Assembly: GCA_046052345.1 (NCBI GenBank) | Contig: JBJOMN010000066.1 | Coordinates: forward strand, 13,091 to 77,090 | Direction: 5' to 3' | Origin: Bacteroidota bacterium | GTDB taxonomy: Bacteria; Bacteroidota; Bacteroidia; AKYH767-A; 2013-40CM-41-45 | DNA: 64,000 nucleotides | Shown: positions 1 through 64,000 of the stretch, piece by piece | Layout of the letters: each line of letters starts with the position of its first letter | Position numbering within the stretch: position 1 is the stretch's first letter | Notes under the pieces: generated by a model | Told to the model about the DNA's origin: nothing | Database searches by the model: none | What the model saw: only the letters and a program-made list of their open reading frames with translations | Translations under genes and position numbers: made by a program

Positions 1-1152
1 GAAGAATTCATTCATCGTCACGTTTTTCACTCCGACTACATGCCGGTCCGAAAGCTCGATGATCTTGTCAATGAAAAGGAACGGGGGACGATGCGGCAGG
101 ATCTTCATGATGCCGTTGATATCGTACAACGGCTTGGCCTTCGGGTCGTAATTCGGCACCTTCACCTTCAGCTTCTCCTTTTTGACCATTTCACGTATCT
201 GACGGGCAAAAGCGACGTTGGCTACGTGACCGGGACGTGCAGCCAGGATGTGGCCCTTGATCGGGGCCCCCACCAGGGCGAGGTCTCCGACGATATCCAG
301 CAGCTTGTGGCGTGCCGGCTCGTTGATGTAACGGAGCTTGACATGGTTCAGGAAACCGCGCTCCGCCTTGACGTTCTCCTTGTGGAACACCTTGGCGAGT
401 CGGTCCAGCTGGTCCTGAGCGATCGGCTTGTCAACGACCACGATGGCGTTGTTGATGTCGCCGCCTTTGATCAGGTTGTGCTGGAGCAGCATCTCCAGCT
501 CGTGCAGGAACACGAAAGTACGGCTGTCGGCGATCTCGGTCCGGAATTCTCCGACGTTGTAGAGGGTGGCATGCTGCGTCCCAAGGAGGTCGCTGTTGTA
601 ATCGACCATCACGGTGATGCGGTAGTCCTCGCTGGGCACGGCCAGCATCTCCGAACGGCGAGTGGTATCCTCGTAGGTGAGGTTTTCGTTGAGGACGATG
701 TATTTCCTTTCCGCATTCTGCTCCTCAATACCGGCTTTTTCAAGCAGGTCCACGAACGGGCGGGAACTGCCGTCCATGATCGGCATTTCAGGACCGTCGA
801 TCTCCATGAGAACGTTGTCGATTTCCATGCCCACCAATGCCGCCAACACATGCTCGACCGTACTGACCCTTGCCCCGTCCTTTGTAAGGGTGGTACCGCG
901 CTCCGTATCTGTCACATAGTCGACGTCGGCATCGACCACGGGTTGACCGGGAAGATCGACGCGGCGAAATTTGAATCCGTGCCCTTCCGCAGCCGGAAGA
1001 AATCGAAGGGTGACACTGGATCCGGTGTGCAGACCGACGCCCGAAATGGAGACATCCTGACGGATCGTCGTCTGCCGCACAGGGCCGGAAGTTGATTTCA
1101 CGGCCTGTTTTTCGGAAACTTCAGCAGTTGTAAGAATCTGATTTTCAGACAT
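1..1152 (-). CDS. lpxC-fabZ: Bifunctional UDP-3-O-acyl-N-acetylglucosamine deacetylase / (3R)-hydroxyacyl-ACP dehydratase (LpxC-FabZ fusion), 3' end truncated by window edge
   Basis: Minus-strand frame starts ATG at 1152 ([45 protein letters not shown]..., LpxC-like). The FabZ-like motif ([13 protein letters not shown]) lies near coordinate 1. The frame reaches the window edge without a stop, so it is absent from the ORF track. It sits immediately downstream of lpxD, as in Bacteroidetes. The 40..1095 plus-strand ORF is antisense to it. Confidence 0.8.
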
Positions 1153-1259
1153 GTAGTGGTTTATCTAAAAAGAAACGTACCGCTAAAAAGGCTTTCAAAA
1201 GTAGCAATAAACCGAATGGGAATCAATCCGTTCAAGAATACCGGAAACTCCGGGAAAGA

Positions 1260-2294
1260 TCACTTACCGTGACCGTTTTCCAACTCTCGCAAGCGTTTCT
1301 CCAGGGCAGGCAGGTTCCGGAATACGACGTAGGTACGCTTATAATCCCCGATGGCGAAAGCGGGGGAACCCTGCAGTATTTCCCCTTCGACAGTGACACT
1401 TGTTCCTATGCCGGACTGGGCGGCGACTTTGACACCGTCGGCGATAGTGATGTGACCTACGATGCCGACCTGTCCGCCGATCATGCAATTCCTGCCGATC
1501 TTGGTAGAACCTGCTATGCCGGTCTGAGCCGCAACCACGGTGTTCTCTCCAATCTCGACATTATGGGCGATCTGTATCAGGTTGTCCAGTTTCACCCCTT
1601 TGCGGATGATTGTCGATCCAAGCGTCGCACGGTCGATGGTCGTATTCGCTCCGACCTCCACGTGATCCTCGATGATCACATTGCCGATCTGCGCGACTTT
1701 CCTGTAATCGTTACCGTTCACCGGAGCGAACCCGAATCCGTCCGCACCAATGACCACTCCCGCATGCAATGTGACGCCTGCGCCAAGGACGCAGTCGGAA
1801 TAGACTTTGACGCCGGAAAAAAGGGTGGAGCCGTCACCGATGACCACATTGTCACCGACGTAGGCGTGAGGATAGATCTTGACATCGTTGCCAAGCCTGA
1901 CATTCTCGCCGAGGTAGGCGAAAGCACCGACGTAGCAGTCGTTACCCATGACCGCAGAGGTGGAAATGTAGGACGGCTGCTCGATGCCTTTCTTGTCGCG
2001 AAGGATGCTGTTGTATACATCCAGCAGTTTAGCGAACGACTGATAGGCGCTGTCGACCCGGACCAAGGTGGCGCCGGTCTTTTTTTCAGGTACGAAATCC
2101 TTGTCGACGATGACTACTGAAGCCTTTGTCGAATAGACATAAGGTGTGTATTTGGGATTAGCCAGAAAGGTCAGAGAGCCGGGCTCCCCCTCTTCGATCT
2201 TGCTCAACCGGTTGACCCTTACTGCAGGATCGCCATCCACGATTCCGGACAATAACTCACTGATCTGCTGTGCTGAAAACTCCATATCGCTCAA
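1260..2294 (-). CDS. lpxD: UDP-3-O-(3-hydroxymyristoyl)glucosamine N-acyltransferase
   Basis: 344 aa with left-handed beta-helix hexapeptide repeats (IGxxVxIG...) and an N-terminal LpxD domain. Position upstream of lpxC-fabZ. Confidence 0.9.
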
Positions 2295-2365
2295 AAACAG
2301 ACGTAATTTACAAAAAATCAGCGATTTATCCTACTGAACTGCGAAAAAAAGCGATTTCAGCCTTT

Positions 2366-3616
2366 TTAGGAGCCGAAATCCGGAAAACAGCAGTAGTGCT
2401 TCAGGACCGGTTCGCTGAGAGCTTTGATGTTAAGGGTATCCGTAGCCTCCGCGATGTCCCTGACCTCTCCGCTTTTGGACAGTATGAGTATTGAGTCTTT
2501 CTCGGTGGAATAAGCGTTGTTAACGATGGTTCCCTCCAGGAAATAATAGTCCATGGCAGATTCATCCAGTCCGAAACGGGAGGCGACGGACGATCGCAGG
2601 CGGTCCGATTCCTCCTGGGTGAACTTCTCCTTCTGCAGTCGAATCTTGAAGAGCCGGCGGTTCATCATCCTCCTGCAAAGATCGGACAGGATGGGATCAG
2701 CGTGCGAAGCCCAAATCTTGATGGACGTGGCGATATCACTGTCATCCAGCAGCGCAAACTCATCCAGCAACTCGGAACGCATCAGGAAATCCTGCCGGGT
2801 AAGATCCTCCAGCAGGAACACCTTCAGCGAGGGAGTGGCGAAAAGCGAAGGGTCTTTGCGGGCAACCTCCTTGGCGCGGCGCAGGATGCCGGTCAGCAGG
2901 CACTCTGCACTGACGACCGTCTTATGCAGGTAAACCTGCCAGTACATCAGCCTTCGGGCTACGATGAATTTCTCGGTGGAATAGATGCCCTTCTCCTCTA
3001 TCACCAGACGGTCGTCTCGAAGCGCCAGCATCTTGATGATACGGTCGAAACTGATGACCCCCTCGGAGACGCCCGTGAAGAATGAATCCCGGTTGAGATA
3101 GTCGAGGCGGTCCATATCCAGCTGACTGGACACCAGCTGGTGCAGGAAACGCTTGTGATAACGGTCCCGGAAGATAGCCAGCGCCATACCCAACCGTCCG
3201 CCGAAGTCCCTGTCGAGCCGGTCCATGAACAACGCCGAAAGCTCTTCATGCCGTACACCGCTGACGATGCTGTTCTCCAGCGCATGGGAGAAAGGGCCAT
3301 GTCCGATATCGTGAAGGAGAATAGCGATGGTGACTGCCTCCTCCTCTTCCTCGGAGATGTCGTTGCCCTTGGAACGCAGTACTTCGACGGCCTGCCCCAT
3401 GAGGTGCATGGCCCCGAGCGCATGGTGGAAACGCGTATGGTGAGCCCCCGGGTAAACCAGGTGTGTCATACCGAGTTGCCGTATACGGCGCAGACGCTGG
3501 AAGAAAGGATGTTCAATCAGCCGGTAGACACTGTCGAAAGGGATCTGCATCAACCCGTAAATAGGGTCGTTGATGATCTTCAGGTGGTTCGAAGGGGTTT
3601 CCATGCAGCTTTGCAA
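2366..3616 (-). CDS. HD-domain metal-dependent phosphohydrolase (dGTPase-like HD superfamily)
   Basis: 416 aa with an HD motif region (ILLHDIGHGPFSH ... DRLDYLNRD). Conserved neighbour of lpxD in Bacteroidetes. Confidence 0.75.
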   Translation of the reverse strand: MQSCMETPSNHLKIINDPIYGLMQIPFDSVYRLIEHPFFQRLRRIRQLGMTHLVYPGAHHTRFHHALGAMHLMGQAVEVLRSKGNDISEEEEEAVTIAILLHDIGHGPFSHALENSIVSGVRHEELSALFMDRLDRDFGGRLGMALAIFRDRYHKRFLHQLVSSQLDMDRLDYLNRDSFFTGVSEGVISFDRIIKMLALRDDRLVIEEKGIYSTEKFIVARRLMYWQVYLHKTVVSAECLLTGILRRAKEVARKDPSLFATPSLKVFLLEDLTRQDFLMRSELLDEFALLDDSDIATSIKIWASHADPILSDLCRRMMNRRLFKIRLQKEKFTQEESDRLRSSVASRFGLDESAMDYYFLEGTIVNNAYSTEKDSILILSKSGEVRDIAEATDTLNIKALSEPVLKHYCCFPDFGS

Positions 3617-3787
3617 ATATCGCTTTTCCTGCCTTTTCCCTGACCGCCGGAAGGAGAATTAGACCGTTCACAATAAACGGAAGGTAGTCTCGTTAAGGAG
3701 AGCAGCAATCCCACGCAAAAGCCTATGTTTAGCCCTGCTATTCCTACCTTTACAGCCGACCGGCAGACCGCCGCTCCCTACATCCCT

Positions 3788-5344
3788 ATGGACCGGATAT
3801 CCATTCTTTGGGCCGACGACGAAGTCGACCTGTTACGCCCTCACCAGCTTTTCCTACAGGAGAAAGGCTACGAGGTGGTCACCGTGAGCAACGGCGAGGA
3901 CGCTTTGGATCTCGCTGCCAAGCGGCATTTCGATATCGTCTTCCTGGACGAGAACATGCCCGGGCTGTCCGGACTGGAGACGCTTTCCAGGATGAAGAAC
4001 ATACGTCCCGAAACGCCTGTGGTCATGATCACCAAGAGTGAGGAAGAAAAGATCATGGAGGAGGCCATCGGCAGCAAGATCGCCGACTACCTCATCAAGC
4101 CCGTCAACCCCAACCAGATTCTCCTTTCGCTGAAGAAGATCCTGGACAACCGCAGGATCATCAGCCTGAAGACCGCCTCTGCCTACCAGCAGGAGTTCCG
4201 CAATATCGGCATGACCTTGAGCGACCGTTTGAGCTGGCAGGAGTGGACCGATGTATACCGTCGTCTGGTCTTCTGGGAGCTGGAATTGGAAAAGAGCGCC
4301 GACGAGAGCATGTACGAGATCCTCACTTCTCAGAAGAACGAAGCGAACAATCTTTTCGCGCGCTTTGTCGAGAACAACTACCTCAAATGGCTGAAGGCTC
4401 CCGAAAAGGAGGTTCCCGTAATGTCGCATACGCTCATGAAGCGGAAAGTCCTGCCGACAGTCGATGCGTCAAGCGAGCCCGTATTCCTGATCCTCATCGA
4501 TAACCTGAGGTACGACCAATGGCGCATTCTCCAGCCGGTACTCAACCGGTATTTCCGTACGCTGGAGGACGACCTTTACTGCGCCATCCTTCCCACGGCG
4601 ACCCAATATGCCCGTAATGCACTCTTCGCCGGACTGATGCCGGCCGAGATCGAAGCACGATTCCCTAAACTCTGGCTGAACGACGAGGACGAAGGCGGCA
4701 AGAACATGCACGAGGAGGAATTCCTGAACGACCTTCTGAAACGCAACAGGAAGGAATACAAATCCTCCTATACGAAGATCACCAACCTGAATGACGGGAA
4801 GAAGTTGGCGGACGACCTCCACCTGATGATGCAGAACAAGTTAAACGTGATCGTGTACAATTTCGTCGACATGCTTTCCCATGCCCGAACGGAGATGGAG
4901 ATGATCCGTGAACTGGCGGACGACGAAGCGGCATACCGTTCACTCACGTTATCCTGGTTCGAACACTCTCCGCTCTTTGATGCGATCAAACGACTTGCCG
5001 ACAAGAAAGTGAAGATGATCATCACCACCGACCACGGCACCATCCGGGTGAAGGAGCCGGTGAAGATCGTCGGCGACCGCACACTTAACACCAACCTGCG
5101 CTACAAGCAGGGACGGAACATGAACTACGACAGGAAGCAGGTGTTCGAGATCAAGAACCCTGCGGATGCCGGACTTCCGCGGCAGCATCTTTCGCAAGCC
5201 TTCGTCTTCGCCCGGAAAGACGACTTCTTCGCCTATCCGAACAATTACAACCATTACGTCTCCTATTACCGGAACACACTGCAGCACGGTGGCATTTCCC
5301 TGGAAGAGATGATCGTCCCCTTCGCAGTGCTTTCCGCCAAGTGA
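3788..5344 (+). CDS. porX: PorX-like response regulator: CheY receiver fused to PglZ (alkaline-phosphatase superfamily) domain
   Basis: Start moved to the internal ATG (MDRISILWADDEVDLL...), giving 518 aa. The N-terminus is a receiver domain (phospho-acceptor region DIVFLDENMPGLSG). The C-terminus is a PglZ-like domain (ITTDHGTIRV). Length and architecture match the T9SS regulator PorX. Confidence 0.8.
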   Translation: MDRISILWADDEVDLLRPHQLFLQEKGYEVVTVSNGEDALDLAAKRHFDIVFLDENMPGLSGLETLSRMKNIRPETPVVMITKSEEEKIMEEAIGSKIADYLIKPVNPNQILLSLKKILDNRRIISLKTASAYQQEFRNIGMTLSDRLSWQEWTDVYRRLVFWELELEKSADESMYEILTSQKNEANNLFARFVENNYLKWLKAPEKEVPVMSHTLMKRKVLPTVDASSEPVFLILIDNLRYDQWRILQPVLNRYFRTLEDDLYCAILPTATQYARNALFAGLMPAEIEARFPKLWLNDEDEGGKNMHEEEFLNDLLKRNRKEYKSSYTKITNLNDGKKLADDLHLMMQNKLNVIVYNFVDMLSHARTEMEMIRELADDEAAYRSLTLSWFEHSPLFDAIKRLADKKVKMIITTDHGTIRVKEPVKIVGDRTLNTNLRYKQGRNMNYDRKQVFEIKNPADAGLPRQHLSQAFVFARKDDFFAYPNNYNHYVSYYRNTLQHGGISLEEMIVPFAVLSAK

Positions 5345-5370
5345 TACCCGATTTGCCGGTTTTCCGGAAA

Positions 5371-5402
5371 CGGCCGTCCCCCGGGGCGGCTGTTTCATTT
5401 TT
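5371..5402 (+). terminator. Imperfect GC hairpin plus T-run after porX
   Basis: cggccgtcccccggggcggctg followed by tttcatttttgg. Confidence 0.4.
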
Positions 5403-5474
5403 GGTTTAAGATGAATTTTTAGGGCCAAAACAGGCTGTTTTCTCATTTTCATACTGCCTTCATCCCTTTCGGGA

Positions 5475-5482
5475 TACTTTTG
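5475..5482 (+). promoter_or_regulatory. Bacteroidetes sigmaA -7 element (TAcTTTTG) upstream of the DUF1573 pair
   Basis: tacttttg matches the TAnnTTTG consensus, about 70 nt upstream of the ATG at 5553. No clean -33 TTTG at 19 nt spacing. Confidence 0.35.
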
Positions 5483-5552
5483 GCAAACAATTTGCAAAGG
5501 GAGACGTAACAATCACCCCGATCATCACTCGGCTAAAAAATCCGACCCCGTC

Positions 5553-6053
5553 ATGAAAAAAATGAAACTTCCCCTAAAAGCCGCCCTGCTCGGGCTGCTC
5601 ATCAGCACCTCCTGGAGCTGGAGTGCTGCCGCACAGGATGCGCCTGCACCTGCCAAGGAGGATAACCCCAACGCTCCTGAGATAACCTTCGAAACAGAGG
5701 TTCACGATTACGGCACGATCAAGCAGGGTGCTGACGGCAACTGCGAATTCAAATTCAAGAACACCGGCAAAGAGCCGCTGATCATCTCCAATGCCAAAGG
5801 AAGCTGCGGCTGCACAGTGCCCACCTACCCGAAGGAGCCCATCATGAAAGGCCAGACCGGCATCATCAAAGTCCACTACGACACCAAACGTGTCGGCGCC
5901 TTCACGAAAACGGTCACGCTCAACTCCAACGCAAAGACGGACACCAAGACACTTACCATAAAAGGCGTCGTGGAGGCCGTGGAAGACCAGCCGGCGGAAC
6001 AGGCCACTCCATTCAAGAAGACCGGAGGCATGCCGCTGGAAAACAGCAAGTGA
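5553..6053 (+). CDS. DUF1573 domain secreted protein (paralog 1)
   Basis: Signal peptide. Conserved core NTGKEPLIISNAKGSCGCTVPTYPKEPI typical of DUF1573 (ASH-like beta-sandwich). Confidence 0.8.
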   Translation: MKKMKLPLKAALLGLLISTSWSWSAAAQDAPAPAKEDNPNAPEITFETEVHDYGTIKQGADGNCEFKFKNTGKEPLIISNAKGSCGCTVPTYPKEPIMKGQTGIIKVHYDTKRVGAFTKTVTLNSNAKTDTKTLTIKGVVEAVEDQPAEQATPFKKTGGMPLENSK

Positions 6054-6103
6054 AATCAACAAATAAGCAAATATCTCATTCACACTAAAAACCGAAAGTA
6101 ATC

Positions 6104-6559
6104 ATGAAAAAAGTACTGTTAGCCGCTTCACTTTGCCTCTCCGTGGCATTCGTCAACGCGCAATCTTCCACCAATGCTCCTGTGCTTCAGCCTCAGGAGA
6201 ACAAGAATGCTCCTGAAATCAAGTTCACGGTCGAAGAGTACAACTTCGGCACCATCAAGCAGGGCGACAAAGTCACTTACGACTTCAACTTCGAGAACTC
6301 CGGCAAAGAGCCGTTGATCATCTCCTCCGCTCAGGGATCCTGCGGATGCACCGTTCCCCAGTGGCCGAAAGAGCCGATCACCAAAGGCGGCAAAGGAACC
6401 ATCCACGTCGAATTCAACTCTGCCGGTAAAATGGGCATGCAGGACAAGACGGTCACCATCAGCTCTAACGCCAAGTCCGGCCAGAAAGTCCTTCACCTGA
6501 AAGGAAACGTTGAAGCCGTTCCGGCAGACAACACCGCAGCTCCTGCTGAGAAGAAGTAA
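6104..6559 (+). CDS. DUF1573 domain secreted protein (paralog 2)
   Basis: Signal peptide. Same core (NSGKEPLIISSAQGSCGCTVPQWPKEPI). Tandem duplicate of the previous gene. Confidence 0.8.
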   Translation: MKKVLLAASLCLSVAFVNAQSSTNAPVLQPQENKNAPEIKFTVEEYNFGTIKQGDKVTYDFNFENSGKEPLIISSAQGSCGCTVPQWPKEPITKGGKGTIHVEFNSAGKMGMQDKTVTISSNAKSGQKVLHLKGNVEAVPADNTAAPAEKK

Positions 6560-6583
6560 TCCTCGCAGAAATTGCTTAAATTT

Positions 6584-6615
6584 GAAGCCCTTCCTCGTGA
6601 AGGGCTTCTTTTTTT
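6584..6615 (+). terminator. Rho-independent terminator
   Basis: gaagcccttc ctcgt gaagggcttc followed by ttttttt. Confidence 0.7.
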
Positions 6616-6630
6616 ACCACCCTACGGATC

Positions 6631-7857
6631 ATGCCGCACGTTTCAAAAAAAGGGCAGGAAATGCCCCCATCCCCCATCCGCAAACTTGTTCCTTTTGCCG
6701 AAAAGGCCAAAAAAGAAGGGCGCAAGATCTATCATCTGAATATCGGTCAGCCGGACATCGAAACTCCCGAGACGATGCTGAAAGCGATACACGAGTTTCC
6801 GCTGAAGGTGGTGGAATACAGCCATTCGGCCGGCATCGAATCCTATCGCAGGAAGCTGACCACCTATTACAAGAGGTACGGCATATCACTGGATTATACC
6901 GAGATCATGGTGACCACCGGCGGTTCGGAGGCCATCGAGATCGCGATGATGAGCGCATTGAACGAAGGAGACGAGGTCATCATTCCCGAACCGTTTTACG
7001 CCAATTACAACGGCTTCTCCACCCAGGCGAATGTCAAAGTGGTGCCTATCCGCTCTACCATCGACACCGGCTTCGCGCTGCCGCCCGTTGAAGAGTTCGA
7101 AAAGCTGATTACGCCGCGTACACGTGCGATCATGATCTGCAATCCGAACAACCCGACGGGCTATCTGTACTCCCGCGAGGAACTCGAATCCCTGAAGGAA
7201 ATCGTCCGCAAGCACGATCTCTGGCTGTTCTCCGACGAGGTGTACAGGGAATTCTGTTACGACGGAAAACAGTACTTCTCCGTCATGAACCTGGAAGGGA
7301 TCGAACAGAACGTGGTCATGCTGGACTCCATCTCCAAACGCTACAGTGCGTGCGGAGCGCGTATCGGCGCTCTTATTTCCCGCAATAAGGACCTCATGGC
7401 TACCGCGCTGAAGTTCGCCCAGGCCAGGCTCAGTCCGCCGACGTTCGGTCAGGTGGCCGCAGAAGCGGCGATTGACACTCCCGACAGCTACTTTGAAAAG
7501 GTGAAGGCGGAATATGTTTCGCGCAGGGACTTTGTCGTGGAGGCACTCAACCGGATGGAAGGCGTCTACTGTCCGAAACCGAGCGGCGCATTCTATTGCA
7601 TCGCCCGGCTCCCTATCGACAATGCTGACAAGTTCTGTCAGTGGCTGTTGGAGAAATTCTCGTTCGAGAACCGGACGGTCATGCTCGCTCCTGCCACCGG
7701 CTTCTACTCCAATCCCTCCTTAGGGACCGACGAGGTGCGTATCGCCTATGTTCTGAACAAGGAAGACTTGGGACACGCCATGCAGTGTCTCGACGAAGCG
7801 CTGAAGGTCTATCCGGGAAGAAGGATCGAAGCCGGCGTACTCAACACAGCCGGATAA
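6631..7857 (+). CDS. Pyridoxal-phosphate-dependent aminotransferase, class I/II (aspartate/aromatic aminotransferase-like)
   Basis: 408 aa with aminotransferase class I motifs (NPNNPTGY, SKRYSACGARIG). Alternative start at ATG 6661 (MPPSPIRKL). Confidence 0.85.
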   Translation: MPHVSKKGQEMPPSPIRKLVPFAEKAKKEGRKIYHLNIGQPDIETPETMLKAIHEFPLKVVEYSHSAGIESYRRKLTTYYKRYGISLDYTEIMVTTGGSEAIEIAMMSALNEGDEVIIPEPFYANYNGFSTQANVKVVPIRSTIDTGFALPPVEEFEKLITPRTRAIMICNPNNPTGYLYSREELESLKEIVRKHDLWLFSDEVYREFCYDGKQYFSVMNLEGIEQNVVMLDSISKRYSACGARIGALISRNKDLMATALKFAQARLSPPTFGQVAAEAAIDTPDSYFEKVKAEYVSRRDFVVEALNRMEGVYCPKPSGAFYCIARLPIDNADKFCQWLLEKFSFENRTVMLAPATGFYSNPSLGTDEVRIAYVLNKEDLGHAMQCLDEALKVYPGRRIEAGVLNTAG

Positions 7858-7860
7858 TAC

Positions 7861-9111
7861 TCACTCGAAGTCAGGATAAAGCAGATAGTTGGCGCGAACA
7901 GTCTTATAGTCCCGGAGTTCCTTTTCCCAGCTCTTACGGATTTCATCTTCGCTCAGCCCCTTTTTGATTTGCTGCTGTAAATCGGCGGTCCCTGCCAGCT
8001 TGCTGAAGAAGGGAGTAAAAAACCGATCCTTGTCAGGATAGGCCGCATAAGCCTGCAAGAGCCACTTGAGTTCCAATCGTGTCGGATATCTCCCGCCGGA
8101 GGGGTCGTAGCTGTTGCGCAGGTCGGTACCGTGACAAAGGGTATCCGCATAGGGCGGGTTCACGGCGACTCCCGGAATATTACGCGGCTTGAACGAAAAA
8201 TCCCCGGCGGCGAATTCCGGAAATCCGAAACACTCGAACGGATATTCGGTTCCACGACCGAGGCTGACCCTCGTGCCCTCAAAAAAGCAGAGGGAAGGGT
8301 ACAGTAAAATGGCATTCATATTCCTCAGGTTGGGAGAAGGTCGGCTGTCGATGACCGCCGGCAAACGGTGGGAATAATTCAGCATGGTAATCACTTTCAA
8401 CTTACAGGGCTTAGCGGATTTCAACCAGCCCTCCCCTGACAGCATACGGGCATACTCGCCTACCGTGCACCCGTGCACCACGGGAACAGGATTCATTCCT
8501 ACGAACGAGCGATAGGCCGTATCCAGCACCGGCCCGTCGATATAATGACCGTTCGGATCGGGGCGGTCAAGCACGATGAATTCGATATCACGGTCGGCGG
8601 CGGCCTCCATGACATATTGCAAGGTGGATATGTAGGTATAAAACCTTACTCCTACGTCCTGGATATCAAACACGACCACATCCACCCCTTCGAGATCTTG
8701 CGGGTCAGGTTTCAGTTTCTTACCGTACAGCGAAACGACCTGTATGCCGGTTTGCGGATCTCTTCCGTCCTTGACGTGGTCGCCGGCACCGGCTTCCCCT
8801 CTGAAACCATGTTCAGGAGCGAACACCCGCTTCACGTCGACCTTGGCCGAAACCAATATGTCTACAAGATGTCTGTCGCCGGAAACGGAAGTCTGATTGG
8901 CGACGACGGCAACGACCTTGCCTTTGAGAAGCGGCAGGTATTGATCTGTGCGGTCCGCACCGGTCATGAGTTCGTATCCGAAGACGGTCTTAGCCTTTCC
9001 TGCGGAGTCACCGCTCACCGCTTCCGTTGTGCGAGCCGCCGGCCGACTGCAGGAAAATAGCAGGAGCAGTACGGGAAGAAGGGAGGAAAAGGATGGCCGG
9101 TAAGGGGTCAT
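7861..9111 (-). CDS. DUF1343 family lipoprotein (NamZ-like exo-beta-N-acetylmuramidase family)
   Basis: 416 aa with signal peptide and lipobox (LLFSCS). DUF1343-like conserved blocks. Convergent with the aminotransferase, 3-nt gap. Confidence 0.7.
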   Translation of the reverse strand: MTPYRPSFSSLLPVLLLLFSCSRPAARTTEAVSGDSAGKAKTVFGYELMTGADRTDQYLPLLKGKVVAVVANQTSVSGDRHLVDILVSAKVDVKRVFAPEHGFRGEAGAGDHVKDGRDPQTGIQVVSLYGKKLKPDPQDLEGVDVVVFDIQDVGVRFYTYISTLQYVMEAAADRDIEFIVLDRPDPNGHYIDGPVLDTAYRSFVGMNPVPVVHGCTVGEYARMLSGEGWLKSAKPCKLKVITMLNYSHRLPAVIDSRPSPNLRNMNAILLYPSLCFFEGTRVSLGRGTEYPFECFGFPEFAAGDFSFKPRNIPGVAVNPPYADTLCHGTDLRNSYDPSGGRYPTRLELKWLLQAYAAYPDKDRFFTPFFSKLAGTADLQQQIKKGLSEDEIRKSWEKELRDYKTVRANYLLYPDFE

Positions 9112-9169
9112 TCGACAGAGCTTATGATGTATCTTTATCGCAGTCAGGTAAAGCTACAAACTTTCCTTC

Positions 9170-10393
9170 GTGAGCACTGAACGCCTCATCGCCCGTCGCA
9201 TCGTTTTTTCCACGGAAGGCCGTCGACGCCTCTCCCGCCCGGTGACACGCATCGCCACTTTCGGAATCATTCTAGGATGTGCAGTCATGGTGCTTGCGGT
9301 TTCGATCGTAGACGGTTTCAAGAAGGAGATACGCGACAAGCTGACGGGCTTCAACGGTCATATTCAGGTCAGCCGTTTCGACCGGAACTTCAGCTACGAG
9401 TCCACGCCTTTTTCCATGAATGCTTCCGAGGAACGGTTCCTGAAAGGACTCCCGGAAGTCCGGCATGTCCAGCATTTCGCCACCAAGGCCGGCATCCTGA
9501 AAAAAGGCTCCGCCCTGCTCGGTGTCGTGGCAAAAGGTGTCGATACGTCCTATGACTGGACGTTTTTCCGTAAGAACCTGCTCCAAGGACGTGTATTGAA
9601 TGCCGCAGCAGTGAACCCTTTGAATGAAGCGGTCATCTCCGAATCAATGGCGGTAAAACTCAATGTGAGTGTCGGAGATTCGCTGGTGATGTATTTCATA
9701 CAGGACCCTCCCAGGGCGCGCAAGATCCATATTGCCGGGATTTACGCGACGGGATTCGAGGAATTCGACAAGTTATACCTGTTGTGTGATATCGGGCTGA
9801 TACGAAAACTCAACGGATGGGAGCAGGAAGAGACAGGCGGCATCGAAATACAGCTGCAGGAGACCGACGGATTAGAAGAGACCACGCAGAAAATCTATGC
9901 GGGCCTGGCTTCAGACCTGAATGCACGCTCAATTCGGGAGATGTATCCGCAGATATTCGACTGGCTGGAGCTGCAGGATGTGAATGCGGCCATCATCATC
10001 GCTTTGATGGTTATTGTATCCGGAATCAATATGATTTCCGCTTTGCTGGTCGTACTCCTGGAACGTATCGGAATGATCGGGACCATGAAAGCCATCGGCA
10101 GCTCGGACGGACAGCTGAGGCGCATATTCCTTTGGGTATCCTTCTATATCGTGGGGAGAGGAGTCCTTCTGGGCAATGCTATCGGTATAGGACTGGTGCT
10201 GCTGCAGCAGCAGTTGCATCTGGTCCCGTTGGAGCGCGCGTCCTATTATATCGACTACGTGCCTGTCCTGTTGGACCCGTTGAAACTGTTATTGCTGACG
10301 GGGGGCACCTTGGCAGCCTGCGTCAGCCTTCTGGTATTGCCCACCCTGATGATCCGAAAAGTGCAGCCGGTCAGCGCCCTCAGGTTCTCCTAA
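9170..10393 (+). CDS. ABC transporter permease, FtsX/LolE-like (4 TM helices, large periplasmic loop)
   Basis: GTG start. FtsX-type topology and a C-terminal conserved region. No adjacent ATPase gene. Confidence 0.75.
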   Translation: MSTERLIARRIVFSTEGRRRLSRPVTRIATFGIILGCAVMVLAVSIVDGFKKEIRDKLTGFNGHIQVSRFDRNFSYESTPFSMNASEERFLKGLPEVRHVQHFATKAGILKKGSALLGVVAKGVDTSYDWTFFRKNLLQGRVLNAAAVNPLNEAVISESMAVKLNVSVGDSLVMYFIQDPPRARKIHIAGIYATGFEEFDKLYLLCDIGLIRKLNGWEQEETGGIEIQLQETDGLEETTQKIYAGLASDLNARSIREMYPQIFDWLELQDVNAAIIIALMVIVSGINMISALLVVLLERIGMIGTMKAIGSSDGQLRRIFLWVSFYIVGRGVLLGNAIGIGLVLLQQQLHLVPLERASYYIDYVPVLLDPLKLLLLTGGTLAACVSLLVLPTLMIRKVQPVSALRFS

Positions 10394-10486
10394 GGGTGCT
10401 TTTTTTTGCGTATCTTTGTTTATGATTCACCCTAAGCTTTTTATCGCTAAATGGTGATAAAATATTGATTATTAATACTATATAAA

Positions 10487-11485
10487 ATGGCAAAGAACCC
10501 CGCCAAAAAGACCTGCGACAACATCCTGGAAGCTATCGGCAACACCCCACTGGTGAGGCTGAATAAAGTTGTGGAGGGTGTCCCTGCCACCGTTTACGCA
10601 AAGGTGGAGACCTTCAATCCGGGCAATTCGATCAAAGACCGTATGGCACTTAAAATGATCGAGGATGCTGAGAAAGCCGGTATTTTAAAGCCCGGTGGCA
10701 CCATCATCGAAGGCACATCCGGGAATACGGGTATGGGACTTGCCATCGCGGGCATCGTGAAGGGCTACAAGTGCATCTTCACCACCACCGACAAGCAATC
10801 CAAGGAAAAGGTAGACGCCCTGAAGGCATTCGGCGCCGAGGTCATCGTCTGTCCGACCAATGTAGAACCGGAGGACCCTCGCTCGTATTATTCGGTAGCT
10901 GCCAGGCTTAACCGTGAAATTCCAAATTCGTTTTATCCGAACCAATACGATAACCTCTCGAACTCCCAGGCTCATTATGAGCAGACGGGTCCTGAAATCT
11001 GGGAGCAGACGGAAGGCAAAATCACCCATCTCGTCGTTGGCGCCGGAACGGGTGGCACCATTTGCGGCACTGCGCGCTTTCTGAAGGAAAAGAATCCTGC
11101 TGTGCAGATCTGGGGCATCGACACCTACGGATCGGTTTTGAAGAAGATCCGGGACACCGGTGAATTCGACAAAAACGAAATCTACCCGTATGTCACCGAA
11201 GGTATCGGTGAAGATTTCGTTCCCGGCAATTACCGCTTCGAACTCATCGACCACTTTGAAAAAGTAAGTGACAAGGACGGCGCTGTCATGACCCGCGAGA
11301 TCGTGCGTAAAGAGGGTATCTGGGTGGGTAATTCCGCCGGATCCGCTGTCGCAGGGTTGCTTCAACTGAAGGACCGTCTTAAACCTACCGATGTAGTGGT
11401 CATCATTTTCCACGACCACGGATCACGCTATCTGGCCAAGATCTTCAACGACGACTGGATGAAGAAGATGGGGTACATGGATTAA
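10487..11485 (+). CDS. Cysteine synthase / cystathionine beta-synthase family PLP enzyme
   Basis: 332 aa with a PLP-lysine motif region (NPGNSIKDRMA), GTSGNTGMGLA and a glycine-rich loop VGAGTGGT. Confidence 0.8.
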   Translation: MAKNPAKKTCDNILEAIGNTPLVRLNKVVEGVPATVYAKVETFNPGNSIKDRMALKMIEDAEKAGILKPGGTIIEGTSGNTGMGLAIAGIVKGYKCIFTTTDKQSKEKVDALKAFGAEVIVCPTNVEPEDPRSYYSVAARLNREIPNSFYPNQYDNLSNSQAHYEQTGPEIWEQTEGKITHLVVGAGTGGTICGTARFLKEKNPAVQIWGIDTYGSVLKKIRDTGEFDKNEIYPYVTEGIGEDFVPGNYRFELIDHFEKVSDKDGAVMTREIVRKEGIWVGNSAGSAVAGLLQLKDRLKPTDVVVIIFHDHGSRYLAKIFNDDWMKKMGYMD

Positions 11486-11544
11486 GGCCTTCCGGCCCTC
11501 CGTACCTGCCATCTATATTCAGCCGGCGGATTATCCTTTAACGG

Positions 11545-12372
11545 TTGATCCACGTTCCCGTGCCACCCTCGACCCTACTCGATCAAACCGGCTATCCCGT
11601 CACCCTGACCGGAATTCCGAAGCGTATCATTTCGCTGGTGCCTTCCCAGACCGGCTTGCTGCATACACTGGGCCTGGAATCCGAGACAGTCGGAATCACC
11701 CGCTTCTGCATCGAACCTGATGCTTGGTATCGCACTAAAACCCGTGTCGGAGGAACCAAGCAGGTGAATCACGAAATCATCCGTGAGCTCGCTCCTGACT
11801 TGATTCTCGGAAACAAGGAAGAGAATTCGCAAGCGGATGTTGAAGCATTGCGCGAACTGTACCCGGTCTGGCTGAGCGATGTCATAACGGTCGGCGATGC
11901 GGTGAGCATGATACGACAGGTCGGCGGGATGACGGGGAAAGGAATCGAAGCTGAAATGCTTTCATCCGCCATAGAAGCCGCCTATTCGCGGCTGCAACTC
12001 TCCGGACGAAGCGGAACTCCGTTAAGGGTGGCTTATCTGATCTGGAATGAACCGCTGATGGCTGCGGGTGCTGGCACCTTCATTCATTCGATGATGCAAG
12101 GTTGCGGCTGGATCAATTGTTTCGGGAACAAGGACCGTTATCCGCTGATCACTGAGGAGGAGCTCCAAGAACAGGCACCGGATGTCATCCTTCTCTCGAC
12201 AGAACCCTATCCTTTCAACAGGGATCATTGTCAGCGTCTGAGCGGATCCCTCGGAATCAGGACCGAACTGGTCGACGGGGAAGCGTTCTCCTGGTACGGA
12301 CCGAGGATGCTGCAGTCGTTCGACCAATTAACGGAACTTGACACGGCCTTGAGAATGTCCTCCAAGGGATAA
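11545..12372 (+). CDS. BtuF/TroA-like periplasmic-binding-fold protein (helical-backbone metal/cobalamin receptor family)
   Basis: 275 aa. Motifs resemble class III substrate-binding proteins (IISLVPSQTGLLHTLGL ... DLILGN). No obvious signal peptide in the called frame and no adjacent permease or ATPase. Confidence 0.55.
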   Translation: MIHVPVPPSTLLDQTGYPVTLTGIPKRIISLVPSQTGLLHTLGLESETVGITRFCIEPDAWYRTKTRVGGTKQVNHEIIRELAPDLILGNKEENSQADVEALRELYPVWLSDVITVGDAVSMIRQVGGMTGKGIEAEMLSSAIEAAYSRLQLSGRSGTPLRVAYLIWNEPLMAAGAGTFIHSMMQGCGWINCFGNKDRYPLITEEELQEQAPDVILLSTEPYPFNRDHCQRLSGSLGIRTELVDGEAFSWYGPRMLQSFDQLTELDTALRMSSKG

Positions 12373-12399
12373 AAAACGTACCTTTTCGTACTTAATCCG

Positions 12400-14679
12400 A
12401 TGAGGACTTTCCCCATTTTACTGATCCTGCTGTTCGGTTGCATCCGTACACCTGCCCAGAAAGTCGGACTGGTACTGTCGGGCGGTGGCGCAAGAGGGCT
12501 TGCCCATATCGGCGCCATCCGGGCGCTGGAGGAGGCGCACATTCCGATTGATTATATCACCGGAACCTCAGCCGGAGCCGTGGTCGGCTGCCTTTACGCC
12601 ATGGGATATTCGGTACACCAGATGGACTCCATCGTACGTACACCGGAATTCGAATCTTGGGCTACCGGCAAGACAGGACCTGACTTCAATTATTTCTTCC
12701 TTAAGCCGGAGGATAACGCATCCTGGATCACCTGGAAATTCTCTCTCGACTCAAGTTTTCAAAGCTCCATCCCTACTAACCTGGTCAGCTCTATTCCCTA
12801 TGATTACGCACTGATGCGAGGAACAGGACCGGTCATGGCAAAATCCGGTAATGATTTCGACTCGCTTTTCGTGCCGTTCCGCTGTTTAGCATCCGATATC
12901 GCCAGCAAGCAGACGGTCGTCTTCCGTAGCGGCGACCTGGCACGCGCCGTCCGTGCTTCCTCCGCCTATCCCTTTTATTTCCGGCCGATCACGCTCGACG
13001 GTAAAGTCCTCTACGACGGAGGACTTTACGACAACTTCCCGTCCGATGTCATGGAGCAGGAGTTCCATCCCGACTTCATCATCGGCATCAATGCATCCGG
13101 AGACGACCGGCCTGCAAACGAGACAGACCTCGTCTCCTTACTTCAGGCGATGATGACACGTCCGACCAATCTGTCGCTGGGAAAAGGGAAAGGAATATTG
13201 ATCGACCTGAACACCGACGGATTCGGCCTGTTTGACTTTTCAGCGGTAGATAAAGTGATCAGCGAAGGGTATGACCGTACCATGTCCCGAATGGACAGTA
13301 TTTCCGCTGTCATATTCCGGCGAAGCGACAACGAGTCGTTAGAAAGGAAGAGAGCCGCATTCCGATCGTCCTTACGGCCCGTTCTCATCGAAGACCTGGT
13401 AGTAGAAGGGATCAATTCAAAACAACGCGCCTATGTCAGGGCAGTCGTAAAGAGAGACAGTTCAGTCGTTCCATTGGAATCTCTTCGCAATTCCTACTTC
13501 AGGATCGTATCCGACAAAAACATCCGGCATATGGACCCCTGGCTGGTGTTCGATTCAGCGGACGGCACATTCGATCTGCATCTCAAAGTGACAAGGGAGC
13601 GGGACCTTATTACCCGTTTCGGAGGAAACATCTCATCGCGTCCCGTGAGCGAGGCTTATGGAGGACTCACCTATCTGGTTTGGGGAAGAAGAGCCTACAG
13701 TTTTTCGAGCGACTTCTATTTCGGGAGGCTCTACACTTCCGGAAGAGCGAAAGTGCGCATGGAGGCCCCTACCCGCCTGCCTTATTTCCTCGAGCTGGAT
13801 GCGACCATGAACCAGTATGATTTCTTCAGGAGCATCAATGCCTTCTTTCCCGAACAAAGGCCTTCTTACATCCTTAAATCCGATTATCATTTCGGGGCTA
13901 CGGCCGGCATCCCCAGCGGAAACAAATCCAAATTCTACGGCTCCGGAGGATATGTACGGTTGGCTGACAACTATTACCAGACACCATCATTCTCCCAAGC
14001 CGATACTGCGGACAAGACCACCCTCAAGGGAGTCACGGCGCAGCTATCTTACGAGTGGAACACGCTTAACAAAAAGCAGTTCGCGAACGAAGGCGCCTTC
14101 CTTCAGTGGCGTGCACGTATCTGCAACCTTGAGGAAAAAACGGTTCCCGGTTCGACTTCTGCAGATCGCACCGTGATTACGGACAAGCATGTCTGGGTGC
14201 AACTTTCGTTGAAGTATGACAAGTATTTCTTCAAGCGGCGATTACTCAAGCTCGGCTTCAACCTTCAGGCTGTCGCATCCAACATGCCTTTTTTCAACAA
14301 CTTCACGGTGACGTCGGTAAATGCTCCGGCCTTCGAACCGATCGTGGAGATGAAAACTCTCTTCCTTCCCGCCTACCGCTCTCAGAATTTCGCAGGAGGG
14401 GGAATAAGGAATATTCTTTCACTGCGTTCCAACCTCGATTTCCGTCTGGAGGGATATGTTTTCCAACCTTACAAGGAACTTCTTGAAACCGCAAATAACG
14501 GCGTCGAAAACGGCATTGCCTTCAACAAACGGTATTTCATCGGATCCTCAAGCCTCGTTTTCCACAGCCCGATCGGTCCTGTTTCCATGCAAGTGAATTA
14601 CTACGAACGGCAGAAAAATCCCGTGTCGGTTCTCTTCACTGCAGGCTTCTTGCTGTTCCATCCCGGCGCACTGGACTGA
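12400..14679 (+). CDS. Patatin-like phospholipase family protein with long C-terminal beta-rich (outer-membrane-barrel-like) region
   Basis: Signal peptide. Patatin motifs GGGARG and GTSAG (nucleophile Ser) plus DGG. The C-terminal ~450 aa has amphipathic beta-strand character. Confidence 0.8.
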   Translation: MRTFPILLILLFGCIRTPAQKVGLVLSGGGARGLAHIGAIRALEEAHIPIDYITGTSAGAVVGCLYAMGYSVHQMDSIVRTPEFESWATGKTGPDFNYFFLKPEDNASWITWKFSLDSSFQSSIPTNLVSSIPYDYALMRGTGPVMAKSGNDFDSLFVPFRCLASDIASKQTVVFRSGDLARAVRASSAYPFYFRPITLDGKVLYDGGLYDNFPSDVMEQEFHPDFIIGINASGDDRPANETDLVSLLQAMMTRPTNLSLGKGKGILIDLNTDGFGLFDFSAVDKVISEGYDRTMSRMDSISAVIFRRSDNESLERKRAAFRSSLRPVLIEDLVVEGINSKQRAYVRAVVKRDSSVVPLESLRNSYFRIVSDKNIRHMDPWLVFDSADGTFDLHLKVTRERDLITRFGGNISSRPVSEAYGGLTYLVWGRRAYSFSSDFYFGRLYTSGRAKVRMEAPTRLPYFLELDATMNQYDFFRSINAFFPEQRPSYILKSDYHFGATAGIPSGNKSKFYGSGGYVRLADNYYQTPSFSQADTADKTTLKGVTAQLSYEWNTLNKKQFANEGAFLQWRARICNLEEKTVPGSTSADRTVITDKHVWVQLSLKYDKYFFKRRLLKLGFNLQAVASNMPFFNNFTVTSVNAPAFEPIVEMKTLFLPAYRSQNFAGGGIRNILSLRSNLDFRLEGYVFQPYKELLETANNGVENGIAFNKRYFIGSSSLVFHSPIGPVSMQVNYYERQKNPVSVLFTAGFLLFHPGALD

Positions 14680-14703
14680 CCCGATGCAACAGACTATTTA
14701 CAG

Positions 14704-15069
14704 ATGACCATGGAAAGACTCAGTACGATCAGGAAATTTGAAAACTTCCACATTCTTCTGTGGCTGGTGAAGGACCTCTGCTGGGTGACATTGTCCAGGG
14801 CAGCAGGCGTAGCCATGATACTTCCCACCCTCGCTCTGGCGCTTTTCATCACCTGGCGTAACCGTGAGGACCGTGCGGAGCTGATGCACAATCTCGCCAT
14901 CTGCATGTGGATATGTGCCAATTCCGTCTGGATGATCGGCGAATTCTATCTGGAGGATTCCACGCGGGAGTTAGCCGTCGTTTTCTTCGTTGCCGGCCTG
15001 CTGTCCATGCTTTATTATTACTTCATGGAACTACTCAGGAACAACATCAACGGAAACCGTAAAAAATGA
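14704..15069 (+). CDS. Small hypothetical membrane protein (about 4 TM helices)
   Basis: 121 aa with hydrophobic segments. Ends at a bidirectional terminator. Confidence 0.45.
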   Translation: MTMERLSTIRKFENFHILLWLVKDLCWVTLSRAAGVAMILPTLALALFITWRNREDRAELMHNLAICMWICANSVWMIGEFYLEDSTRELAVVFFVAGLLSMLYYYFMELLRNNINGNRKK

Positions 15070-15071
15070 AA

Positions 15072-15095
15072 AACCCCGGATGACCGGGGTTTGAA
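15072..15095. terminator. Bidirectional rho-independent terminator (ccccgg atga ccgggg)
   Basis: Perfect 6-bp GC stem flanked by an A-run on the plus side and a T-run on the minus side. Serves the convergent genes at 15069 (+) and 15114 (-). Confidence 0.7.
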
Positions 15096-15113
15096 ATCGC
15101 TATCCGAGAAACT

Positions 15114-15428
15114 TCAGGCCTGAGCGGTAGGTCCGCCGAAATTCATGGGCAGTCCGATGGATTCGGTCTGCTTGATGGCTCCGTGAACGGACTCGTATTT
15201 CGAGATGTTATCGGCAAGGGCCGAAAGAAGCCTTTTGGCATGTTGCGGAGTTAGAAGGATCCGTGATTTCACTTTGGCCTTCGGAACGCCGGGCATGACC
15301 TTGACGAAATCCACCACGAATTCGGAATTGCTATGGGTGATGATCGCGAGGTTCGAATAGATACCGTCCGCAATCTCCTCCGTCAGTTCGATATTAAGTT
15401 GATTGCCGTTGTTCTGGTTGTCTTCCAT
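15114..15428 (-). CDS. DUF3467 domain protein
   Basis: Start moved to the internal ATG (MEDNQNNGNQLNIELTEEIADGIYSNLAIITHSNSEFVVDF...), giving 104 aa. Conserved position immediately downstream of rpoC in Bacteroidetes. Confidence 0.7.
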   Translation of the reverse strand: MEDNQNNGNQLNIELTEEIADGIYSNLAIITHSNSEFVVDFVKVMPGVPKAKVKSRILLTPQHAKRLLSALADNISKYESVHGAIKQTESIGLPMNFGGPTAQA

Positions 15429-15509
15429 GGATTGTATGTTGTTTGGCAAGATTCTAAAAAAGGAGATCCGGCATTCCACCGGATCTCCCAATCAATACAT
15501 CTGAAGGCA

Positions 15510-18500
15510 TCAGCGTGAAGCGAGCTCCTCTTCGTTCTTGGAGGCCATCAGCAGGTCGTATTCCTCTTGGGAACCTACGATGAGCTTTTCATACTCACGC
15601 AATCCGGTTCCGGCAGGAATCAGGTGACCGACGATGACGTTCTCCTTGAGACCGAGCAAGCCGTCCACTTTGCCGTTGACCGCCGCCTCGTTGAGCACCT
15701 TGGTGGTCTCCTGGAAGGATGCGGCTGAAATCCAGCTCTTCGTGTGAAGTGAAGCCTGGGTGATACCCTGAAGGACCGGAGAAGAAGTCGCCGGGATGGC
15801 ATCTCGCGCCTCGATGGCACGGAGATCCTTGCGCTTGAGGATGGAGTTCTCCTCACGCAGCTTGCGCAGCGTGATGATCTGTCCTGCCTTCACTTCGGTG
15901 GAATCCCCCGAATCCAGTACGACCACTTTGTCGCGGACCGCTTCATTCTCTATCATGAAATCGATACGGTCGACATACTCCCGCTCCAGGAATACAGTGT
16001 CGCCCGGATCTTCGATGATGACCTTGCGCATCATCTGACGGACAATCACTTCGAAGTGCTTGTCGTTGATCTTCACGCCCTGCATACGATAGACTTCCTG
16101 CACTTCGTTGACCAGATATTCCTGGACCTGTGAGGGGCCCTTGATGGCAAGGATGTCGCTCGGACTGATCGATCCGTCGGACAGGGGATGTCCTGCACGG
16201 ATGAAATCGTTATCCTGAACAAGGATGTGCTTTGCGAGCGAGACAAGATACTTCTTGACTTCACCGTCGCGGGAGGTGATGATGATCTCACGGTTACCGC
16301 GCTTGATGCCGCCGTAGGAAACCACGCCGTCGATCTCACTGACCACGGCAGGATTGCTGGGATTACGCGCTTCAAAGAGTTCCGTCACACGCGGCAGACC
16401 GCCGGTGATGTCGCCGGAGCGGCCGGTCGTGCGGGGGATCTTGACGAGGACCGTTCCCGGGGTGATCTTGTCACCGACGTTCACCATGATGTGGGCTCCG
16501 ACCGGGATGTTGTACGACTTGACGACCTCTTTCTTTTCATTGAGAACACGGATGGCCGGGTTCTTCGACTTGTCGCGGGTCTCGATAATCACTTTCTCGC
16601 GGTAGCCGGTCTGTTCATCAGACTCCTCACGGAAAGTGACACCTTCCTCGATGTGCTCGAACTCGATCTTACCGCCGAACTCGGAAAGAATCACGGCATT
16701 GTAAGGATCCCAGTCGCAGATCAGGTCGTTTTTCTCCACTTTCGCCTTGTCCTTGAAGTACAGACGGGAACCGTAGGGTACGTTCGCGGTAGCCAGGATC
16801 GTACCGGTGTTCGGGTCGACGATGCGGGCTTCACCGGAACGGCCGATGACGACTTCGTGAGACTTGTTGCCCTCTTTGAAGGTGACAGTCTTGATGTCCT
16901 CCAGCTCCAGACGTCCGGGATATTTGGCTTTGATTTCCGCATCGGAAGCACCCTTCTGGGCGACACCACCGACGTGGAAGGTACGAAGGGTCAGCTGTGT
17001 ACCCGGTTCACCGATCGACTGTGCAGCGATGACTCCGACCGCCTCGCCCTTCTGGACCATGCGTCCGGTAGCAAGGTTACGTCCGTAGCACTTGGCACAG
17101 ACACCCCGCTGGGATTCGCAGGTGAGAACTGAGCGGATCTCCACCGTCTCGATGGGAGACTCTTCGATGGCTGTAGCGACAGCATCACCGATCTCTTCAC
17201 CGGAATGTGCGATGAGCTTGCCCGTGATCGGATGGAATACATCGTGGACCGACACACGACCGATGATGCGGTCGTAGAGGGACTCGACAACTTCCTCGTT
17301 GTTCTTCAGCGCCGACATCGCCAGACCGCGGAGGGTACCGCAATCGTCGTCGGTGATGATCACATCCTGTGCCACATCCACAAGACGACGGGTCAGGTAA
17401 CCTGCGTCAGCCGTCTTCAAGGCCGTATCGGCAAGACCTTTACGGGCACCGTGGGTGGAGATGAAGTATTCGAGAATCGAGAGACCTTCCTTGAAGTTGG
17501 AAAGGATCGGGTTCTCGATGATCTCTCCGCCGGTGGCTCCGCTCTTCTGCGGTTTGGCCATCAGTCCGCGCATTCCGCCGAGCTGACGGATCTGCTCCTT
17601 GGAACCTCGGGCACCGGAGTCAAGCATCATGTAAATGGAATTGAAGCCCTGCTTGTCGGAGGCAAGCTGCTTCATGAGGGTCTCGGAGATACGCGAACTG
17701 GTACGCGTCCAGATATCAATGATCTGGTTGTACCGTTCGTTGTAGGTGATGAAACCCATGTTATAGTTGTTCAACACTTCATCCACCTCGGCATTCGCCT
17801 TCGAAATGAGGTCGATCTTGACATCGGGGATCTTGACGTCTTCGAGGTTGAAGGACAGGCCGCCGCGGAAAGCCATCTGGAAGCCGAGCTCCTTGATGTC
17901 ATCCAGGAACTTAGCGGTCTTCGCGGTGCCACAGATGTCCAGGACGTCTCCGATGATGTCACGGAGCGCCTTCTTGGTAAGCAGCTGGTTGATGAATCCT
18001 ACCTCGGCAGGGACGACCTTGTTGAAGAGGACGCGTCCGACGGTAGTGGCGAGTTTGCCGAACACCATCTTTCCGTCCTGCATGTGATTCACCTTGACGG
18101 TGATCGGGGCATGCAGATCGACACGGCCTTCGTTGTAGGCGATGATGACTTCCTCCGAAGAGTAGAAATTCATACCCTCGCCCTTGACCTTCAATTTCCC
18201 GTCGCTCTTACGCTCCTTGGTGATATAGTACAGACCCAAGACCATGTCCTGGGAAGGCACCGTCACCGGAGCACCGTTGGCGGGGTTGAGGATGTTGTGG
18301 GATGCCAGCATGAGCATCTGCGCCTCGAGGATGGCGGCGTTGCCGAGCGGTACGTGAACGGCCATCTGGTCGCCATCGAAGTCGGCGTTGAAGGCGGTAC
18401 ATACCAACGGGTGCAACTGGATAGCCTTGCCTTCGATCAGCTTGGGCTGGAAGGCCTGGATACCGAGACGGTGCAGCGTGGGAGCGCGGTTGAGCAGTAC

Positions 18501-19802
18501 AGGGTGTCCTTTGAGGACATTTTCAAGGATGTCCCATACCAGCGGATCCTTGCGGTCGACAATCTTCTTGGCCGATTTCACGGTCTTGACGACACCGCGC
18601 TCGATCATCTTGCGGATGATGAACGGCTTGAAAAGCTCTGCGGCCATATCCTTCGGAAGGCCGCACTCGTGCAGCTTGAGTTCAGGACCCACCACGATGA
18701 CCGAACGTGCGGAATAGTCGACACGCTTACCGAGCAGATTCTGACGAAAGCGTCCCTGCTTGCCCTTGAGTGAATCGGAGAGCGACTTGAGGGCGCGGTT
18801 GGATTCGGTCTTGACAGCATTGACCTTGCGGCTGTTGTCAAACAGGGAATCCACGGCTTCCTGAAGCATCCGCTTCTCGTTGCGCAGGATGACGTCCGGA
18901 GCCTTGATTTCGATCAGGCGCTTGAGGCGGTTGTTTCGGATGATCACACGACGGTAAAGGTCGTTCAGATCGGAAGTGGCGAATCGGCCACCGTCCAGCG
19001 GAACGAGCGGGCGCAGTTCCGGCGGAATCACCGGTACTACCTTCACAATCATCCACTCGGGACGGTTCTCGATGTGCTGATTGGCAGAACGGAAAGCCTC
19101 GACGACATTGAGACGCTTGAGCGCCTCGTTCTTACGCTGCTGGGAGGTCTCGTTGCTGGCCTGGTGACGGAGCGAATAGGACAATCCGTCAAGGTCGAGG
19201 CGGGACAGCAGGTCGTGAAGCGCTTCAGCGCCCATCTTCGCGATGAACTTGTTGGGATCCGAATCGTCCAGATGCTGGTTCTCCTTAGGAAGCGCATCCA
19301 TGATCTGCAGGTACTCTTCTTCGGTAAGGAAGTCGAGGTAACTGACGCCGTCAGCGGCCTTGATACCGGGCTGGATGACGACATATCTTTCGTAATAGAT
19401 GATCATGTCGAGCTTCTTGGTAGGAAGTCCGAGCAGGTAGCCGATCTTGTTGGGAAGTGAACGGAAGTACCAGATATGGGCGACAGGAACGGTGAGGGTG
19501 ATATGTCCCATCCGCTCGCGCCGCACCTTCTTCTCGGTGACTTCCACACCGCAACGGTCACAAACGATGCCCTTATAACGGATGCGCTTGTATTTGCCGC
19601 AATGACATTCCCAGTCCTTGACAGGACCGAAAATGCGCTCGCAGAAAAGACCGTCACGCTCCGGCTTATAGGTCCGGTAGTTGATGGTCTCCGGCTTGAG
19701 TACTTCACCGCTCGACTGCTCCAGGATGTTCTCGGGAGAGGACAAGCTGATGATGATCTTGGTGAAGTTCGATTTGATTTTTATTTCTTTTCTGTTTGCC
19801 AT
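15510..19802 (-). CDS. rpoC: DNA-directed RNA polymerase subunit beta'
   Basis: 1430 aa with the NADFDGD catalytic motif and zinc-binding cysteines near the N-terminus. Confidence 0.97.
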
Positions 19803-19847
19803 GTGTTGGTTCTGATGGGTTGGAGAATCTCAGGAATCGGTCTGTAA

Positions 19848-23711
<3,864 letters not shown>

Positions 23712-23720
<9 letters not shown>

Positions 23721-23788
23721 GCGCTTACGACCGCCCTGTTAAAAATGGTTATAGACCAATCCCCGCAGACGCGGGGAAAGGTCTATAG
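23712..23788 (-). other. Structured rplL-rpoB spacer: two strong hairpins (candidate attenuator/processing site)
   Basis: A near-perfect 11-bp palindrome at 23712-23733. A nested two-tier inverted repeat tatagacc..ccccgc aga gcgggg..ggtctata at 23750-23788. Neither is followed by a U-run. Confidence 0.45.
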
Positions 23789-23812
23789 AACAAGCCGACA
23801 GGCGCCGATTCC

Positions 23813-24193
23813 TTACTTAACCTCAATCTCAGCTCCTGCCTCTTCGAGTTGTGCCTTGATGGCGTTCGCTTCATCCTTGGAAACACCTTCCTTGACCGGC
23901 TTCGGAGCACCGTCAACCAGGTCTTTCGCCTCTTTCAGGCCAAGACCGGTGATGTCCTTGACCAGCTTGACGATGTTCAGTTTCGCACCGCCGGGGTTCT
24001 TCAGGATGACATCGAAGCTGGTCTTCTCAGCTGCGCCGCCGCCTTCTGCTCCACCGCCGCCTACTGCTGCAACCGCTACTGCTGCTGCTGCCGGCTCGAT
24101 GCCGTACTCGTCCTTCAGGATCTTCGCGAGTTCATTCACTTCTTTCACAGAAAGGTTTACCAACTGTTCTGCAAATGCTTTCAGGTCTGCCAT
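23813..24193 (-). CDS. rplL: 50S ribosomal protein L7/L12
   Basis: 126 aa with an Ala/Gly-rich hinge and a conserved C-terminal domain. Confidence 0.95.
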
Positions 24194-24286
24194 TGTTATC
24201 GGGTTTTTTGAGTTAGAGTTTTCTTGTTTTTGATTCGGTACTGATTGATTATGTTGGTATTGGAAGCATTCTTAAGGAGAAGGCGC

Positions 24287-24814
24287 TCAAGCGGCGCGCT
24301 CGGACAACGTCTTGACGATGCCGGCGAGCTTGCCACCGCTGCTTTGGAGAGCGGAGATGACGTTCCGTCCGGGCGACTGCAACAGCGAGATGATTTCGCC
24401 GATGAGTTCGTTCTTAGACTTGATGGCCGCCAGCGTATCGAGCTGGTTGTCGCCCAGGAACACCGCGGTGTCGATGTAAGCGCCCTTCACAAGGGGCTTA
24501 TCCTGGCCGCCTTTGCGGAATTCCTTGATGAGTTTGGCCGGCACGTTGCCCGTATCGGAGAAGAGGAGGGCGCTGGTGCCTTTGAGCGCACCGAAAATCT
24601 CGGTGTAGGAGCCATTCTCCCGGCGCTCCATGGCTTTACGGATGAGGGTGTTCTTGGCCACCAGCATCTTTATGCCCTTGGAGAAACAGGCGCGGCGCAG
24701 GTCATTCGTCTTCTCGACCGTCAGCGAAGACGTGTCGGTGACATATACATTCGGATATTTATCAAGCAACTCGGCGATTTGGCCGATGATGACTTCTTTC
24801 TGTTCGCGGTTCAT
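24287..24814 (-). CDS. rplJ: 50S ribosomal protein L10
   Basis: 175 aa. Operon position. Confidence 0.95.
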   Translation of the reverse strand: MNREQKEVIIGQIAELLDKYPNVYVTDTSSLTVEKTNDLRRACFSKGIKMLVAKNTLIRKAMERRENGSYTEIFGALKGTSALLFSDTGNVPAKLIKEFRKGGQDKPLVKGAYIDTAVFLGDNQLDTLAAIKSKNELIGEIISLLQSPGRNVISALQSSGGKLAGIVKTLSERAA

Positions 24815-24852
24815 GATGATGTTCGGATTGGATTACCGTTCTACTTCTTGGA

Positions 24853-25545
24853 TCAGGACAGGGTCTTGGTATCGATCTGTACCGACGGACTCATGGTGGA
24901 CGACATGTACACCGACTTCATATAGGTGCCTTTGGCGGCAGAAGGCTTCAGCTTGATGATCGCATTGATCAGTTCGCTGGCGTTCTCTTCGATCTTCTTG
25001 GCGTCGAACGAGGCTTTGCCCACGGAAGCATGGATGGAGCCTTGTTTGTCCACTTTGAAGTCGATCTTACCCGCCTTCACCTCGTTAACGGCCTTGCCGA
25101 TCTCGTTGGTGACAGTGCCGGTCTTGGGGTTCGGCATGAGGTTGCGGGGGCCGAGCACCTTGCCGAGCTTACCGACCTTGCCCATGACGCTGGGCATGGT
25201 GATGACGACATCGATGTCCGTCCATCCGCCTTCGATCTTCTGGATGAATTCGTCGAGACCCACGTAATCGGCGCCGGCTTCTTTGGCCTCTGCTTCCTTG
25301 TCGGGAGTGCAAAGGACGAGCACCTTCTTGGTCTTTCCGGTGCCGTGGGGAAGCGTCACGACGCCGCGGACCATCTGGTTGGCCTTGCGGGGATCGACAC
25401 CGAGACGGATGCTCAGGTCGACAGAAGAATCGAACTTGGTGTTGCTGATTTCCTTCACCATCTTGGCGGCTTCAGCCACCGAGTAGGCTTTGGTCTGGTC
25501 GATTTTAGAGAGGGCCAGCTTCCTCTTTTTACTGATGCGTGCCAT
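24853..25545 (-). CDS. rplA: 50S ribosomal protein L1
   Basis: 230 aa. Operon position. Confidence 0.95.
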
Positions 25546-25641
25546 TGAAGAACGTTTTTGAAGTGCGAACGGGCTCGATATGATCTCCCCCTCCTTCGGT
25601 TAGTGACTGTATACTGTCGGCGCAGGGCCGTTCAGCTCGAT

Positions 25642-26079
25642 TCAGAAGGGACGCTGTCCCTCGACCGTGATACCCATGCTGCGGGCCGTACCGGCCACCA
25701 TGCTCATGGCGGACTCAATCGTGAAGCAGTTGAGGTCCGGCATCTTGATCTCGGCGATCTTACGGACGTCGTCCCACGTGACCTTACCGACCTTGCTGCG
25801 GTTCGGTTCCTTGGAACCGCCCTTCAACTTGGCCGCATCCATCAGCTGCACGGCTGCCGGAGGTGTCTTGATGATGAATTCGAACGACTTGTCGGTGTAC
25901 ACCGTGATGATGACCGGGAGGACTTTCCCGGCCTGGTCCTGCGTGCGGGCGTTGAACTGCTTGCAGAACTCCATGATGTTGACACCTTTCGCACCGAGTG
26001 CGGGTCCGATCGGAGGTGCGGGATTGGCCGCACCGCCTTTGACCTGGAGTTTGATGTATGTGCTTATCTCTTTTGCCAT
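25642..26079 (-). CDS. rplK: 50S ribosomal protein L11
   Basis: 145 aa with conserved PPIGPALG. Confidence 0.95.
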
Positions 26080-26153
26080 GACGTTGGTTCATTGTGCCTT
26101 TGCGCAACGGCCGTCAGCCTGGAAGCGACTGGCGGAACGTGCCTAAGGGCATG

Positions 26154-26739
26154 TTATTCTTTTTCCACTTGCATATAGTTCAGCTCAAGCGGGGTCTTAC
26201 GTCCGAAGATCTTGACCATCACTTTGAGCTTCTTCTTCTCTTCATTGATCTCCTCGATTACACCCGAGAAGGTGTTGAACGGCCCGTCGATCACTTTGAC
26301 GGATTCGCCGACCACATAGGGAACGGCCATGACGGCATCGTTCTCGGAGAGTTCGTCCATCTTACCGAGGATACGGTTCACTTCCGACTGACGCAGCGGA
26401 ACGGGTGCCTCACCTTTAGGTCCGAGAAAGGAGATCACGCCGGTGATGTTCTCGATGATATGCGGAATCTCACCGACGAGTGCGGCTTCGATCAGCACAT
26501 ACCCCGGAAGGATGCTGCGTTCCTTGGTGACCTTCTTGCCGTTGCGGATCTGTACGAACTTCTCGGTGGGTATGAGTACCTGGGCGACATAGTCGTTCAG
26601 CTTGAGGCGGGTGACTTCCGACTCGATGTACTGCTTCACCTTCTTCTCCTTGCCGGCGATCGCGCGTACGACGTACCATTTCCGTCCGATATCCTTGGAC
26701 GGCTGGGTGGTCGATTTTGTGGTGGTAGTTTCGGTCATG
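26154..26739 (-). CDS. nusG: Transcription termination/antitermination factor NusG
   Basis: Start at the internal ATG (MTETTTTKS...[15 protein letters not shown]). NGN plus KOW domains. The ORF-track N-terminal extension overlaps secE and is rejected. Confidence 0.9.
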
Positions 26740-26752
26740 ATCCTGGGTATGG

Positions 26753-26947
26753 TCAGGCGATCATCTTGTAGAACAAGTTCATGATACCGGTGAATCCCAT
26801 ATCCATGGCGAAGATGACCAGACCTATGAGTGCCGTGGACACCATGACCACGATGACACTGCTCTGGAGCTCTTCCCATGTGGGCCAGCTGACCTTTTCG
26901 ATCAACTCCCGGTAGCTTTCTTTGATATAATCGGCGATTTTGCTCAT
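26753..26947 (-). CDS. secE: Preprotein translocase subunit SecE
   Basis: 64 aa with a single C-terminal TM helix. Lies between tRNA-Trp and nusG. Confidence 0.85.
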
Positions 26948-26984
26948 TACTTCGTTTGAATGTACCGTATCCGGTTCAGGGTGT

Positions 26985-27058
26985 GAGCACGGGTGGAGAG
27001 ACTCGAACTCCCAGCCAACGGTTTTGGAGACCGCTACTCTACCATTGAGCTACACCCG
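26985..27058 (-). tRNA. tRNA-Trp (anticodon CCA)
   Basis: Minus-strand cloverleaf with anticodon loop cuCCAaa. Canonical position between tuf and secE. Confidence 0.85.
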
Positions 27059-27128
27059 TGTATGGCACAAAGGACAGCGAACAGTGAGGCACCGTCCGCT
27101 GTCCGTATGCGACCTCTTACTGAATCAA

Positions 27129-28316
27129 TTACTTGATGATCTCAGTCACCTGACCTGCACCAACGGTACGGCCACCTTCGCGGATAGCGAAACGGAGACC
27201 TTTGTCCATAGCTACAGGCTGGATGAGGGTGACAGTGATGGTCACGTTGTCACCAGGCATTACCATCTCACGACCTTCCGGCAGTACGATCTCGCCGGTA
27301 ACGTCGGTCGTGCGCAGGTAGAACTGAGGACGGTACCTGTTCTGGAACGGGGTGTGACGACCACCTTCTTCCTTCTTCAGGACGTAGATCTCGGCCTTGA
27401 AGACGGTGTGGGGGGTGATGGAGCCCGGCTTGGCGATAACCATGCCGCGGCGGATGTCGTTCTTTTCGATACCACGGAGGAGCAGACCGACGTTGTCGCC
27501 GGCTTCGCCGCGGTCAAGGATCTTGCGGAACATCTCGACACCGGTTACGGTCGACTTCATGCTCTGCTCCTGCATGCCGATGATCTCAACGTCCTCGCCG
27601 GAGTTGATGACACCGCGCTCGATACGGCCGGTAGCAACGGTACCGCGACCGGTGATGGAGAACACGTCTTCAACAGGCATGAGGAAAGGCTTGTCAACGT
27701 CACGCGGAGGAACCGGGATGTAGGTATCGACGGCTTCCATGAGTTTCATGATGCTGTCAACCCACTTGGCGTCGTTATTCAGACCGCCTAGAGCGGAACC
27801 GCGGATGATCGGGGTGTTGGCGCCGTCGAACTCGTAGAAAGAGAGGAGGTCGCGGACTTCCATCTCGACGAGATCCAACAGTTCGGGATCGTCAACCATG
27901 TCCACCTTGTTCAGGAACACGACGATCTTCGGAACGCCTACCTGACGGGCAAGCAGGATGTGCTCGCGGGTCTGGGGCATCGGACCGTCCGTAGCGGCAA
28001 CAACGAGGATGGCACCGTCCATCTGAGCGGCACCCGTTACCATGTTCTTCACATAGTCGGCGTGACCGGGACAGTCAACGTGTGCATAGTGACGGTTAGC
28101 CGTCTGGTATTCAACGTGAGCGGTGTTGATGGTGATACCACGCTCTTTCTCTTCCGGTGCGTTGTCGATGGAATCGAAGGAACGCTTCTCAGAGAGGCCT
28201 TTTTCCGCCAATACGGTGGTGATTGCAGCCGTGAGGGTGGTCTTACCGTGGTCAACGTGACCGATGGTACCGATGTTCACGTGGGGTTTAGTCCGTTCAA
28301 ATTTCTCTTTTGCCAT
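27129..28316 (-). CDS. tuf: Elongation factor Tu
   Basis: 395 aa with [15 protein letters not shown] and NKVD motifs. Confidence 0.97.
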
Positions 28317-28371
28317 TTTTCAGTAGAGGTTATAGGTTATCGGGTAATTTATGTTTGGTATTCAAGGACAT

Positions 28372-28409
28372 CACACGGAATGCGGGTGGAAGCTTCCGCA
28401 TTCTGTGTG
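28372..28409 (-). other. 14-bp stem-loop between tRNA-Thr(GGT) and tuf (candidate processing/attenuation structure)
   Basis: cacacggaatgcgg / ccgcattctgtgtg matches at 13 of 14 positions with a 10-nt loop. It lies 6 nt downstream of the tRNA 3' end and has no U-run. Confidence 0.4.
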
Positions 28410-28415
28410 ACTGTG

Positions 28416-28489
28416 AGCCAATGACCAGGATCGAACTGGTGACCTCATCCTTACCATGGATGTGCTCTACCAACTGAGCTACATTGGCT
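28416..28489 (-). tRNA. tRNA-Thr (anticodon GGT)
   Basis: Reverse complement: gccaatgtagctcagttggtagagcacatccatGGTaagg...; acceptor stem gccaatg/cattggc. Confidence 0.85.
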
Positions 28490-28558
28490 GAATGTTTTTA
28501 CCGGCACACTTCCGCAAAGCCTTGCCGGTAAAGGCTTTGGGGGTCATCGGACCGCTGG

Positions 28559-28631
28559 AGCGGAAGACGGGGCTCGAACCCGCCACCCTCAGCTTGGAAG
28601 GCTGATGCTCTACCAAATGAGCTACTTCCGC
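28559..28631 (-). tRNA. tRNA-Gly (anticodon TCC)
   Basis: Reverse complement: gcggaagtagctcatttggtagagcatcagccTTCCaagctga...; anticodon loop cttccaa. Confidence 0.85.
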
Positions 28632-28724
28632 TTGTTCGGTAAGGACCCTCTGTCAAGGGGGCGTGAAGGTCGGAAATTTCCCGCTGATTCACAACACCTT
28701 GTATCGGGACCTGGACGAAGATTT

Positions 28725-28810
28725 TGGTGGGGAGAGGAGGATTCGAACCTCCGAAGTCGTAAGACAACAGATTTACAGTCTGCCCCATTTGGCCACTCTG
28801 GAATCTCCCC
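28725..28810 (-). tRNA. tRNA-Tyr (anticodon GTA), long variable arm, CCA encoded
   Basis: Reverse complement: ggggagattccagagtggccaaatggggcagactGTAaatctg...ctctccccacca; 86 nt. Confidence 0.85.
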
Positions 28811-28841
28811 CGGCCGATGCCGTCAATGTATATTTATCGCG

Positions 28842-28915
28842 AGCCGATGGAGGGACTCGAACCCCCGACCTACTGATTACAAATCAGTAGCTCTAACCAC
28901 CTGAGCTACATCGGC
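28842..28915 (-). tRNA. tRNA-Thr (anticodon TGT)
   Basis: Reverse complement: gccgatgtagctcaggtggttagagctactgatTTGTaatcagtagg...; acceptor stem gccgatg/catcggc. Confidence 0.85.
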
Positions 28916-28964
28916 GAAATTGCGCGAAAATCAAAGAACGCACTACCCCTCCGAAAAGGGACTG

Positions 28965-28995
28965 CAAATGTAGAAAAACTAACTCCGAATTCAAA
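28965..28995 (-). promoter_or_regulatory. Bacteroidetes sigmaA promoter for the tRNA-tuf operon: -33 TTTG, 19-nt spacer, -7 TAcaTTTG
   Basis: Minus-strand sequence aaaTTTGaattcggagttagtttttcTACATTTGcagtcc. Exact consensus TTTG-N19-TAnnTTTG, about 50 nt upstream of the first tRNA. Confidence 0.55.
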
Positions 28996-29030
28996 TTTTG
29001 ATGATTTTTTTTTGAAAAAAGCTTCACCGG

Positions 29031-29070
29031 GAAAAGAAAAGGGGCAGACATACGTCCGCCCCTTTTTGGT
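29031..29070. terminator. Bidirectional rho-independent terminator
   Basis: aaaagaaaa ggggcagacatacgtccgcccc tttttgg. GC stem flanked by an A-run and a T-run, so functional in both orientations. Confidence 0.6.
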
Positions 29071-29091
29071 CGAATTTCGAAGAAATTGCCC

Positions 29092-29262
29092 TCAGGCGAT
29101 GACTTTCGCCAGCGGATAACGCTTCTTCCACATTTTAAAGGCTGCCATGCTGTGCACCACCATCGTGGTCTTGTGATCGAGCTGAACCTTTATGCGGGGC
29201 CCTGAAGCTGCCACAGGAGCCGGCTTCACAGGCTTTTTCTTGATGTTTTTTGATCTGATCAT
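29092..29262 (-). CDS. Small basic hypothetical protein (56 aa), absent from ORF track
   Basis: Manual translation gives MIRSKNIKKKPVKPAPVAASGPRIKVQLDHKTTMVVHSMAAFKMWKKRYPLAKVIA*. The stop is followed within 25 nt by the bidirectional terminator. Preceded by a 320-bp AT-rich leader with a TAcTTTTG -7-like element at about 29485-29492 (minus). Confidence 0.4.
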   Translation of the reverse strand: MIRSKNIKKKPVKPAPVAASGPRIKVQLDHKTTMVVHSMAAFKMWKKRYPLAKVIA

Positions 29263-29586
29263 AGTTAAAGTGCGGCATTCACCGCGGTTTAGAATATAAC
29301 AAACAAGTGTCTCTCTAGTTACAAGAGTACATCAGAAACCGTACCACTTCCCATGATGTACATCATTTTCTCAACAAAGAGAACCTGATTAATTCAACTT
29401 CAAATTAACGATTTATTCTGACACTTATTGGTTAAAATAAATTAATTCTTGGAAAAATCCCACAAACGACTGGAAATCAATGCAAAAGTACAAGACGTGC
29501 AAATTGCGGGGTGCGGGCTACGGGGCGCGAAGCGCTGGTAGCAAGGAGCCAAAAACCGATAAAAATCGAAAAAACCACTTTTTAGA

Positions 29587-30588
29587 CTATCGGGCTCCTA
29601 TCCGGACCGCCAGCTCCGCCAGGCGGTTTGAATATCCGATCTCATTATCGTACCAACCCACCACTTTTACCATGGCTCCGAGTACCGTGGTGAGCTGGGC
29701 ATCGAAGATGCAGGAATGAGGATTTCCCACGATATCGGCACTGACAATCGGATCCTCCGTGTATTCCAGAATCCCTTTCATGGCGCCCTCCGCATAAGTT
29801 CGGAAAGCCTTGTTGACGGTTTCCACATCCGGATGCTTTTTCAGGATACACGTGATATCCGTGAGCGATCCGTTCGGAACCGGCACCCTCACCCCTGCTC
29901 CACCCAGCTTACCCTGTAGATGAGGAAGCACGTCTCCTAACGCCTTTGCGGCACCGGTCGTTGTCGGAATGATGGAAAGCGCGGCAGCACGGGCACGGCG
30001 AAGGTCTTTGTGCGGAGCATCGTGGATGTTCTGGTCGCCGGTGTAGGCATGGACCGTTGTCACGAAGGCTGAATCGATCCCCCACAACTCATCCAGGATC
30101 TTCAACATGGGTGCAGCATTGTTGGTCGTGCACGAAGCGTTGGACACCACGTCATCCGATTCGAGCAGGATCCCCTCGTTGACCCCCAGCACCACGGTCT
30201 TCACAGGTTCACCACTCTTTGCCGGAGCTGAAAGAATCACCTTCCTTGCGCCTGCCGAGAGATGCTTCACGGCACCTGCCTTGTCCGTGAACTTACCGGT
30301 ACACTCCAGCACCACATCCACTCCCAACTCCCTCCACGGTAACTGCGAGGGGTCTTTGAAAGACATGCATGGAATCCGGATACCGTTCAACTCCAGATGG
30401 GATTCCGTCGAACTTACGTTTCCGCTGAAGGCACGATGCACCGAATCGTATTTGAACAGATGGGCCAGGGTGGGGTTATCCGTAAGGTCGTTGATGCCTG
30501 CGATTTCGACACCCGGCGTCCGGAGCAATACCCTGGTCGTCATCCTTCCGATGCGACCGAACCCGTTGATGGCTATTCGTACTGGCAT
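29587..30588 (-). CDS. gap: Type I glyceraldehyde-3-phosphate dehydrogenase
   Basis: 333 aa with NGFGRIGR Rossmann motif, ASCTTN active-site Cys and WYDNE. Confidence 0.92.
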   Translation of the reverse strand: MPVRIAINGFGRIGRMTTRVLLRTPGVEIAGINDLTDNPTLAHLFKYDSVHRAFSGNVSSTESHLELNGIRIPCMSFKDPSQLPWRELGVDVVLECTGKFTDKAGAVKHLSAGARKVILSAPAKSGEPVKTVVLGVNEGILLESDDVVSNASCTTNNAAPMLKILDELWGIDSAFVTTVHAYTGDQNIHDAPHKDLRRARAAALSIIPTTTGAAKALGDVLPHLQGKLGGAGVRVPVPNGSLTDITCILKKHPDVETVNKAFRTYAEGAMKGILEYTEDPIVSADIVGNPHSCIFDAQLTTVLGAMVKVVGWYDNEIGYSNRLAELAVRIGAR

Positions 30589-30600
30589 ATTATTTCTAAA

Positions 30601-31479
30601 TCAGTCCCGTTGAAAATGTTTTTCCGCATGGTAGCTGGAACGTACGAGGGGACCGCTCTCCACGAAGCGGAAACCCATGTCCTCCCCTTTGACCTTATAG
30701 AAGGCAAACCGGTCGGGATGTATGAACTCCGCCACCGGAAGGTGCTCCCTGGTAGGCTGCAGATACTGTCCGAGCGTGAGAATGGACACCCCCGCGTCAC
30801 GCAGGTCCTGCATCGACTCCAGGACTTCGTCCTGCGTCTCACCGAGTCCGAGCATTATCCCGGACTTGGCGTTGACACCGGCATCTGCGATACGCTTGAG
30901 TACTTCGAGGCTGCGGTCATATTTCGCCTGTACGCGTACCTGTTTGGTAAGCCTTCGGACGGTTTCAAGGTTGTGTGAGATCACTTCAGGTCGTTCGTCA
31001 ATGACACGCTGCAGATTCGACCAGTCCCCTTGGAAATCCGGGATCAACGTCTCCATCGTAGTGCCCGGAGACAGTTCACGGATCTTGCGGATGGTATCGA
31101 CCCATACGGCGGAACCACCGTCCTCCAGGTCGTCGCGGTCGACGGAGGTGATCACGCAATGCTTCACCCCCATCAATTTGACCGACTTGGCGACGCGCAG
31201 CGGCTCGAAAGGGTCGACCGCTTCCGGACGGCCGGTGGCCACGGAGCAGAACCCGCACGATCGTGTGCATACGTTTCCAAGTATCATGAACGTGGCCGTA
31301 CCTGCTCCCCAGCATTCACCCATGTTGGGACAGTTGCCGCTTTGGCAGATGGTGTGCAGCTTGTGCTCGGATACGATCTCGCGCACTTTGCGGTACTCCT
31401 CACCGATGGGAAGTTTCACCTTCAACCAGGACGGTTTCCCGGATTGCTGTGATGTGCCGGTGGCGGATGATTCGGACAT
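30601..31479 (-). CDS. lipA: Lipoyl synthase
   Basis: 292 aa with CxxxCxxC radical-SAM motif (CTRSCGFC) and a second cysteine cluster ([12 protein letters not shown]). Confidence 0.92.
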
Positions 31480-31515
31480 GCGGAACGGTAGAAGTACGAA
31501 GTGAGGGAATGAGGA

Positions 31516-32292
31516 CTATTTCTTACTCCCCCAGTAGAGTGAAACATAAAAATTGACGAAGAGGTCCTGGGCATCGTTCTTCGCCATGATCGGTATGGCT
31601 TTGGGAAAGTAATCAATGGTGACTCCTGTCTCCAGAGCGGTGATCTTGTTCTGGATGCCGGAATATTCGAACGATACGGAACCCTTGGCATAGACTCCGG
31701 GATGGACCTTGAGTTCACCGAATCCACGGAAATAAGGCCCGGGACCGTAGAAACTTTCCACGGACTGCTGGTCGGGATCCGAAGGATCGTACTTGCGCGT
31801 GTCGATCACCTTATAACCGGAAAGCGTATCGTAGGGATCATCGACCAGCACGTCCAGGTAGACGGGCTTGGTGATGCCGAGCACGGCGCCTCCGTAGTAA
31901 TTGTAGCGTACTTCTACCCCGCTGCGTTCGGCTTTAGAGAAGAGGACATGCTGCATGCCGTAACCGCCGCGGAGGAAGTATACGAAGTTCAGCTTTCCGA
32001 AATAGAAAGGACGGGAATCCGGGTAATAGGGGTTCGGCTGCTTGTATTGCTTAGGATGACGCATGGAGACAAGGTCCAATTCCAGCATGCGCTTCCTGAA
32101 ACCGGTGACATGCGTGCCGCGACGGTACGACGCTCCAAGGCCGTTGGAATGGAGGATGATACCCCCTGACGATTCCTGACGGTAGAGGATGTTGACATCG
32201 CTCCTGTCCGAACGCAAGGAGTCCTGCGACCAAGCAGCCGGGCCGGTCAGCAATGCCGAGCAAACCATCAAGAACGAGAAAAACCTGCGCAT
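31516..32292 (-). CDS. Hypothetical secreted/outer-membrane protein
   Basis: Start moved to MRRFFSFLMVCSALLTGPAAWSQ (signal peptide). Tyr/Gly-rich beta-type sequence. No recognised catalytic motif. Confidence 0.5.
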   Translation of the reverse strand: MRRFFSFLMVCSALLTGPAAWSQDSLRSDRSDVNILYRQESSGGIILHSNGLGASYRRGTHVTGFRKRMLELDLVSMRHPKQYKQPNPYYPDSRPFYFGKLNFVYFLRGGYGMQHVLFSKAERSGVEVRYNYYGGAVLGITKPVYLDVLVDDPYDTLSGYKVIDTRKYDPSDPDQQSVESFYGPGPYFRGFGELKVHPGVYAKGSVSFEYSGIQNKITALETGVTIDYFPKAIPIMAKNDAQDLFVNFYVSLYWGSKK

Positions 32293-32353
32293 TACCACAA
32301 AATTAATGATTCCACTGATACGCAGGGATAGGTCCCCGCTTAACTTTGCCTGC

Positions 32354-32761
32354 ATGGAAACCATCCAAACCACCTACTTGGGAGAGCTCAGGACCTCTGC
32401 ACGTCACGTCGCTTCCGGTAACACGCTCATCACGGACGCCCCGGTCGATAACCGTGGAAAAGGCGAAGCCTTCTCACCTACCGATCTGCTGGCCGCTTCA
32501 CTGGGCAGTTGCATGGCGACGATCATGGGTATCGCCGCACAGACACACGGCATACCGCTGGAAGGGATGAAATTGCTGATTACAAAAACAATGGCCGCTG
32601 ATCCCCGCAGAGTTGCCGGGGTCAAGGTCGAGTTCCACATGCCTGATCACGACTACAGCGAAAAAGAGAGGAGCATACTGGACAAGGCTGCACGTACCTG
32701 CCCGGTCGCTCTCAGCCTGCATCCGGAGGTCAAACAGGAGATCAGTTTCATCTATAAATGA
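32354..32761 (+). CDS. OsmC/Ohr family peroxiredoxin-like protein
   Basis: Start at METIQTTYLGELR, giving 135 aa. Conserved OsmC Cys region (AASLGSCMA ... ARTCPV). Confidence 0.8.
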   Translation: METIQTTYLGELRTSARHVASGNTLITDAPVDNRGKGEAFSPTDLLAASLGSCMATIMGIAAQTHGIPLEGMKLLITKTMAADPRRVAGVKVEFHMPDHDYSEKERSILDKAARTCPVALSLHPEVKQEISFIYK

Positions 32762-32795
32762 AAAAAGCGGCCCCGGCGGGACCGCTGATGAAATC
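32762..32795. terminator. GC-rich palindromic hairpin between convergent genes
   Basis: aaaaaa gcggccccggcgggaccgc. Near-palindrome right after the osmC stop and after the stop of the small minus-strand ORF. Confidence 0.45.
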
Positions 32796-32810
32796 AGTAT
32801 CGAGGACGAC

Positions 32811-32945
32811 TCAGCCGTGGTGGACACGGTGGGTGCCCGGAGCACCGGCCTTGCCATAAGCGGGGCAACGTTCGTGGGTCTTGCAGGAGGCAAATACTGC
32901 AGCGAGGATGGCAAGGAAAAATACGGCTTGGAGGATTTTTTTCAT
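32811..32945 (-). CDS. Small putative lipoprotein/lipopeptide (44 aa), absent from ORF track
   Basis: Manual translation gives MKKILQAVFFLAILAAVFASCKDPRTLPRLWQGRCSGHPPCPHG*. Signal peptide plus lipobox (FASC). The 24-aa mature part has 4 Cys (including the lipobox Cys), 2 His and 5 Pro. Confidence 0.35.
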   Translation of the reverse strand: MKKILQAVFFLAILAAVFASCKTHERCPAYGKAGAPGTHRVHHG

Positions 32946-33092
32946 TGGATGTCTTTTAAGGATAACGTGCCGAAGCCGGCCATTATTCTGTTTTCAAGGT
33001 CCGCAAAAATAACATCCTGCCCACTACATCGGCGCTTCAAGTTATCAACAATAAAACGACGGCTTGAGAGGCTTTCGGATATTGCAGAGGAA

Positions 33093-33785
33093 ATGGAAAC
33101 GATGCAACAAGTGACTCCCAGGATCGAAGCCGGCTGGCTCGAATGCCTACAATCGGAGTTCGCATCGGACTACTTCAAGTCGCTTAAATCCTTCCTTGTA
33201 GAGGAAAAAAAGCGAGGAATCGAAATCTACCCTCCGGGACCCGAGATTTTTTCGGCCTTCGACAAAACCCCCTTCAAAGAGGTGAAGGTCGTCCTTCTGG
33301 GTCAGGATCCGTACCACGGACCCGGACAGGCACACGGCCTCAGTTTTTCGGTGAAAGACGGAATTCCACTGCCGCCTTCCCTGCTCAACATCTACAAGGA
33401 ATTACAAATCGAATACGGTTGGCCGATTTCTCGAAAAGGCAATCTCGAGAAATGGGCGCGGCAAGGCGTGCTTTTACTGAACGCGACGCTCACCGTGCGG
33501 GCCCGCGAGGCAGGATCGCACCAGAAGCAAGGCTGGGAGAACTTCACCGATGCGGTGATTCGTACCGTTTCAGAACGTAAGGAAGGCGTAGTGTTCCTCC
33601 TGTGGGGCAGGTTCGCCCAGGCAAAGGAATCATTGATCGATGCGGGAAGGCACCACATCCTGAAAGCCGCGCATCCCTCTCCGTTTTCGGCAGACAAGGG
33701 ATTCTTCGGTTGCGGCCATTTCAAGAAGACAAATGAAATACTGCAGCGGCAGGGATCGGATACGGTCGATTGGAAAATCGATTGA
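33093..33785 (+). CDS. ung: Uracil-DNA glycosylase (family 1)
   Basis: Start at METMQQVTPRIEAGW, giving 230 aa. Motifs GQDPYHG, HPSP and LLLN. The ORF-track 390-aa form carries an N-terminal extension overlapping osmC, which is rejected. Confidence 0.9.
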   Translation: METMQQVTPRIEAGWLECLQSEFASDYFKSLKSFLVEEKKRGIEIYPPGPEIFSAFDKTPFKEVKVVLLGQDPYHGPGQAHGLSFSVKDGIPLPPSLLNIYKELQIEYGWPISRKGNLEKWARQGVLLLNATLTVRAREAGSHQKQGWENFTDAVIRTVSERKEGVVFLLWGRFAQAKESLIDAGRHHILKAAHPSPFSADKGFFGCGHFKKTNEILQRQGSDTVDWKID

Positions 33786-33792
33786 CGGGACA

Positions 33793-35538
33793 ATGGCTTC
33801 GATGTCCTTCCGTTGCTTTAACGTGCGACTGCTGTTGCTTTTCCTGTTGCTTGCCGGAACGACCGGTGCGCAGAACGCCTCTTTTATGCTGCAGGTGCTG
33901 GTTGCGGGACCGTGTGCGGACGAGGCCTGTACCCGTATTACCGCCCGCTTCAGCGGGGATTCAGCCGCATGCATCCGGACACTGGAACGCCGGTTGAGCG
34001 CTCTGCGCTCGGAAGGTTACCCCGAAGCCTCGGTCGATTCTGTACGTTTCGACAAGGACACGGTGTTCGCTTTCGCTCTCATCGGCAGACACTATGAAGA
34101 GGTGTTACTGGACGGAAGCACCGTTCCTGAGCCGTTCGCCCCATCCGGTATGCGGAGGAATACGCTCGTATCCACCATGAAGCGTTCGCCCGCTGTGCTC
34201 GAAAGCATCCTGCAGGCTTGCGAAGAGAGCGGCTATCCGTTCGCATCCGTCAAACTGGATAGCATAGAGCCGATATCGAAAGGCATCCGCGCCTCCATCG
34301 TACTGGATAAAGGCCGGGCCGTACGTATCGACAGCGTCCGCATCCACGGTCCGGAGGTCGTGGCGCCGGTTTTCCTCTACAACTATCTAGGCATTTCTCC
34401 CGGGGACCTCTACAAGGAATCGTTGATCCGAAGGGTGGATACCCGTTTACGGGAACTTCCCTTCATCACCGCCGTCCGTCCGTCCGGTGTCCTGTTCGCC
34501 GAGGAGTATACGCGACTGGACCTTTTCGTGGACACCAGAAAAGCGAGCCAGTTCGACGGAGTCATCGGCCTGTTGCAGGGGGCCGAAGACGGCAAGGCAA
34601 GGCTTACGGGAGAGGCGCACCTGCGGCTGCAGAATTCCTTCAAACGCGGTGAGACGCTTGAATTCGACTGGAGACAACTCCCGCCCCGTTCACAGGACCT
34701 TAAGATTCATTTGCGTTATCCGTTCCTTTTCAACTCACCGGTAGGGCTGGACGGCTTCCTCAAACTGTACCGCAGGGATACGCTCTTCGTGGATGTCGAG
34801 AAGGACATCGGCGTCATAGTATCGCTGAAAGGCAATAACTACCTCAAAGTATTCCTGAATGACAAAAGCAGTAACCTGCAATCGACGGCGGGCCTGGCGA
34901 ACGTGACCGTTCTTCCTGATTACGCGGATGTATCCGTTACAGGATACGGGGCCGGCTTACTTTTCGAAGAGCTGGACTACCGATTGAATCCTCGAAGAGG
35001 TTTCAGGCTGGAATTCACCGGAGGAATAGGCTCCCGTGATATCCGCAAGAACAGCGGTATAAATCCAGCTGCCTATGAAGGCGTACAGCTGCGCAGTGCG
35101 CAGTATCAGGCCTACCTTGATGCCCGGCTTTTCATCCCTCTTTCCGGTCGATCGGTGGCTGCGCTTCAAAGCCGCTCCGCTTTCATTGCAGGCAATTCGC
35201 TGTTCGGCAACGAACTGTTCCGGATCGGAGGATTGCGCAGTCTGAGGGGATTCGACGAAGAGTCCATCTTCGCCTCCGCCTATACGATGGGTGTTGCAGA
35301 GTTAAGATACCTTACGGACGCTGACTCCTACTTGTCAGCCTTCTTCAATTTAGCCGCATACGAGAACAGCTCGGGAAACAGCTACAAGGCTGATTTACCG
35401 TGGGGATTCGGAACCGGCTATACATTCAGGACACGGCTGGGGATATTGTCCATCAGCTATGCCCTGGGAAGGCAGGAGGATAACCCGCTGATGATCCGCA
35501 ACGCGAAGGTCCACTTCGGAATCGTGAATTATTTCTGA
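33793..35538 (+). CDS. Omp85-superfamily outer membrane protein (POTRA-like N-terminal region plus C-terminal beta-barrel; BamA/TamA-like)
   Basis: Start at MASMSFRCFNVRLLLLFLLLAG (signal peptide). About 580 aa. POTRA-like segments. The C-terminus ends ...HFGIVNYF (aromatic terminal residue typical of OM barrels). Confidence 0.55.
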   Translation: MASMSFRCFNVRLLLLFLLLAGTTGAQNASFMLQVLVAGPCADEACTRITARFSGDSAACIRTLERRLSALRSEGYPEASVDSVRFDKDTVFAFALIGRHYEEVLLDGSTVPEPFAPSGMRRNTLVSTMKRSPAVLESILQACEESGYPFASVKLDSIEPISKGIRASIVLDKGRAVRIDSVRIHGPEVVAPVFLYNYLGISPGDLYKESLIRRVDTRLRELPFITAVRPSGVLFAEEYTRLDLFVDTRKASQFDGVIGLLQGAEDGKARLTGEAHLRLQNSFKRGETLEFDWRQLPPRSQDLKIHLRYPFLFNSPVGLDGFLKLYRRDTLFVDVEKDIGVIVSLKGNNYLKVFLNDKSSNLQSTAGLANVTVLPDYADVSVTGYGAGLLFEELDYRLNPRRGFRLEFTGGIGSRDIRKNSGINPAAYEGVQLRSAQYQAYLDARLFIPLSGRSVAALQSRSAFIAGNSLFGNELFRIGGLRSLRGFDEESIFASAYTMGVAELRYLTDADSYLSAFFNLAAYENSSGNSYKADLPWGFGTGYTFRTRLGILSISYALGRQEDNPLMIRNAKVHFGIVNYF

Positions 35539-35540
35539 GC

Positions 35541-36260
35541 TCACCAGCCGCTGGCCAGCACATCGGCAAGGTGCATCACTTTCATGGACGAACCGTGCTT
35601 CTTCATATAGCCCTGAAGGTGCATGAGGCAGGACTGATCGGTCGATACGATATATTCGACTTCTGTCGCTACGGCATTGATCATCTTCTGTTCCGCCATT
35701 CCGACTGCAATCGGCTCGTACTTGACCGAAAAGGTACCGCCGAATCCGCAGCACGTTTCGTTGTCCTTCATCTCGACGAGTTCAAGTCCCTTCACTGCTG
35801 ACAGCAGTCGACGGGGTTCTTCACGGATGCCGATTTCACGCAAACCGCTGCAGGAATCATGATAGGTCACCCGGGCATCCAAACGGGCCCCGAAGTCAGT
35901 CACCCCCAGGACATTCACCAGGAAATCACTGAGTTCGTAAATGTTCCGTTGGATGCTTTTGTATTGATTATGCCGGGTGGTATTGCTGAAAAGTTCGGCA
36001 TAGTAATTCTTCACCATTCCAACACAAGAAGCTGAAGGAGAGACGATTATGCGTTCATTCCGAAAGTCGTCCAGGAACTTCTCCCCGACCTCTTTGCATT
36101 GGTCCCAATACCCGGCGTTGAAGGCCGGCTGACCGCAGCAGGTCTGCTCCTCATTGTAATGGACCTTGCAGCCCGCCTTTTCCAGGACCTTGATCATGTT
36201 CCAGGCCGTGTCCGGAAATAGCTGGTCGATAAAACAGGGTATGAACAGGTCGACGTGCAT
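35541..36260 (-). CDS. (Fe-S)-binding protein with two cysteine-rich CCG domains (LutA/GlpC-like)
   Basis: 239 aa with two CCG motifs (QTCCGQP and ETCCGFGG). No adjacent lutB or lutC. Confidence 0.7.
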   Translation of the reverse strand: MHVDLFIPCFIDQLFPDTAWNMIKVLEKAGCKVHYNEEQTCCGQPAFNAGYWDQCKEVGEKFLDDFRNERIIVSPSASCVGMVKNYYAELFSNTTRHNQYKSIQRNIYELSDFLVNVLGVTDFGARLDARVTYHDSCSGLREIGIREEPRRLLSAVKGLELVEMKDNETCCGFGGTFSVKYEPIAVGMAEQKMINAVATEVEYIVSTDQSCLMHLQGYMKKHGSSMKVMHLADVLASGW

Positions 36261-36269
36261 GCGAGGGTA

Positions 36270-37589
36270 TCAGTCTTGGGGTTGCAGCCTGCGCTGTTTC
36301 CCGATGCGAAGTAACAAAATCAGGCCTATAATGAAAAAGGATGCGATGATGATGATACTGTTTCTCATGCTTCCCGTAAGCTCGTTGATATACCCGAAGA
36401 GGAACGTGCCGATCACGATTCCGACTTTTTCACTTACGTCGAAAAAGCTGAAATAGGAAGCATGATCCCTCGTGGCCGGAAGCAACTTCGAATATGTCGA
36501 ACGGGAGAGCGACTGTATTCCGCCCATTACGAGACCGACACATGCAGCCAGTCCTATGAACATGGATTGCTCGTCCACCCCGAAGCGTTTATCGCACATC
36601 CAGGCACCGAAGCAGATGAGTATCCAGACAGCGATGGCTAATGAAATCGCCGGAAGGTTGCCGAGCCGGGAAGAAAGGAAAGAGAACAGATACGCACCAC
36701 CTATGGCTACGAATTGTATGATCAGGATGACGGCTATCAGCACGGAGGAATCGAGATGCAATTCACCCGCACCGAAAAGCGTCGCCACATACATGACGGT
36801 CTGTACCCCCATATTGTAGAAAAAGTAGGCGAACAGGAAGCGTCGCAGGCGCTCGGTCTGCCGCAATTCGGTCCAGACCTTTTTAAGCTCACGATAACCG
36901 TTGAACAGGTAATGCCCGGCCACCTCGCGGCGTTGCTCTTTCCGGCGCAGATGATAAAAAGTGATCTGTGCGAAACCGAACCACCAGATCCCGACCAGTA
37001 CGAAGGCTAACCGGAAAGCCGGGCCCTTGCCTATCCCGCCGTACAAGTCCGGAAACAGAATCATGCTTAGGGAAAAGATCAGCAACAAGGAACTGCCGAT
37101 GTATCCCATAGCGAATCCGCGCGCACTGACGCGGTCCTGGTCGCCGGGAGCCGCGATTTCCGGAAGAAACGCATTGTAAAAGACGATACTGCCCGAGAAT
37201 CCGATGGCCGCTACGGCTGAACCGAAGACTCCGATCCAAAGCGTTTCTATGGAATCGAAGAAGTACAGGGAAGAACACGCAGCGGCACCCAGCGCACAGA
37301 AAAAGAACATGAATGCCCGCTTACGGCCTGAATAGTCGGCAATGGAGGATAGCAGCGGATTGATGAATGCGATTACCAGGAACGCAGCTGATATCGCATA
37401 TGTCTGAAGCGAGTCCGGATTGAACAACCGTCCGAGGAAACGCACTTGCGCACCAGCTCCGTTTCCGGTCACCGCACCGAAATAAATCGGGAAAAGCGCG
37501 GAAGTGATGACCAGCGAATACGCCGAATTGGCCCAGTCGTACATCGCCCACGCGGAAACGGTCTTCTTATCGGTATGCACGGGGGACAA
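36270..37589 (-). CDS. MFS transporter (UMF1/Atg22-like family)
   Basis: 439 aa with about 12 TM segments. Confidence 0.8.
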   Translation of the reverse strand: MSPVHTDKKTVSAWAMYDWANSAYSLVITSALFPIYFGAVTGNGAGAQVRFLGRLFNPDSLQTYAISAAFLVIAFINPLLSSIADYSGRKRAFMFFFCALGAAACSSLYFFDSIETLWIGVFGSAVAAIGFSGSIVFYNAFLPEIAAPGDQDRVSARGFAMGYIGSSLLLIFSLSMILFPDLYGGIGKGPAFRLAFVLVGIWWFGFAQITFYHLRRKEQRREVAGHYLFNGYRELKKVWTELRQTERLRRFLFAYFFYNMGVQTVMYVATLFGAGELHLDSSVLIAVILIIQFVAIGGAYLFSFLSSRLGNLPAISLAIAVWILICFGAWMCDKRFGVDEQSMFIGLAACVGLVMGGIQSLSRSTYSKLLPATRDHASYFSFFDVSEKVGIVIGTFLFGYINELTGSMRNSIIIIASFFIIGLILLLRIGKQRRLQPQD

Positions 37590-37610
37590 GATACTCAGAA
37601 TCGCAGTTTA

Positions 37611-38639
37611 TCAGGAAAAACGGTAGCCTTTGACCGTATCTACAAAGAACCTGACTTTTTCTTTTTCGATGTCCGGATACAATCCGTGTCCCAGGTTGGC
37701 GATATGCCGGTGCGGACCGAACTGCTGCAGCATACGGTGCGTCTCCTGTTGGATGGTATCGTAGGAAGCGTACAACAGGCACGGATCCATGTTGCCCTGC
37801 AAGGTCTTTTCTTTTCCGACGAGCTTCCGTGACTCTTCCGGACTCATGTTCCAATCGAGTCCGATCACCGCGCAGGGAAGGGACGACATGGCTTCGCGTG
37901 CGAAAAAAGCACCTTTGGCGAATACGACCACAGGCACCTCCGTGACTGCTTCGCAGATTACACGGATATACCTGAGCGCAAACTCCTCGTACTGGTCGGG
38001 CGACAACAAACCCGCCCAAGAATCAAACAGCTGTACGATGTCGGCACCGTTGGCGATCTGACCTTTCAGGTAATTGACTGTACTGACGGTGATCTTCTCG
38101 AGTAATCGGTGGGCAAGAGCAGGTTCCGTGTAGAGGAATTTCTTGGCAACGGAGAAGGTCTTGCTTCCCTTTCCTTCTACCATATAGGCCAGAATGGTCC
38201 ATGGAGCACCGGCAAAGCCGATCAGCGGCACCCGTCCGGCCAGTTGCTTTTTTGTGATCTGCAAAGCATCCATCACATAGGACAAATCGTCTGCTTCTGC
38301 GATTTTCAGGCGATCGATATCCGCGGCCGTGCTGACCGTATTCTCAAATGCAGGGCCTCGCGACTCAATGACCTCGTAAGGAAGACCCATGGCTTCAGGG
38401 ATCACCAGGATATCGGAGAAAATTATAGCCGCATCGACCCCCAGGATGTCAACCGGCTGAACGGTCACTTCAGCAGCCAATTCAGGCGTTTCGACCAACT
38501 GTTTAAAACCGCCCACCCCGGCCCTTACTGCGCGATACTCCGGCAACACCCTTCCGGCCTGTCGCATCAGCCAAACGGGCGTACGGTCGGTCTTTTCCCC
38601 GCGAGCAGCACGTAGAAGGAGATCGTTTTTCAATTTCAT
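37611..38639 (-). CDS. hemE: Uroporphyrinogen decarboxylase
   Basis: 342 aa with [11 protein letters not shown]-terminal motif. Confidence 0.92.
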
Positions 38640-38656
38640 GATACGAAGGTAGGGAA

Positions 38657-38697
38657 TTGGTGGTTGGTGGTTGGAGCAGCTACTGACTACTGACTAC
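38657..38697. repeat. Two adjacent 7-nt tandem repeats (tggttgg x2.5; tactgac x2.3) in the 5' leader of hemE
   Basis: ttggtggttggtggttgg and tactgactactgactac in the 74-bp hemE/GT2 spacer. In mRNA sense this reads ccaaccaccaaccaccaa about 17 nt upstream of the hemE ATG. Confidence 0.5.
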
Positions 38698-38713
38698 AAA
38701 ATACCGATCGCTG

Positions 38714-39592
38714 TCAATCCTTGACGACTCTGTAATTACGGTACTCCCCGATGCGCCAACCGGTGAAGCGTTCCACCCACATCTTGAAGCGCGACTTGAA
38801 AGAGAGGCGTTTGCGGGTGGGATCGAAATCGAACGTCCAGTTCTTTTCAGCGATACGGCGGGACATGACCGCAGGATGCGTTCCATTGAAACGTGCCAAT
38901 GAATCGATTCCCGAGTAATCAAAGGCAGAGGCATCACCGGTGATGGCCCTTACGGCAGCGTCATCGTGCCAAAGACGGTGGAATTGTCGCTGCTTCTCCA
39001 TCTGCTTTTCGGGCGGCTTGACCCATCCGTAGTGGAAAACAGTTCCGCCGGAGGGCTTCACCCGCAAAGGCCGACCGTTTTTCTGAAATCCCTGGGCATC
39101 CCGGAATGAATAGGTCTGAGGATCGTAGCGGATGATACGCACTTCCTTCCGGTACCAACGGGAAGAGTCGCCGACGAAATCGTAGGAACCGTAGAAGTGC
39201 AGGTAATCGAAGAGCAGACCTTCCACCCGAACATCGTCCTTCCAGCGCTCCATGGCTTCGAGAATATGAGGATGAAAGCGTTCGTGGACGGCTTCGTCGC
39301 CCTGGATGTAAAACGCCCAGGTGGTATCGGATGATACTTTGGAAAGCGCCTTGTCGGTCTCCACCGCGAGCACTCTTCCGCCGGTCCTCAGTGAATCGTC
39401 CCATACACTGTCGTAGATTCGGATTTTTGAAGACCCGATCGATTCAATCAGGCCACGGGTACCATCGTCGGAGTCCCCGACCATGACGACGAATTCATCG
39501 CAGAGAGGGAGCACAGAGGTGATCGCCTCGACGATGGGATAATCCAACCGGACCGCGTTGCGGATAAAGGTGAAACCGGTGACCTTCATCAA
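38714..39592 (-). CDS. Glycosyltransferase family 2 protein
   Basis: 292 aa with an N-terminal GT-A fold including DD/DxD-like acidic motifs (GDSDDG, WDD). Confidence 0.75.
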   Translation of the reverse strand: MMKVTGFTFIRNAVRLDYPIVEAITSVLPLCDEFVVMVGDSDDGTRGLIESIGSSKIRIYDSVWDDSLRTGGRVLAVETDKALSKVSSDTTWAFYIQGDEAVHERFHPHILEAMERWKDDVRVEGLLFDYLHFYGSYDFVGDSSRWYRKEVRIIRYDPQTYSFRDAQGFQKNGRPLRVKPSGGTVFHYGWVKPPEKQMEKQRQFHRLWHDDAAVRAITGDASAFDYSGIDSLARFNGTHPAVMSRRIAEKNWTFDFDPTRKRLSFKSRFKMWVERFTGWRIGEYRNYRVVKD

Positions 39593-40933
39593 TCAGATAC
39601 CGGTGTAATTGAAGGGCGAGAAAGCCTTCAGCTCTTTCCTGACTTCTTCACGTACCTGAAGTCCGTCGATGAAGCGATGCAATTCCTCCTTACCGATCCG
39701 CGCATTGGTACGGGTCAGCGCTTTGAGCTGTTCGTACGGGTTGGGAACTCCCTCCCGTCGCAACACGGTCTGGATGGCTTCCGCTACCACCGACCAATTC
39801 GCCTCGAGGTCGGCATCAATGGCCTCCTTGTTCACGATAAGTTTGTCAAGGCCGCGCTGGAGAGACTTCAGTGCGATCAGCGTATGCGCAAACGGTACTC
39901 CGACGTTTCGCAGCACGGTCGAGTCCGTCAAGTCTCGCTGGAGGCGGCTGATGGGCAATTTTGCGGAAAGATGCTCGAACAGCGCATTGGCCATGCCCAA
40001 GTTGCCTTCGGAATTCTCGAAGTCGATCGGATTCACCTTGTGCGGCATAGCGGATGAGCCCACCTCCCCTTCCCGGATGCGCTGCTTGAAATAGTCCATC
40101 GAGATGTAGGTCCAGATGTCGCGGTTCAGGTCGACAAGGATGTTGTTGATACGTTTGAGGTTGTCGAACAACGCACACAGCTGATCGTAATGTTCGATCT
40201 GAGTGGTGACTTGCAGTCGTCTGAGGCCGAGCTTTTCCGAGACGAACCGGTCTGCAAAGCTTTTCCAGTCGACCGAGGGATAGGCTGCCAGGTGCGCATT
40301 GAAGTTGCCTGTAGCGCCTCCGAATTTGGCACAAAAGGGCACGTAGGACAACTGCTCCAGTTGGTTACGAAGGCGCTCGACGAAAACCCGAATCTCCTTA
40401 CCAAGACGAGTCGGAGAAGCGGGTTGGCCGTGGGTACGGGAAAGCATCGGAATCCCGTCCCAATCGGCAGACAGGGAGTCGAGGCGACGTACGACCGTAT
40501 CGATCAAAGGGTGATAGACGTTTTCCATTGCCTCTCGGATGGACAACGGGAACGCCGTATTATTAATGTCCTGGGAAGTAAGGCCGAAGTGTATGAACTC
40601 TCTGGCGGCCTCGACCGGTGTTCCGGCCGTCTTTTCTTTCAGGTAGTATTCGAGGGCTTTGACATCGTGATTGGTGGTACGCTCGAGCTCCTTGACGCGT
40701 GCGGCGTCATCGGGAGAGAAGGACCGGTAGATGTCGCGAAGGGATTCGTATACAGAAGGACTTGCCTTCGGCATGCCGGGCAGATCCGCCTCGAAAAGGG
40801 AAATCAGGTACTCCACTTCCACCCGCAGACGATAACGTATCAGGGCAGCCTCGGAGAAATAGTCCGAGAGCTCCCGGGTCTGATACCGGTAACGGCCGTC
40901 AACCGGCGAAATGGCATTCAAGGAATCTGTCAT
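39593..40933 (-). CDS. purB: Adenylosuccinate lyase
   Basis: Start at MTDSLNAISPVDGRYR, giving 447 aa. The ORF-track 5' extension is rejected. Fumarate-lyase signature region present. Confidence 0.92.
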   Translation of the reverse strand: MTDSLNAISPVDGRYRYQTRELSDYFSEAALIRYRLRVEVEYLISLFEADLPGMPKASPSVYESLRDIYRSFSPDDAARVKELERTTNHDVKALEYYLKEKTAGTPVEAAREFIHFGLTSQDINNTAFPLSIREAMENVYHPLIDTVVRRLDSLSADWDGIPMLSRTHGQPASPTRLGKEIRVFVERLRNQLEQLSYVPFCAKFGGATGNFNAHLAAYPSVDWKSFADRFVSEKLGLRRLQVTTQIEHYDQLCALFDNLKRINNILVDLNRDIWTYISMDYFKQRIREGEVGSSAMPHKVNPIDFENSEGNLGMANALFEHLSAKLPISRLQRDLTDSTVLRNVGVPFAHTLIALKSLQRGLDKLIVNKEAIDADLEANWSVVAEAIQTVLRREGVPNPYEQLKALTRTNARIGKEELHRFIDGLQVREEVRKELKAFSPFNYTGI

Positions 40934-41063
40934 CGGGGTTATGAAGCCGCGAAGGTACGAAAGTCGCCTCACACTTGAGTAACCTAAACGCCTGAAATCC
41001 AGCGGCCGGACAAAGCCAAAACCGGCTGGAATGTTCCCTCTTCGGGAAAACGGAAATTTGGGT

Positions 41064-41100
41064 GGAAACTTTGGATATGAAAATAGTTTCCATAGTTTTG
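41064..41100 (+). promoter_or_regulatory. TetR promoter (-33 TTTG 41070-41073; -7 TAgtTTTG 41093-41100) overlapped by inverted repeat ggaaact-N14-agtttcc (candidate TetR operator)
   Basis: Exact TTTG-N19-TAnnTTTG spacing 21 nt upstream of the TetR ATG. A 7-bp perfect inverted repeat spans the spacer. Confidence 0.45.
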
Positions 41101-41120
41101 CGCCGGATTTCAGGGATTCC

Positions 41121-41732
41121 ATGAGCGAACAACACGATAGGATTATCGAGGGGGCACGTGAGCTTTTTTTCCGTCACGGCATGAAGAGCGTGACGATGGA
41201 CGATCTGGCAGGACATCTCGGTATTTCCAAAAAAACGCTTTACCAGTATTACAATGACAAGGATGCCCTGGTCTTTGACATTACGACGCGGGAGATCCGT
41301 CTTCATGCGGCCGCAGTGGCGGAGATACGCAAACAGTCGGCCGATGCCATCCAGGAGATCCTTTCGGCCATGAAGATCATGTCAGCGATGATGAACAAGA
41401 TCGCTCCGACGGTGTTCTATGACCTTCAGAAGTACTACAAGAACTCCTGGAAGAGCTTTACGGATTTCAAGAACCATCAGATGTGCGACTTCATCGAGGA
41501 GAACCTGCGGCGCGGTATACGCCAGGGACTTTACAGGAAGGAGCTAAACCTTAAGATCATGGCACGACTTCGTCTGGAGGAACTTCAACTCGGCTTCAAC
41601 CCGGAGGTCTTTCCTCCTGACAGGTTCAACATCTTCGAAGTGCAACTGTCGATGATGGAGCACTTCCTGCACGGCATCGTGACACTGAAAGGGTACGAAT
41701 TCATCGAGAAATACAAGTCCAATCTGCAATAA
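41121..41732 (+). CDS. TetR/AcrR family transcriptional regulator
   Basis: Start at MSEQHDRIIEGARELFFRHGMKSVTMDDLAGHLGISKKTLYQYY (helix-turn-helix), giving 203 aa. Immediately upstream of the efflux operon. Confidence 0.8.
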   Translation: MSEQHDRIIEGARELFFRHGMKSVTMDDLAGHLGISKKTLYQYYNDKDALVFDITTREIRLHAAAVAEIRKQSADAIQEILSAMKIMSAMMNKIAPTVFYDLQKYYKNSWKSFTDFKNHQMCDFIEENLRRGIRQGLYRKELNLKIMARLRLEELQLGFNPEVFPPDRFNIFEVQLSMMEHFLHGIVTLKGYEFIEKYKSNLQ

Positions 41733-41747
41733 ACCAACTCCATCATA

Positions 41748-43103
41748 ATGAAGATACAGATCAGAAATCACATCGTCCTGCTGGTGATGACGGCTTTCGT
41801 CAGACAAGGAAATGCTGCCAGTGCAGACTCTTCGTTCCACTTCTCGGCCAAAGAGGCGATCGACTACGCCTTCGAGCACCAGAAAAACGTTCTCAATGCG
41901 AACATGGATGCCCGCATCTCCGAAGCCCAGGTGCGGGAGATCACCGGCATCGGACTTCCGCAAGTGAACGGGTCCGTCGATATCAAGGATTTCTTCGAAC
42001 TACCCACCAGTTTGATACCCGGAGAATTTTTCGGGGAGCCCGCAGGAACCTTCCTCCCTGTAAGATTCGGAACGCAATGGCAGGCCACGGCCGGACTGAC
42101 CGCCTCCCAGCTGCTTTTCGACCCCACCTACCTCATCGGACTGAAAGCCACGAAGACACTGCGTGAACTTTCGAACAAGAACGTGACGCGTACACGGATC
42201 GAAACAGCCGCCAACGTCACCAAGGCCTATTATGCGCTGTTACTGGTCCGTGAACGCAGAAGCGTGGTCGATGCCAACATCACCCGTATAGCAAAGCTCA
42301 AGCAGGATACCAAAGCGTTGTACGACAACGGTTTCGTGGAAAAAATCGATCTCGACCGGATCAACCTCACCTATAACAACATGATGAGCGAGAAAGAGAA
42401 GTTCGACCACCTCGAACTGATGACGGAAAACCTTCTCAAATACCAGATGGGGATGCCCTTAGGCTCCGCCCTGACGCTCACGGATTCGCTGGACTACTCC
42501 AAGGTGAAGAACACTTCCGTCAACGCCTCCGGCGCGGATGTCACTAAACGGATCGAGTACAACATCCTGCAGACCCAGTACCGCCTGGAGGAATTCAACA
42601 TGCAACGCTACAAGTCGGGATATCTTCCGAACCTGGTCGCTTATGCCAATGTGAGTTCAACTGCCCAGCGCAACGCTTTCGACCTGCTCGACCCGGACAA
42701 GCGCTGGTATCCGACCGGAATCGTGGGCGCTTCCCTCAACATCCCGATATTCGACGGCTTGCAAAAGCAAGCAAGGATCCGCCAGAGCCGATACAACCTG
42801 GAAAAAGTCCGTAACGAGATTGAAAACTTCCGAAACGCGGCCACGCTCCAACAGCAGAACAGCCGACTTGCGTTGCAGGACGCACTTCGCACCCTGGATC
42901 TCCAGGAACAGAACCTGCATCTGGCCGAAGACGTGGTCCGCATCTCCAAACTGAAGTACGACCAGGGCGTCGGCTCGAACCTTGAAGTCCTGGATGCCGA
43001 AACCTCCCTTAAGGAAGCGCAATCCAATTATTACAGCTCCGTTTACGATGCCATCGTATCGAAGATCGATCTTGACGTAGCAGCCGGCGATTTCAACTAC
43101 TGA
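41748..43103 (+). CDS. TolC-family outer membrane efflux protein
   Basis: 451 aa with a signal peptide and two OEP repeats. Confidence 0.85.
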   Translation: MKIQIRNHIVLLVMTAFVRQGNAASADSSFHFSAKEAIDYAFEHQKNVLNANMDARISEAQVREITGIGLPQVNGSVDIKDFFELPTSLIPGEFFGEPAGTFLPVRFGTQWQATAGLTASQLLFDPTYLIGLKATKTLRELSNKNVTRTRIETAANVTKAYYALLLVRERRSVVDANITRIAKLKQDTKALYDNGFVEKIDLDRINLTYNNMMSEKEKFDHLELMTENLLKYQMGMPLGSALTLTDSLDYSKVKNTSVNASGADVTKRIEYNILQTQYRLEEFNMQRYKSGYLPNLVAYANVSSTAQRNAFDLLDPDKRWYPTGIVGASLNIPIFDGLQKQARIRQSRYNLEKVRNEIENFRNAATLQQQNSRLALQDALRTLDLQEQNLHLAEDVVRISKLKYDQGVGSNLEVLDAETSLKEAQSNYYSSVYDAIVSKIDLDVAAGDFNY

Positions 43104-43117
43104 AAAAACAAATCATC

Positions 43118-44248
43118 ATGAACAGACATATGCGAAGCAAACTCCCTTTTTTCGCCTTGGCAGCCCTGTTGTCCGCTTGCGGAGGAAACGGCAACGACAA
43201 CGTCGAGCGACTCAATGAACTGAAGAAACAACAATCCGCACTGCGTGAGGAGATAGCACGTCTGGAGGCTGAAATAGCTTCTGCAGACACGACCGCCGGC
43301 GACGGCAAGTCGAAACTAATCGCCACTACCATCATGCGCCCTTCCGCATTCACCCACTATGTGGAAGTACAGGGCCGCGTGGAAGGCGACCAAGACGTGA
43401 CCATCGGCGCTGAAATGCCCGGGACCGTCACCAAGGTACTTGTGAATGCCGGCGACGCCGTCTTGAAGGGGCAACTGCTTGCCACACTTGACGACCGGGT
43501 GATCCGGCAGGGACTGCAGGAAGTGGAGACGCAGTTCGAATTGGCAAACCAAGTCTATGAAAGGCAGAAGAACCTCTGGCAACAGAAGATCGGAAGCGAG
43601 ATACAGTTCCTTCAGGCGAAGACCGCCAAGGATGCCCTTGAAAAGCGACTTGCAACCACCCGGGAACAGCTCGAGATGACACGCATCAAGTCACCGATCA
43701 GCGGCACCGTCGACCAGGTCATGACAAAGACCGGACAAGCCGCCGCACCCGGCGTTCCTGCCTTCCGCATCGTGAACCTTCAGGACTTGAAGGTAGTAGG
43801 TGAAGTAGCGGAGTCCTACATTTCCGGCATCAAGACCGGCAACGAGACCGTAATCGTATTCCCGGACCTCGACAAGTCGGTCGTCTCGCGCCTGGACCAT
43901 GCCGGGAAGGCCATCAACCGGCTGAACAGGACTTTCAACGTGGAAGTCCATCTGAAAGACGAAAACGGCACCTTCCGACCGAACATGGTGGCTGTCCTAA
44001 AAATCGCGGATTACTCGAACCCTAAGAGTTTCACGCTTCCCGTCGGAGCGATCCAGCGTTCAGGAGAGGGCTCCTTCGTCTATGTCACGGAGACCTCCGG
44101 CAAAAGCATCGTCGCCAAACGCCGTAATGTGAAGACCGGCATGACCTACAACGGCATCACCCAGATTCTGGAAGGTATCACCGAGGGCGACGAAGTCATC
44201 ACAACCGGCTATCAGGGTGTCATCGAAGGAGACGCCGTCAGCCGCTGA
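43118..44248 (+). CDS. Efflux RND transporter periplasmic adaptor subunit
   Basis: 376 aa with lipoprotein signal (LSACGG), coiled-coil, lipoyl and beta-barrel domains. Confidence 0.85.
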   Translation: MNRHMRSKLPFFALAALLSACGGNGNDNVERLNELKKQQSALREEIARLEAEIASADTTAGDGKSKLIATTIMRPSAFTHYVEVQGRVEGDQDVTIGAEMPGTVTKVLVNAGDAVLKGQLLATLDDRVIRQGLQEVETQFELANQVYERQKNLWQQKIGSEIQFLQAKTAKDALEKRLATTREQLEMTRIKSPISGTVDQVMTKTGQAAAPGVPAFRIVNLQDLKVVGEVAESYISGIKTGNETVIVFPDLDKSVVSRLDHAGKAINRLNRTFNVEVHLKDENGTFRPNMVAVLKIADYSNPKSFTLPVGAIQRSGEGSFVYVTETSGKSIVAKRRNVKTGMTYNGITQILEGITEGDEVITTGYQGVIEGDAVSR

Positions 44249-44268
44249 TCATCGAACAAACGTCTCCT

Positions 44269-47200
44269 ATGAAAGAAGATATCAATAAGGAATTCAAACC
44301 CTCCACATGGGCCATCAACAACCGTGTGGCCATCTTCGTCATCACGACTTTGCTCGTGCTGGCGGGCATCAGGGCCTATGAAGGCCTTCCGAAAGAGAGC
44401 TTCCCCGACATCTCCCTTCCGAACATCTACGTCAGTGTCATCTATCCCGGCACTTCTCCGAAAGACATGGAGAACCTGATTGTCCGGCCGATCGAGAAGG
44501 AATGCAAGAGCATCGCCGGTGTAAAGAAGATCAAAAGCAATTCGCTCCAGGACTACTGCAATATCATCGTCGAATTCAACTCCGACAGCAAGATCGATGA
44601 AGCGAAGCAGCAAGTGAAGGATGCCGTCGACCGCGCAAAGAAGGATCTTCCGAAGGACCTCAAGAACGATCCGGAGATCATGGACATCAACTTCGCCGAT
44701 CTTCCGGTGATGCAGGTGAACATCAGCGGCGATTACGACCTCAACAGACTTAAAGAGTTCGCCGACGATGCGAAGGAGCGACTGGAAGGGATGAAGGAGA
44801 TCAAGAAGGTGGACCTCATCGGTGCGCTGGAGCGGGAGATTCAGATCGACGTGGACATGATAAAGATGCAGGCCGCGCGGATCTCCCTGGGCGACATCGC
44901 CCGGGCGGTACAAAGCGAGAACCTCACGATACCCGGCGGGTCGGTCCGCATCGACGGCGTTCGGCGTTCGCTCAGTGTCACCGGCGAATTCCGCTCCGTG
45001 GATCAGCTTCGTCAGCTTTCCATCAACTCCATAGACGGGAGTCCGGTATACCTGGGCGAAATCGCAGATGTGAAGGACTCCTACATGGAGCAGGAAAGCT
45101 ATGCGCGACTTGACAAGAAGAATGTCATCACGCTGAACATCGTCAAGCGGAAAGGCGAGAACCTGATCGCCACATCCGACAAGATCGTAGCGCTGATGGA
45201 CGGGCTTCAAAAAGACGAATGGCCGAAGGACCTGAAAGTGACACTGACGGGGGACCAGAGCGAGCAGACACGGACAACCCTGCACGACCTTATCAATACG
45301 ATCATCATCGGATTCATCCTGGTATTCCTTATCCTCATGTTCTTCATGGGAAGTGTGAACGCCTTTTTCGTGGCGCTCTCGGTGCCGTTGTCGATGTGCC
45401 TGGCTTTTCTCGTCATGCCGGCCATCGGTTTCACACTGAACATGATCGTCCTGTTCTCCTTCCTGCTGGCGCTGGGTATCGTCGTGGATGACGCGATCGT
45501 TGTCATCGAAAACACCCACCGCATCTTCGCCAACGGCAAACGCAACATCGTGGAAGCCGCCAAGCTGGCCGCGGGAGAAGTATTCCTGCCCGTGCTCTCC
45601 GGCACGCTCACGACGCTGGCTCCCTTCGTGCCATTACTGTTCTGGAAAGGAATCATCGGGAAATTCATGTTCTTCCTGCCCGTGACGCTTATCGTCACAC
45701 TGACGGCGTCCCTGTTGGTGGCTTATATCATCAACCCCGTCTTCGCGGTCCGCTTCATGAAGCCGCATCATCCGGGAGAAAAGAAGAATATCCGTCCCAC
45801 CGTGATTTTTTTCGGAGCAGCCATCCTGGTCGGCTATCTGGCAGGCGCGGGGGTCGGCAACTTCGCGTTATTCTGCCTCCTGCTCTACCTGGCGCATCAT
45901 TACTATCTCCGTAAGGCAGTAACCAAGTTCCAGGAAGGTGCGTGGCCGCGATTCCAGGACCGTTACCGGAAGCTTCTCGTCCGTTGCCTGCATCATCCCT
46001 GGAAAATGGTCGGCGGAACCGTCGCCCTTTTCGTCATCTCTATCGTGCTGTTAGGAGTCAGGAACGGAGGCGTCAGCTTCTTTCCCGTAGCAGACCCCAA
46101 CTTCATCTATGTATATACGAGTCTGCCGGTCGGAACCGACCAATCGTACACCGATTCGGTAACCAAGGTCGTGGAAGAGCGCGTTTACAAGGCCGTCCGA
46201 TGGCCGAACCCGATCGTGAAATCGGTAATCTCCAACGTGACCGTAGCGGTCTCGGATCCGGCCGACGAAGACCAGGGCAACTACCCGAACAAGAGCAAGA
46301 TCTCCATCGCGTTTGTGGAATTCGGCGCACGTAACGGGGAATCCACCCGTGCTTACCTGGACCAGGTGCGTGAAGCCGTCAAAGGGATACCCGGTGCGGA
46401 GATCACTGTTGCGCAGGAACAAGGAGGCCCTCCCGTAGGCAAACCGATCAACATCGAGGTCTCGGGCGACGACTATGCTGCCCTCGTTACCGGCAGCAAG
46501 GAAGTCAAACGGTATCTCGACTCTCTCAAGATCGAAGGAGTCGAGGAGCTGCGCAGCGATCTTCAGGACCGCAAACCCCAGATCGTCTTCGACATCGACA
46601 GGGAACGGGCCAACCGCGAAGGAATCTCCACGTATGCCGTCGGAAACGAAATCTACCTTGGAGTACTGGGCACCGACATCTCCAAATACCGTGATGTCCG
46701 CGACGACTACAACATCGTTTTGAAATACCGTGACGACCAGCGGTATAATATCGACATGCTTCGCAACCTGAAGATCCTTTACAGGGACATGGGCATGGGC
46801 GGTATGGTGCGCAACGTGCCGCTTTCCGCATTCGCAGACGTGAAATACTCCGACACTTACGGTGTGATCAAACGAAAGAACCAGAAGCGGGTGGTCACGA
46901 TCTCCTCCAACGTGCTGACCGGATACAACGAAAACGCGGTAGTCGGCGAAGTCCGCAAGGCGCTGGCCTCCTACCCCACTCGTGACGGGGTGACCATCGC
47001 CATGACCGGCGCGCAAGAAGAGCAGGCTGAGACTTCGGCGTTCCTGAGTACGGCCATGCTTGCCTCCGTCCTGCTGATCATCCTCATCCTGGTCATACAG
47101 TTCAATTCCGTGAGCAAACCGCTCATCATCCTCACGGAAATCCTCTTCAGCATCATCGGTGTCTTCCTCGGCTTCTCCCTCTTCAAAATGGAATTCTCCA

Positions 47201-47667
47201 TCGTCATGAGCGGGGTAGGCATCATCGCACTTGCCGGCATCGTCGTTCGCAACGGCATCCTGCTGGTGGAATTCACAGACTTGCTACGCGCACAGGGCGT
47301 CCCTACGTTCGATGCGATCGTAGAAGCGGGACGGACACGGATGACCCCGGTCATCCTCACCGCCTCCGCGACCATCCTCGGACTCATCCCTCTTGCCGTC
47401 GGGTTGAACATCGACTTCTCCACCCTGTTCAGCGATCTGAATCCCCACCTCTATTTCGGGGGAGACAGCACTGCCTTCTGGGGACCTTTATCCTGGACGA
47501 TGATCTTCGGACTGGGATTCTGCACTTTCCTGACGCTGATACTCGTGCCCGTGATGTATCTGTTAAGCGAACGCATGAAAAACCGTGTCCGCAAATGGCG
47601 CGGGCAGCCTGTGGACGAAGGAACAAGGAGCAAGCGCGTGGACGAACTCATAGAAACCGCCAATTGA
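44269..47667 (+). CDS. Efflux RND transporter permease (AcrB/CzcA family)
   Basis: 1132 aa with 12 TM segments and two large periplasmic loops. Confidence 0.9.
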   Translation: MKEDINKEFKPSTWAINNRVAIFVITTLLVLAGIRAYEGLPKESFPDISLPNIYVSVIYPGTSPKDMENLIVRPIEKECKSIAGVKKIKSNSLQDYCNIIVEFNSDSKIDEAKQQVKDAVDRAKKDLPKDLKNDPEIMDINFADLPVMQVNISGDYDLNRLKEFADDAKERLEGMKEIKKVDLIGALEREIQIDVDMIKMQAARISLGDIARAVQSENLTIPGGSVRIDGVRRSLSVTGEFRSVDQLRQLSINSIDGSPVYLGEIADVKDSYMEQESYARLDKKNVITLNIVKRKGENLIATSDKIVALMDGLQKDEWPKDLKVTLTGDQSEQTRTTLHDLINTIIIGFILVFLILMFFMGSVNAFFVALSVPLSMCLAFLVMPAIGFTLNMIVLFSFLLALGIVVDDAIVVIENTHRIFANGKRNIVEAAKLAAGEVFLPVLSGTLTTLAPFVPLLFWKGIIGKFMFFLPVTLIVTLTASLLVAYIINPVFAVRFMKPHHPGEKKNIRPTVIFFGAAILVGYLAGAGVGNFALFCLLLYLAHHYYLRKAVTKFQEGAWPRFQDRYRKLLVRCLHHPWKMVGGTVALFVISIVLLGVRNGGVSFFPVADPNFIYVYTSLPVGTDQSYTDSVTKVVEERVYKAVRWPNPIVKSVISNVTVAVSDPADEDQGNYPNKSKISIAFVEFGARNGESTRAYLDQVREAVKGIPGAEITVAQEQGGPPVGKPINIEVSGDDYAALVTGSKEVKRYLDSLKIEGVEELRSDLQDRKPQIVFDIDRERANREGISTYAVGNEIYLGVLGTDISKYRDVRDDYNIVLKYRDDQRYNIDMLRNLKILYRDMGMGGMVRNVPLSAFADVKYSDTYGVIKRKNQKRVVTISSNVLTGYNENAVVGEVRKALASYPTRDGVTIAMTGAQEEQAETSAFLSTAMLASVLLIILILVIQFNSVSKPLIILTEILFSIIGVFLGFSLFKMEFSIVMSGVGIIALAGIVVRNGILLVEFTDLLRAQGVPTFDAIVEAGRTRMTPVILTASATILGLIPLAVGLNIDFSTLFSDLNPHLYFGGDSTAFWGPLSWTMIFGLGFCTFLTLILVPVMYLLSERMKNRVRKWRGQPVDEGTRSKRVDELIETAN

Positions 47668-47669
47668 CC

Positions 47670-48761
47670 ATGATATCAATGATCCGTCCCTTGCTTTTGG
47701 CGCTCACCGTCGCATTCCTGACGGGGTGTAACAGTGCCGTCACCGTGAAGCCGGAACGCAGGGACATCACTCAAGCCGTATATGCTTCAGGGAAAGTCCT
47801 GCCGCTGAACCATTACGTGCTCTATCCGAAAGCACCCGGCTATGTTGTTGCGATACATGTCCGCGCAGGAGACTCCGTGCATACCGGCGACCGGCTGATC
47901 ACCCTTCGGAACGATATCAACGAATATTCAATCAGCAGCTCGGAGAATACCGCGGAACTGGCACGGCGGAATGCGGACGAGCAGGGACCCGTCCTTTCCG
48001 CGCTGCGGCAGGAAATGGAGGCGTCCCGTTCCCGGTACGAACTCGACAGCCTTAATTTCCGCCGCAACTCGGCACTTCTCAAGGAGGAGGCCATCAGCCG
48101 TGTCACGTGGGAACAGTCCGAAGTGCAGCTGGATGTCTCAAGAAGCGTCTACCATCGGAGCCGGGAGAACTACCTTGCGTCGAAGGACCGTTTCGCCACC
48201 GAGTACATGAACGCACGCAACCAGAAGGACGCTCAGCGTTCCAACCGGAAGGATTACGAACTTCTCTCCGCCATCGACGGAAAAGTGTATGACATCATGC
48301 CGGAAGTAGGCGACCTGGTAGGCCTGCAATCCCCGCTGGCCGATCTGGGCGACGCATCTCGCTTCGAGGTCGAGTTATCCGTGGACGAAACCGACATCGG
48401 CTTCTTGCAGACGGGACAACAGGTGATCTACGGCATCGATGCGTATCCCGACCGGCCTTTCGAAGGCGTGATCACCTCCATCATACCCAAAGTGACGGCC
48501 ACCAGCAAGTCATCAAGGGCAAAGGCCACCATACAGGTGCCTGAAGGCATCAGCTTCTACTCCGGCATGACGGTCGAAGGAAACATCGTCATCCGCTCCA
48601 GGAAAAACGCGCTCGTCATTCCACGTGAATATGTCAAGAACGGCAACGAGGTAAAGGTAAAGGGAGAGGATTCGGCGCGTCGCATCAAAAAAGGGCTTGA
48701 AGACCTCGAGCATGTGGAAGTATTGGAAGGCCTGAGCGGTGATGAAACACTGACAAAGTAA
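47670..48761 (+). CDS. HlyD-family secretion/adaptor protein (MacA-like)
   Basis: Start at MISMIRPLLLALTVAFLTGC, giving 363 aa with coiled-coil. The ORF-track upstream extension overlaps the RND gene and is rejected. Confidence 0.75.
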   Translation: MISMIRPLLLALTVAFLTGCNSAVTVKPERRDITQAVYASGKVLPLNHYVLYPKAPGYVVAIHVRAGDSVHTGDRLITLRNDINEYSISSSENTAELARRNADEQGPVLSALRQEMEASRSRYELDSLNFRRNSALLKEEAISRVTWEQSEVQLDVSRSVYHRSRENYLASKDRFATEYMNARNQKDAQRSNRKDYELLSAIDGKVYDIMPEVGDLVGLQSPLADLGDASRFEVELSVDETDIGFLQTGQQVIYGIDAYPDRPFEGVITSIIPKVTATSKSSRAKATIQVPEGISFYSGMTVEGNIVIRSRKNALVIPREYVKNGNEVKVKGEDSARRIKKGLEDLEHVEVLEGLSGDETLTK

Positions 48762-48771
48762 CCCGCATACC

Positions 48772-50034
48772 ATGCGCATCAAAAGCCCTGTCCTGCGTAT
48801 CGCTATGACGCATCTGCTCTCCAAGAAAAGGCAGACGCTGGTGGCGACATTGGGCGTGACTTTCGGGAGCATGATCTTCATCTTTCAGGCCGGACTGATG
48901 ACGGGGTTCCAGTCCACCTTCATCGACCAGACGATCAACACCACAGCCAACATCCATATCTACAACGAACCGGACCGCCACCGGCCCAGTCTGCTGGAAC
49001 GATTCGGCATGGACAGCGGCCAGGTGGTCATGGTCAACAACCAGAAACCGAAGGACGAGCTGAACAAGATCCGCAACGGATACCAGATCATCTCCTTGCT
49101 GGAGAAACATCCGGACGTTGAAGGCGTGTCCCCATTTCTTGGCTCACAAGCGATCCTGCGTGCCGGCATCGTACAGTTCGGCGGAAGGATAGCCGGAATC
49201 GACGTGGAGAAGGAGGATGTGGTCTTCCACGTCTCCGACTATATGGTGCAGGGCGACCTTCGCAGACTGTCCACCCTGAACAACGCCATCATCCTCGGGG
49301 AAGGACTGGCAGACAACTTGGGCGTCAAGCTGAACGACAACGTGACGCTTCTGGCGCCGAACGGCACGACGCTCGACATGAAAGTGGTCGGCATCAACCG
49401 CACCGGACTTACGGAACTGGACCGGAGCAGAGCCTATATCAGCATACGAAACGCCCAGATACTGCTGGGCGTCGACAACTCCTACATTACCGACATCAAC
49501 GTCAAGCTGAAGGACATAGACAAGGCGCAGGCATTGGCAGCGGAGTTCGAGGAACGTTTCGGGTACAAGGCGGAAGACTGGAAGACAGCCAATGCCAACA
49601 TCTTCGGGGTTTTCAAGATCCAGAACATGGTGACCTATCTGATCATCGCTTCCATACTCATCGTATCCGGGTTCGGCATCTTCAACATCCTGATGATGAT
49701 CATCTATGAGAAGATGACGGATATCGCCATCCTAAAAGCGATCGGCTACAAAGACCGGGATATCAGGCTCCTGTTCGTTGCGGAATCCCTGACCATCGGG
49801 ATCGTGGGCGGACTTCTCGGCCTTGCCGCCGGATTCACACTGACGCGCATCGTCGGAAGCATACCGCTCAACATCAAGGGATTCGTCACGATGGAATACC
49901 TGAAGTTCAATTCCTCCCCCCTGTTCTACATCGTCGCTTTCACCTTCGCACTCGTGGCCACGGCGCTTGCCGGATACTTTCCTGCCAGGAAAGCCGCATC
50001 CGTCGATCCGGTTGACATCATTCGTTCCAAGTAA
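48772..50034 (+). CDS. ABC transporter permease, FtsX-like (MacB permease half)
   Basis: 420 aa with an N-terminal TM helix, a large periplasmic domain and three C-terminal TM helices. Confidence 0.8.
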   Translation: MRIKSPVLRIAMTHLLSKKRQTLVATLGVTFGSMIFIFQAGLMTGFQSTFIDQTINTTANIHIYNEPDRHRPSLLERFGMDSGQVVMVNNQKPKDELNKIRNGYQIISLLEKHPDVEGVSPFLGSQAILRAGIVQFGGRIAGIDVEKEDVVFHVSDYMVQGDLRRLSTLNNAIILGEGLADNLGVKLNDNVTLLAPNGTTLDMKVVGINRTGLTELDRSRAYISIRNAQILLGVDNSYITDINVKLKDIDKAQALAAEFEERFGYKAEDWKTANANIFGVFKIQNMVTYLIIASILIVSGFGIFNILMMIIYEKMTDIAILKAIGYKDRDIRLLFVAESLTIGIVGGLLGLAAGFTLTRIVGSIPLNIKGFVTMEYLKFNSSPLFYIVAFTFALVATALAGYFPARKAASVDPVDIIRSK

Positions 50035-50039
50035 CAGTC

Positions 50040-50720
50040 ATGCATCCGGTCATCCTAGAAGCAGTACATCTCAGCAAGTTCTACCGCGACCCGGTGGAGT
50101 TCCAGGCCCTGAAGGACATCAACCTTCAGATCCGCAAGGGTGAATTCGTCTCCATCGTCGGAGCTTCGGGAAGCGGCAAATCGACATTGCTTTATGTGCT
50201 GAGCACGCTCGACACAGATTACGAGGGAAAGATCATCCTCGACGGAGAAGACCTGTCGAAACTCAGCCCCAACCGACAGGCGGAGATACGCAATGACAAG
50301 ATCGGCTTCGTGTTCCAGTTCCATTACCTGCTTCCGGAATTCACCGTGCTGGAGAACGTCTCCCTGCCGGCACTCAAACGCGGAATATGGTCGAGGGAGG
50401 AATCGGAAGAGCGGGCATTAAAGAAACTGGATCTTCTCGGGGTCGCGGACCAGGCGATGAAGAAAGCGAACAAGCTTTCCGGAGGACAGCAGCAACGGGT
50501 CGCCATCGCCCGGGCGATGATCAACGAACCTGCGATCATCTTCGGCGACGAACCGACCGGCAATCTTGATTCCAAGAACACCCGCACGGTGTTCGACCTT
50601 TTCAAGGAGCTCCGCAGCGAATTCGAACAGACCATCTGCATCGTGACCCATGATATGCAGCTTGCCGGTGAAACAGACCGGATCATTACGCTTCATGACG
50701 GCGAGATCGTACATTCCTGA
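50040..50720 (+). CDS. ABC transporter ATP-binding protein (MacB/LolD-like)
   Basis: 226 aa with Walker A (GASGSGKST), signature (LSGGQQQR) and Walker B (IIFGDEPTG). Confidence 0.9.
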   Translation: MHPVILEAVHLSKFYRDPVEFQALKDINLQIRKGEFVSIVGASGSGKSTLLYVLSTLDTDYEGKIILDGEDLSKLSPNRQAEIRNDKIGFVFQFHYLLPEFTVLENVSLPALKRGIWSREESEERALKKLDLLGVADQAMKKANKLSGGQQQRVAIARAMINEPAIIFGDEPTGNLDSKNTRTVFDLFKELRSEFEQTICIVTHDMQLAGETDRIITLHDGEIVHS

Positions 50721-50724
50721 ACCC

Positions 50725-51471
50725 ATGAACGAAAAGGTCCGCGTCTCCATCGTCTCCTACCTGAACAGCGCTCCATTCCTGTACGGATTGCAGCAGGCCT
50801 CCATCCGCGACAGGATCGAACTGACGGAAGACTTTCCGGCCGCTTGCTATGAAAAGCTGAAAAGCGGAGCCGCCGATATCGGCCTGGTTCCGGTGGCCGT
50901 ACTGCCTCAACTGAACGGCGCACGCATCATCAGCGATTATTGCATAGGCTGTGACGGCGCCGTCAGCTCGGTTTTGCTGGTCAGCCGGGTACCGCTGGAG
51001 GAGATTGAAACCGTGTTGTTGGATTACCAGTCCAGGACTTCTGTGCAATTGGTAAGGATACTGGCAAGTGAATTATGGAACATCTCTCCGGAGTGGCGCG
51101 ACGCCTCGCCGGGCTATGAAGAACTCATTTCCGGAAACACGGCCGCTGTGATCATCGGAGACCGTGCCATGGAGCACAAACACCGGTTCGGATATGTCTA
51201 CGATCTAGGACACGCCTGGAAGGAACTCACCGGACTCCCATTCGTCTTCGCAGTATGGGCCGGCAATCGGGATATGGATTCCGGTTTCCTGAAAGAATTC
51301 AATGCGGCGCTATCGACAGGGATTGCCGGCGTGGAAGAGCTATTGCCGCGACTGAAGCGACCATTCGCAGACGAGCCGGTGATAGCGGAATATCTGAAAC
51401 GACACATCCGCTATGAATTCGGAGAGGCTCAGAAAGAAGGCCTGTCGTTGTTCCTTTCAAAGATCAAATGA
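50725..51471 (+). CDS. mqnA: Chorismate dehydratase MqnA-like (futalosine-pathway menaquinone biosynthesis family)
   Basis: Start at MNEKVRVSIVSYLNSAPFLYGL, giving 248 aa with a periplasmic-binding-like fold typical of MqnA/DUF178. Confidence 0.65.
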   Translation: MNEKVRVSIVSYLNSAPFLYGLQQASIRDRIELTEDFPAACYEKLKSGAADIGLVPVAVLPQLNGARIISDYCIGCDGAVSSVLLVSRVPLEEIETVLLDYQSRTSVQLVRILASELWNISPEWRDASPGYEELISGNTAAVIIGDRAMEHKHRFGYVYDLGHAWKELTGLPFVFAVWAGNRDMDSGFLKEFNAALSTGIAGVEELLPRLKRPFADEPVIAEYLKRHIRYEFGEAQKEGLSLFLSKIK

Positions 51472-51502
51472 AAAAGACCGGCGATGACCGGTCTTTTCAT
51501 TT
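51471..51502. terminator. Bidirectional rho-independent terminator
   Basis: aaaaa gaccggcgatgaccggtc ttttcattt between convergent mqnA (+) and the protease gene (-). Confidence 0.7.
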
Positions 51503-51518
51503 AATAACGGGCAGCAGG

Positions 51519-52799
51519 TCATCGGGCAATGACCACGCGTACAGTGCGATTCACTTCTCCGTTGGACAAGTTGAGGAAATAGACTCCTTCCGGTTGCTCG
51601 CTGAGATCCAACCGAAGCACCTGTCCGGAGGGACGAACGAGATACTCCGACTTTACAGTACGTCCGAGGCAGTCTGCCACCGTAAGCCTGAGGTCGCCTA
51701 CGACGGAATGAACGAGAAAGAGATCGAGGTCAAAAATGCCGTTGGAAGGATTGGGATAGACGCTGAAGTTGAAGGTGCGATCCAAATCACTTATTCCGCT
51801 GGAAGGTGACTGGCAGGCAGTCGATGTGAGCAGAGAAGGCTTGTAGGAACTCATGGCGTTCACCATGCGTAACGACTGCTGGTTGGTGAACATGTTCAGA
51901 CAGATATCGTCGCAGTAATCCATGTAATTCATGAACTGCACGCCGTTGCCTGAGACTGCACAATTATCATACAACGGAAAGGTGGGACAACCGTAATTTT
52001 CCGCGCCCTGGTTGGGCGTGTCTCCACAGAAATCAGTACCGGTACAGGTGCCGTTATCGTCCCCCCAGATATGGGAAAGCCGGAAGCAATGACAGATCTC
52101 GTGGACGGAGGTACGGCCCAGGTTGTAGGAAGGCTGCAGCATACCACCTACACGCCCAAAGGCGTTATACTGTATGACAAGTCCGTAGGTGGAAGAAACG
52201 GTAGCGGTCGGAAATTCACCATATCCCAGCACTGCTCCCCCGAGGTTGCACACCCAGATGTTCAAATAGCGTGACGGGTCCCAGGGGTCCAATCCGCCAT
52301 TCGCATAGCGTTTTACGTTGTCATTCGTACTGAAAGAGGATACTGTCGTATTGCGCCGCTCGATACCGTTGGTCGGGTTGCCGTTAGTATCGGTTTGGGC
52401 GAGACAGAAGCGAAAGGGGGTTGCAGCGGCTACAGAGCGGAATACCGAAGGCGTATTCCCCGTATCAGCATTCAGCCGGGCGAAGTCCTCGTTCAGGACA
52501 TCGATCTGCGACTGTATCTGCTGGTCGGAAATATTCTGACCGGTAGTACGCCAGACAACATGCACCACGACGGGTATGGTGTATATGAGGTTGGTTTGAC
52601 GGGAGGCAGCGCTCCGTACCGCCATCGTTTCCAGTTCTCGGTTTTCCTGCTCGAAGCGCTGACGAAGCTCGGGATCCGCGGACATGCGGGCGTTCCAATA
52701 CTCGGTGGTGGCACAACGCTTCACCCCGGTCTCTGCGAAGGTCGGCTTGATGAATGCTGCTGCGGAAAATAGGATGGATAATGCGGCTTTCCGTATCAT
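51519..52799 (-). CDS. Secreted zincin-type metalloprotease with T9SS type-A C-terminal sorting domain
   Basis: 426 aa with a signal peptide. HEICHCFRLSH (HExxH...H with Arg where metzincins have Gly) and a Cys-rich region. C-terminal ~85 aa VYPNPSNGIFDL...GVYFLNLSNGEVNRTVRVVI matches the T9SS sorting-domain pattern. Confidence 0.75.
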   Translation of the reverse strand: MIRKAALSILFSAAAFIKPTFAETGVKRCATTEYWNARMSADPELRQRFEQENRELETMAVRSAASRQTNLIYTIPVVVHVVWRTTGQNISDQQIQSQIDVLNEDFARLNADTGNTPSVFRSVAAATPFRFCLAQTDTNGNPTNGIERRNTTVSSFSTNDNVKRYANGGLDPWDPSRYLNIWVCNLGGAVLGYGEFPTATVSSTYGLVIQYNAFGRVGGMLQPSYNLGRTSVHEICHCFRLSHIWGDDNGTCTGTDFCGDTPNQGAENYGCPTFPLYDNCAVSGNGVQFMNYMDYCDDICLNMFTNQQSLRMVNAMSSYKPSLLTSTACQSPSSGISDLDRTFNFSVYPNPSNGIFDLDLFLVHSVVGDLRLTVADCLGRTVKSEYLVRPSGQVLRLDLSEQPEGVYFLNLSNGEVNRTVRVVIAR

Positions 52800-52896
52800 G
52801 CTCTAATTCGATTTCAGCAGTAAAAATACCAAAATAAGCGGCATTTCAAGCTTTATTTCGTCAAAGCGACTGATTCAGTAGGCGTTGACGGCTTTG

Positions 52897-53535
52897 TCAC
52901 AGGTTCGTGCGTCTCATCATCGATTTTCGGAAGTCGACGAATTCCAGTTCAAACACGGCACCCGGATTCCATGCAGGTAAAATCAAAGATCCGATTCTTA
53001 CCCGTACCAGCCGCAGTGTGGGAAATCCGACAGCGGCGGTCATACGCCTGACTTGACGGTTCTTGCCTTCGGTGAGGGCGAGCGACAGCCAAGAGGTCGG
53101 AATGCTCTTCCGGAACCTTACCGGAGGATGACGCTCCGGCAACGTTTCAGGAGGAGCAGCGGCGGATGCGCGACATGGAGCTGTCCTGAAAACACGGCCG
53201 TCGACCGAGATATCCACTCCGGAACGCAGGCGGGACAAGGCTTGTTCGGTCACCTCCCCTTCCACCTGGATGAGGTATTCCCGCTCGTGTGCGTTTGCAG
53301 GATCGAGCAATAAGCTGTTCTGACGACTGTCGTTGGTGAGGAGCAATAACCCTTCACTGTCCGCATCCAAGCGGCCGATCGGGTAGACGTCTTTTGGAAA
53401 ATCAAAGGAAAGGTCCGCCAGTACGGGACGGTCCCCTTCTTTGGAAAAGCGGGACACCATGCCATAGGGCTTGTAGACAGCGAAATATCTGAAACGAGAA
53501 TGCATACGCAGACCGCACGAAGTTAATGCAGACAT
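52897..53535 (-). CDS. Pseudouridine synthase, RsuA/RluB family
   Basis: Catalytic-Asp motif region (PIGRLDADSEGLLLLTND). Probable start at the internal ATG MHSRFRYFAVYKPYG. Confidence 0.8.
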   Translation of the reverse strand: MSALTSCGLRMHSRFRYFAVYKPYGMVSRFSKEGDRPVLADLSFDFPKDVYPIGRLDADSEGLLLLTNDSRQNSLLLDPANAHEREYLIQVEGEVTEQALSRLRSGVDISVDGRVFRTAPCRASAAAPPETLPERHPPVRFRKSIPTSWLSLALTEGKNRQVRRMTAAVGFPTLRLVRVRIGSLILPAWNPGAVFELEFVDFRKSMMRRTNL

Positions 53536-53539
53536 TGAC

Positions 53540-53547
53540 TATTTTTG
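53540..53547 (+). promoter_or_regulatory. -7 element TAttTTTG upstream of TonB-dependent receptor locus; about 150-nt leader
   Basis: tatttttg matches TAnnTTTG. No -33 TTTG at canonical spacing. ATG at 53701. Confidence 0.35.
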
Positions 53548-53700
53548 CATCAGATTCAACCCGCCCCCGTAAACAGGCGATCATTCAACCGGGAACCGAA
53601 CTTTACGTGTCATGCACATGCTGACGTAGAATCGCATGATATACCCTGCAGAACATCCGGCGACATCCCCATTCACCAGTCCATTCGAACCATTCTTCCT

Positions 53701-55965
53701 ATGAAACGATTGTGGGCGATTACGGTCGTAATCGCCATATCCTTCTCGGCGCGCGGACAGTTGCGCGGAACCGTGACAGACAAGAGCACCGGGCAGCCCG
53801 TTCCGGGAGCCACGCTGCTGCTTCCTGAGCTCAAACAGGCGACAATCACGGATGCCACGGGTGGCTATGTTTTCCCTGATCTTAAAAAAGGGAAAATCAT
53901 GCTCCAGGTGCGCATGCTGGGATACGGCGGATTGAACACTACCGTGGATCTGAATACACGCACCGTAGCGGATTTCCAGCTGGAGACCAGCATCCTGGAG
54001 CACAGCGAAGTGGTGATTACCGGATCCGCCTTCACGGTGGACGTCCGTAGGACGCCTCTGGCGGTAGTTCCTTTGGAGGGTTTGCAGATCACACGGACCG
54101 GTTCCGACAACCTGATACAATCCCTTACGGCCGTTCCAGGAATTTCCACCATCAGTACGGGTAACGGTATTGCAAAACCGGTGATACGAGGTCTAAGCTA
54201 CAACCGGGTCGTCATTGTCAACCAGGGAGTGAGGCAGGAAGGTCAGCAATGGGGCAGCGAGCACGGGCCGGAAATAGACCAGTTCGCCGCCGAACATGTG
54301 GAGATCCTCAAGGGTCCTGCATCCTTGGAATACGGCTCGGACGCTATCGGCGGCGTCATCCATCTGCTTGAGCCTGTCCCTCCTCCTCAAGGTGCAGTGC
54401 GTGGCCGACTGAACAGTCAGTTCTCCACGAACAATCTGCTCACCGGCAACTCACTGCTTCTGGAGGGGAATCACTCCGGCTTCGTCTGGAGGACGCGTGG
54501 AAGTTATAAATCAGCAGGTCCTTTCAGGACGCCGAAGGAAACGGTATACAACTCCGGTTTTTCCGAGAATGCGCTGGATATGATGGCAGGTGTGAACCGC
54601 AGGTGGGGTTATTCGCACCTGAATTTCAGCCGCTGGAGCTCTCTTCTTGGCCTCACGGAGGGAGACAGGGATTCGCTGACCGGGGCGTTCGTAGACGGTG
54701 ACGGCCGTGTCTTAACGGAAAAAGAATTGAACGGAAGAAAGCCCGTTACGCCTTTTCAGCGTGTGGAACACCTAAGGATCGCGAGCACCAACAATGTGAT
54801 ACTGGGAAACAAACAACTGCGCATGAATGCCGGATTACAGCAAAACGGCCGGAGGGAATTCGAAGATTCTCCGGACTCCCCGGGAATAAACATGCGACTC
54901 AGAACCGCCACTTTCGATTCAAGGCTGCTCATGACATCGGGCAGCTCCTTTGAAGCCGCCGCCGGATGCTCAGGCATGTTGCAGTCGAATGAGAACCTGG
55001 GACTGGAGTATCTGATACCTGATTATCGAAGTATGGATGCCGGCATCTTTCTTACGGCCAAATCGAGCCCGGGCCGCTCCACTTTCAGCGGAGGATTAAG
55101 ATTCGACACCAGAAGTATGCGATCTGAAAGTCTGATGATCGAGCAGGACACCGTATTCAACCGCTTGGAGAAAGAGTTCATGGCGTTCACCGGTTCAGCG
55201 GGCTGGTCGTTTTCCTTCAACGACCGCAACTCGGTGAAAGCGAATTTCGGCAAAGGCTTCCGTGCGCCAACGGTTTCCGAGCTCTCCGCGAACGGTTTGC
55301 ACGAGGGCACTTTCCGTTACGAGGTAGGGAATCCGGCGTTGCAGCCGGAAGTTTCCTATGAGTTCGATGCCGGAGTCATCCATGACCGTGAGCTTTTTTC
55401 GGTCCATGCCGACCTTTTCGTCGGATACATCAGGGACTTCATCTACTACGCCCGGTCGCTGAACGAAACAAGAGCCGTGGACGGAGGCATTTATCCTGTC
55501 TATCGATACCTGCAGGACAATGTCGTCCGACAAGGTGGCGAACTGACATTGGACCTGCACCCCTGGCCTGCCCTGCATTTCGAAAACTCTGCGGCGTTCG
55601 TCTATGCCGAAAACAGGAATACAGGCCGGCCGCTCGCATTCACGCCACCGGCCCGCACAACCCATGAGCTGCGCTATGATTTCAAAAGCCGTAGCAAAAA
55701 AGGCAGCATTTATTTCAACTTCTCCCTGGATAACGTCTTCGCTCAGAACCGTATCGACGAATTCGAGACCTCTACGGCAGGGTATCTTCTGCTGAATGCA
55801 GGGGCAGGATTCGAAGGGAGGATCGGAAAAACCGGCCTCCGGCTTTTCGCAAATCTCAGGAATATCACGAATGAGACCTATTTCGACCACCTCAGCCGAT
55901 ACAAGGACATTTCGGTGAACGGGCCCGGGAGGAATCTGACGACCGGAGTAGAAATTGATTTTTAA
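53701..55965 (+). CDS. TonB-dependent receptor with N-terminal carboxypeptidase-regulatory-like domain (no SusD partner)
   Basis: Start at MKRLWAITVVIAISFSARGQ, giving 754 aa. CarboxypepD_reg-like N-terminus (LRGTVTD...GATLLL...TDATGGYVF), plug domain and 22-strand barrel. Ends in a terminal aromatic (…VEIDF). Confidence 0.9.
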   Translation: MKRLWAITVVIAISFSARGQLRGTVTDKSTGQPVPGATLLLPELKQATITDATGGYVFPDLKKGKIMLQVRMLGYGGLNTTVDLNTRTVADFQLETSILEHSEVVITGSAFTVDVRRTPLAVVPLEGLQITRTGSDNLIQSLTAVPGISTISTGNGIAKPVIRGLSYNRVVIVNQGVRQEGQQWGSEHGPEIDQFAAEHVEILKGPASLEYGSDAIGGVIHLLEPVPPPQGAVRGRLNSQFSTNNLLTGNSLLLEGNHSGFVWRTRGSYKSAGPFRTPKETVYNSGFSENALDMMAGVNRRWGYSHLNFSRWSSLLGLTEGDRDSLTGAFVDGDGRVLTEKELNGRKPVTPFQRVEHLRIASTNNVILGNKQLRMNAGLQQNGRREFEDSPDSPGINMRLRTATFDSRLLMTSGSSFEAAAGCSGMLQSNENLGLEYLIPDYRSMDAGIFLTAKSSPGRSTFSGGLRFDTRSMRSESLMIEQDTVFNRLEKEFMAFTGSAGWSFSFNDRNSVKANFGKGFRAPTVSELSANGLHEGTFRYEVGNPALQPEVSYEFDAGVIHDRELFSVHADLFVGYIRDFIYYARSLNETRAVDGGIYPVYRYLQDNVVRQGGELTLDLHPWPALHFENSAAFVYAENRNTGRPLAFTPPARTTHELRYDFKSRSKKGSIYFNFSLDNVFAQNRIDEFETSTAGYLLLNAGAGFEGRIGKTGLRLFANLRNITNETYFDHLSRYKDISVNGPGRNLTTGVEIDF

Positions 55966-56004
55966 AAGCGGGAAACAATCTTCCCGTGCTACTCGTTAGA
56001 ACCT

Positions 56005-56433
56005 GTGAGAAAAAAAACATCCATGAAGTCCTCCTATCTCTTCCTTTGTTCCGCCGTCCTTGGAGTCGCATTTTCCTGCTCGTCCTGCAAGGACGAAGAT
56101 ACTTGTACCGCAGGAACCGGTGGCAATCTCACCCTTGTAGCACAGCTGGCCCACCATGGCGATGTCATCCCCAACGACTCCCTTTATCCCGATACCGTCT
56201 GGGTGAAGTTCAATGTCTCCGACTGGGCAAATGCCCCCCAAGGGTACGACCTGCAGGTAATCGGTGAGTTTCCGGAGGACCATATCCACATCGAAGGACT
56301 TAAATGCGGAAAATATTACCTCTACGGATCGGGCTGGGACGCGTCCGTCAGTCAGGTCGTAAAAGGCGGAAAGCCATTTGAAACAGACCAAACGGATGGG
56401 GAAATATCGACCACCATACCCGTCACGGAATAA
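56005..56433 (+). CDS. Small lipoprotein, prealbumin/CarboxypepD_reg-like single domain (paralog A)
   Basis: 142 aa with a lipobox (AFSCSSC). C-terminal motif LKCGKYYLYGSGWD. Confidence 0.6.
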   Translation: MRKKTSMKSSYLFLCSAVLGVAFSCSSCKDEDTCTAGTGGNLTLVAQLAHHGDVIPNDSLYPDTVWVKFNVSDWANAPQGYDLQVIGEFPEDHIHIEGLKCGKYYLYGSGWDASVSQVVKGGKPFETDQTDGEISTTIPVTE

Positions 56434-56450
56434 ATCCGTAAAAAGATCAA

Positions 56451-56478
56451 AAAAGCCCGCCAAAGGGCTTTTTTTTTA
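56451..56478 (+). terminator. Rho-independent terminator (possibly partial/attenuating inside the locus)
   Basis: aaaa agcccgccaaagggct ttttttttt. Confidence 0.65.
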
Positions 56479-56503
56479 TGAATAAATTTCGTATCTTCAG
56501 GGA

Positions 56504-56893
56504 ATGTCAGGCAGTTTGCTCAGGCTTTTCCTTCCTTTGGCAGTTATCCTCACTGCCCTGTCGACTTCATGCACGAAAGACCACGAAGGCCGAGTCGTTC
56601 CGGGAACTATCAATCTGGAAATATCAGCGATTCATCATTCCTGGGGCGTGCCTTACGTACCGGTGCATCTGAAAATGAACACCCGCGAATTCCCCGGAGA
56701 GGATTCAGCATCCTACGATTTCCATGGCCTTTGCGATAATGAGGGAAAAGTGCGCTTCGAACAACTCTATCCCGGTGATTACTTCGTTTACATCAAAGGG
56801 TACGACCTGATCTGGGGGGATACCGTAACCGGCAAGGTGGCACTTCAATTACAACAACCCTCTGTGAACGTCACCGTTCGCGTAAACGAGTGA
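56504..56893 (+). CDS. Small lipoprotein, prealbumin/CarboxypepD_reg-like single domain (paralog B)
   Basis: 129 aa with a lipobox (LSTSC). Motif LYPGDYFVYIKGYD parallels paralog A. Confidence 0.6.
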   Translation: MSGSLLRLFLPLAVILTALSTSCTKDHEGRVVPGTINLEISAIHHSWGVPYVPVHLKMNTREFPGEDSASYDFHGLCDNEGKVRFEQLYPGDYFVYIKGYDLIWGDTVTGKVALQLQQPSVNVTVRVNE

Positions 56894-56896
56894 CCT

Positions 56897-58348
56897 ATGA
56901 GACGTATTCCGCGAATCCTTTTTTTTACTGCAGCCTGGATCCTTCTGCTTCAAGGCTGTAAGCCGGATCCGGTGGAACCGGACACCTGCGGGTTTCCGTC
57001 GGACGTGGCCGACATCATCCTTACTCGTTGCGCCACTCCGGGATGCCACAATGATATCAGCTACGGGAACGCAGGCGGAATCAATCTGAGCTCATGGAGT
57101 TCCGCCTTCGATTTCGGAAGAGCCGGCAGCAGCATCATCCCCTACTCGACCGACTACAGCTATCTGCTTTACTTCGTAAATACGGACAGCACCAGAGGTC
57201 CTGCCCTCCAACCCACTATGCCGTTGGACCAAGCGGCTTTATCCGCTTCCGAATACGAGGCGTTGAAAAACTGGATCCGAAGAGGTGCTCCCGACAAGGA
57301 CGGAAGACTTCGCTATCCTGCCGACCCTTCCCGCAAGAAGATTTACACGTGCATGCAGAGCTGCGACCAGGTTGCTGTCATCGATGCGGCATCCAACAAC
57401 ATCATGCGGTACATCCCGGTGGGGTCCAGTCCCATGGCGACTGAGGCCCCCCACCAGGTAAAGGTCTCTCCCGACGGGCAGTACTGGTATGTCGTGTTCT
57501 ACTCCGGCAGCGTTGTCCAGAAGTTCAGGACATCTGACGACAGCATCGTCAGCCAGACCTATATCGGTCCCGGCCAGTGGAACACACTCATCATCAGCCC
57601 TGACGGAAGAAAGGGGTTCGTGAACGGAACCGATATCGGCACTACTGTCGAGATCAATCTGGAGACCATGGCGCCCGGTCTGCAGCATTCGTTCAACCCC
57701 TCGCCGCATGGCGGCTTCATCACTCCCGACGGACGATGGCTTTATCTTACCCAGCAGACGGGCAGTTTCGTCACCAAAGTGGATCTCACCACGTACGATA
57801 CGGATCAGATCTTATTGGGAGGAACACCCGGACAGGACAGTCATGAAATGACCTTATCGCCTGATGGCACCCGCTACTTTGTCAGTTGTCAGGCTACAGG
57901 ACAGGTGCTGGCTTACCAGCTTTCCAACGACAGCCTGCTGGCAGTGATCAATGTCGGGGCAAAGCCGCAGGAATTCGCCGTATCCAGCCACCGGCCATAC
58001 GTGTATGTCACCTGTACCGAGGAACCCGTTGACGCTTCACGAAAAGGCCTGGTGTATGTCATCGATGCAGTGAATCTCACTGTTACCGGTACGGTTTACA
58101 CCGGCTTCCAGCCGCACGGAATCGCTTACGACAGCGACCGTCAGCTGGTGTATGTCGCGCATCTCAATCTGGACCAAAGCGGACCTGCACCTCATCACTT
58201 CTCCATGTGCGGTGGAAGGAACGGTTACATCACCTGCATCGACGAGCGTACCGGCGGACTACTTCAAAAAAGCCTTCCGAACGGTGCTGTATTCAATTAC
58301 CGTCAGGAAGTGCTGCCGGCGCCCTATTACATCAGTTACAAGCGGTAA
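56897..58348 (+). CDS. Lipoprotein fusing a PSCyt1-like (Planctomycete cytochrome-c-type) N-terminal domain to a YVTN-type beta-propeller
   Basis: 483 aa with a lipobox (LLQGC). N-terminal ~110 aa (DVADIILTRCATPGCHNDISYGNAGGINLSSW...PALQPTMPLDQAALSASEYEALKNWIRRGAP) follows the PSCyt1 pattern but with CX4CH. The remainder has repeated beta-propeller blades (PDGQYWYVVF, SPDGRKGFV, TPDGRWLYLT, SPDGTRYFVS, RPYVYVTC, RQLVYVAH). The start overlaps the previous stop by about 3 nt. Confidence 0.7.
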   Translation: MRRIPRILFFTAAWILLLQGCKPDPVEPDTCGFPSDVADIILTRCATPGCHNDISYGNAGGINLSSWSSAFDFGRAGSSIIPYSTDYSYLLYFVNTDSTRGPALQPTMPLDQAALSASEYEALKNWIRRGAPDKDGRLRYPADPSRKKIYTCMQSCDQVAVIDAASNNIMRYIPVGSSPMATEAPHQVKVSPDGQYWYVVFYSGSVVQKFRTSDDSIVSQTYIGPGQWNTLIISPDGRKGFVNGTDIGTTVEINLETMAPGLQHSFNPSPHGGFITPDGRWLYLTQQTGSFVTKVDLTTYDTDQILLGGTPGQDSHEMTLSPDGTRYFVSCQATGQVLAYQLSNDSLLAVINVGAKPQEFAVSSHRPYVYVTCTEEPVDASRKGLVYVIDAVNLTVTGTVYTGFQPHGIAYDSDRQLVYVAHLNLDQSGPAPHHFSMCGGRNGYITCIDERTGGLLQKSLPNGAVFNYRQEVLPAPYYISYKR

Positions 58349-58382
58349 AAAAAAACGCCCGTCACCGGGCGCTTTCAGTTTT
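58347..58382. terminator. Bidirectional rho-independent terminator
   Basis: aaaaaaaaa cgcccgtcaccgggcg ctttcagtttt between the convergent beta-propeller gene and mdh. Confidence 0.7.
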
Positions 58383-58397
58383 GTAAGGGAGCGGGGA

Positions 58398-59336
58398 TCA
58401 GGCCGTCTGCTTCATATTGTCGAGAACGTCCATGACCTCCTTGACTGCCTTTGCGGAATCGTGCACCAGTTTTAGCTCATCCTGATTCAGCTTCAGTTCG
58501 ATGATCTCTTCGATCCCGTTCTTACCCAGCTTCACGGGAACGCCGAGGTAAATGCCTTTCAAGCCGTATTCTCCGTTGAGCAATGCACAGCAGGGGAAGA
58601 TGCGTTTTTGGTCCTTGACAATGGCTTCCACCATCTGTGCGGCGGCAGCACCCGGAGCATACCAGGCCGAGGTCCCCATCAGGTTCACCAATTCGCCGCC
58701 GCCCTTCTTGGTGCGTTCGACGATGGCATCAAGCTTGTCCTTGTCGATGAGTTCAGTCACGGGAATTCCGGCAACTGTGGTATACCGTGGAAGCGGCACC
58801 ATGGTATCGCCGTGACCTCCCATGAGAACCGCCTGGATGTCCTTGGGTGATGTATTCAGTGCTTCGGCGAGGAAGGCACGATAGCGGGCGGTATCGAGGA
58901 TACCCGCCATTCCGAAGACGCGCTTGCTGTCGATCTTGGCCGTGAGGTAGGCGCAGTAGGTCATCACGTCAAGCGGATTGGAGACGACCACGATGATGGC
59001 ATTCGGAGAATGCTTGATGATATTTTCAGTGACAGAACGGACGATTCCCGCATTGGTAGCGATGAGGTCGTCGCGGCTCATGCCTGGTTTACGCGGCAAG
59101 CCCGAGGTGATGACGACCACGTCCGAACCGGCAGTTTTGGAATAGTCGTTGGTGCTGCCCGTGATGCGTGTATCATACAAATTGATGGGGCTCGTCTGCC
59201 ACATGTCCAGGGACTTCCCTTCTGCAATACCTTCTTTGATGTCGAGCAGAACGACTTCATGAACGAAATCCTTGTGGGCGATTACATCGGCACAAGTGGC
59301 ACCTACGTTACCGGCACCTACGACAGTTACTTTCAT
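58398..59336 (-). CDS. mdh: Malate dehydrogenase (LDH-like type)
   Basis: 312 aa with GAGNVG Rossmann motif and catalytic GGHGDTMVP. Confidence 0.92.
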   Translation of the reverse strand: MKVTVVGAGNVGATCADVIAHKDFVHEVVLLDIKEGIAEGKSLDMWQTSPINLYDTRITGSTNDYSKTAGSDVVVITSGLPRKPGMSRDDLIATNAGIVRSVTENIIKHSPNAIIVVVSNPLDVMTYCAYLTAKIDSKRVFGMAGILDTARYRAFLAEALNTSPKDIQAVLMGGHGDTMVPLPRYTTVAGIPVTELIDKDKLDAIVERTKKGGGELVNLMGTSAWYAPGAAAAQMVEAIVKDQKRIFPCCALLNGEYGLKGIYLGVPVKLGKNGIEEIIELKLNQDELKLVHDSAKAVKEVMDVLDNMKQTA

Positions 59337-59643
59337 GGGGATGTGTGTGTTGAAATTGAGCCTGCGAAATTAGAAAGAAATTGAGGATGGAACCACCGAT
59401 AATTCACACATGTTTATTAGTTTTTGGCTTATAAATCGATGTTTTTTAAAGGTTTTTATCAAAATATGTTGTATTTTTCAAATAAGTTCTATTATTATAG
59501 TAATATTCAAAGCCTCCTGTAAGCTCTGCCTGAAAAAACTCAGCTTAAATTCCCTAAATTTCATACTATTAACAGAGTATCCCGTTCGCTCTGAGTTTCA
59601 TTGTTTCACTGATTTGAAAAACAGCCGATTACTCACTAAATCC
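59337..59643 (+). promoter_or_regulatory. 300-bp AT-rich island upstream of the small secreted protein / SprB-like gene pair
   Basis: Sharp drop in GC compared with the flanking high-GC DNA, with runs of tttt/aaaa. The ORF-track N-terminal extension of the next gene reads through this low-complexity region. Confidence 0.4.
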
Positions 59644-60051
59644 ATGAAACCCTTACCCAATAAGCCTTTGCGGCCACTTCACCGTTGCAAGAACCTGGTG
59701 ATGCTTGCCGTGCTGGTGCTCTCTTCGCTCAGCATGTTCCTTGCCCCCTCCGATATCCTTGCGCAATCGGGATCTTCAGGGCAATCCACCCTTCCTGCCA
59801 GAAACCGGCATTATTTCCTGGTGCGTCTGGAAACCGGCAATATCCGCGACAATGAAGACCTTATCAAATCCGCTTTTCTGAACAACGGTTTTACTCTTTG
59901 CGAAACCGACGCGAACAATCAGTCGATCCGACTGATCGGCGAAAAAGGCGCTTCTATCGAGCGGGTCCAAAGCATTCTCAAGGAACTCGGACTAACCTTG
60001 AAAAGCCATCAGGAAGCCTATACCAACCAGACTCCGGTTTTCTTTCGTTAA
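59644..60051 (+). CDS. Small secreted hypothetical protein (135 aa) immediately upstream of SprB-like gene
   Basis: Start at MKPLPNKPLRPLHRCKNLVMLAVLVLSSLSMFLAPSDILAQS (signal peptide). No recognisable motif. 72-nt gap to the next gene. Confidence 0.5.
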   Translation: MKPLPNKPLRPLHRCKNLVMLAVLVLSSLSMFLAPSDILAQSGSSGQSTLPARNRHYFLVRLETGNIRDNEDLIKSAFLNNGFTLCETDANNQSIRLIGEKGASIERVQSILKELGLTLKSHQEAYTNQTPVFFR

Positions 60052-60123
60052 CCAACCTTTCCCCCCTGCATGAGACCGACTTTACTCGTTTCTTCGTTCA
60101 ATCTACCAACCGCTCGCACAGGA

Positions 60124-63100
60124 ATGCCATGGTGGTTGCCGGCTTTGCTGCTGCTATTTTCCGTCGCGGCCGTTGCACAACCATCGAATGATAATCCGTG
60201 CAACGCAATCGCACTTACTGTGGGAGCGACCTGCAGCTACACTTCGTTCAACAACACGAACGCCACCAACACGACAGGAGTTCCTGCTCCGGGCTGCGGA
60301 AACTACCAGACCGGCGATGTATGGTTTACCGTGACGGTACCTGCCGGCGGAGCCATCAACTTCGACACCCAGATCGGCACCATGGTAGACGGAGCCATGG
60401 CCGTATACACCGGAACCTGTAACTCCCTCACCTTGCTGACGTGCGACGACAATTCCAGTCCCAATGGCAGCATGCCGGCGATCGGACTTACAGGGCAGAC
60501 GCCCGGCACAGTCCTTTACATCCGTATGTGGGGAAGAGCATCCGGGCAAAGTGCTTCTTTCGGTGCTTTCGGCATCTGTGTCTCCACCCCGCCTGCAAAT
60601 GACAACCCCTGCAACGCCACGCCGCTTACGATTTCGGCAACCGGTTGCACTTACATCCAGGGTAGCAACCTGAACTCCACCAGCACCACCGGGGTTCCGG
60701 CGCCGGGCTGCGGTCTTTACAACGGCCAGGACGTATGGTTCTCCGCCACGGTGCCTTCGACGGGCTCCATCGTCTTCCAGACCCAGTCGGGAACCATGAC
60801 GGACGGGGCCATGGCGGTTTACAGCGGCGGCTGCAACGCTCTGAGTCTTGTATCGTGCAACGACGATGCCGCCACCGGAGGAACGATGCCCGGACTTACA
60901 GCCTCCAATCTTACGCCGGGCTCCACCGTCTACATCCGTTTTTGGAGCTACAATAACGCATCTAACGGGACCTTCCAGTTGTGCGGCCGACAGAACACCC
61001 CGCTCGCCCCGACCAATCAGGACTGTGCCAATGCGATTCCGATCTGTCAGAACGTCTATTCCAATCCGATCTCGTATGTCGGCACCGGAAACGTCCTTAA
61101 CGAAATCACCCCGGGGATCAGCTGTCTGGGAAGCGGTGAACGAAATGATGTCTGGTACACCTTCACCGTGCAGCAGAGCGGCAACCTGAATTTCACCATC
61201 ACGCCGGTGAACATGTCGGATGACTATGACTGGGCGGTTTACAACCTCACCAATGCCAGCTGCGCCAACATCGCTACGAACGGTGCGTTGCAGGTAAGCT
61301 GCAACTACTCCGCTACACCGGGTAATACAGGACCGACTGGAGCAGGTACGACGAACAGTCAACCTGCCTCGGGCGTCCCCTTCAACCAAACAATTCCGGT
61401 TACCGCGGGCCAGACCTACGTGGTCAACGTGAGCAACTACTCGGCGACAGCCGACGGTTATACCATCAACTTCGGTGCATCCTCAGCCGTCATCTTCGAT
61501 AACATACCTCCGCAGATGACCGGATTGACATCCGCCACAACGTGCGGCTCCTCGCAGCTGACGTTTAACTTCTCGGAGAATATCCTTTGCAGCACCATCC
61601 AGAACGGCGACTTTACGCTTACAGGACCCGGAGGTCCGTATACCATCACGGGATGGTCTGCTGCCGGTTGCGCAAACGGAGGCACCTACGGGCGTTCGGT
61701 CACTGTGACCATCTCGCCTGCCATCCGCACGAGCGGATCCTTCTCCTTCTGCCTGGGGAACGCCGCCGGGTCGGTCACCGACCTTTGCGGAAACGTGGCG
61801 CCGCCCGCCTGTTTCACCTTCACCATCGCTCCTATCACCCTTACCACTTCCACGGTGAATCCTGCCTGTAACGGAGGCGCCACCGGAAGCGTGACGGTAA
61901 GTCCCACCACGGGAGTGAGTCCTTACACCTACGTCTGGTCGCCGAACATCGGAAACACCTCTACCGTCAACAACGTAGCCGCAGGAACCTATTCCGTCAC
62001 AGTCACCGACGCGAACGGATGCACTGCCACGCAGAGCGTGACCGTTACCAATCCTCCTCCGATGACTACGACGGCCAGTGTGACATCACCGCCGTGCGCT
62101 AACCAGACCGGCACTGCCACCGCTTCGCCTAACGGAGGAACATCGCCTTACACCTACAGTTGGAGCCCTTCGGGCGGTACGGGCGCCTCTGCCACAGGAC
62201 TTGCTGCCGGAAGTTACACCGTAACGGTCACTGACAGCCGCGGTTGCACGGCAACTGCAGCGGTCACCGTCACCGCTCCTGCGCCTTTCACAGCCAGTGT
62301 CACCGCCACTACCAACCCACGCTGCAGCGGTGCGACCAACGGCTCTGCCACCGTCAGCGCAAGCGCCGGTGCTCCGACACCTGTCACGTACGCATGGGCT
62401 CCTTCGGGAGGAACGGGTGCCACCGCCAACAACCTCGGTGCGGGAACGTACACCGTAACCGTGACGAACGGCAACGGCTGTACGGCAACCACTACAGTGA
62501 CTCTCACCGCTCCGCCGGCCATCACCCCGTCTATCACCGCATTCCCTGCCACTTGTAACGGTACAGCAACGGGATCCCTGACAGTAGCCGCCACCGGCGG
62601 AACCACGCCTTACACTTTCGCCTGGTCGCCAAGCGGCGGCACCTCTTCTACCGCCAATAATCTTGCCGCGGGTAATTATACGGTCACGATCACGGATGCG
62701 AACGGTTGCACGGCCAGGGTAGGCGGCGTTGTGAGCCAGCCGCCTGCTGTAAACGGAACCACCAGTTCGGTGCCCGTCACCTGCAACGGTCTCTCCAACG
62801 GATCCGCCAGCGTGGTCGCTTCCGGAGGCACAGCACCTTTCACCTACAACTGGCTACCCAGCGGCGGAACCGGATCGACCGCCAACAATCTTTCCGGAGG
62901 GACTTACACTGTCACCATCACAGACGCCAGAGGTTGCACGGCTACTCGGACCGTGACAGTAGCGCAGCCTTCTCCGATCACCTACACCTCCACCAGCACC
63001 ACTGCCACCTGCGGACTCAGCGATGGCAGCGCTCAGATCAACGTGCTAGGCGGAACAGGACCTTATCAGTATGACTGGTCTCCGAGCGGAGGCAGCGCCT

Positions 63101-64000
63101 CCACCGCATCCGGATTATCGGGAGGGGCGTATACGGTGTTGGTCACAGACGCGGCGGGTTGCACCGTACAGGCGGCGGTCAGTGTATCCAATACGACACC
63201 TGCTACAGCCACCATCACCGCTTCCACCAACGTAAGTTGCGCGGGCGGCAGCAACGGTTCCGCCACTGTCAGTGTTTCAGGAAGCACCGGAGCAGCCCAA
63301 TATGTCTGGTCTCCCTCCGGAGGCACAGGGGCTACAGCAACCGGACTCGATGCAGGAACCTACTCGGTCACTGTAACTGACGGAAGCGGTTGCAACACGG
63401 TGGCTACAGTCACCATTACCGCTCCGCCTCCTCTTACGGCAGCCATTTCAACCGTAACACCGGCTGCCTGTGCCGGAGCAGCAAACGGGTCAGCGACTGC
63501 GCTTGCCGGGGGTGGAACTCCGGGATATACCTACAGTTGGTCAGGTGGTGCAGGAAGTTCAGCTGCCGCATCGAACCTTGCCGCAGGATCCTATACGGTA
63601 ACTGTCACTGACAACCAAGGTTGCACCATGACAGCCACTGCGACAATAACAGCACCGCCGCCGATCACTGCCGCAGTCTCTGCCACGAACGCCACCTGCA
63701 ACGGTTCGGCAAACGGTTCTGCGACGGTCACCCCGTCCGGCGGATCACCCGCCTACACCTACAGCTGGACACCTTCTGGCGGCAGCGGAGCTACAGCAAC
63801 CGGCCTTTCCCCCGGATCCTATTCCGTCACCATCACTGATGCCCACGGATGCACCTTTTCCGCTGCTACCACTATCACGCAGCCTCCGCCTTTGGCAGCA
63901 TCCATCACGCCATCCAATATCCTTTGCTCAGGAGTCAGCAGCGGATCCGTAACCGTTTCCATTGGCGGCGGCACTTCGCCCCTGACCTATGTCTGGTCGC
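60124..64000 (+). CDS. Giant cell-surface SprB-repeat protein (3' end truncated by window): signal peptide, three PPC-like N-terminal domains, at least 10 SprB-type repeats
   Basis: Frame from ATG 60124 (MPWWLPALLLLFSVAAVAQPSNDNPCNA...) is open to the window end, so it is absent from the ORF track. Two approximately 130-aa domains share NDNPCNA..L...GVPAPGCG.Y...DVWF...DGAMAVY.G.CN.L.L..C.DD...PG..VYIR.W. A third is a divergent PPC-like domain. From about 61860 there are at least 10 tandem ~78-aa units C.G..NGSA.V...GGT.PYTY.WSPSGG....A..L..G.Y.VTVTD..GCT (SprB repeat). Confidence 0.85.
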   Translation, partial: MPWWLPALLLLFSVAAVAQPSNDNPCNAIALTVGATCSYTSFNNTNATNTTGVPAPGCGNYQTGDVWFTVTVPAGGAINFDTQIGTMVDGAMAVYTGTCNSLTLLTCDDNSSPNGSMPAIGLTGQTPGTVLYIRMWGRASGQSASFGAFGICVSTPPANDNPCNATPLTISATGCTYIQGSNLNSTSTTGVPAPGCGLYNGQDVWFSATVPSTGSIVFQTQSGTMTDGAMAVYSGGCNALSLVSCNDDAATGGTMPGLTASNLTPGSTVYIRFWSYNNASNGTFQLCGRQNTPLAPTNQDCANAIPICQNVYSNPISYVGTGNVLNEITPGISCLGSGERNDVWYTFTVQQSGNLNFTITPVNMSDDYDWAVYNLTNASCANIATNGALQVSCNYSATPGNTGPTGAGTTNSQPASGVPFNQTIPVTAGQTYVVNVSNYSATADGYTINFGASSAVIFDNIPPQMTGLTSATTCGSSQLTFNFSENILCSTIQNGDFTLTGPGGPYTITGWSAAGCANGGTYGRSVTVTISPAIRTSGSFSFCLGNAAGSVTDLCGNVAPPACFTFTIAPITLTTSTVNPACNGGATGSVTVSPTTGVSPYTYVWSPNIGNTSTVNNVAAGTYSVTVTDANGCTATQSVTVTNPPPMTTTASVTSPPCANQTGTATASPNGGTSPYTYSWSPSGGTGASATGLAAGSYTVTVTDSRGCTATAAVTVTAPAPFTASVTATTNPRCSGATNGSATVSASAGAPTPVTYAWAPSGGTGATANNLGAGTYTVTVTNGNGCTATTTVTLTAPPAITPSITAFPATCNGTATGSLTVAATGGTTPYTFAWSPSGGTSSTANNLAAGNYTVTITDANGCTARVGGVVSQPPAVNGTTSSVPVTCNGLSNGSASVVASGGTAPFTYNWLPSGGTGSTANNLSGGTYTVTITDARGCTATRTVTVAQPSPITYTSTSTTATCGLSDGSAQINVLGGTGPYQYDWSPSGGSASTASGLSGGAYTVLVTDAAGCTVQAAVSVSNTTPATATITASTNVSCAGGSNGSATVSVSGSTGAAQYVWSPSGGTGATATGLDAGTYSVTVTDGSGCNTVATVTITAPPPLTAAISTVTPAACAGAANGSATALAGGGTPGYTYSWSGGAGSSAAASNLAAGSYTVTVTDNQGCTMTATATITAPPPITAAVSATNATCNGSANGSATVTPSGGSPAYTYSWTPSGGSGATATGLSPGSYSVTITDAHGCTFSAATTITQPPPLAASITPSNILCSGVSSGSVTVSIGGGTSPLTYVWS
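61860..64000 (+). repeat. Tandem coding repeats (about 231-237 bp period) encoding SprB-type repeats
   Basis: Recurrent DNA and protein units. They generate many spurious overlapping ORFs on both strands in the track (62214-63839). Confidence 0.8.

Follow-up and report, generated by a model that had tools for sequence, protein, structure and literature searches.

Four co-directional genes in a Bacteroidota genome, encoding a TonB-dependent receptor and three lipoproteins, raise the question of whether such a set is one dedicated surface uptake system and, if so, what it takes up. A reading of the sequence alone (here, the sequence-only reading) had proposed a single receptor-lipoprotein system of the BtuB-BtuG kind for heme, a metal, or a cofactor. 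We examined the locus within a 64,000-nucleotide stretch of contig JBJOMN010000066.1 (the window) and confirmed what had been observed in part, with partial support for how it had been interpreted. The four genes are present and their proteins are indeed uncharacterized, but rather than one fixed system they join, at this locus, two modules that are each conserved separately.

Locus architecture and control elements

Open reading frames in the window place the four genes in the order receptor, mini-lipoprotein 1, mini-lipoprotein 2, and a cytochrome-propeller lipoprotein that we call PROP. The features of the locus are as follows.

53540..53547, plus strand: match to the -7 promoter element TAnnTTTG, TATTTTTG (sequence read)
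53701..55965, plus strand: TonB-dependent receptor, 754 aa (Pfam, NCBIfam)
56023..56433, plus strand: mini-lipoprotein 1, 136 aa (alternative GTG start at 56005)
56449..56482, plus strand: intrinsic-terminator-like hairpin, AAAAAAGCCC-GCCAAA-GGGCUUUUUU plus further U, nine in all (scan, read, fold)
56484-56491, plus strand: near-match to the -7 element, TAAATTTC, 3' of the internal hairpin (sequence read)
56504..56893, plus strand: mini-lipoprotein 2, 129 aa, paralogue of mini-lipoprotein 1 (BLASTP)
56897..58348, plus strand: PROP, 483-aa lipoprotein (NCBIfam, alignment, AF2 model)
57029..57049, plus strand: CX4CH candidate haem-c attachment motif, codons C45-A-T-P-G-C50-H51 (ortholog alignment)
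57218-57223, plus strand: candidate axial Met108-Pro109 (ortholog alignment)
58356..58371, no strand assigned: GC hairpin CGCCCG-TCAC-CGGGCG in the gap between the PROP gene and the convergent mdh gene (scan and fold)

The TATTTTTG element, which the sequence-only reading had located correctly, lies in the 165-nt gap that separates the receptor gene from a divergent gene for pseudouridine synthase. With 14 copies of TAnnTTTG in the window and 16.6 expected, the motif is at chance frequency and so by itself is no evidence of a promoter; only its position is suggestive of function. The near-match TAAATTTC may have a promoter function. The receptor most likely starts at ATG 53701 (MKRLW...) rather than at TTG 53545, and an Rfam search of the receptor leader matched no family.

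Spacing within the locus is tight, with 57 nt between the genes for the receptor and mini-lipoprotein 1. The PROP start codon had been said to overlap the preceding stop; it lies 3 nt beyond it (stop, 56891-56893; ATG, 56897). Between the two mini-lipoprotein genes lies an internal terminator-like hairpin of canonical form that had gone unremarked, with a stem-loop proper at 56449-56474 followed by U9. The terminator scan picked it up on the minus strand and we folded it on both, the plus-strand fold reaching -13.6 kcal/mol (z -3.45; 1 of 200 shuffles equally stable). Given this terminator, the receptor and lipoprotein 1 may differ in expression level from lipoprotein 2 and PROP. The 3' hairpin, which has A9 on its upstream side and an interrupted T tract on its downstream side, had been described as a strong bidirectional terminator. 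That description fits the minus-strand form, which would act for mdh (-17.9 kcal/mol, z -2.95), but not the weak plus-strand form (-11.9 kcal/mol, z -0.09).

A receptor related to ZnuD and haem receptors

The receptor consists of a CarboxypepD_reg-like N-terminal domain, a plug, and a 22-strand barrel (Pfam CarbopepD_reg_2, 1.9e-16; Plug, 5.2e-18; TonB barrel, 1.2e-30) and has no adjacent SusD gene, as had been described. Membership in SusC/RagA (51 bits versus a cut-off of 368) and in BtuB (TIGR01779, 52 bits versus 600) was rejected. In NCBIfam the receptor matches TonB-hemin (158 bits; cut-off, 317) and ZnuD (110 bits; cut-off, 950) best, and among solved structures it comes closest to ZnuD 4rdr (profile E, 4.5e-40) and PhuR (6.7e-30). 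Likeness to copper receptors is slight, with an E value of only 3e-13 for the OprC profile and 60 bits versus 472 for the TonB-copper model. The protein carries a FRAP-X10-H...NPxL...E box (GFRAPTVSELSANGLHEGTFRYEVGNPALQPE) and the conserved plug motif RQEGQQWGxEH. Orthologues at distant loci, including those adjacent to MbnPH genes, are 37-40% identical to it. Across the family, 80 positions are shared by 90% or more of 19 sequences, and strictly invariant columns were taken from a 13-sequence alignment (A3).

The lipoprotein module

Each mini-lipoprotein carries a lipobox (AFSC/SSC and STSC), and the two are distantly paralogous (26% identity by BLASTP; E, 2e-6), as had been claimed. In mini-lipoprotein 1, CKDED follows the second lipobox Cys and resembles K-(D/E)2, the signal for surface export in Bacteroidota. 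In mini-lipoprotein 1 numbering, H44-H45, Y98, D106, and a C-terminal Glu are invariant in the family. A C28/C95 pair is nearly invariant in sequences of the first type; mini-lipoprotein 2 lacks it and the EDH motif and retains the HH motif, Y, D, and C-terminal Glu. The HH is kept in 73 of 74 small lipoproteins, and our best explanation assigns them a predicted transthyretin fold with an invariant His-His site.

PROP begins with a signal peptide and an LLQGC lipobox (Cys21), followed by a helical cytochrome-c-like domain (approximately aa 30-135) and a seven-bladed YVTN propeller (approximately aa 146-483). The YVTN repeat, again as described, clears its family threshold (TIGR02276, 50.7 versus 27.85). 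The sequence-only reading had also assigned PROP a PSCyt1-type domain. PSCyt1 (PF07635) matches 23 of 32 aligned PROP relatives (best, 4.8e-7) but not the window PROP itself at E<=1; C[AS]xxGCH and xMP, in turn, are present in all 73 full-length orthologues and invariant in alignment A1. A cytochrome-c-like domain, a candidate mono-haem c-type one (CX4CH...MP), is thus supported by sequence at the family level.

Alignment A1 reveals further invariant residues in the propeller (Y477, H186, W228/N229, H271, H316, Q358/E359, and H407) and in a loop, PHHxxxCGGRNG (H433, H434, and C438). Strand positions assigned by DSSP on the AF2 model (pLDDT, 91.3; pTM, 0.89) would put the first set, from Y477 to H407, at the start of each blade's innermost strand, and we infer a central pocket ringed by six invariant His. 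Foldseek matched the model to the YVTN S-layer protein 1l0q (6.8e-21), to the cd1 proteins NirS and NirN over their full length, to the NosZ propeller (TMq, 0.53-0.56), and to BtuG (8ptd/8ptf; E, 4.7e-15; TMt, 0.72). In sequence, the match to BtuG is a weak profile one (E of about 1.6e-4), as are those to hydrazine synthase beta, the Cytochrom_D1 family, and L-NosZ; assignment to a known enzyme family was rejected (L-NosZ, 40 versus 700; hydrazine synthase beta, 55 versus 560). All of the 937 homologues whose source names an organism come from Bacteroidota metagenome-assembled genomes, annotated as "YncE family" or hypothetical.

Gene neighborhoods separate two modules

We compared PROP neighborhoods across 81 genome loci. 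A small lipoprotein gene lies directly upstream of the PROP gene in 51 of 78 assessable loci, and a DCC1-like gene often follows. This small lipoprotein-PROP unit is the conserved one, a widespread and unstudied Bacteroidota pair. The receptor, by contrast, is facultative: it is immediately upstream at 9 of 60 loci and no more than 9 kb away at 14 of 47, and conversely PROP is present at just 2 of 52 receptor-family loci. Most PROP genes lack an adjacent receptor, so the two modules need not be linked in function. The sequence-only reading had itself named a lack of co-occurrence in related genomes as grounds against a four-gene system, and the sparse co-occurrence found here counts in part against it. 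The internal terminator and the 3-nt gap in place of the supposed overlap likewise speak against a single unit. Close relatives carry the PROP gene at the same chromosomal slot without receptor or small lipoproteins, and the cassette content of the rluX-mdh slot varies among close relatives: nothing, the lipoproteins only, or the receptor plus lipoproteins. A receptor-family gene nevertheless lies co-directionally 5' of the pair at phylogenetically distant loci too (PROP, 40-43% identical), where the flanking genes differ and the string often has further metal genes interspersed in it.

Copper as the candidate substrate

Of the substrates proposed earlier, a metal remains plausible, and the genes found around the locus in relatives favor copper over haem or B12. 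Approximately 70 of 95 receptors of the family are preceded by an ORF of 100-130 aa with a signal or TM segment, a His-rich stretch, a CxxC, HxHC, or other Cys motif, and an R(A/G)PP near the stop, 43-46 residues after the motif (a spacing measured for the CxxC class); just 74 of the 2371 small ORFs in these loci have such an ending. CruR, a copper-responsive arrest ORF, has the layout CXXC-45-RAPP (PMC9426467), and the shared architecture suggests a metal, copper above all. These CruR/CutF-like upstream ORFs have no match to Pfam DUF2946, and published surveys note that CutF-like ORFs are not all copper specific (PMC9973294). Some relatives encode a string of receptor, MbnP (2.9e-55), MbnH-like di-haem peroxidase (1.1e-55), small lipoprotein, and PROP, in which HMA proteins also occur; in others, a secreted multicopper oxidase and an HMBD-tailed protein accompany the small lipoprotein and PROP.

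Several observations argue against copper. The receptor's nearest characterized kin handle zinc (ZnuD) or haem (PhuR and ShuA), and its FRAP/NPxL box is typical of haem receptors. The window locus has no upstream ORF and no MbnP/H, HMA, or DCC genes, and MbnP/H genes were found in 0 of 52 metagenome receptor loci.

A tentative mechanism and its alternatives

We tentatively favor a lineage-specific joining of two modules, combining metal import with a redox-active, metal-handling lipoprotein pair. Module A is a TonB-dependent transporter of a Bacteroidota family related to ZnuD and haem receptors. Its cargo would most likely be a metal, and the context in relatives makes copper, whether free or chelated, the best candidate. 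Module B comprises one or two transthyretin-fold His-His lipoproteins and the cytochrome-propeller lipoprotein, and extends across Bacteroidota. The propeller pocket would bind a metal or metal-chelate, and the haem domain would give an electron to the bound metal or take one from it. A change from Cu(II) to Cu(I), for example, would free copper from its chelate; in proteobacteria, the PepSY_TM protein that partners CrtA has been proposed to play this role. The His-His lipoproteins could be metal shuttles or chaperones, and an adjacent receptor, as in the window, would let the metal in through the outer membrane. The metal-sensing upstream ORF may have been lost from the window copy.

It is unlikely that PROP, perhaps with the small lipoproteins, is a BtuG/XusB-type trap on the cell surface that binds an organic cofactor or metallophore (haem, corrinoid, or chalkophore) with high affinity and hands it to the adjoining receptor, its cytochrome-like domain accessory or no longer redox active. 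The BtuG1/BtuG2-like propeller, the lipoprotein nature of all three accessory proteins, CKDED after the lipid Cys of lipoprotein 1, the receptor's adjacency here and in some relatives, and its haem-receptor-type box and best match would suit a trap. BtuG and XusB go together with their receptors, however, whereas PROP occurs without the receptor in most genomes and the receptor family almost never has PROP beside it. Furthermore, invariant CX4CH...MP argues for a working haem centre superfluous in a passive trap, six invariant His exceed what a tetrapyrrole site needs, and the receptor is not BtuB.

We likewise regard as improbable a stand-alone metalloenzyme, in which PROP is an oxidoreductase built like cd1 nitrite reductase, NosZ, or thiocyanate dehydrogenase. 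Its propeller would hold a metal centre with His ligands and its own haem would transfer electrons, with the small lipoproteins as assembly chaperones and the receptor either supplying the cofactor metal or adjoining by chance. The CuZ site of NosZ has His at inner-strand entrances and an adjacent HH, as predicted for PROP; the structural and weak sequence matches above, the persistence of PROP alone at a conserved slot in many genomes, and the copper-supply genes (MbnPH and HMA) of some relatives agree with an enzyme. Its family scores nonetheless fall far below cut-offs, its propeller has seven blades where cd1 has eight, 0 of 81 loci have nos, nir, or other pathway genes nearby, and the context offers no candidate substrate. 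Its lipid anchor and tight pairing with a 115-residue His-His protein suit metal handling equally.

A meaningless adjacency, in which a metal/haem receptor cassette inserted beside an unrelated pair at a recombination-prone rluX-mdh slot, would fit the variable slot content, the internal terminator, and the rarity of PROP at receptor loci, yet it is quite improbable given the tight spacing and the receptor's recurrence 5' of the pair amid other flanks and interleaved metal genes, which chance would hardly produce among receptor families numbering in the hundreds.

Comparison with known systems

ZnuD (a Neisseria zinc receptor), PhuR, ShuA, and HemR share the FRAP...H...NPxL box with the window receptor, which falls far under their family cut-offs and, unlike them, has the extra CarboxypepD_reg domain and another gene context. 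PROP resembles NirS and NirN in joining a cytochrome c domain to a beta-propeller, and NosZ in having a propeller with a putative His-ligated centre at the channel entrance. It differs from all three in sequence membership, the lack of a CuA domain, its lipid anchor, and the lack of denitrification genes nearby. With PSCyt1, the Planctomycete cytochrome c domain, PROP relatives share a helix-motif-...-MP-...-WI..GAP layout, but the PSCyt1 motif is CXXCH rather than CX4CH and its partner domains are PSD1/DUF1553 rather than a propeller.

CruR-CrtA-CrpH is a copper import operon of Bordetella and Pseudomonas with a published role in providing copper for haem-copper oxidases (PMC9426467, PMC12914433, PMC13038864). 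The window's relatives share with it the small exported CruR-like ORF, a candidate redox-capable partner encoded downstream, and, in some operons, MbnPH-like genes; they differ in phylum, in lacking a PepSY_TM gene, and in upstream ORFs without DUF2946, and the window locus has no such ORF. The window receptor is also unlike CrtA, matching 9rvq (732 aa), the only candidate CrtA chain and presumably that protein, at only 1.4e-5.

The Bacteroides pairs BtuB-BtuG (B12) and XusA-XusB (xenosiderophore) (PMC6143338, PMC13142918) show the same adjacency of a receptor gene and a seven-bladed propeller lipoprotein gene, with propeller folds that superpose on PROP. The BtuG likeness proposed earlier thus stands for the fold and, weakly, for sequence, but not for a conserved BtuB-BtuG-like system. 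The window receptor is ZnuD/haem-receptor-like rather than BtuB-like, and its pairing with PROP is facultative both ways. Unlike BtuG and XusB, PROP has a cytochrome-c-like domain at its N terminus, in which CX4CH is invariant, and a predicted His-lined pocket, and its constant partner is not a receptor but a putative His-His transthyretin-fold lipoprotein.

Gene layout and transcription signals

The locus between 53.5 and 58.4 kb, which the sequence-only reading had proposed as a candidate surface capture-uptake system resembling BtuBG or XusAB, is a combination of two units: a TonB-dependent receptor, and a pair made up of a small lipoprotein and a cytochrome-like propeller lipoprotein, here called PROP. 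Its four ORFs all run in the same direction and are set among the following features.

53535: start of a pseudouridine synthase gene, divergent from the receptor gene (5' flank)
53701, plus strand: ATG, likely start of the receptor (MKRLWAITVV..., signal peptide)
56023-56433, plus strand: small lipoprotein gene (lipoprotein 1), with lipobox
56449-56482: hairpin with U9 between the two small genes (-13.6 kcal/mol, z -3.45), of canonical intrinsic-terminator form
56504-56893, plus strand: small lipoprotein gene (lipoprotein 2), with lipobox
56897-58348, plus strand: PROP, 483 aa, lipobox LLQGC, YVTN-repeat propeller
58398: stop of mdh, convergent with PROP (3' flank)

An in-frame extension of the receptor to TTG 53545 (52 codons) finds no counterpart among relatives. 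The proposed TAnnTTTG -7 element is present at 53540 as TATTTTTG, but across the window the motif occurs at chance frequency (14 against 16.6 expected). Scanned against Rfam at E<=1, the stretch 52.8-59.5 kb yielded a chance snoRNA match only; the 165-nt leader carries no Rfam element, and a leader riboswitch, of the cobalamin type included, was rejected. Because of the internal hairpin and U9 at 56449-56482, two transcription units or attenuation are possible, and the locus may be organized in either way. A one-mismatch -7 element, TAAATTTC, follows this hairpin, 13 nt 5' of the next ATG; in L003 (L numbers denote relatives' loci), a sequence-level reading puts about 20 nt between the two small genes. 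The start/stop overlap supposed to precede PROP is absent, its ATG lying 3 nt past the preceding TGA. The hairpin at 58356-58371, described as a bidirectional terminator, holds up on the minus strand for mdh (-17.9 kcal/mol, z -2.95) but is weak on the plus strand (z -0.09), where its T tract is interrupted (CTTTCAGTTTT).

Elsewhere in the window, a giant SprB-repeat cell-surface protein begins at 60124-64000 on the plus strand (SprB repeats 2.4e-69, with a T9SS-associated galactose-binding domain), where G+C jumps to about 0.6 and the GC skew is strongly negative. At 51519-52799 on the minus strand lies a zinc metallopeptidase of M43 type whose C-terminus is a T9SS sorting domain, the families being named from Pfam matches of its syntenic L003 homologue. 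Close relatives keep this gene next to rluX and MqnA (about 20 of 81 loci), and it therefore reflects long-range synteny, unrelated to the receptor/PROP locus.

Conservation of the neighbourhood

At least 440 species-representative genomes encode a PROP relative, every inspected locus being from Bacteroidota, and neighbours were mapped at 80 of these loci. Of 78 assessable loci, 51 have a small lipoprotein directly 5' of PROP, and in 20 there are two copies of it. The receptor sits immediately 5' of the pair in 9 of 60 loci and is co-directional within 9 kb in 14 of 47. Among close relatives, PROP occupies the slot between the flanking genes rluX and mdh without receptor or small lipoproteins in L013, L018, L020 and L027, and the lipoproteins are present and the receptor absent in L011, L015 and L017. 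We also counted in reverse, from 80 metagenome loci carrying the same receptor family (34-48% identical); of the 52 that extend 2 kb or more downstream, only 2 carried PROP. With the receptor near the pair in a minority of loci, the idea of four genes conserved as one unit finds no support. Because of these neighbour counts, taken in both directions, two units count as robust: one joins the small lipoprotein to PROP, the other joins the receptor to an upstream ORF of its own.

Other neighbours recur. The mdh gene and an aspartic protease gene lie near PROP in 47 loci, a proximity that is old synteny. The PROP stop lies within or right against a DCC1-like gene in 28 of 81 loci, an arrangement that suggests translational coupling. 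The encoded thiol-disulfide oxidoreductase (PF04134, 4.4e-33; for example L011:11476-11883 and L052:11458-11874) has no signal peptide and is not found in the window.

The receptor

The receptor consists of CarbopepD_reg_2, Plug and TonB barrel domains, and a plug with a 22-strand barrel places it in the TonB-dependent transporter superfamily (PF07715 5.2e-18, PF00593 1.2e-30, both over cut-off). The claim that it lacks a SusD partner is borne out, there being no SusD-like ORF within 53.5-58.4 kb. It is no SusC/RagA transporter: TIGR04056 gives 51 bits against a cut-off of 368, over the N-terminal part only, and no SusD-like gene is adjacent.

Its top family matches are TonB-hemin, haemoglobin/transferrin and ZnuD, each far under cut-off, and models for OprC-type copper and B12 receptors score weaker than these. 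The haem/haemoglobin receptor model TIGR01785 reaches 157.9 bits, under its cut-off of 316.85. The translation carries GFRAPTVSELSANGLHEGTFRYEVGNPALQPE, a FRAP...His...NPNL box of the kind that defines haem/haemoglobin receptors in the HemR literature. R521, P523, H534 and E550 are invariant in an alignment of 13 receptors; throughout the orthologues the FRAP-X10-H...NPxL...E box is invariant and a plug motif, RQEGQQWGxEH, is conserved. The box is not haem-specific, because ZnuD shares it. Among solved structures ZnuD comes closest (profile E 4.5e-40), followed by PhuR (6.7e-30); membership of the ZnuD zinc receptors is rejected all the same (NF038289, 110 bits against 950). Rejected likewise were a BtuB-type receptor (TIGR01779, 52 against 600) and the OprC/NosA copper receptors (TIGR01778, 60 bits against 472; OprC profile E 3e-13, C-terminal third only). 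The copper transporter CrtA was also set aside, the window locus having neither an upstream ORF nor a PepSY_TM gene and only a weak match (1.4e-5) to PDB 9rvq, presumably a CrtA chain. That family is defined by its sequence cluster, an upstream cruR ORF and a downstream PepSY_TM gene (PMC12914433).

Upstream ORFs and metal genes in relatives

The most constant partner of the receptor is a small ORF upstream, found at about 70 of 95 receptors. It encodes 100-130 aa with an N-terminal hydrophobic (signal or TM) segment and a His-rich stretch, and its Cys motifs fall into three classes (CxxC 38, HxHC 17, other Cys 14). No more than 12 residues separate R(A/G)PP from the stop, and in the CxxC class (38 ORFs) it comes 43-46 residues past the CxxC. 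Of the 2371 small ORFs in these loci, only 74 have such an ending. Examples, from relatives only, are these.

L064:1614-1928: upstream ORF
L075:3583-3897: upstream ORF
L009:6354-6677: upstream ORF
L007, about 1850-2190: upstream ORF

In motif architecture these ORFs resemble the ribosome-arrest ORFs CruR and CutF. CruR is the copper-responsive arrest ORF governing CrtA in Bordetella, with CXXC, a 45-residue spacer and RAPP (PMC9426467, PMC12914433); CutF-like ORFs occur in Bacteroidota, and not all are copper-specific (PMC9973294). Pfam DUF2946, the family of the CruR/CutF ORFs, was not among the matches reported at E<=10 for the relatives' ORFs. The window copy has lost the ORF: positions 53536-53700 hold neither it nor a remnant, and none of the frames there encodes R(A/G)PP.

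In distant loci, where PROP is 40-43% identical, a small His-rich ORF, the receptor, a 123-aa Cys-rich protein and MbnP (2.9e-55) are followed by an MbnH-like di-haem peroxidase (1.1e-55), an outer-membrane-barrel-like protein, a small lipoprotein, PROP and the DCC1-like gene, with HMA proteins interleaved within the MbnP/MbnH/PROP string. Other PROP loci encode a T9SS-secreted multicopper oxidase, and further ones either a protein with an HMBD tail or Reeler-domain proteins bearing C-A-x-S-G-C-H. T9SS-secreted Reeler-domain proteins with T-C-A-x-S-G-C-H, a CX4CH as in PROP, occur in L036 (5823-6695 and 6707-7285, minus strand) and L045, adjoining a secreted multicopper oxidase and thioredoxin-like proteins. 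In 11 loci (for example L003:6683-7066 and L052:6044-6415) the receptor is separated from MbnP or the small lipoproteins by a membrane-anchored CxNKxKPxxxCNGKC protein of 123-127 aa, of no assigned family, and an FG-GAP-repeat protein of about 740 aa with a T9SS sorting domain lies directly beside PROP or the receptor in 13 (among them L039, L066, L067, L081, L037, L075, L076 and L078).

The lipoprotein pair

The two small lipoproteins are distant paralogues (26% identity, E 2e-6). The sequence-only reading had called them prealbumin-like, and they do have the seven-strand sandwich of the transthyretin-like/CarboxypepD_reg fold. Pfam and NCBIfam profile searches and a homologue search found no family assignment for them; all 24 matches to lipoprotein 1 lack a name. 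The lipid Cys, H44-H45 (73 of 74), Y98, D106 and a C-terminal Glu are essentially invariant across 74 small lipoproteins. A C28/C95 pair and an EDH motif mark lipoprotein 1-type copies and are not in lipoprotein 2. An early jackhmmer map put three mini-lipoproteins in L003; one belongs to a separate Cys-rich family of 123-127 aa.

PROP has 937 homologues, unnamed or labelled 'YncE family' (40-94% identity among the matches listed), all from Bacteroidota MAGs wherever an organism is given. Its N-terminal domain holds invariant C45-A-x-x-G-C50-H51, M108-P109 and W126 in a 32-sequence alignment, and all 73 full-length orthologues taken from genome loci have the CX4CH and MP motifs. A PSCyt1-type domain had been proposed; PROP of the window has no PF07635 match at E<=1, but 23 of 32 relatives match, at best at 4.8e-7. 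The candidate haem attachment motif is CX4CH rather than the CXXCH of PSCyt1. As an isolated query the domain drew 2 homologues only, in a search weakened by a word-index limit.

The AlphaFold model, a confident one (pLDDT 91.3, pTM 0.89), shows aa 35-128 as a helical domain, beside a propeller whose seven blades have four strands each; TIGR02276 YVTN repeats score 50.7, over the 27.85 cut-off, and the YncE equivalog NF052280 scores 46.6, under its 400. A profile-to-PDB sequence search ranks YncE (1.4e-12) and BtuG (about 1.6e-4), and Foldseek matches the propeller to an archaeal YVTN S-layer protein (6.8e-21). The likeness to BtuG stands in so far as PROP is a seven-bladed propeller lipoprotein, by lipobox, model and Foldseek (BtuG1/BtuG2, 8ptd/8ptf), but it is encoded without a BtuB-type receptor or a leader cobalamin riboswitch, and that PROP is a BtuG-like passive trap seems unlikely to us.

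We give a similarly low probability to PROP being a stand-alone metalloenzyme of the cd1 or NosZ kind. Full-length PROP matches the cytochrome c plus propeller enzymes NirS (cd1 nitrite reductase) and NirN in Foldseek, and NosZ is also matched. Cytochrome cd1 nitrite reductase, however, has an eight-bladed haem-d1 propeller where the model has seven blades, so that only the architecture is common, and PF02239 gives E 0.17. The clade III lactonase-type N2O reductase NF052460 scores 40 bits against 700, with aligned regions that are not colinear; known hosts of L-NosZ are Nitrospirota and similar phyla (PMC13477213). Hydrazine synthase, with a score far under cut-off, was also rejected.

By DSSP mapping, the innermost strand of each blade opens with a conserved residue (Y477, H186, W228/N229, H271, H316, Q358/E359, H407), and a conserved PHHxxxCGGRNG loop (H433, H434, C438) is predicted above them. 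Read from sequence and secondary structure, this pocket at the channel entrance has a geometry that probably marks a specific binding site for a ligand or a metal.

Interpretation and comparison with known systems

As the simplest reading, and by inference at each mechanistic step, we tentatively take the locus for a metal-importing receptor, copper favoured, with a redox-active metal-handling pair. The receptor would import the metal, and copper is favoured because of the CruR-like ORFs, MbnPH, multicopper oxidase and HMA proteins in relatives; the receptor's similarity to ZnuD and PhuR, and its FRAP box, make zinc or haem a possible cargo. The pair would handle metal redox-actively with or without a dedicated adjacent receptor. 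As with the PepSY_TM partner of CrtA, the haem domain of PROP would offer a reason for Cu(II)/Cu(I) chemistry. It is very unlikely that the receptor/pair adjacency is meaningless. A bolder proposal, just as doubtful, is that PROP is an unrecognised oxidoreductase with haem c and a His-ligated cluster of Cu or another metal, the His-His lipoproteins being metallochaperones and the CruR-regulated receptor/MbnPH cassette the copper supply; an enzyme of this kind would parallel NosZ or thiocyanate dehydrogenase while having no relation to them in sequence.

Outer-membrane copper acquisition is poorly understood. CrtA is reportedly the first dedicated copper family (2026), in Proteobacteria only, and to our knowledge nothing comparable has been characterised in Bacteroidota; our literature searches returned no paper describing the pair or the receptor family in that phylum. 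Taken with its relatives, the locus points to a family of receptors in Bacteroidota that has CruR-like arrest ORFs, and to a very widespread, unstudied pair of a His-His lipoprotein and a haem-propeller lipoprotein, which could be a redox step in metal uptake or a new metalloenzyme. Concrete residues also emerge: CX4CH and Met108 of PROP, its predicted His ring, and HH44-45 of the small lipoproteins. Receptors with lipoproteins, and metal-sensing upstream ORFs, are already known as kinds; the cytochrome-propeller lipoprotein with its putative His ring, together with its His-His partner, is a novel variation on them. The analysis counts against the assumption that a receptor beside a propeller lipoprotein is always an obligate pair of the BtuBG type.

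Follow-up and report, generated by a model that had tools for sequence, protein, structure and literature searches.

A small secreted protein and a giant SprB-repeat adhesin encoded divergently from mdh, next to an AT-rich spacer, in a Bacteroidota genome

The DNA analysed here, a stretch of 64,000 nucleotides from a Bacteroidota bacterium (the window), contains near its end a sharp AT-rich dip, followed by a gene for a small secreted protein and by the 5' part of a very large reading frame with SprB-type repeats. This arrangement raises the question of whether the dip marks acquired or silenced DNA, as the first-pass annotation had proposed, or belongs to a native locus, and of what the two genes encode. 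Our main reading, to which we assign a probability of about 0.8, is that the region represents the 5' end of an operon of two genes, native and vertically inherited, which is divergent from mdh, with an AT-rich promoter spacer between them. The locus comprises the following features:

58398 to 59336, minus strand: mdh, coding for malate dehydrogenase of 312 aa, the divergent neighbour bounding the spacer (ORF; Ldh_1_N/Ldh_1_C in the precomputed Pfam list; NCBI MFM2208355.1)
59337 to 59643, no strand: AT-rich divergent intergenic spacer, the presumed promoter region of mdh and of the small-gene/adhesin operon (G+C 0.326)
59644 to 60051 (stop included), plus strand: gene for a small secreted protein of 135 aa, of an uncharacterised family linked to the adhesin locus (ORF, homologues)
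60070 to 64000, plus strand: giant adhesin gene, 5' part, with 1310 codons up to the window end, where it is still open

Gene order and genomic context

The order of the three genes, with mdh on one strand and the small and giant genes on the other, is kept across lineages whose small proteins share only 25–35% identity. The flanks of the positional orthologues have in common with the window an M43-T9SS peptidase, an RluA-like protein, two proteins of ~130–140 aa, a beta-propeller protein of ~490 aa, and mdh. The small and giant genes are separated by 18 nt in the window (60052–60069) and usually by 18–22 nt among relatives, and no terminator-like site was found between them on the plus strand. 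As already remarked in the first-pass annotation, this is not the classical sprC-sprD-sprB(-sprF) arrangement, since the giant gene is preceded by that for the 135-aa protein and then by the divergent mdh.

The host encodes a type IX secretion system (T9SS), for which two proteins of the window serve as markers: PorX (3677–5341; NF052313 equivalog, 836 bits, cut-off 300) and an M43 peptidase (51522–52802) with Por_Secre_tail, i.e., a type A CTD (PF18962). The earlier recognition of PorX and of a T9SS-CTD protease in the same window is thereby borne out.

The small secreted protein

The small ORF runs from the ATG at 59644 to the stop at 60051, and the NCBI annotation is identical (MFM2208356.1), in agreement with the 135-aa signal-peptide protein initially read after the AT-rich segment. 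A 213-aa reading from the ATG at 59410 was rejected; the extension lies within the AT-rich spacer and is unconserved in homologues. Two features are predicted in the protein:

59644 to 59763, plus strand: predicted Sec/SPI signal peptide, aa 1–40, cleaved between ILA and Q (read by eye)
59806 to 60024, plus strand: ferredoxin-like beta-alpha-beta-beta-alpha-beta domain, aa 55–127 (AF2 pLDDT 82–94)

In the putative signal peptide a basic n-region and a hydrophobic core of 18 residues precede a cleavage-type site, ILA followed by Q; sites of the type A..A followed by Q occur in the homologues too, and AF2 places a low-confidence helix at aa 16–31. The protein gave no match with Pfam (at E<=0.01) or NCBIfam profiles, and PDB sequence searches with the family revealed no relatives.

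The family comprises 27 clusters among 1.84 billion representatives, all of them stand-alone proteins of 80–155 aa. Its gene lies between mdh and the giant gene in every context read (the window and the related loci L005, L007, L008, L013, L014, and L081–L090), and also in the case of the most distant members, P0153 and P0156. Two loci that are otherwise syntenic, L012 and L015, lack it, with the giant gene still following mdh, so it is not universally required. Down to ~25% identity the residues V60, K101, G102, E106, L112, E124, Y126, P131, and F134 are near-invariant. The small protein is thus a member of a very narrow, uncharacterised, lineage-restricted family, and it is the only new element of the locus.

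A possible reading, although one held at less than even odds, is that the small ORF has no functional connection with the adhesin and either codes for a small periplasmic protein or is a non-functional leader ORF, the promoter merely being shared. It would account for the two loci without the small gene, for the faster evolution of the small protein (78% identical in the window lineage and L005, where the N-terminus of the adhesin is 95% identical), and for the generic character of its fold; moreover, synteny in the clade extends over the entire block with mdh, so that adjacency may reflect shared ancestry and linkage alone says little. Nevertheless, the family is found nowhere else among the representatives searched, and wherever the gene is present it has the same strand and usually a gap of 18–22 nt to the giant gene. 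The non-functional variant is excluded by the open frame, signal peptide, and core residues retained over the same range of identity, together with a confidently predicted AF2 fold (pLDDT >90). A more specific proposal, tentative and on balance unlikely, is that this new, clade-restricted family serves an orphan giant adhesin with a type B CTD as a dedicated periplasmic accessory, whether as chaperone, targeting adaptor, or anchor. If true, the small protein would be a T9SS cargo-specific helper of an undescribed kind, taking the place of an adjacent PorP/SprF shuttle or working beside one.

The giant adhesin

The reading frame downstream of the small gene, originally put at more than 1290 aa, has 1310 codons from the ATG at 60070 to the window end. 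This ATG is conserved in the L005 orthologue, while M19 is not. The features of the frame are:

60070 to 60177, plus strand: predicted signal peptide, aa 1–36, cleaved between AVA and Q (read by eye)
60181 to 60585, plus strand: D1, GBD_T9SS_assoc beta-sandwich with 6 Cys (PF23759, 27.7 bits, cut-off 27; AF2 pLDDT >90)
60589 to 60987, plus strand: D2, duplicate of D1, 54% identity (PF23759, 25.9 bits scanned alone)
61009 to 61488, plus strand: D3, divergent homologue of D1/D2 (31% over 78 aa, E=8e-5; PF23759, 22.0 bits alone)
61489 to 61839, plus strand: D4, Ig-like, weak Big_5 match below the cut-off (E=0.0021; all-beta in the AF2 model)
61840 to 64000, plus strand: SprB-type repeat array, units of 74–78 aa, ~9.5 units in the window, continuing beyond it (PF13573 x10)

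The Sec signal peptide, judged by eye, is MRPTLLVSSFNLPTARTGMPWWLPALLLLFSVAAVA, followed by QPS. Over the final 9 kb of the window, the metagenome contigs L001 and L002 are 100% and 99.9% identical to it; they prolong the frame to a length, counted from M19, of at least 2298 aa, i.e., at least 2316 aa with ~23 units, where it is still open. The frame runs off the window, L001, L002, and L005, so the lengths read from them (at least 2316–2430 aa) are lower bounds. Exact look-ups of the small protein (both possible starts; P0121) gave no extending contig, genome contigs lacked a 32-mer taken from L002 near its distal end, a 29-mer common to L002 and L005 was absent from metagenome contigs, and a metagenome contig search with a single small protein returned no related locus. 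The best match among GTDB representatives, which do not include the species itself, has 65% identity; the homologue listing appears to cover proteins of up to about 1012 aa, and it contained no giant in full length.

The N-terminal domains had been described as two near-identical PPC-like domains and a divergent third. The three domains are real and D3 is divergent, but D1 and D2 are only 54% identical, and the family matched is not PPC: with PF23759 (GBD_T9SS_assoc) the whole giant protein scores 34.1 bits against the cut-off of 27, in two stretches, and when the domains are scanned separately D1 lies above the cut-off and D2 and D3 just below it. PPC (PF04151) reaches 21.6 bits on D1, under its cut-off of 25.9, and does not match D2 or D3; some homologues do have precomputed PF04151 matches. 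For the N-terminal 579 aa, AF2 gives an all-beta model with a pLDDT of 90, for which Foldseek returns arrays of sandwiches of the CUB, F5/8C, and ColG collagen-binding type. PDB sequence searches with the N-terminal region gave no relatives.

The at least 10 tandem SprB-type repeats counted at first sight correspond to 10 stretches matched by PF13573 on the giant frame (235 bits against a cut-off of 28, E=2.9e-71); with the T9SS markers described above, this agrees with the view of a SprB-repeat protein in a T9SS-bearing genome. Each unit has exactly two Cys. The units share on average 50% of their amino acids and 59% of their nucleotides (at most 67.5%), and Tandem Repeats Finder detects no tandem array at the DNA level; because of this low DNA identity and the lack of an array, recent amplification or homogenisation of the repeats is rejected. 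Comparison of repeat copy number, suggested in the first-pass annotation, revealed variation between close relatives, with a clean 8-unit indel between L084 and L085. A match within the repeats to NCBIfam TIGR04183 (type A sorting domain) at aa 1059–1107, with 0 stretches passing alone, was rejected as a CTD and taken as cross-matching of the Ig-like units.

Complete positional orthologues are 2535, 3143, and 4122 aa long, and all end in PKD-PKD followed by a type B T9SS sorting domain (CHU_C, 46.9 bits; TIGR04131, 58 and 56.8 bits, cut-off 35). The window gene is therefore expected, by orthology with proteins whose N-termini are ~65% identical to its own product, to end in PKD-PKD and a type B CTD as well. 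Giant SprB-repeat adhesins with such a CTD are surface proteins of a kind well known from Bacteroidota. Neither the window nor the immediate neighbourhood of the orthologues in L083–L085 showed a porP/sprF-like gene; the next gene in L084 codes for an opposite-strand Por_Secre_tail protein, and those in L083 and L085 are small or unrelated.

Could the giant be a true SprB orthologue, a mobile gliding adhesin running on the GldJ/GldK track? We regard this as improbable. The SprB repeats, the type B CTD of the orthologues, and the presence of a T9SS are what such a protein would show, but its upstream neighbours are the 135-aa protein gene and mdh, with no sprC or sprD, the orthologues have no sprF-like gene downstream, and the giant matches a family of type B CTD proteins of ~790 aa at both ends, with 48% identity in the head and 40% in the PKD-CTD tail. 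Besides, F. johnsoniae has 12 type B substrates, most of which are not SprB (PMC12618676). The matching head and tail suggest that the giant is an expanded member of the widespread ~790-aa family rather than SprB itself.

Composition of the spacer and candidate promoter elements

As for the spacer, a ~300-bp AT-rich segment in DNA of higher G+C had been correctly noted: its G+C is 0.326, compared with 0.545 for the whole window, of which it is the most AT-rich stretch, and over 150 bp it falls to 0.247, the lowest value of the window. It is extreme within the window, yet not unique, because a second AT-rich intergenic gap, at 29225–29527 upstream of gapA, also dips to a G+C of 0.293. Equivalent spacers in six lineages have a G+C of 0.28–0.34 at locus values of 0.36–0.59. 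The G+C of the small and giant genes is native, with GC3 values of 0.59 and 0.60–0.70, respectively, next to 0.67 for mdh, and no tRNA, flanking direct repeats, or mobility gene were found around the two genes.

That the segment and the two genes beside mdh came in by horizontal transfer as an island, or are a target of xenogeneic silencing, is hardly credible, for although the lowest G+C of the window lies directly 5' of a lineage-restricted, ORFan-like gene, the gene order is kept between strongly diverged small proteins, the spacer composition does not follow that of the genome, G+C and GC3 of both genes are native, mobility traces are absent, and the gap upstream of gapA, another housekeeping promoter gap, is similarly AT-rich. 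The first-pass annotation, which had considered a silencing region or the scar of an acquisition, also held that the same AT composition in all relatives would indicate an ordinary promoter, and this is what the comparison revealed. Since the spacer G+C is constant, the gene order conserved, and the codon GC3 native, the spacer is a normal divergent mdh/adhesin promoter spacer and not an island or the scar of an acquisition. In a Bacteroidota genome of 55% G+C, an abrupt AT-rich dip can thus be no more than a promoter spacer.

Two blocks in the spacer are conserved:

59547 to 59578, plus strand: 32-nt block AAATTCCCTAAATTTCATACTATTAACAGAGT, identical in the orthologous spacer of L005, candidate promoter element (alignment with L005; motif scan)
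59605 to 59624, plus strand: second conserved block TTCACTGATTTGAAAAACAG, lying in the small gene's 5' leader (spacer alignment)

The first block contains TAAATTTC, which agrees with the Bacteroidota -7 motif TAnnTTTG at five of the six specified positions, and in L013 and L014 the exact motif occurs 105–123 nt upstream of the small gene. No promoter was pinned down in the window spacer, because the motif scan found no exact TAnnTTTG in it and sigma-70 consensus matches are no more frequent than in shuffles. No Rfam family matched the spacer or the leader.

Proposed expression, secretion, and significance

The preceding sections show how the genes are built, their domain families, synteny, and composition, and the C-termini of the orthologues; a secretion route, mode of display, ligand binding, and role of the small protein are inferred, as follows. 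The small and giant genes would be transcribed together out of the AT-rich spacer, divergently from mdh. The small protein would be exported by Sec and cleaved to leave a short low-complexity linker and a ferredoxin-like domain of ~75 residues. The adhesin, predicted to consist of a signal peptide, two GBD_T9SS_assoc (galactose-binding-domain-like) domains, a divergent third, an Ig-like domain, and at least 23 diverged SprB-type units of 76 aa, would likewise be exported by Sec and fold in the periplasm, probably with one disulfide per unit and three each in D1 and D2. Its type B CTD would then be recognised, and by way of the T9SS translocon the protein would reach a PorP/SprF-type shuttle whose gene lies at another locus, before being displayed as a long stalk whose distal, lectin-like N-terminal domains may bind a ligand. 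In the least certain step, the small protein would most likely act as a dedicated, co-translated periplasmic accessory (chaperone or adaptor) of the adhesin.

The analysis documents, in uncultured Bacteroidota of freshwater and wastewater, a family of loci with adhesins of ~2500 to >4100 aa whose length shifts by whole-unit indels despite old, diverged repeats, and it provides evidence that such giants are enlarged forms of a common type B CTD protein of ~790 aa. The tiny uncharacterised family linked to the adhesin is testable as a cargo-specific T9SS helper.

Comparison with known systems

The closest structural analogues of the small protein in Foldseek are HMA domains, at E>=3e-3 only and with a TM-score normalised to the target of up to 0.83. 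The likeness to HMA domains such as those of Atx1 and CopZ is one of fold only, the predicted fold being of the same ferredoxin-like beta-alpha-beta-beta-alpha-beta type. Membership was rejected: the small protein has no CxxC, no Cys in the beta1-alpha1 loop (ETGNIRDNE), and no Pfam HMA match, and it is predicted to be secreted, whereas the HMA proteins are cytoplasmic.

SprB of F. johnsoniae is a 669-kDa gliding adhesin of 6497 aa, encoded in the sprC-sprD-sprB-sprF operon. The giant resembles it in the Sec signal peptide, long PF13573 array, T9SS host, variation in repeat number, and, as seen in the orthologues only, type B CTD. It differs in the lack of sprC/sprD upstream and, in the orthologues, of a sprF-like gene downstream, in its head of two to three GBD_T9SS_assoc domains, in the PKD-PKD preceding the CTD (orthologues), in its other small partner, and in the smaller size of the orthologues (2535–4122 aa).

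SprF anchors SprB (PMC9143113), and type B CTD substrates in general depend on PorP/SprF-like shuttles, although orphans exist (PMC12618676). [quoted passage not shown]

Also comparable are the proteins of ~790 aa annotated with a 'gliding motility-associated C-terminal domain' (P0049, P0048, P0066). D3 is the conserved head common to many of these type B CTD proteins, their D3-D4 head being 60–68% identical to the window protein, and their PKD-PKD-CHU_C tail is ~40% identical to that of the L084 orthologue, with few SprB units in between. Compared with them, the window protein adds one to two N-terminal GBD_T9SS_assoc domains and roughly 20–45 extra SprB units.

Organization of the locus

The window is a part of the core chromosome, since it carries rpoB, rpoC, tuf, gapA, lpxD, and similar genes. 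Both type IX secretion system (T9SS) components reported in the first-pass annotation, PorX and a protease with a T9SS C-terminal sorting domain (CTD), were recovered by profile searches.

Features of the window (coordinates, strand where assigned, description)
3677-5341, PorX (NF052313, 836 bits against a cut-off of 300)
51522-52802, M43 peptidase with Por_Secre_tail
53539-55962, TonB-dependent receptor
56005-56433 and 56504-56893, small signal-peptide/lipoprotein-like ORFs without a family match
56897-58348, YVTN/lactonase-type beta-propeller, 483 aa
58398-59336 (-), mdh, malate dehydrogenase
59644-60051 (+), small ORF, 135 aa
60070 to window end (+), giant frame, ATG at 60070, 1310 codons, open
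60181-60585 (+), D1, duplicate of D2 (54% identity)
60589-60987 (+), D2, duplicate of D1 (54% identity)
61009-61488 (+), D3, distant D1 homologue (31% over 78 aa, E=8e-5; PF23759, 22 bits)
61489-61839 (+), D4, Ig-like

The stop codon of the small ORF and the ATG of the giant frame are 18 nt apart. All members of the block adjoining mdh (53539-58348), which possibly serves in uptake or processing, recur in syntenic relatives except for the TonB-dependent receptor, found only in the window and the near-identical contigs L001 and L002.

The AT-rich spacer

The mean G+C content of the window is 54.5%, but in the composition profile it falls to 32.6% at 59337-59643, confirming the AT-rich segment noticed before the small ORF, and the lowest 150-bp value of the window (24.7%) lies within it. 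The segment coincides exactly with the interval between the mdh start codon and the small-ORF start. It had been proposed to be an acquired island or a silencing region, a reading contradicted by the equivalent spacers of six lineages, with G+C contents of 0.28-0.34 in loci of 0.36-0.59, and by the GC3 of the small (0.59) and giant (0.60-0.70) genes, close to that of mdh (0.67). The conserved spacer composition is the outcome that the first-pass annotation itself had set against an island or silencing region. Neither tRNA genes nor flanking repeats were found around the segment, and it had no match in an Rfam scan. It behaves like an ordinary divergent promoter spacer. Another AT-rich gap, 29225-29527 (150-bp minimum of 29.3%), lies upstream of a gapA-like gene (29590-30600, -), so AT-rich spacers at promoters are a recurring feature of this 54.5% G+C genome.

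Alignment with the orthologous locus of a sister lineage, L005, revealed two perfectly conserved blocks, 59547-59578 and 59605-59624. The former contains TAAATTTC, which agrees with the Bacteroidota -7 motif at five of its six specified positions, while the related loci L013 and L014 carry the exact TAnnTTTG about as far from the small gene. The AT-rich segment is thus a putative promoter region.

The giant adhesin

The ATG at 60070 is kept in L005, and the alternative start M19, picked by gene callers, is not. Pfam detected ten SprB repeats (PF13573, E=2.9e-71), as expected from the first-pass annotation, and two stretches of GBD_T9SS_assoc (PF23759). The N-terminal domains had been described as PPC-like beta-sandwiches; the fold class is upheld by an AlphaFold2 model of residues 1-579 (67-sequence alignment, mean pLDDT 90, all-beta), while the family is not, PPC (PF04151) being the second-ranking, sub-threshold match of D1 when the domains were scanned singly. 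In Foldseek the model matched arrays of CUB, F5/8C, and ColG collagen-binding-type sandwiches. Lineages differ in their number of N-terminal GBD_T9SS_assoc copies, with a single one in L013 and L084 and a pair in the window, L005, and L086.

Each repeat unit spans 74-78 aa and contains exactly two Cys; the units share on average 50% of amino acids and 59% of nucleotides (DNA maximum 67.5%). The array is old and diverged rather than recently amplified, given this low DNA identity and the lack of any DNA-level tandem array in the TRF analysis. A type A CTD match from NCBIfam within the repeats (TIGR04183, aa 1059-1107, E=4.5e-9) was rejected, as no individual stretch passed; apparently it arises from Ig-like units cross-matching the model, and automated CTD calls could be misled by it.

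Orthologous loci and the C-terminus

Over the final 9 kb of the window, four metagenome contigs reached via the mdh protein show 99.9-100% identity to it. On one of them, L002, the frame continues to 2298 aa counted from M19, i.e. at least 2316 aa with about 23 units, and is still open. The L005 adhesin (at least 2411 aa; the contig ends inside the gene) is 95% identical to that of the window at the N-terminus and 90% in the repeats, without gaps across 1723 aa, and the small proteins are 78% identical.

Syntenic loci were gathered by a scan of species-representative genomes and by look-ups of small-protein homologues. The conserved order comprises genes for an M43 peptidase (type A CTD), an RluA-like protein, two proteins of ~130-140 aa, and a ~490-aa beta-propeller, followed by an oppositely oriented mdh, the small gene, and the giant gene. 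All complete giants (L084, 2535 aa; L085, 3143 aa; L086-L088, 4122 aa) terminate in PKD-PKD-CHU_C, with type B scores of 58 and 56.8 bits in orthologues (TIGR04131, cut-off 35) and 46.9 bits for CHU_C in L013. L084 and L085 encode identical small proteins and adhesin genes of 92-94% DNA identity, which differ (10410-18017 versus 10410-19841) by a single clean block of 1824 nt, or eight units; assembly collapse is an unlikely source of this difference because the units are at most ~68% identical in DNA. In the long-read MAG contigs L082, L083, L008, and L013 apparent frameshifts break the giant gene into several ORFs; set against the intact short-read orthologues, these are probably sequencing errors and not pseudogenes.

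The small protein family

The small protein (MFM2208356.1, from an NCBI Bacteroidota MAG) had no match in Pfam and NCBIfam scans. A word-indexed search yielded three relatives, use of a profile 15, and an exhaustive HMM search of 1.84 billion representatives 27 clusters, all of stand-alone proteins of 80-155 aa. Every member with a readable context, including the two remotest matches (E=5e-10 and E=2e-7), is encoded downstream of the mdh junction and usually 18-22 nt upstream of a giant SprB-repeat gene, whose strand it shares, so that it lies between the two. No homologue was detected in two otherwise syntenic loci with the giant gene after mdh, L012 (1520-1929) and L015 (1623-2224), where it was either lost or moved.

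The family is characterized by a signal peptide whose cleavage site is typically of the A|Q type, a variable, frequently Ser/Thr-rich linker, and a core with the near-invariant residues V60, K101-G102, E106, L112, E124, Y126, P131, and F134. AlphaFold2 predicts a beta-alpha-beta-beta-alpha-beta domain (pLDDT above 90). Its nearest structural analogues are HMA domains, at E>=3e-3 only, which have a CxxC site, whereas the small protein has none; the fold is a generic ferredoxin-like one and gives no hint of function. At the position of G-E-K-G-A in the window protein, some homologous proteins (e.g. P0123, P0132, P0136, P0137, P0143, P0150, P0152, and P0153) carry C-x-K-G-C, which may form a disulfide or metal site specific to their lineage.

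Proposed function and relation to known systems

At a confidence of about 0.8, the locus is best read as a native operon encoding a giant surface adhesin exported by Sec and T9SS. Transcription would begin inside the ordinary AT-rich spacer; Sec and then T9SS would bring the adhesin to the surface, where a stalk of SprB units would carry lectin-like N-terminal domains; a shuttle of the PorP/SprF type, encoded at another locus, presumably retains the protein there (PMC9143113, PMC12618676). The adhesin may be either mobile, as in gliding, or static. The small protein is tentatively regarded as a dedicated accessory of the adhesin, although shared ancestry of the whole block would account for their linkage equally well. 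Novelty is confined to this uncharacterised partner family, the giant adhesin itself being of a known kind. Widespread type B CTD proteins of ~790 aa resemble the giants at the head (D3-D4, 60-68% identity to the window protein) and at the tail (PKD-CTD, ~40% identity to L084), and because the two ends match, the giants appear to be expanded versions of these proteins.

No porP/sprF-like gene was found downstream of the giant gene in the orthologues, which would count as orphan type B substrates in the terms of PMC12618676. The SprB operon of F. johnsoniae, in the order quoted in PMC12635249 from Rhodes et al. 2011, is sprC-sprD-sprB-sprF; the window locus is arranged differently, with mdh and the small gene preceding the giant one, in agreement with the earlier remark that this is not the classical sprC-sprD-sprB arrangement.
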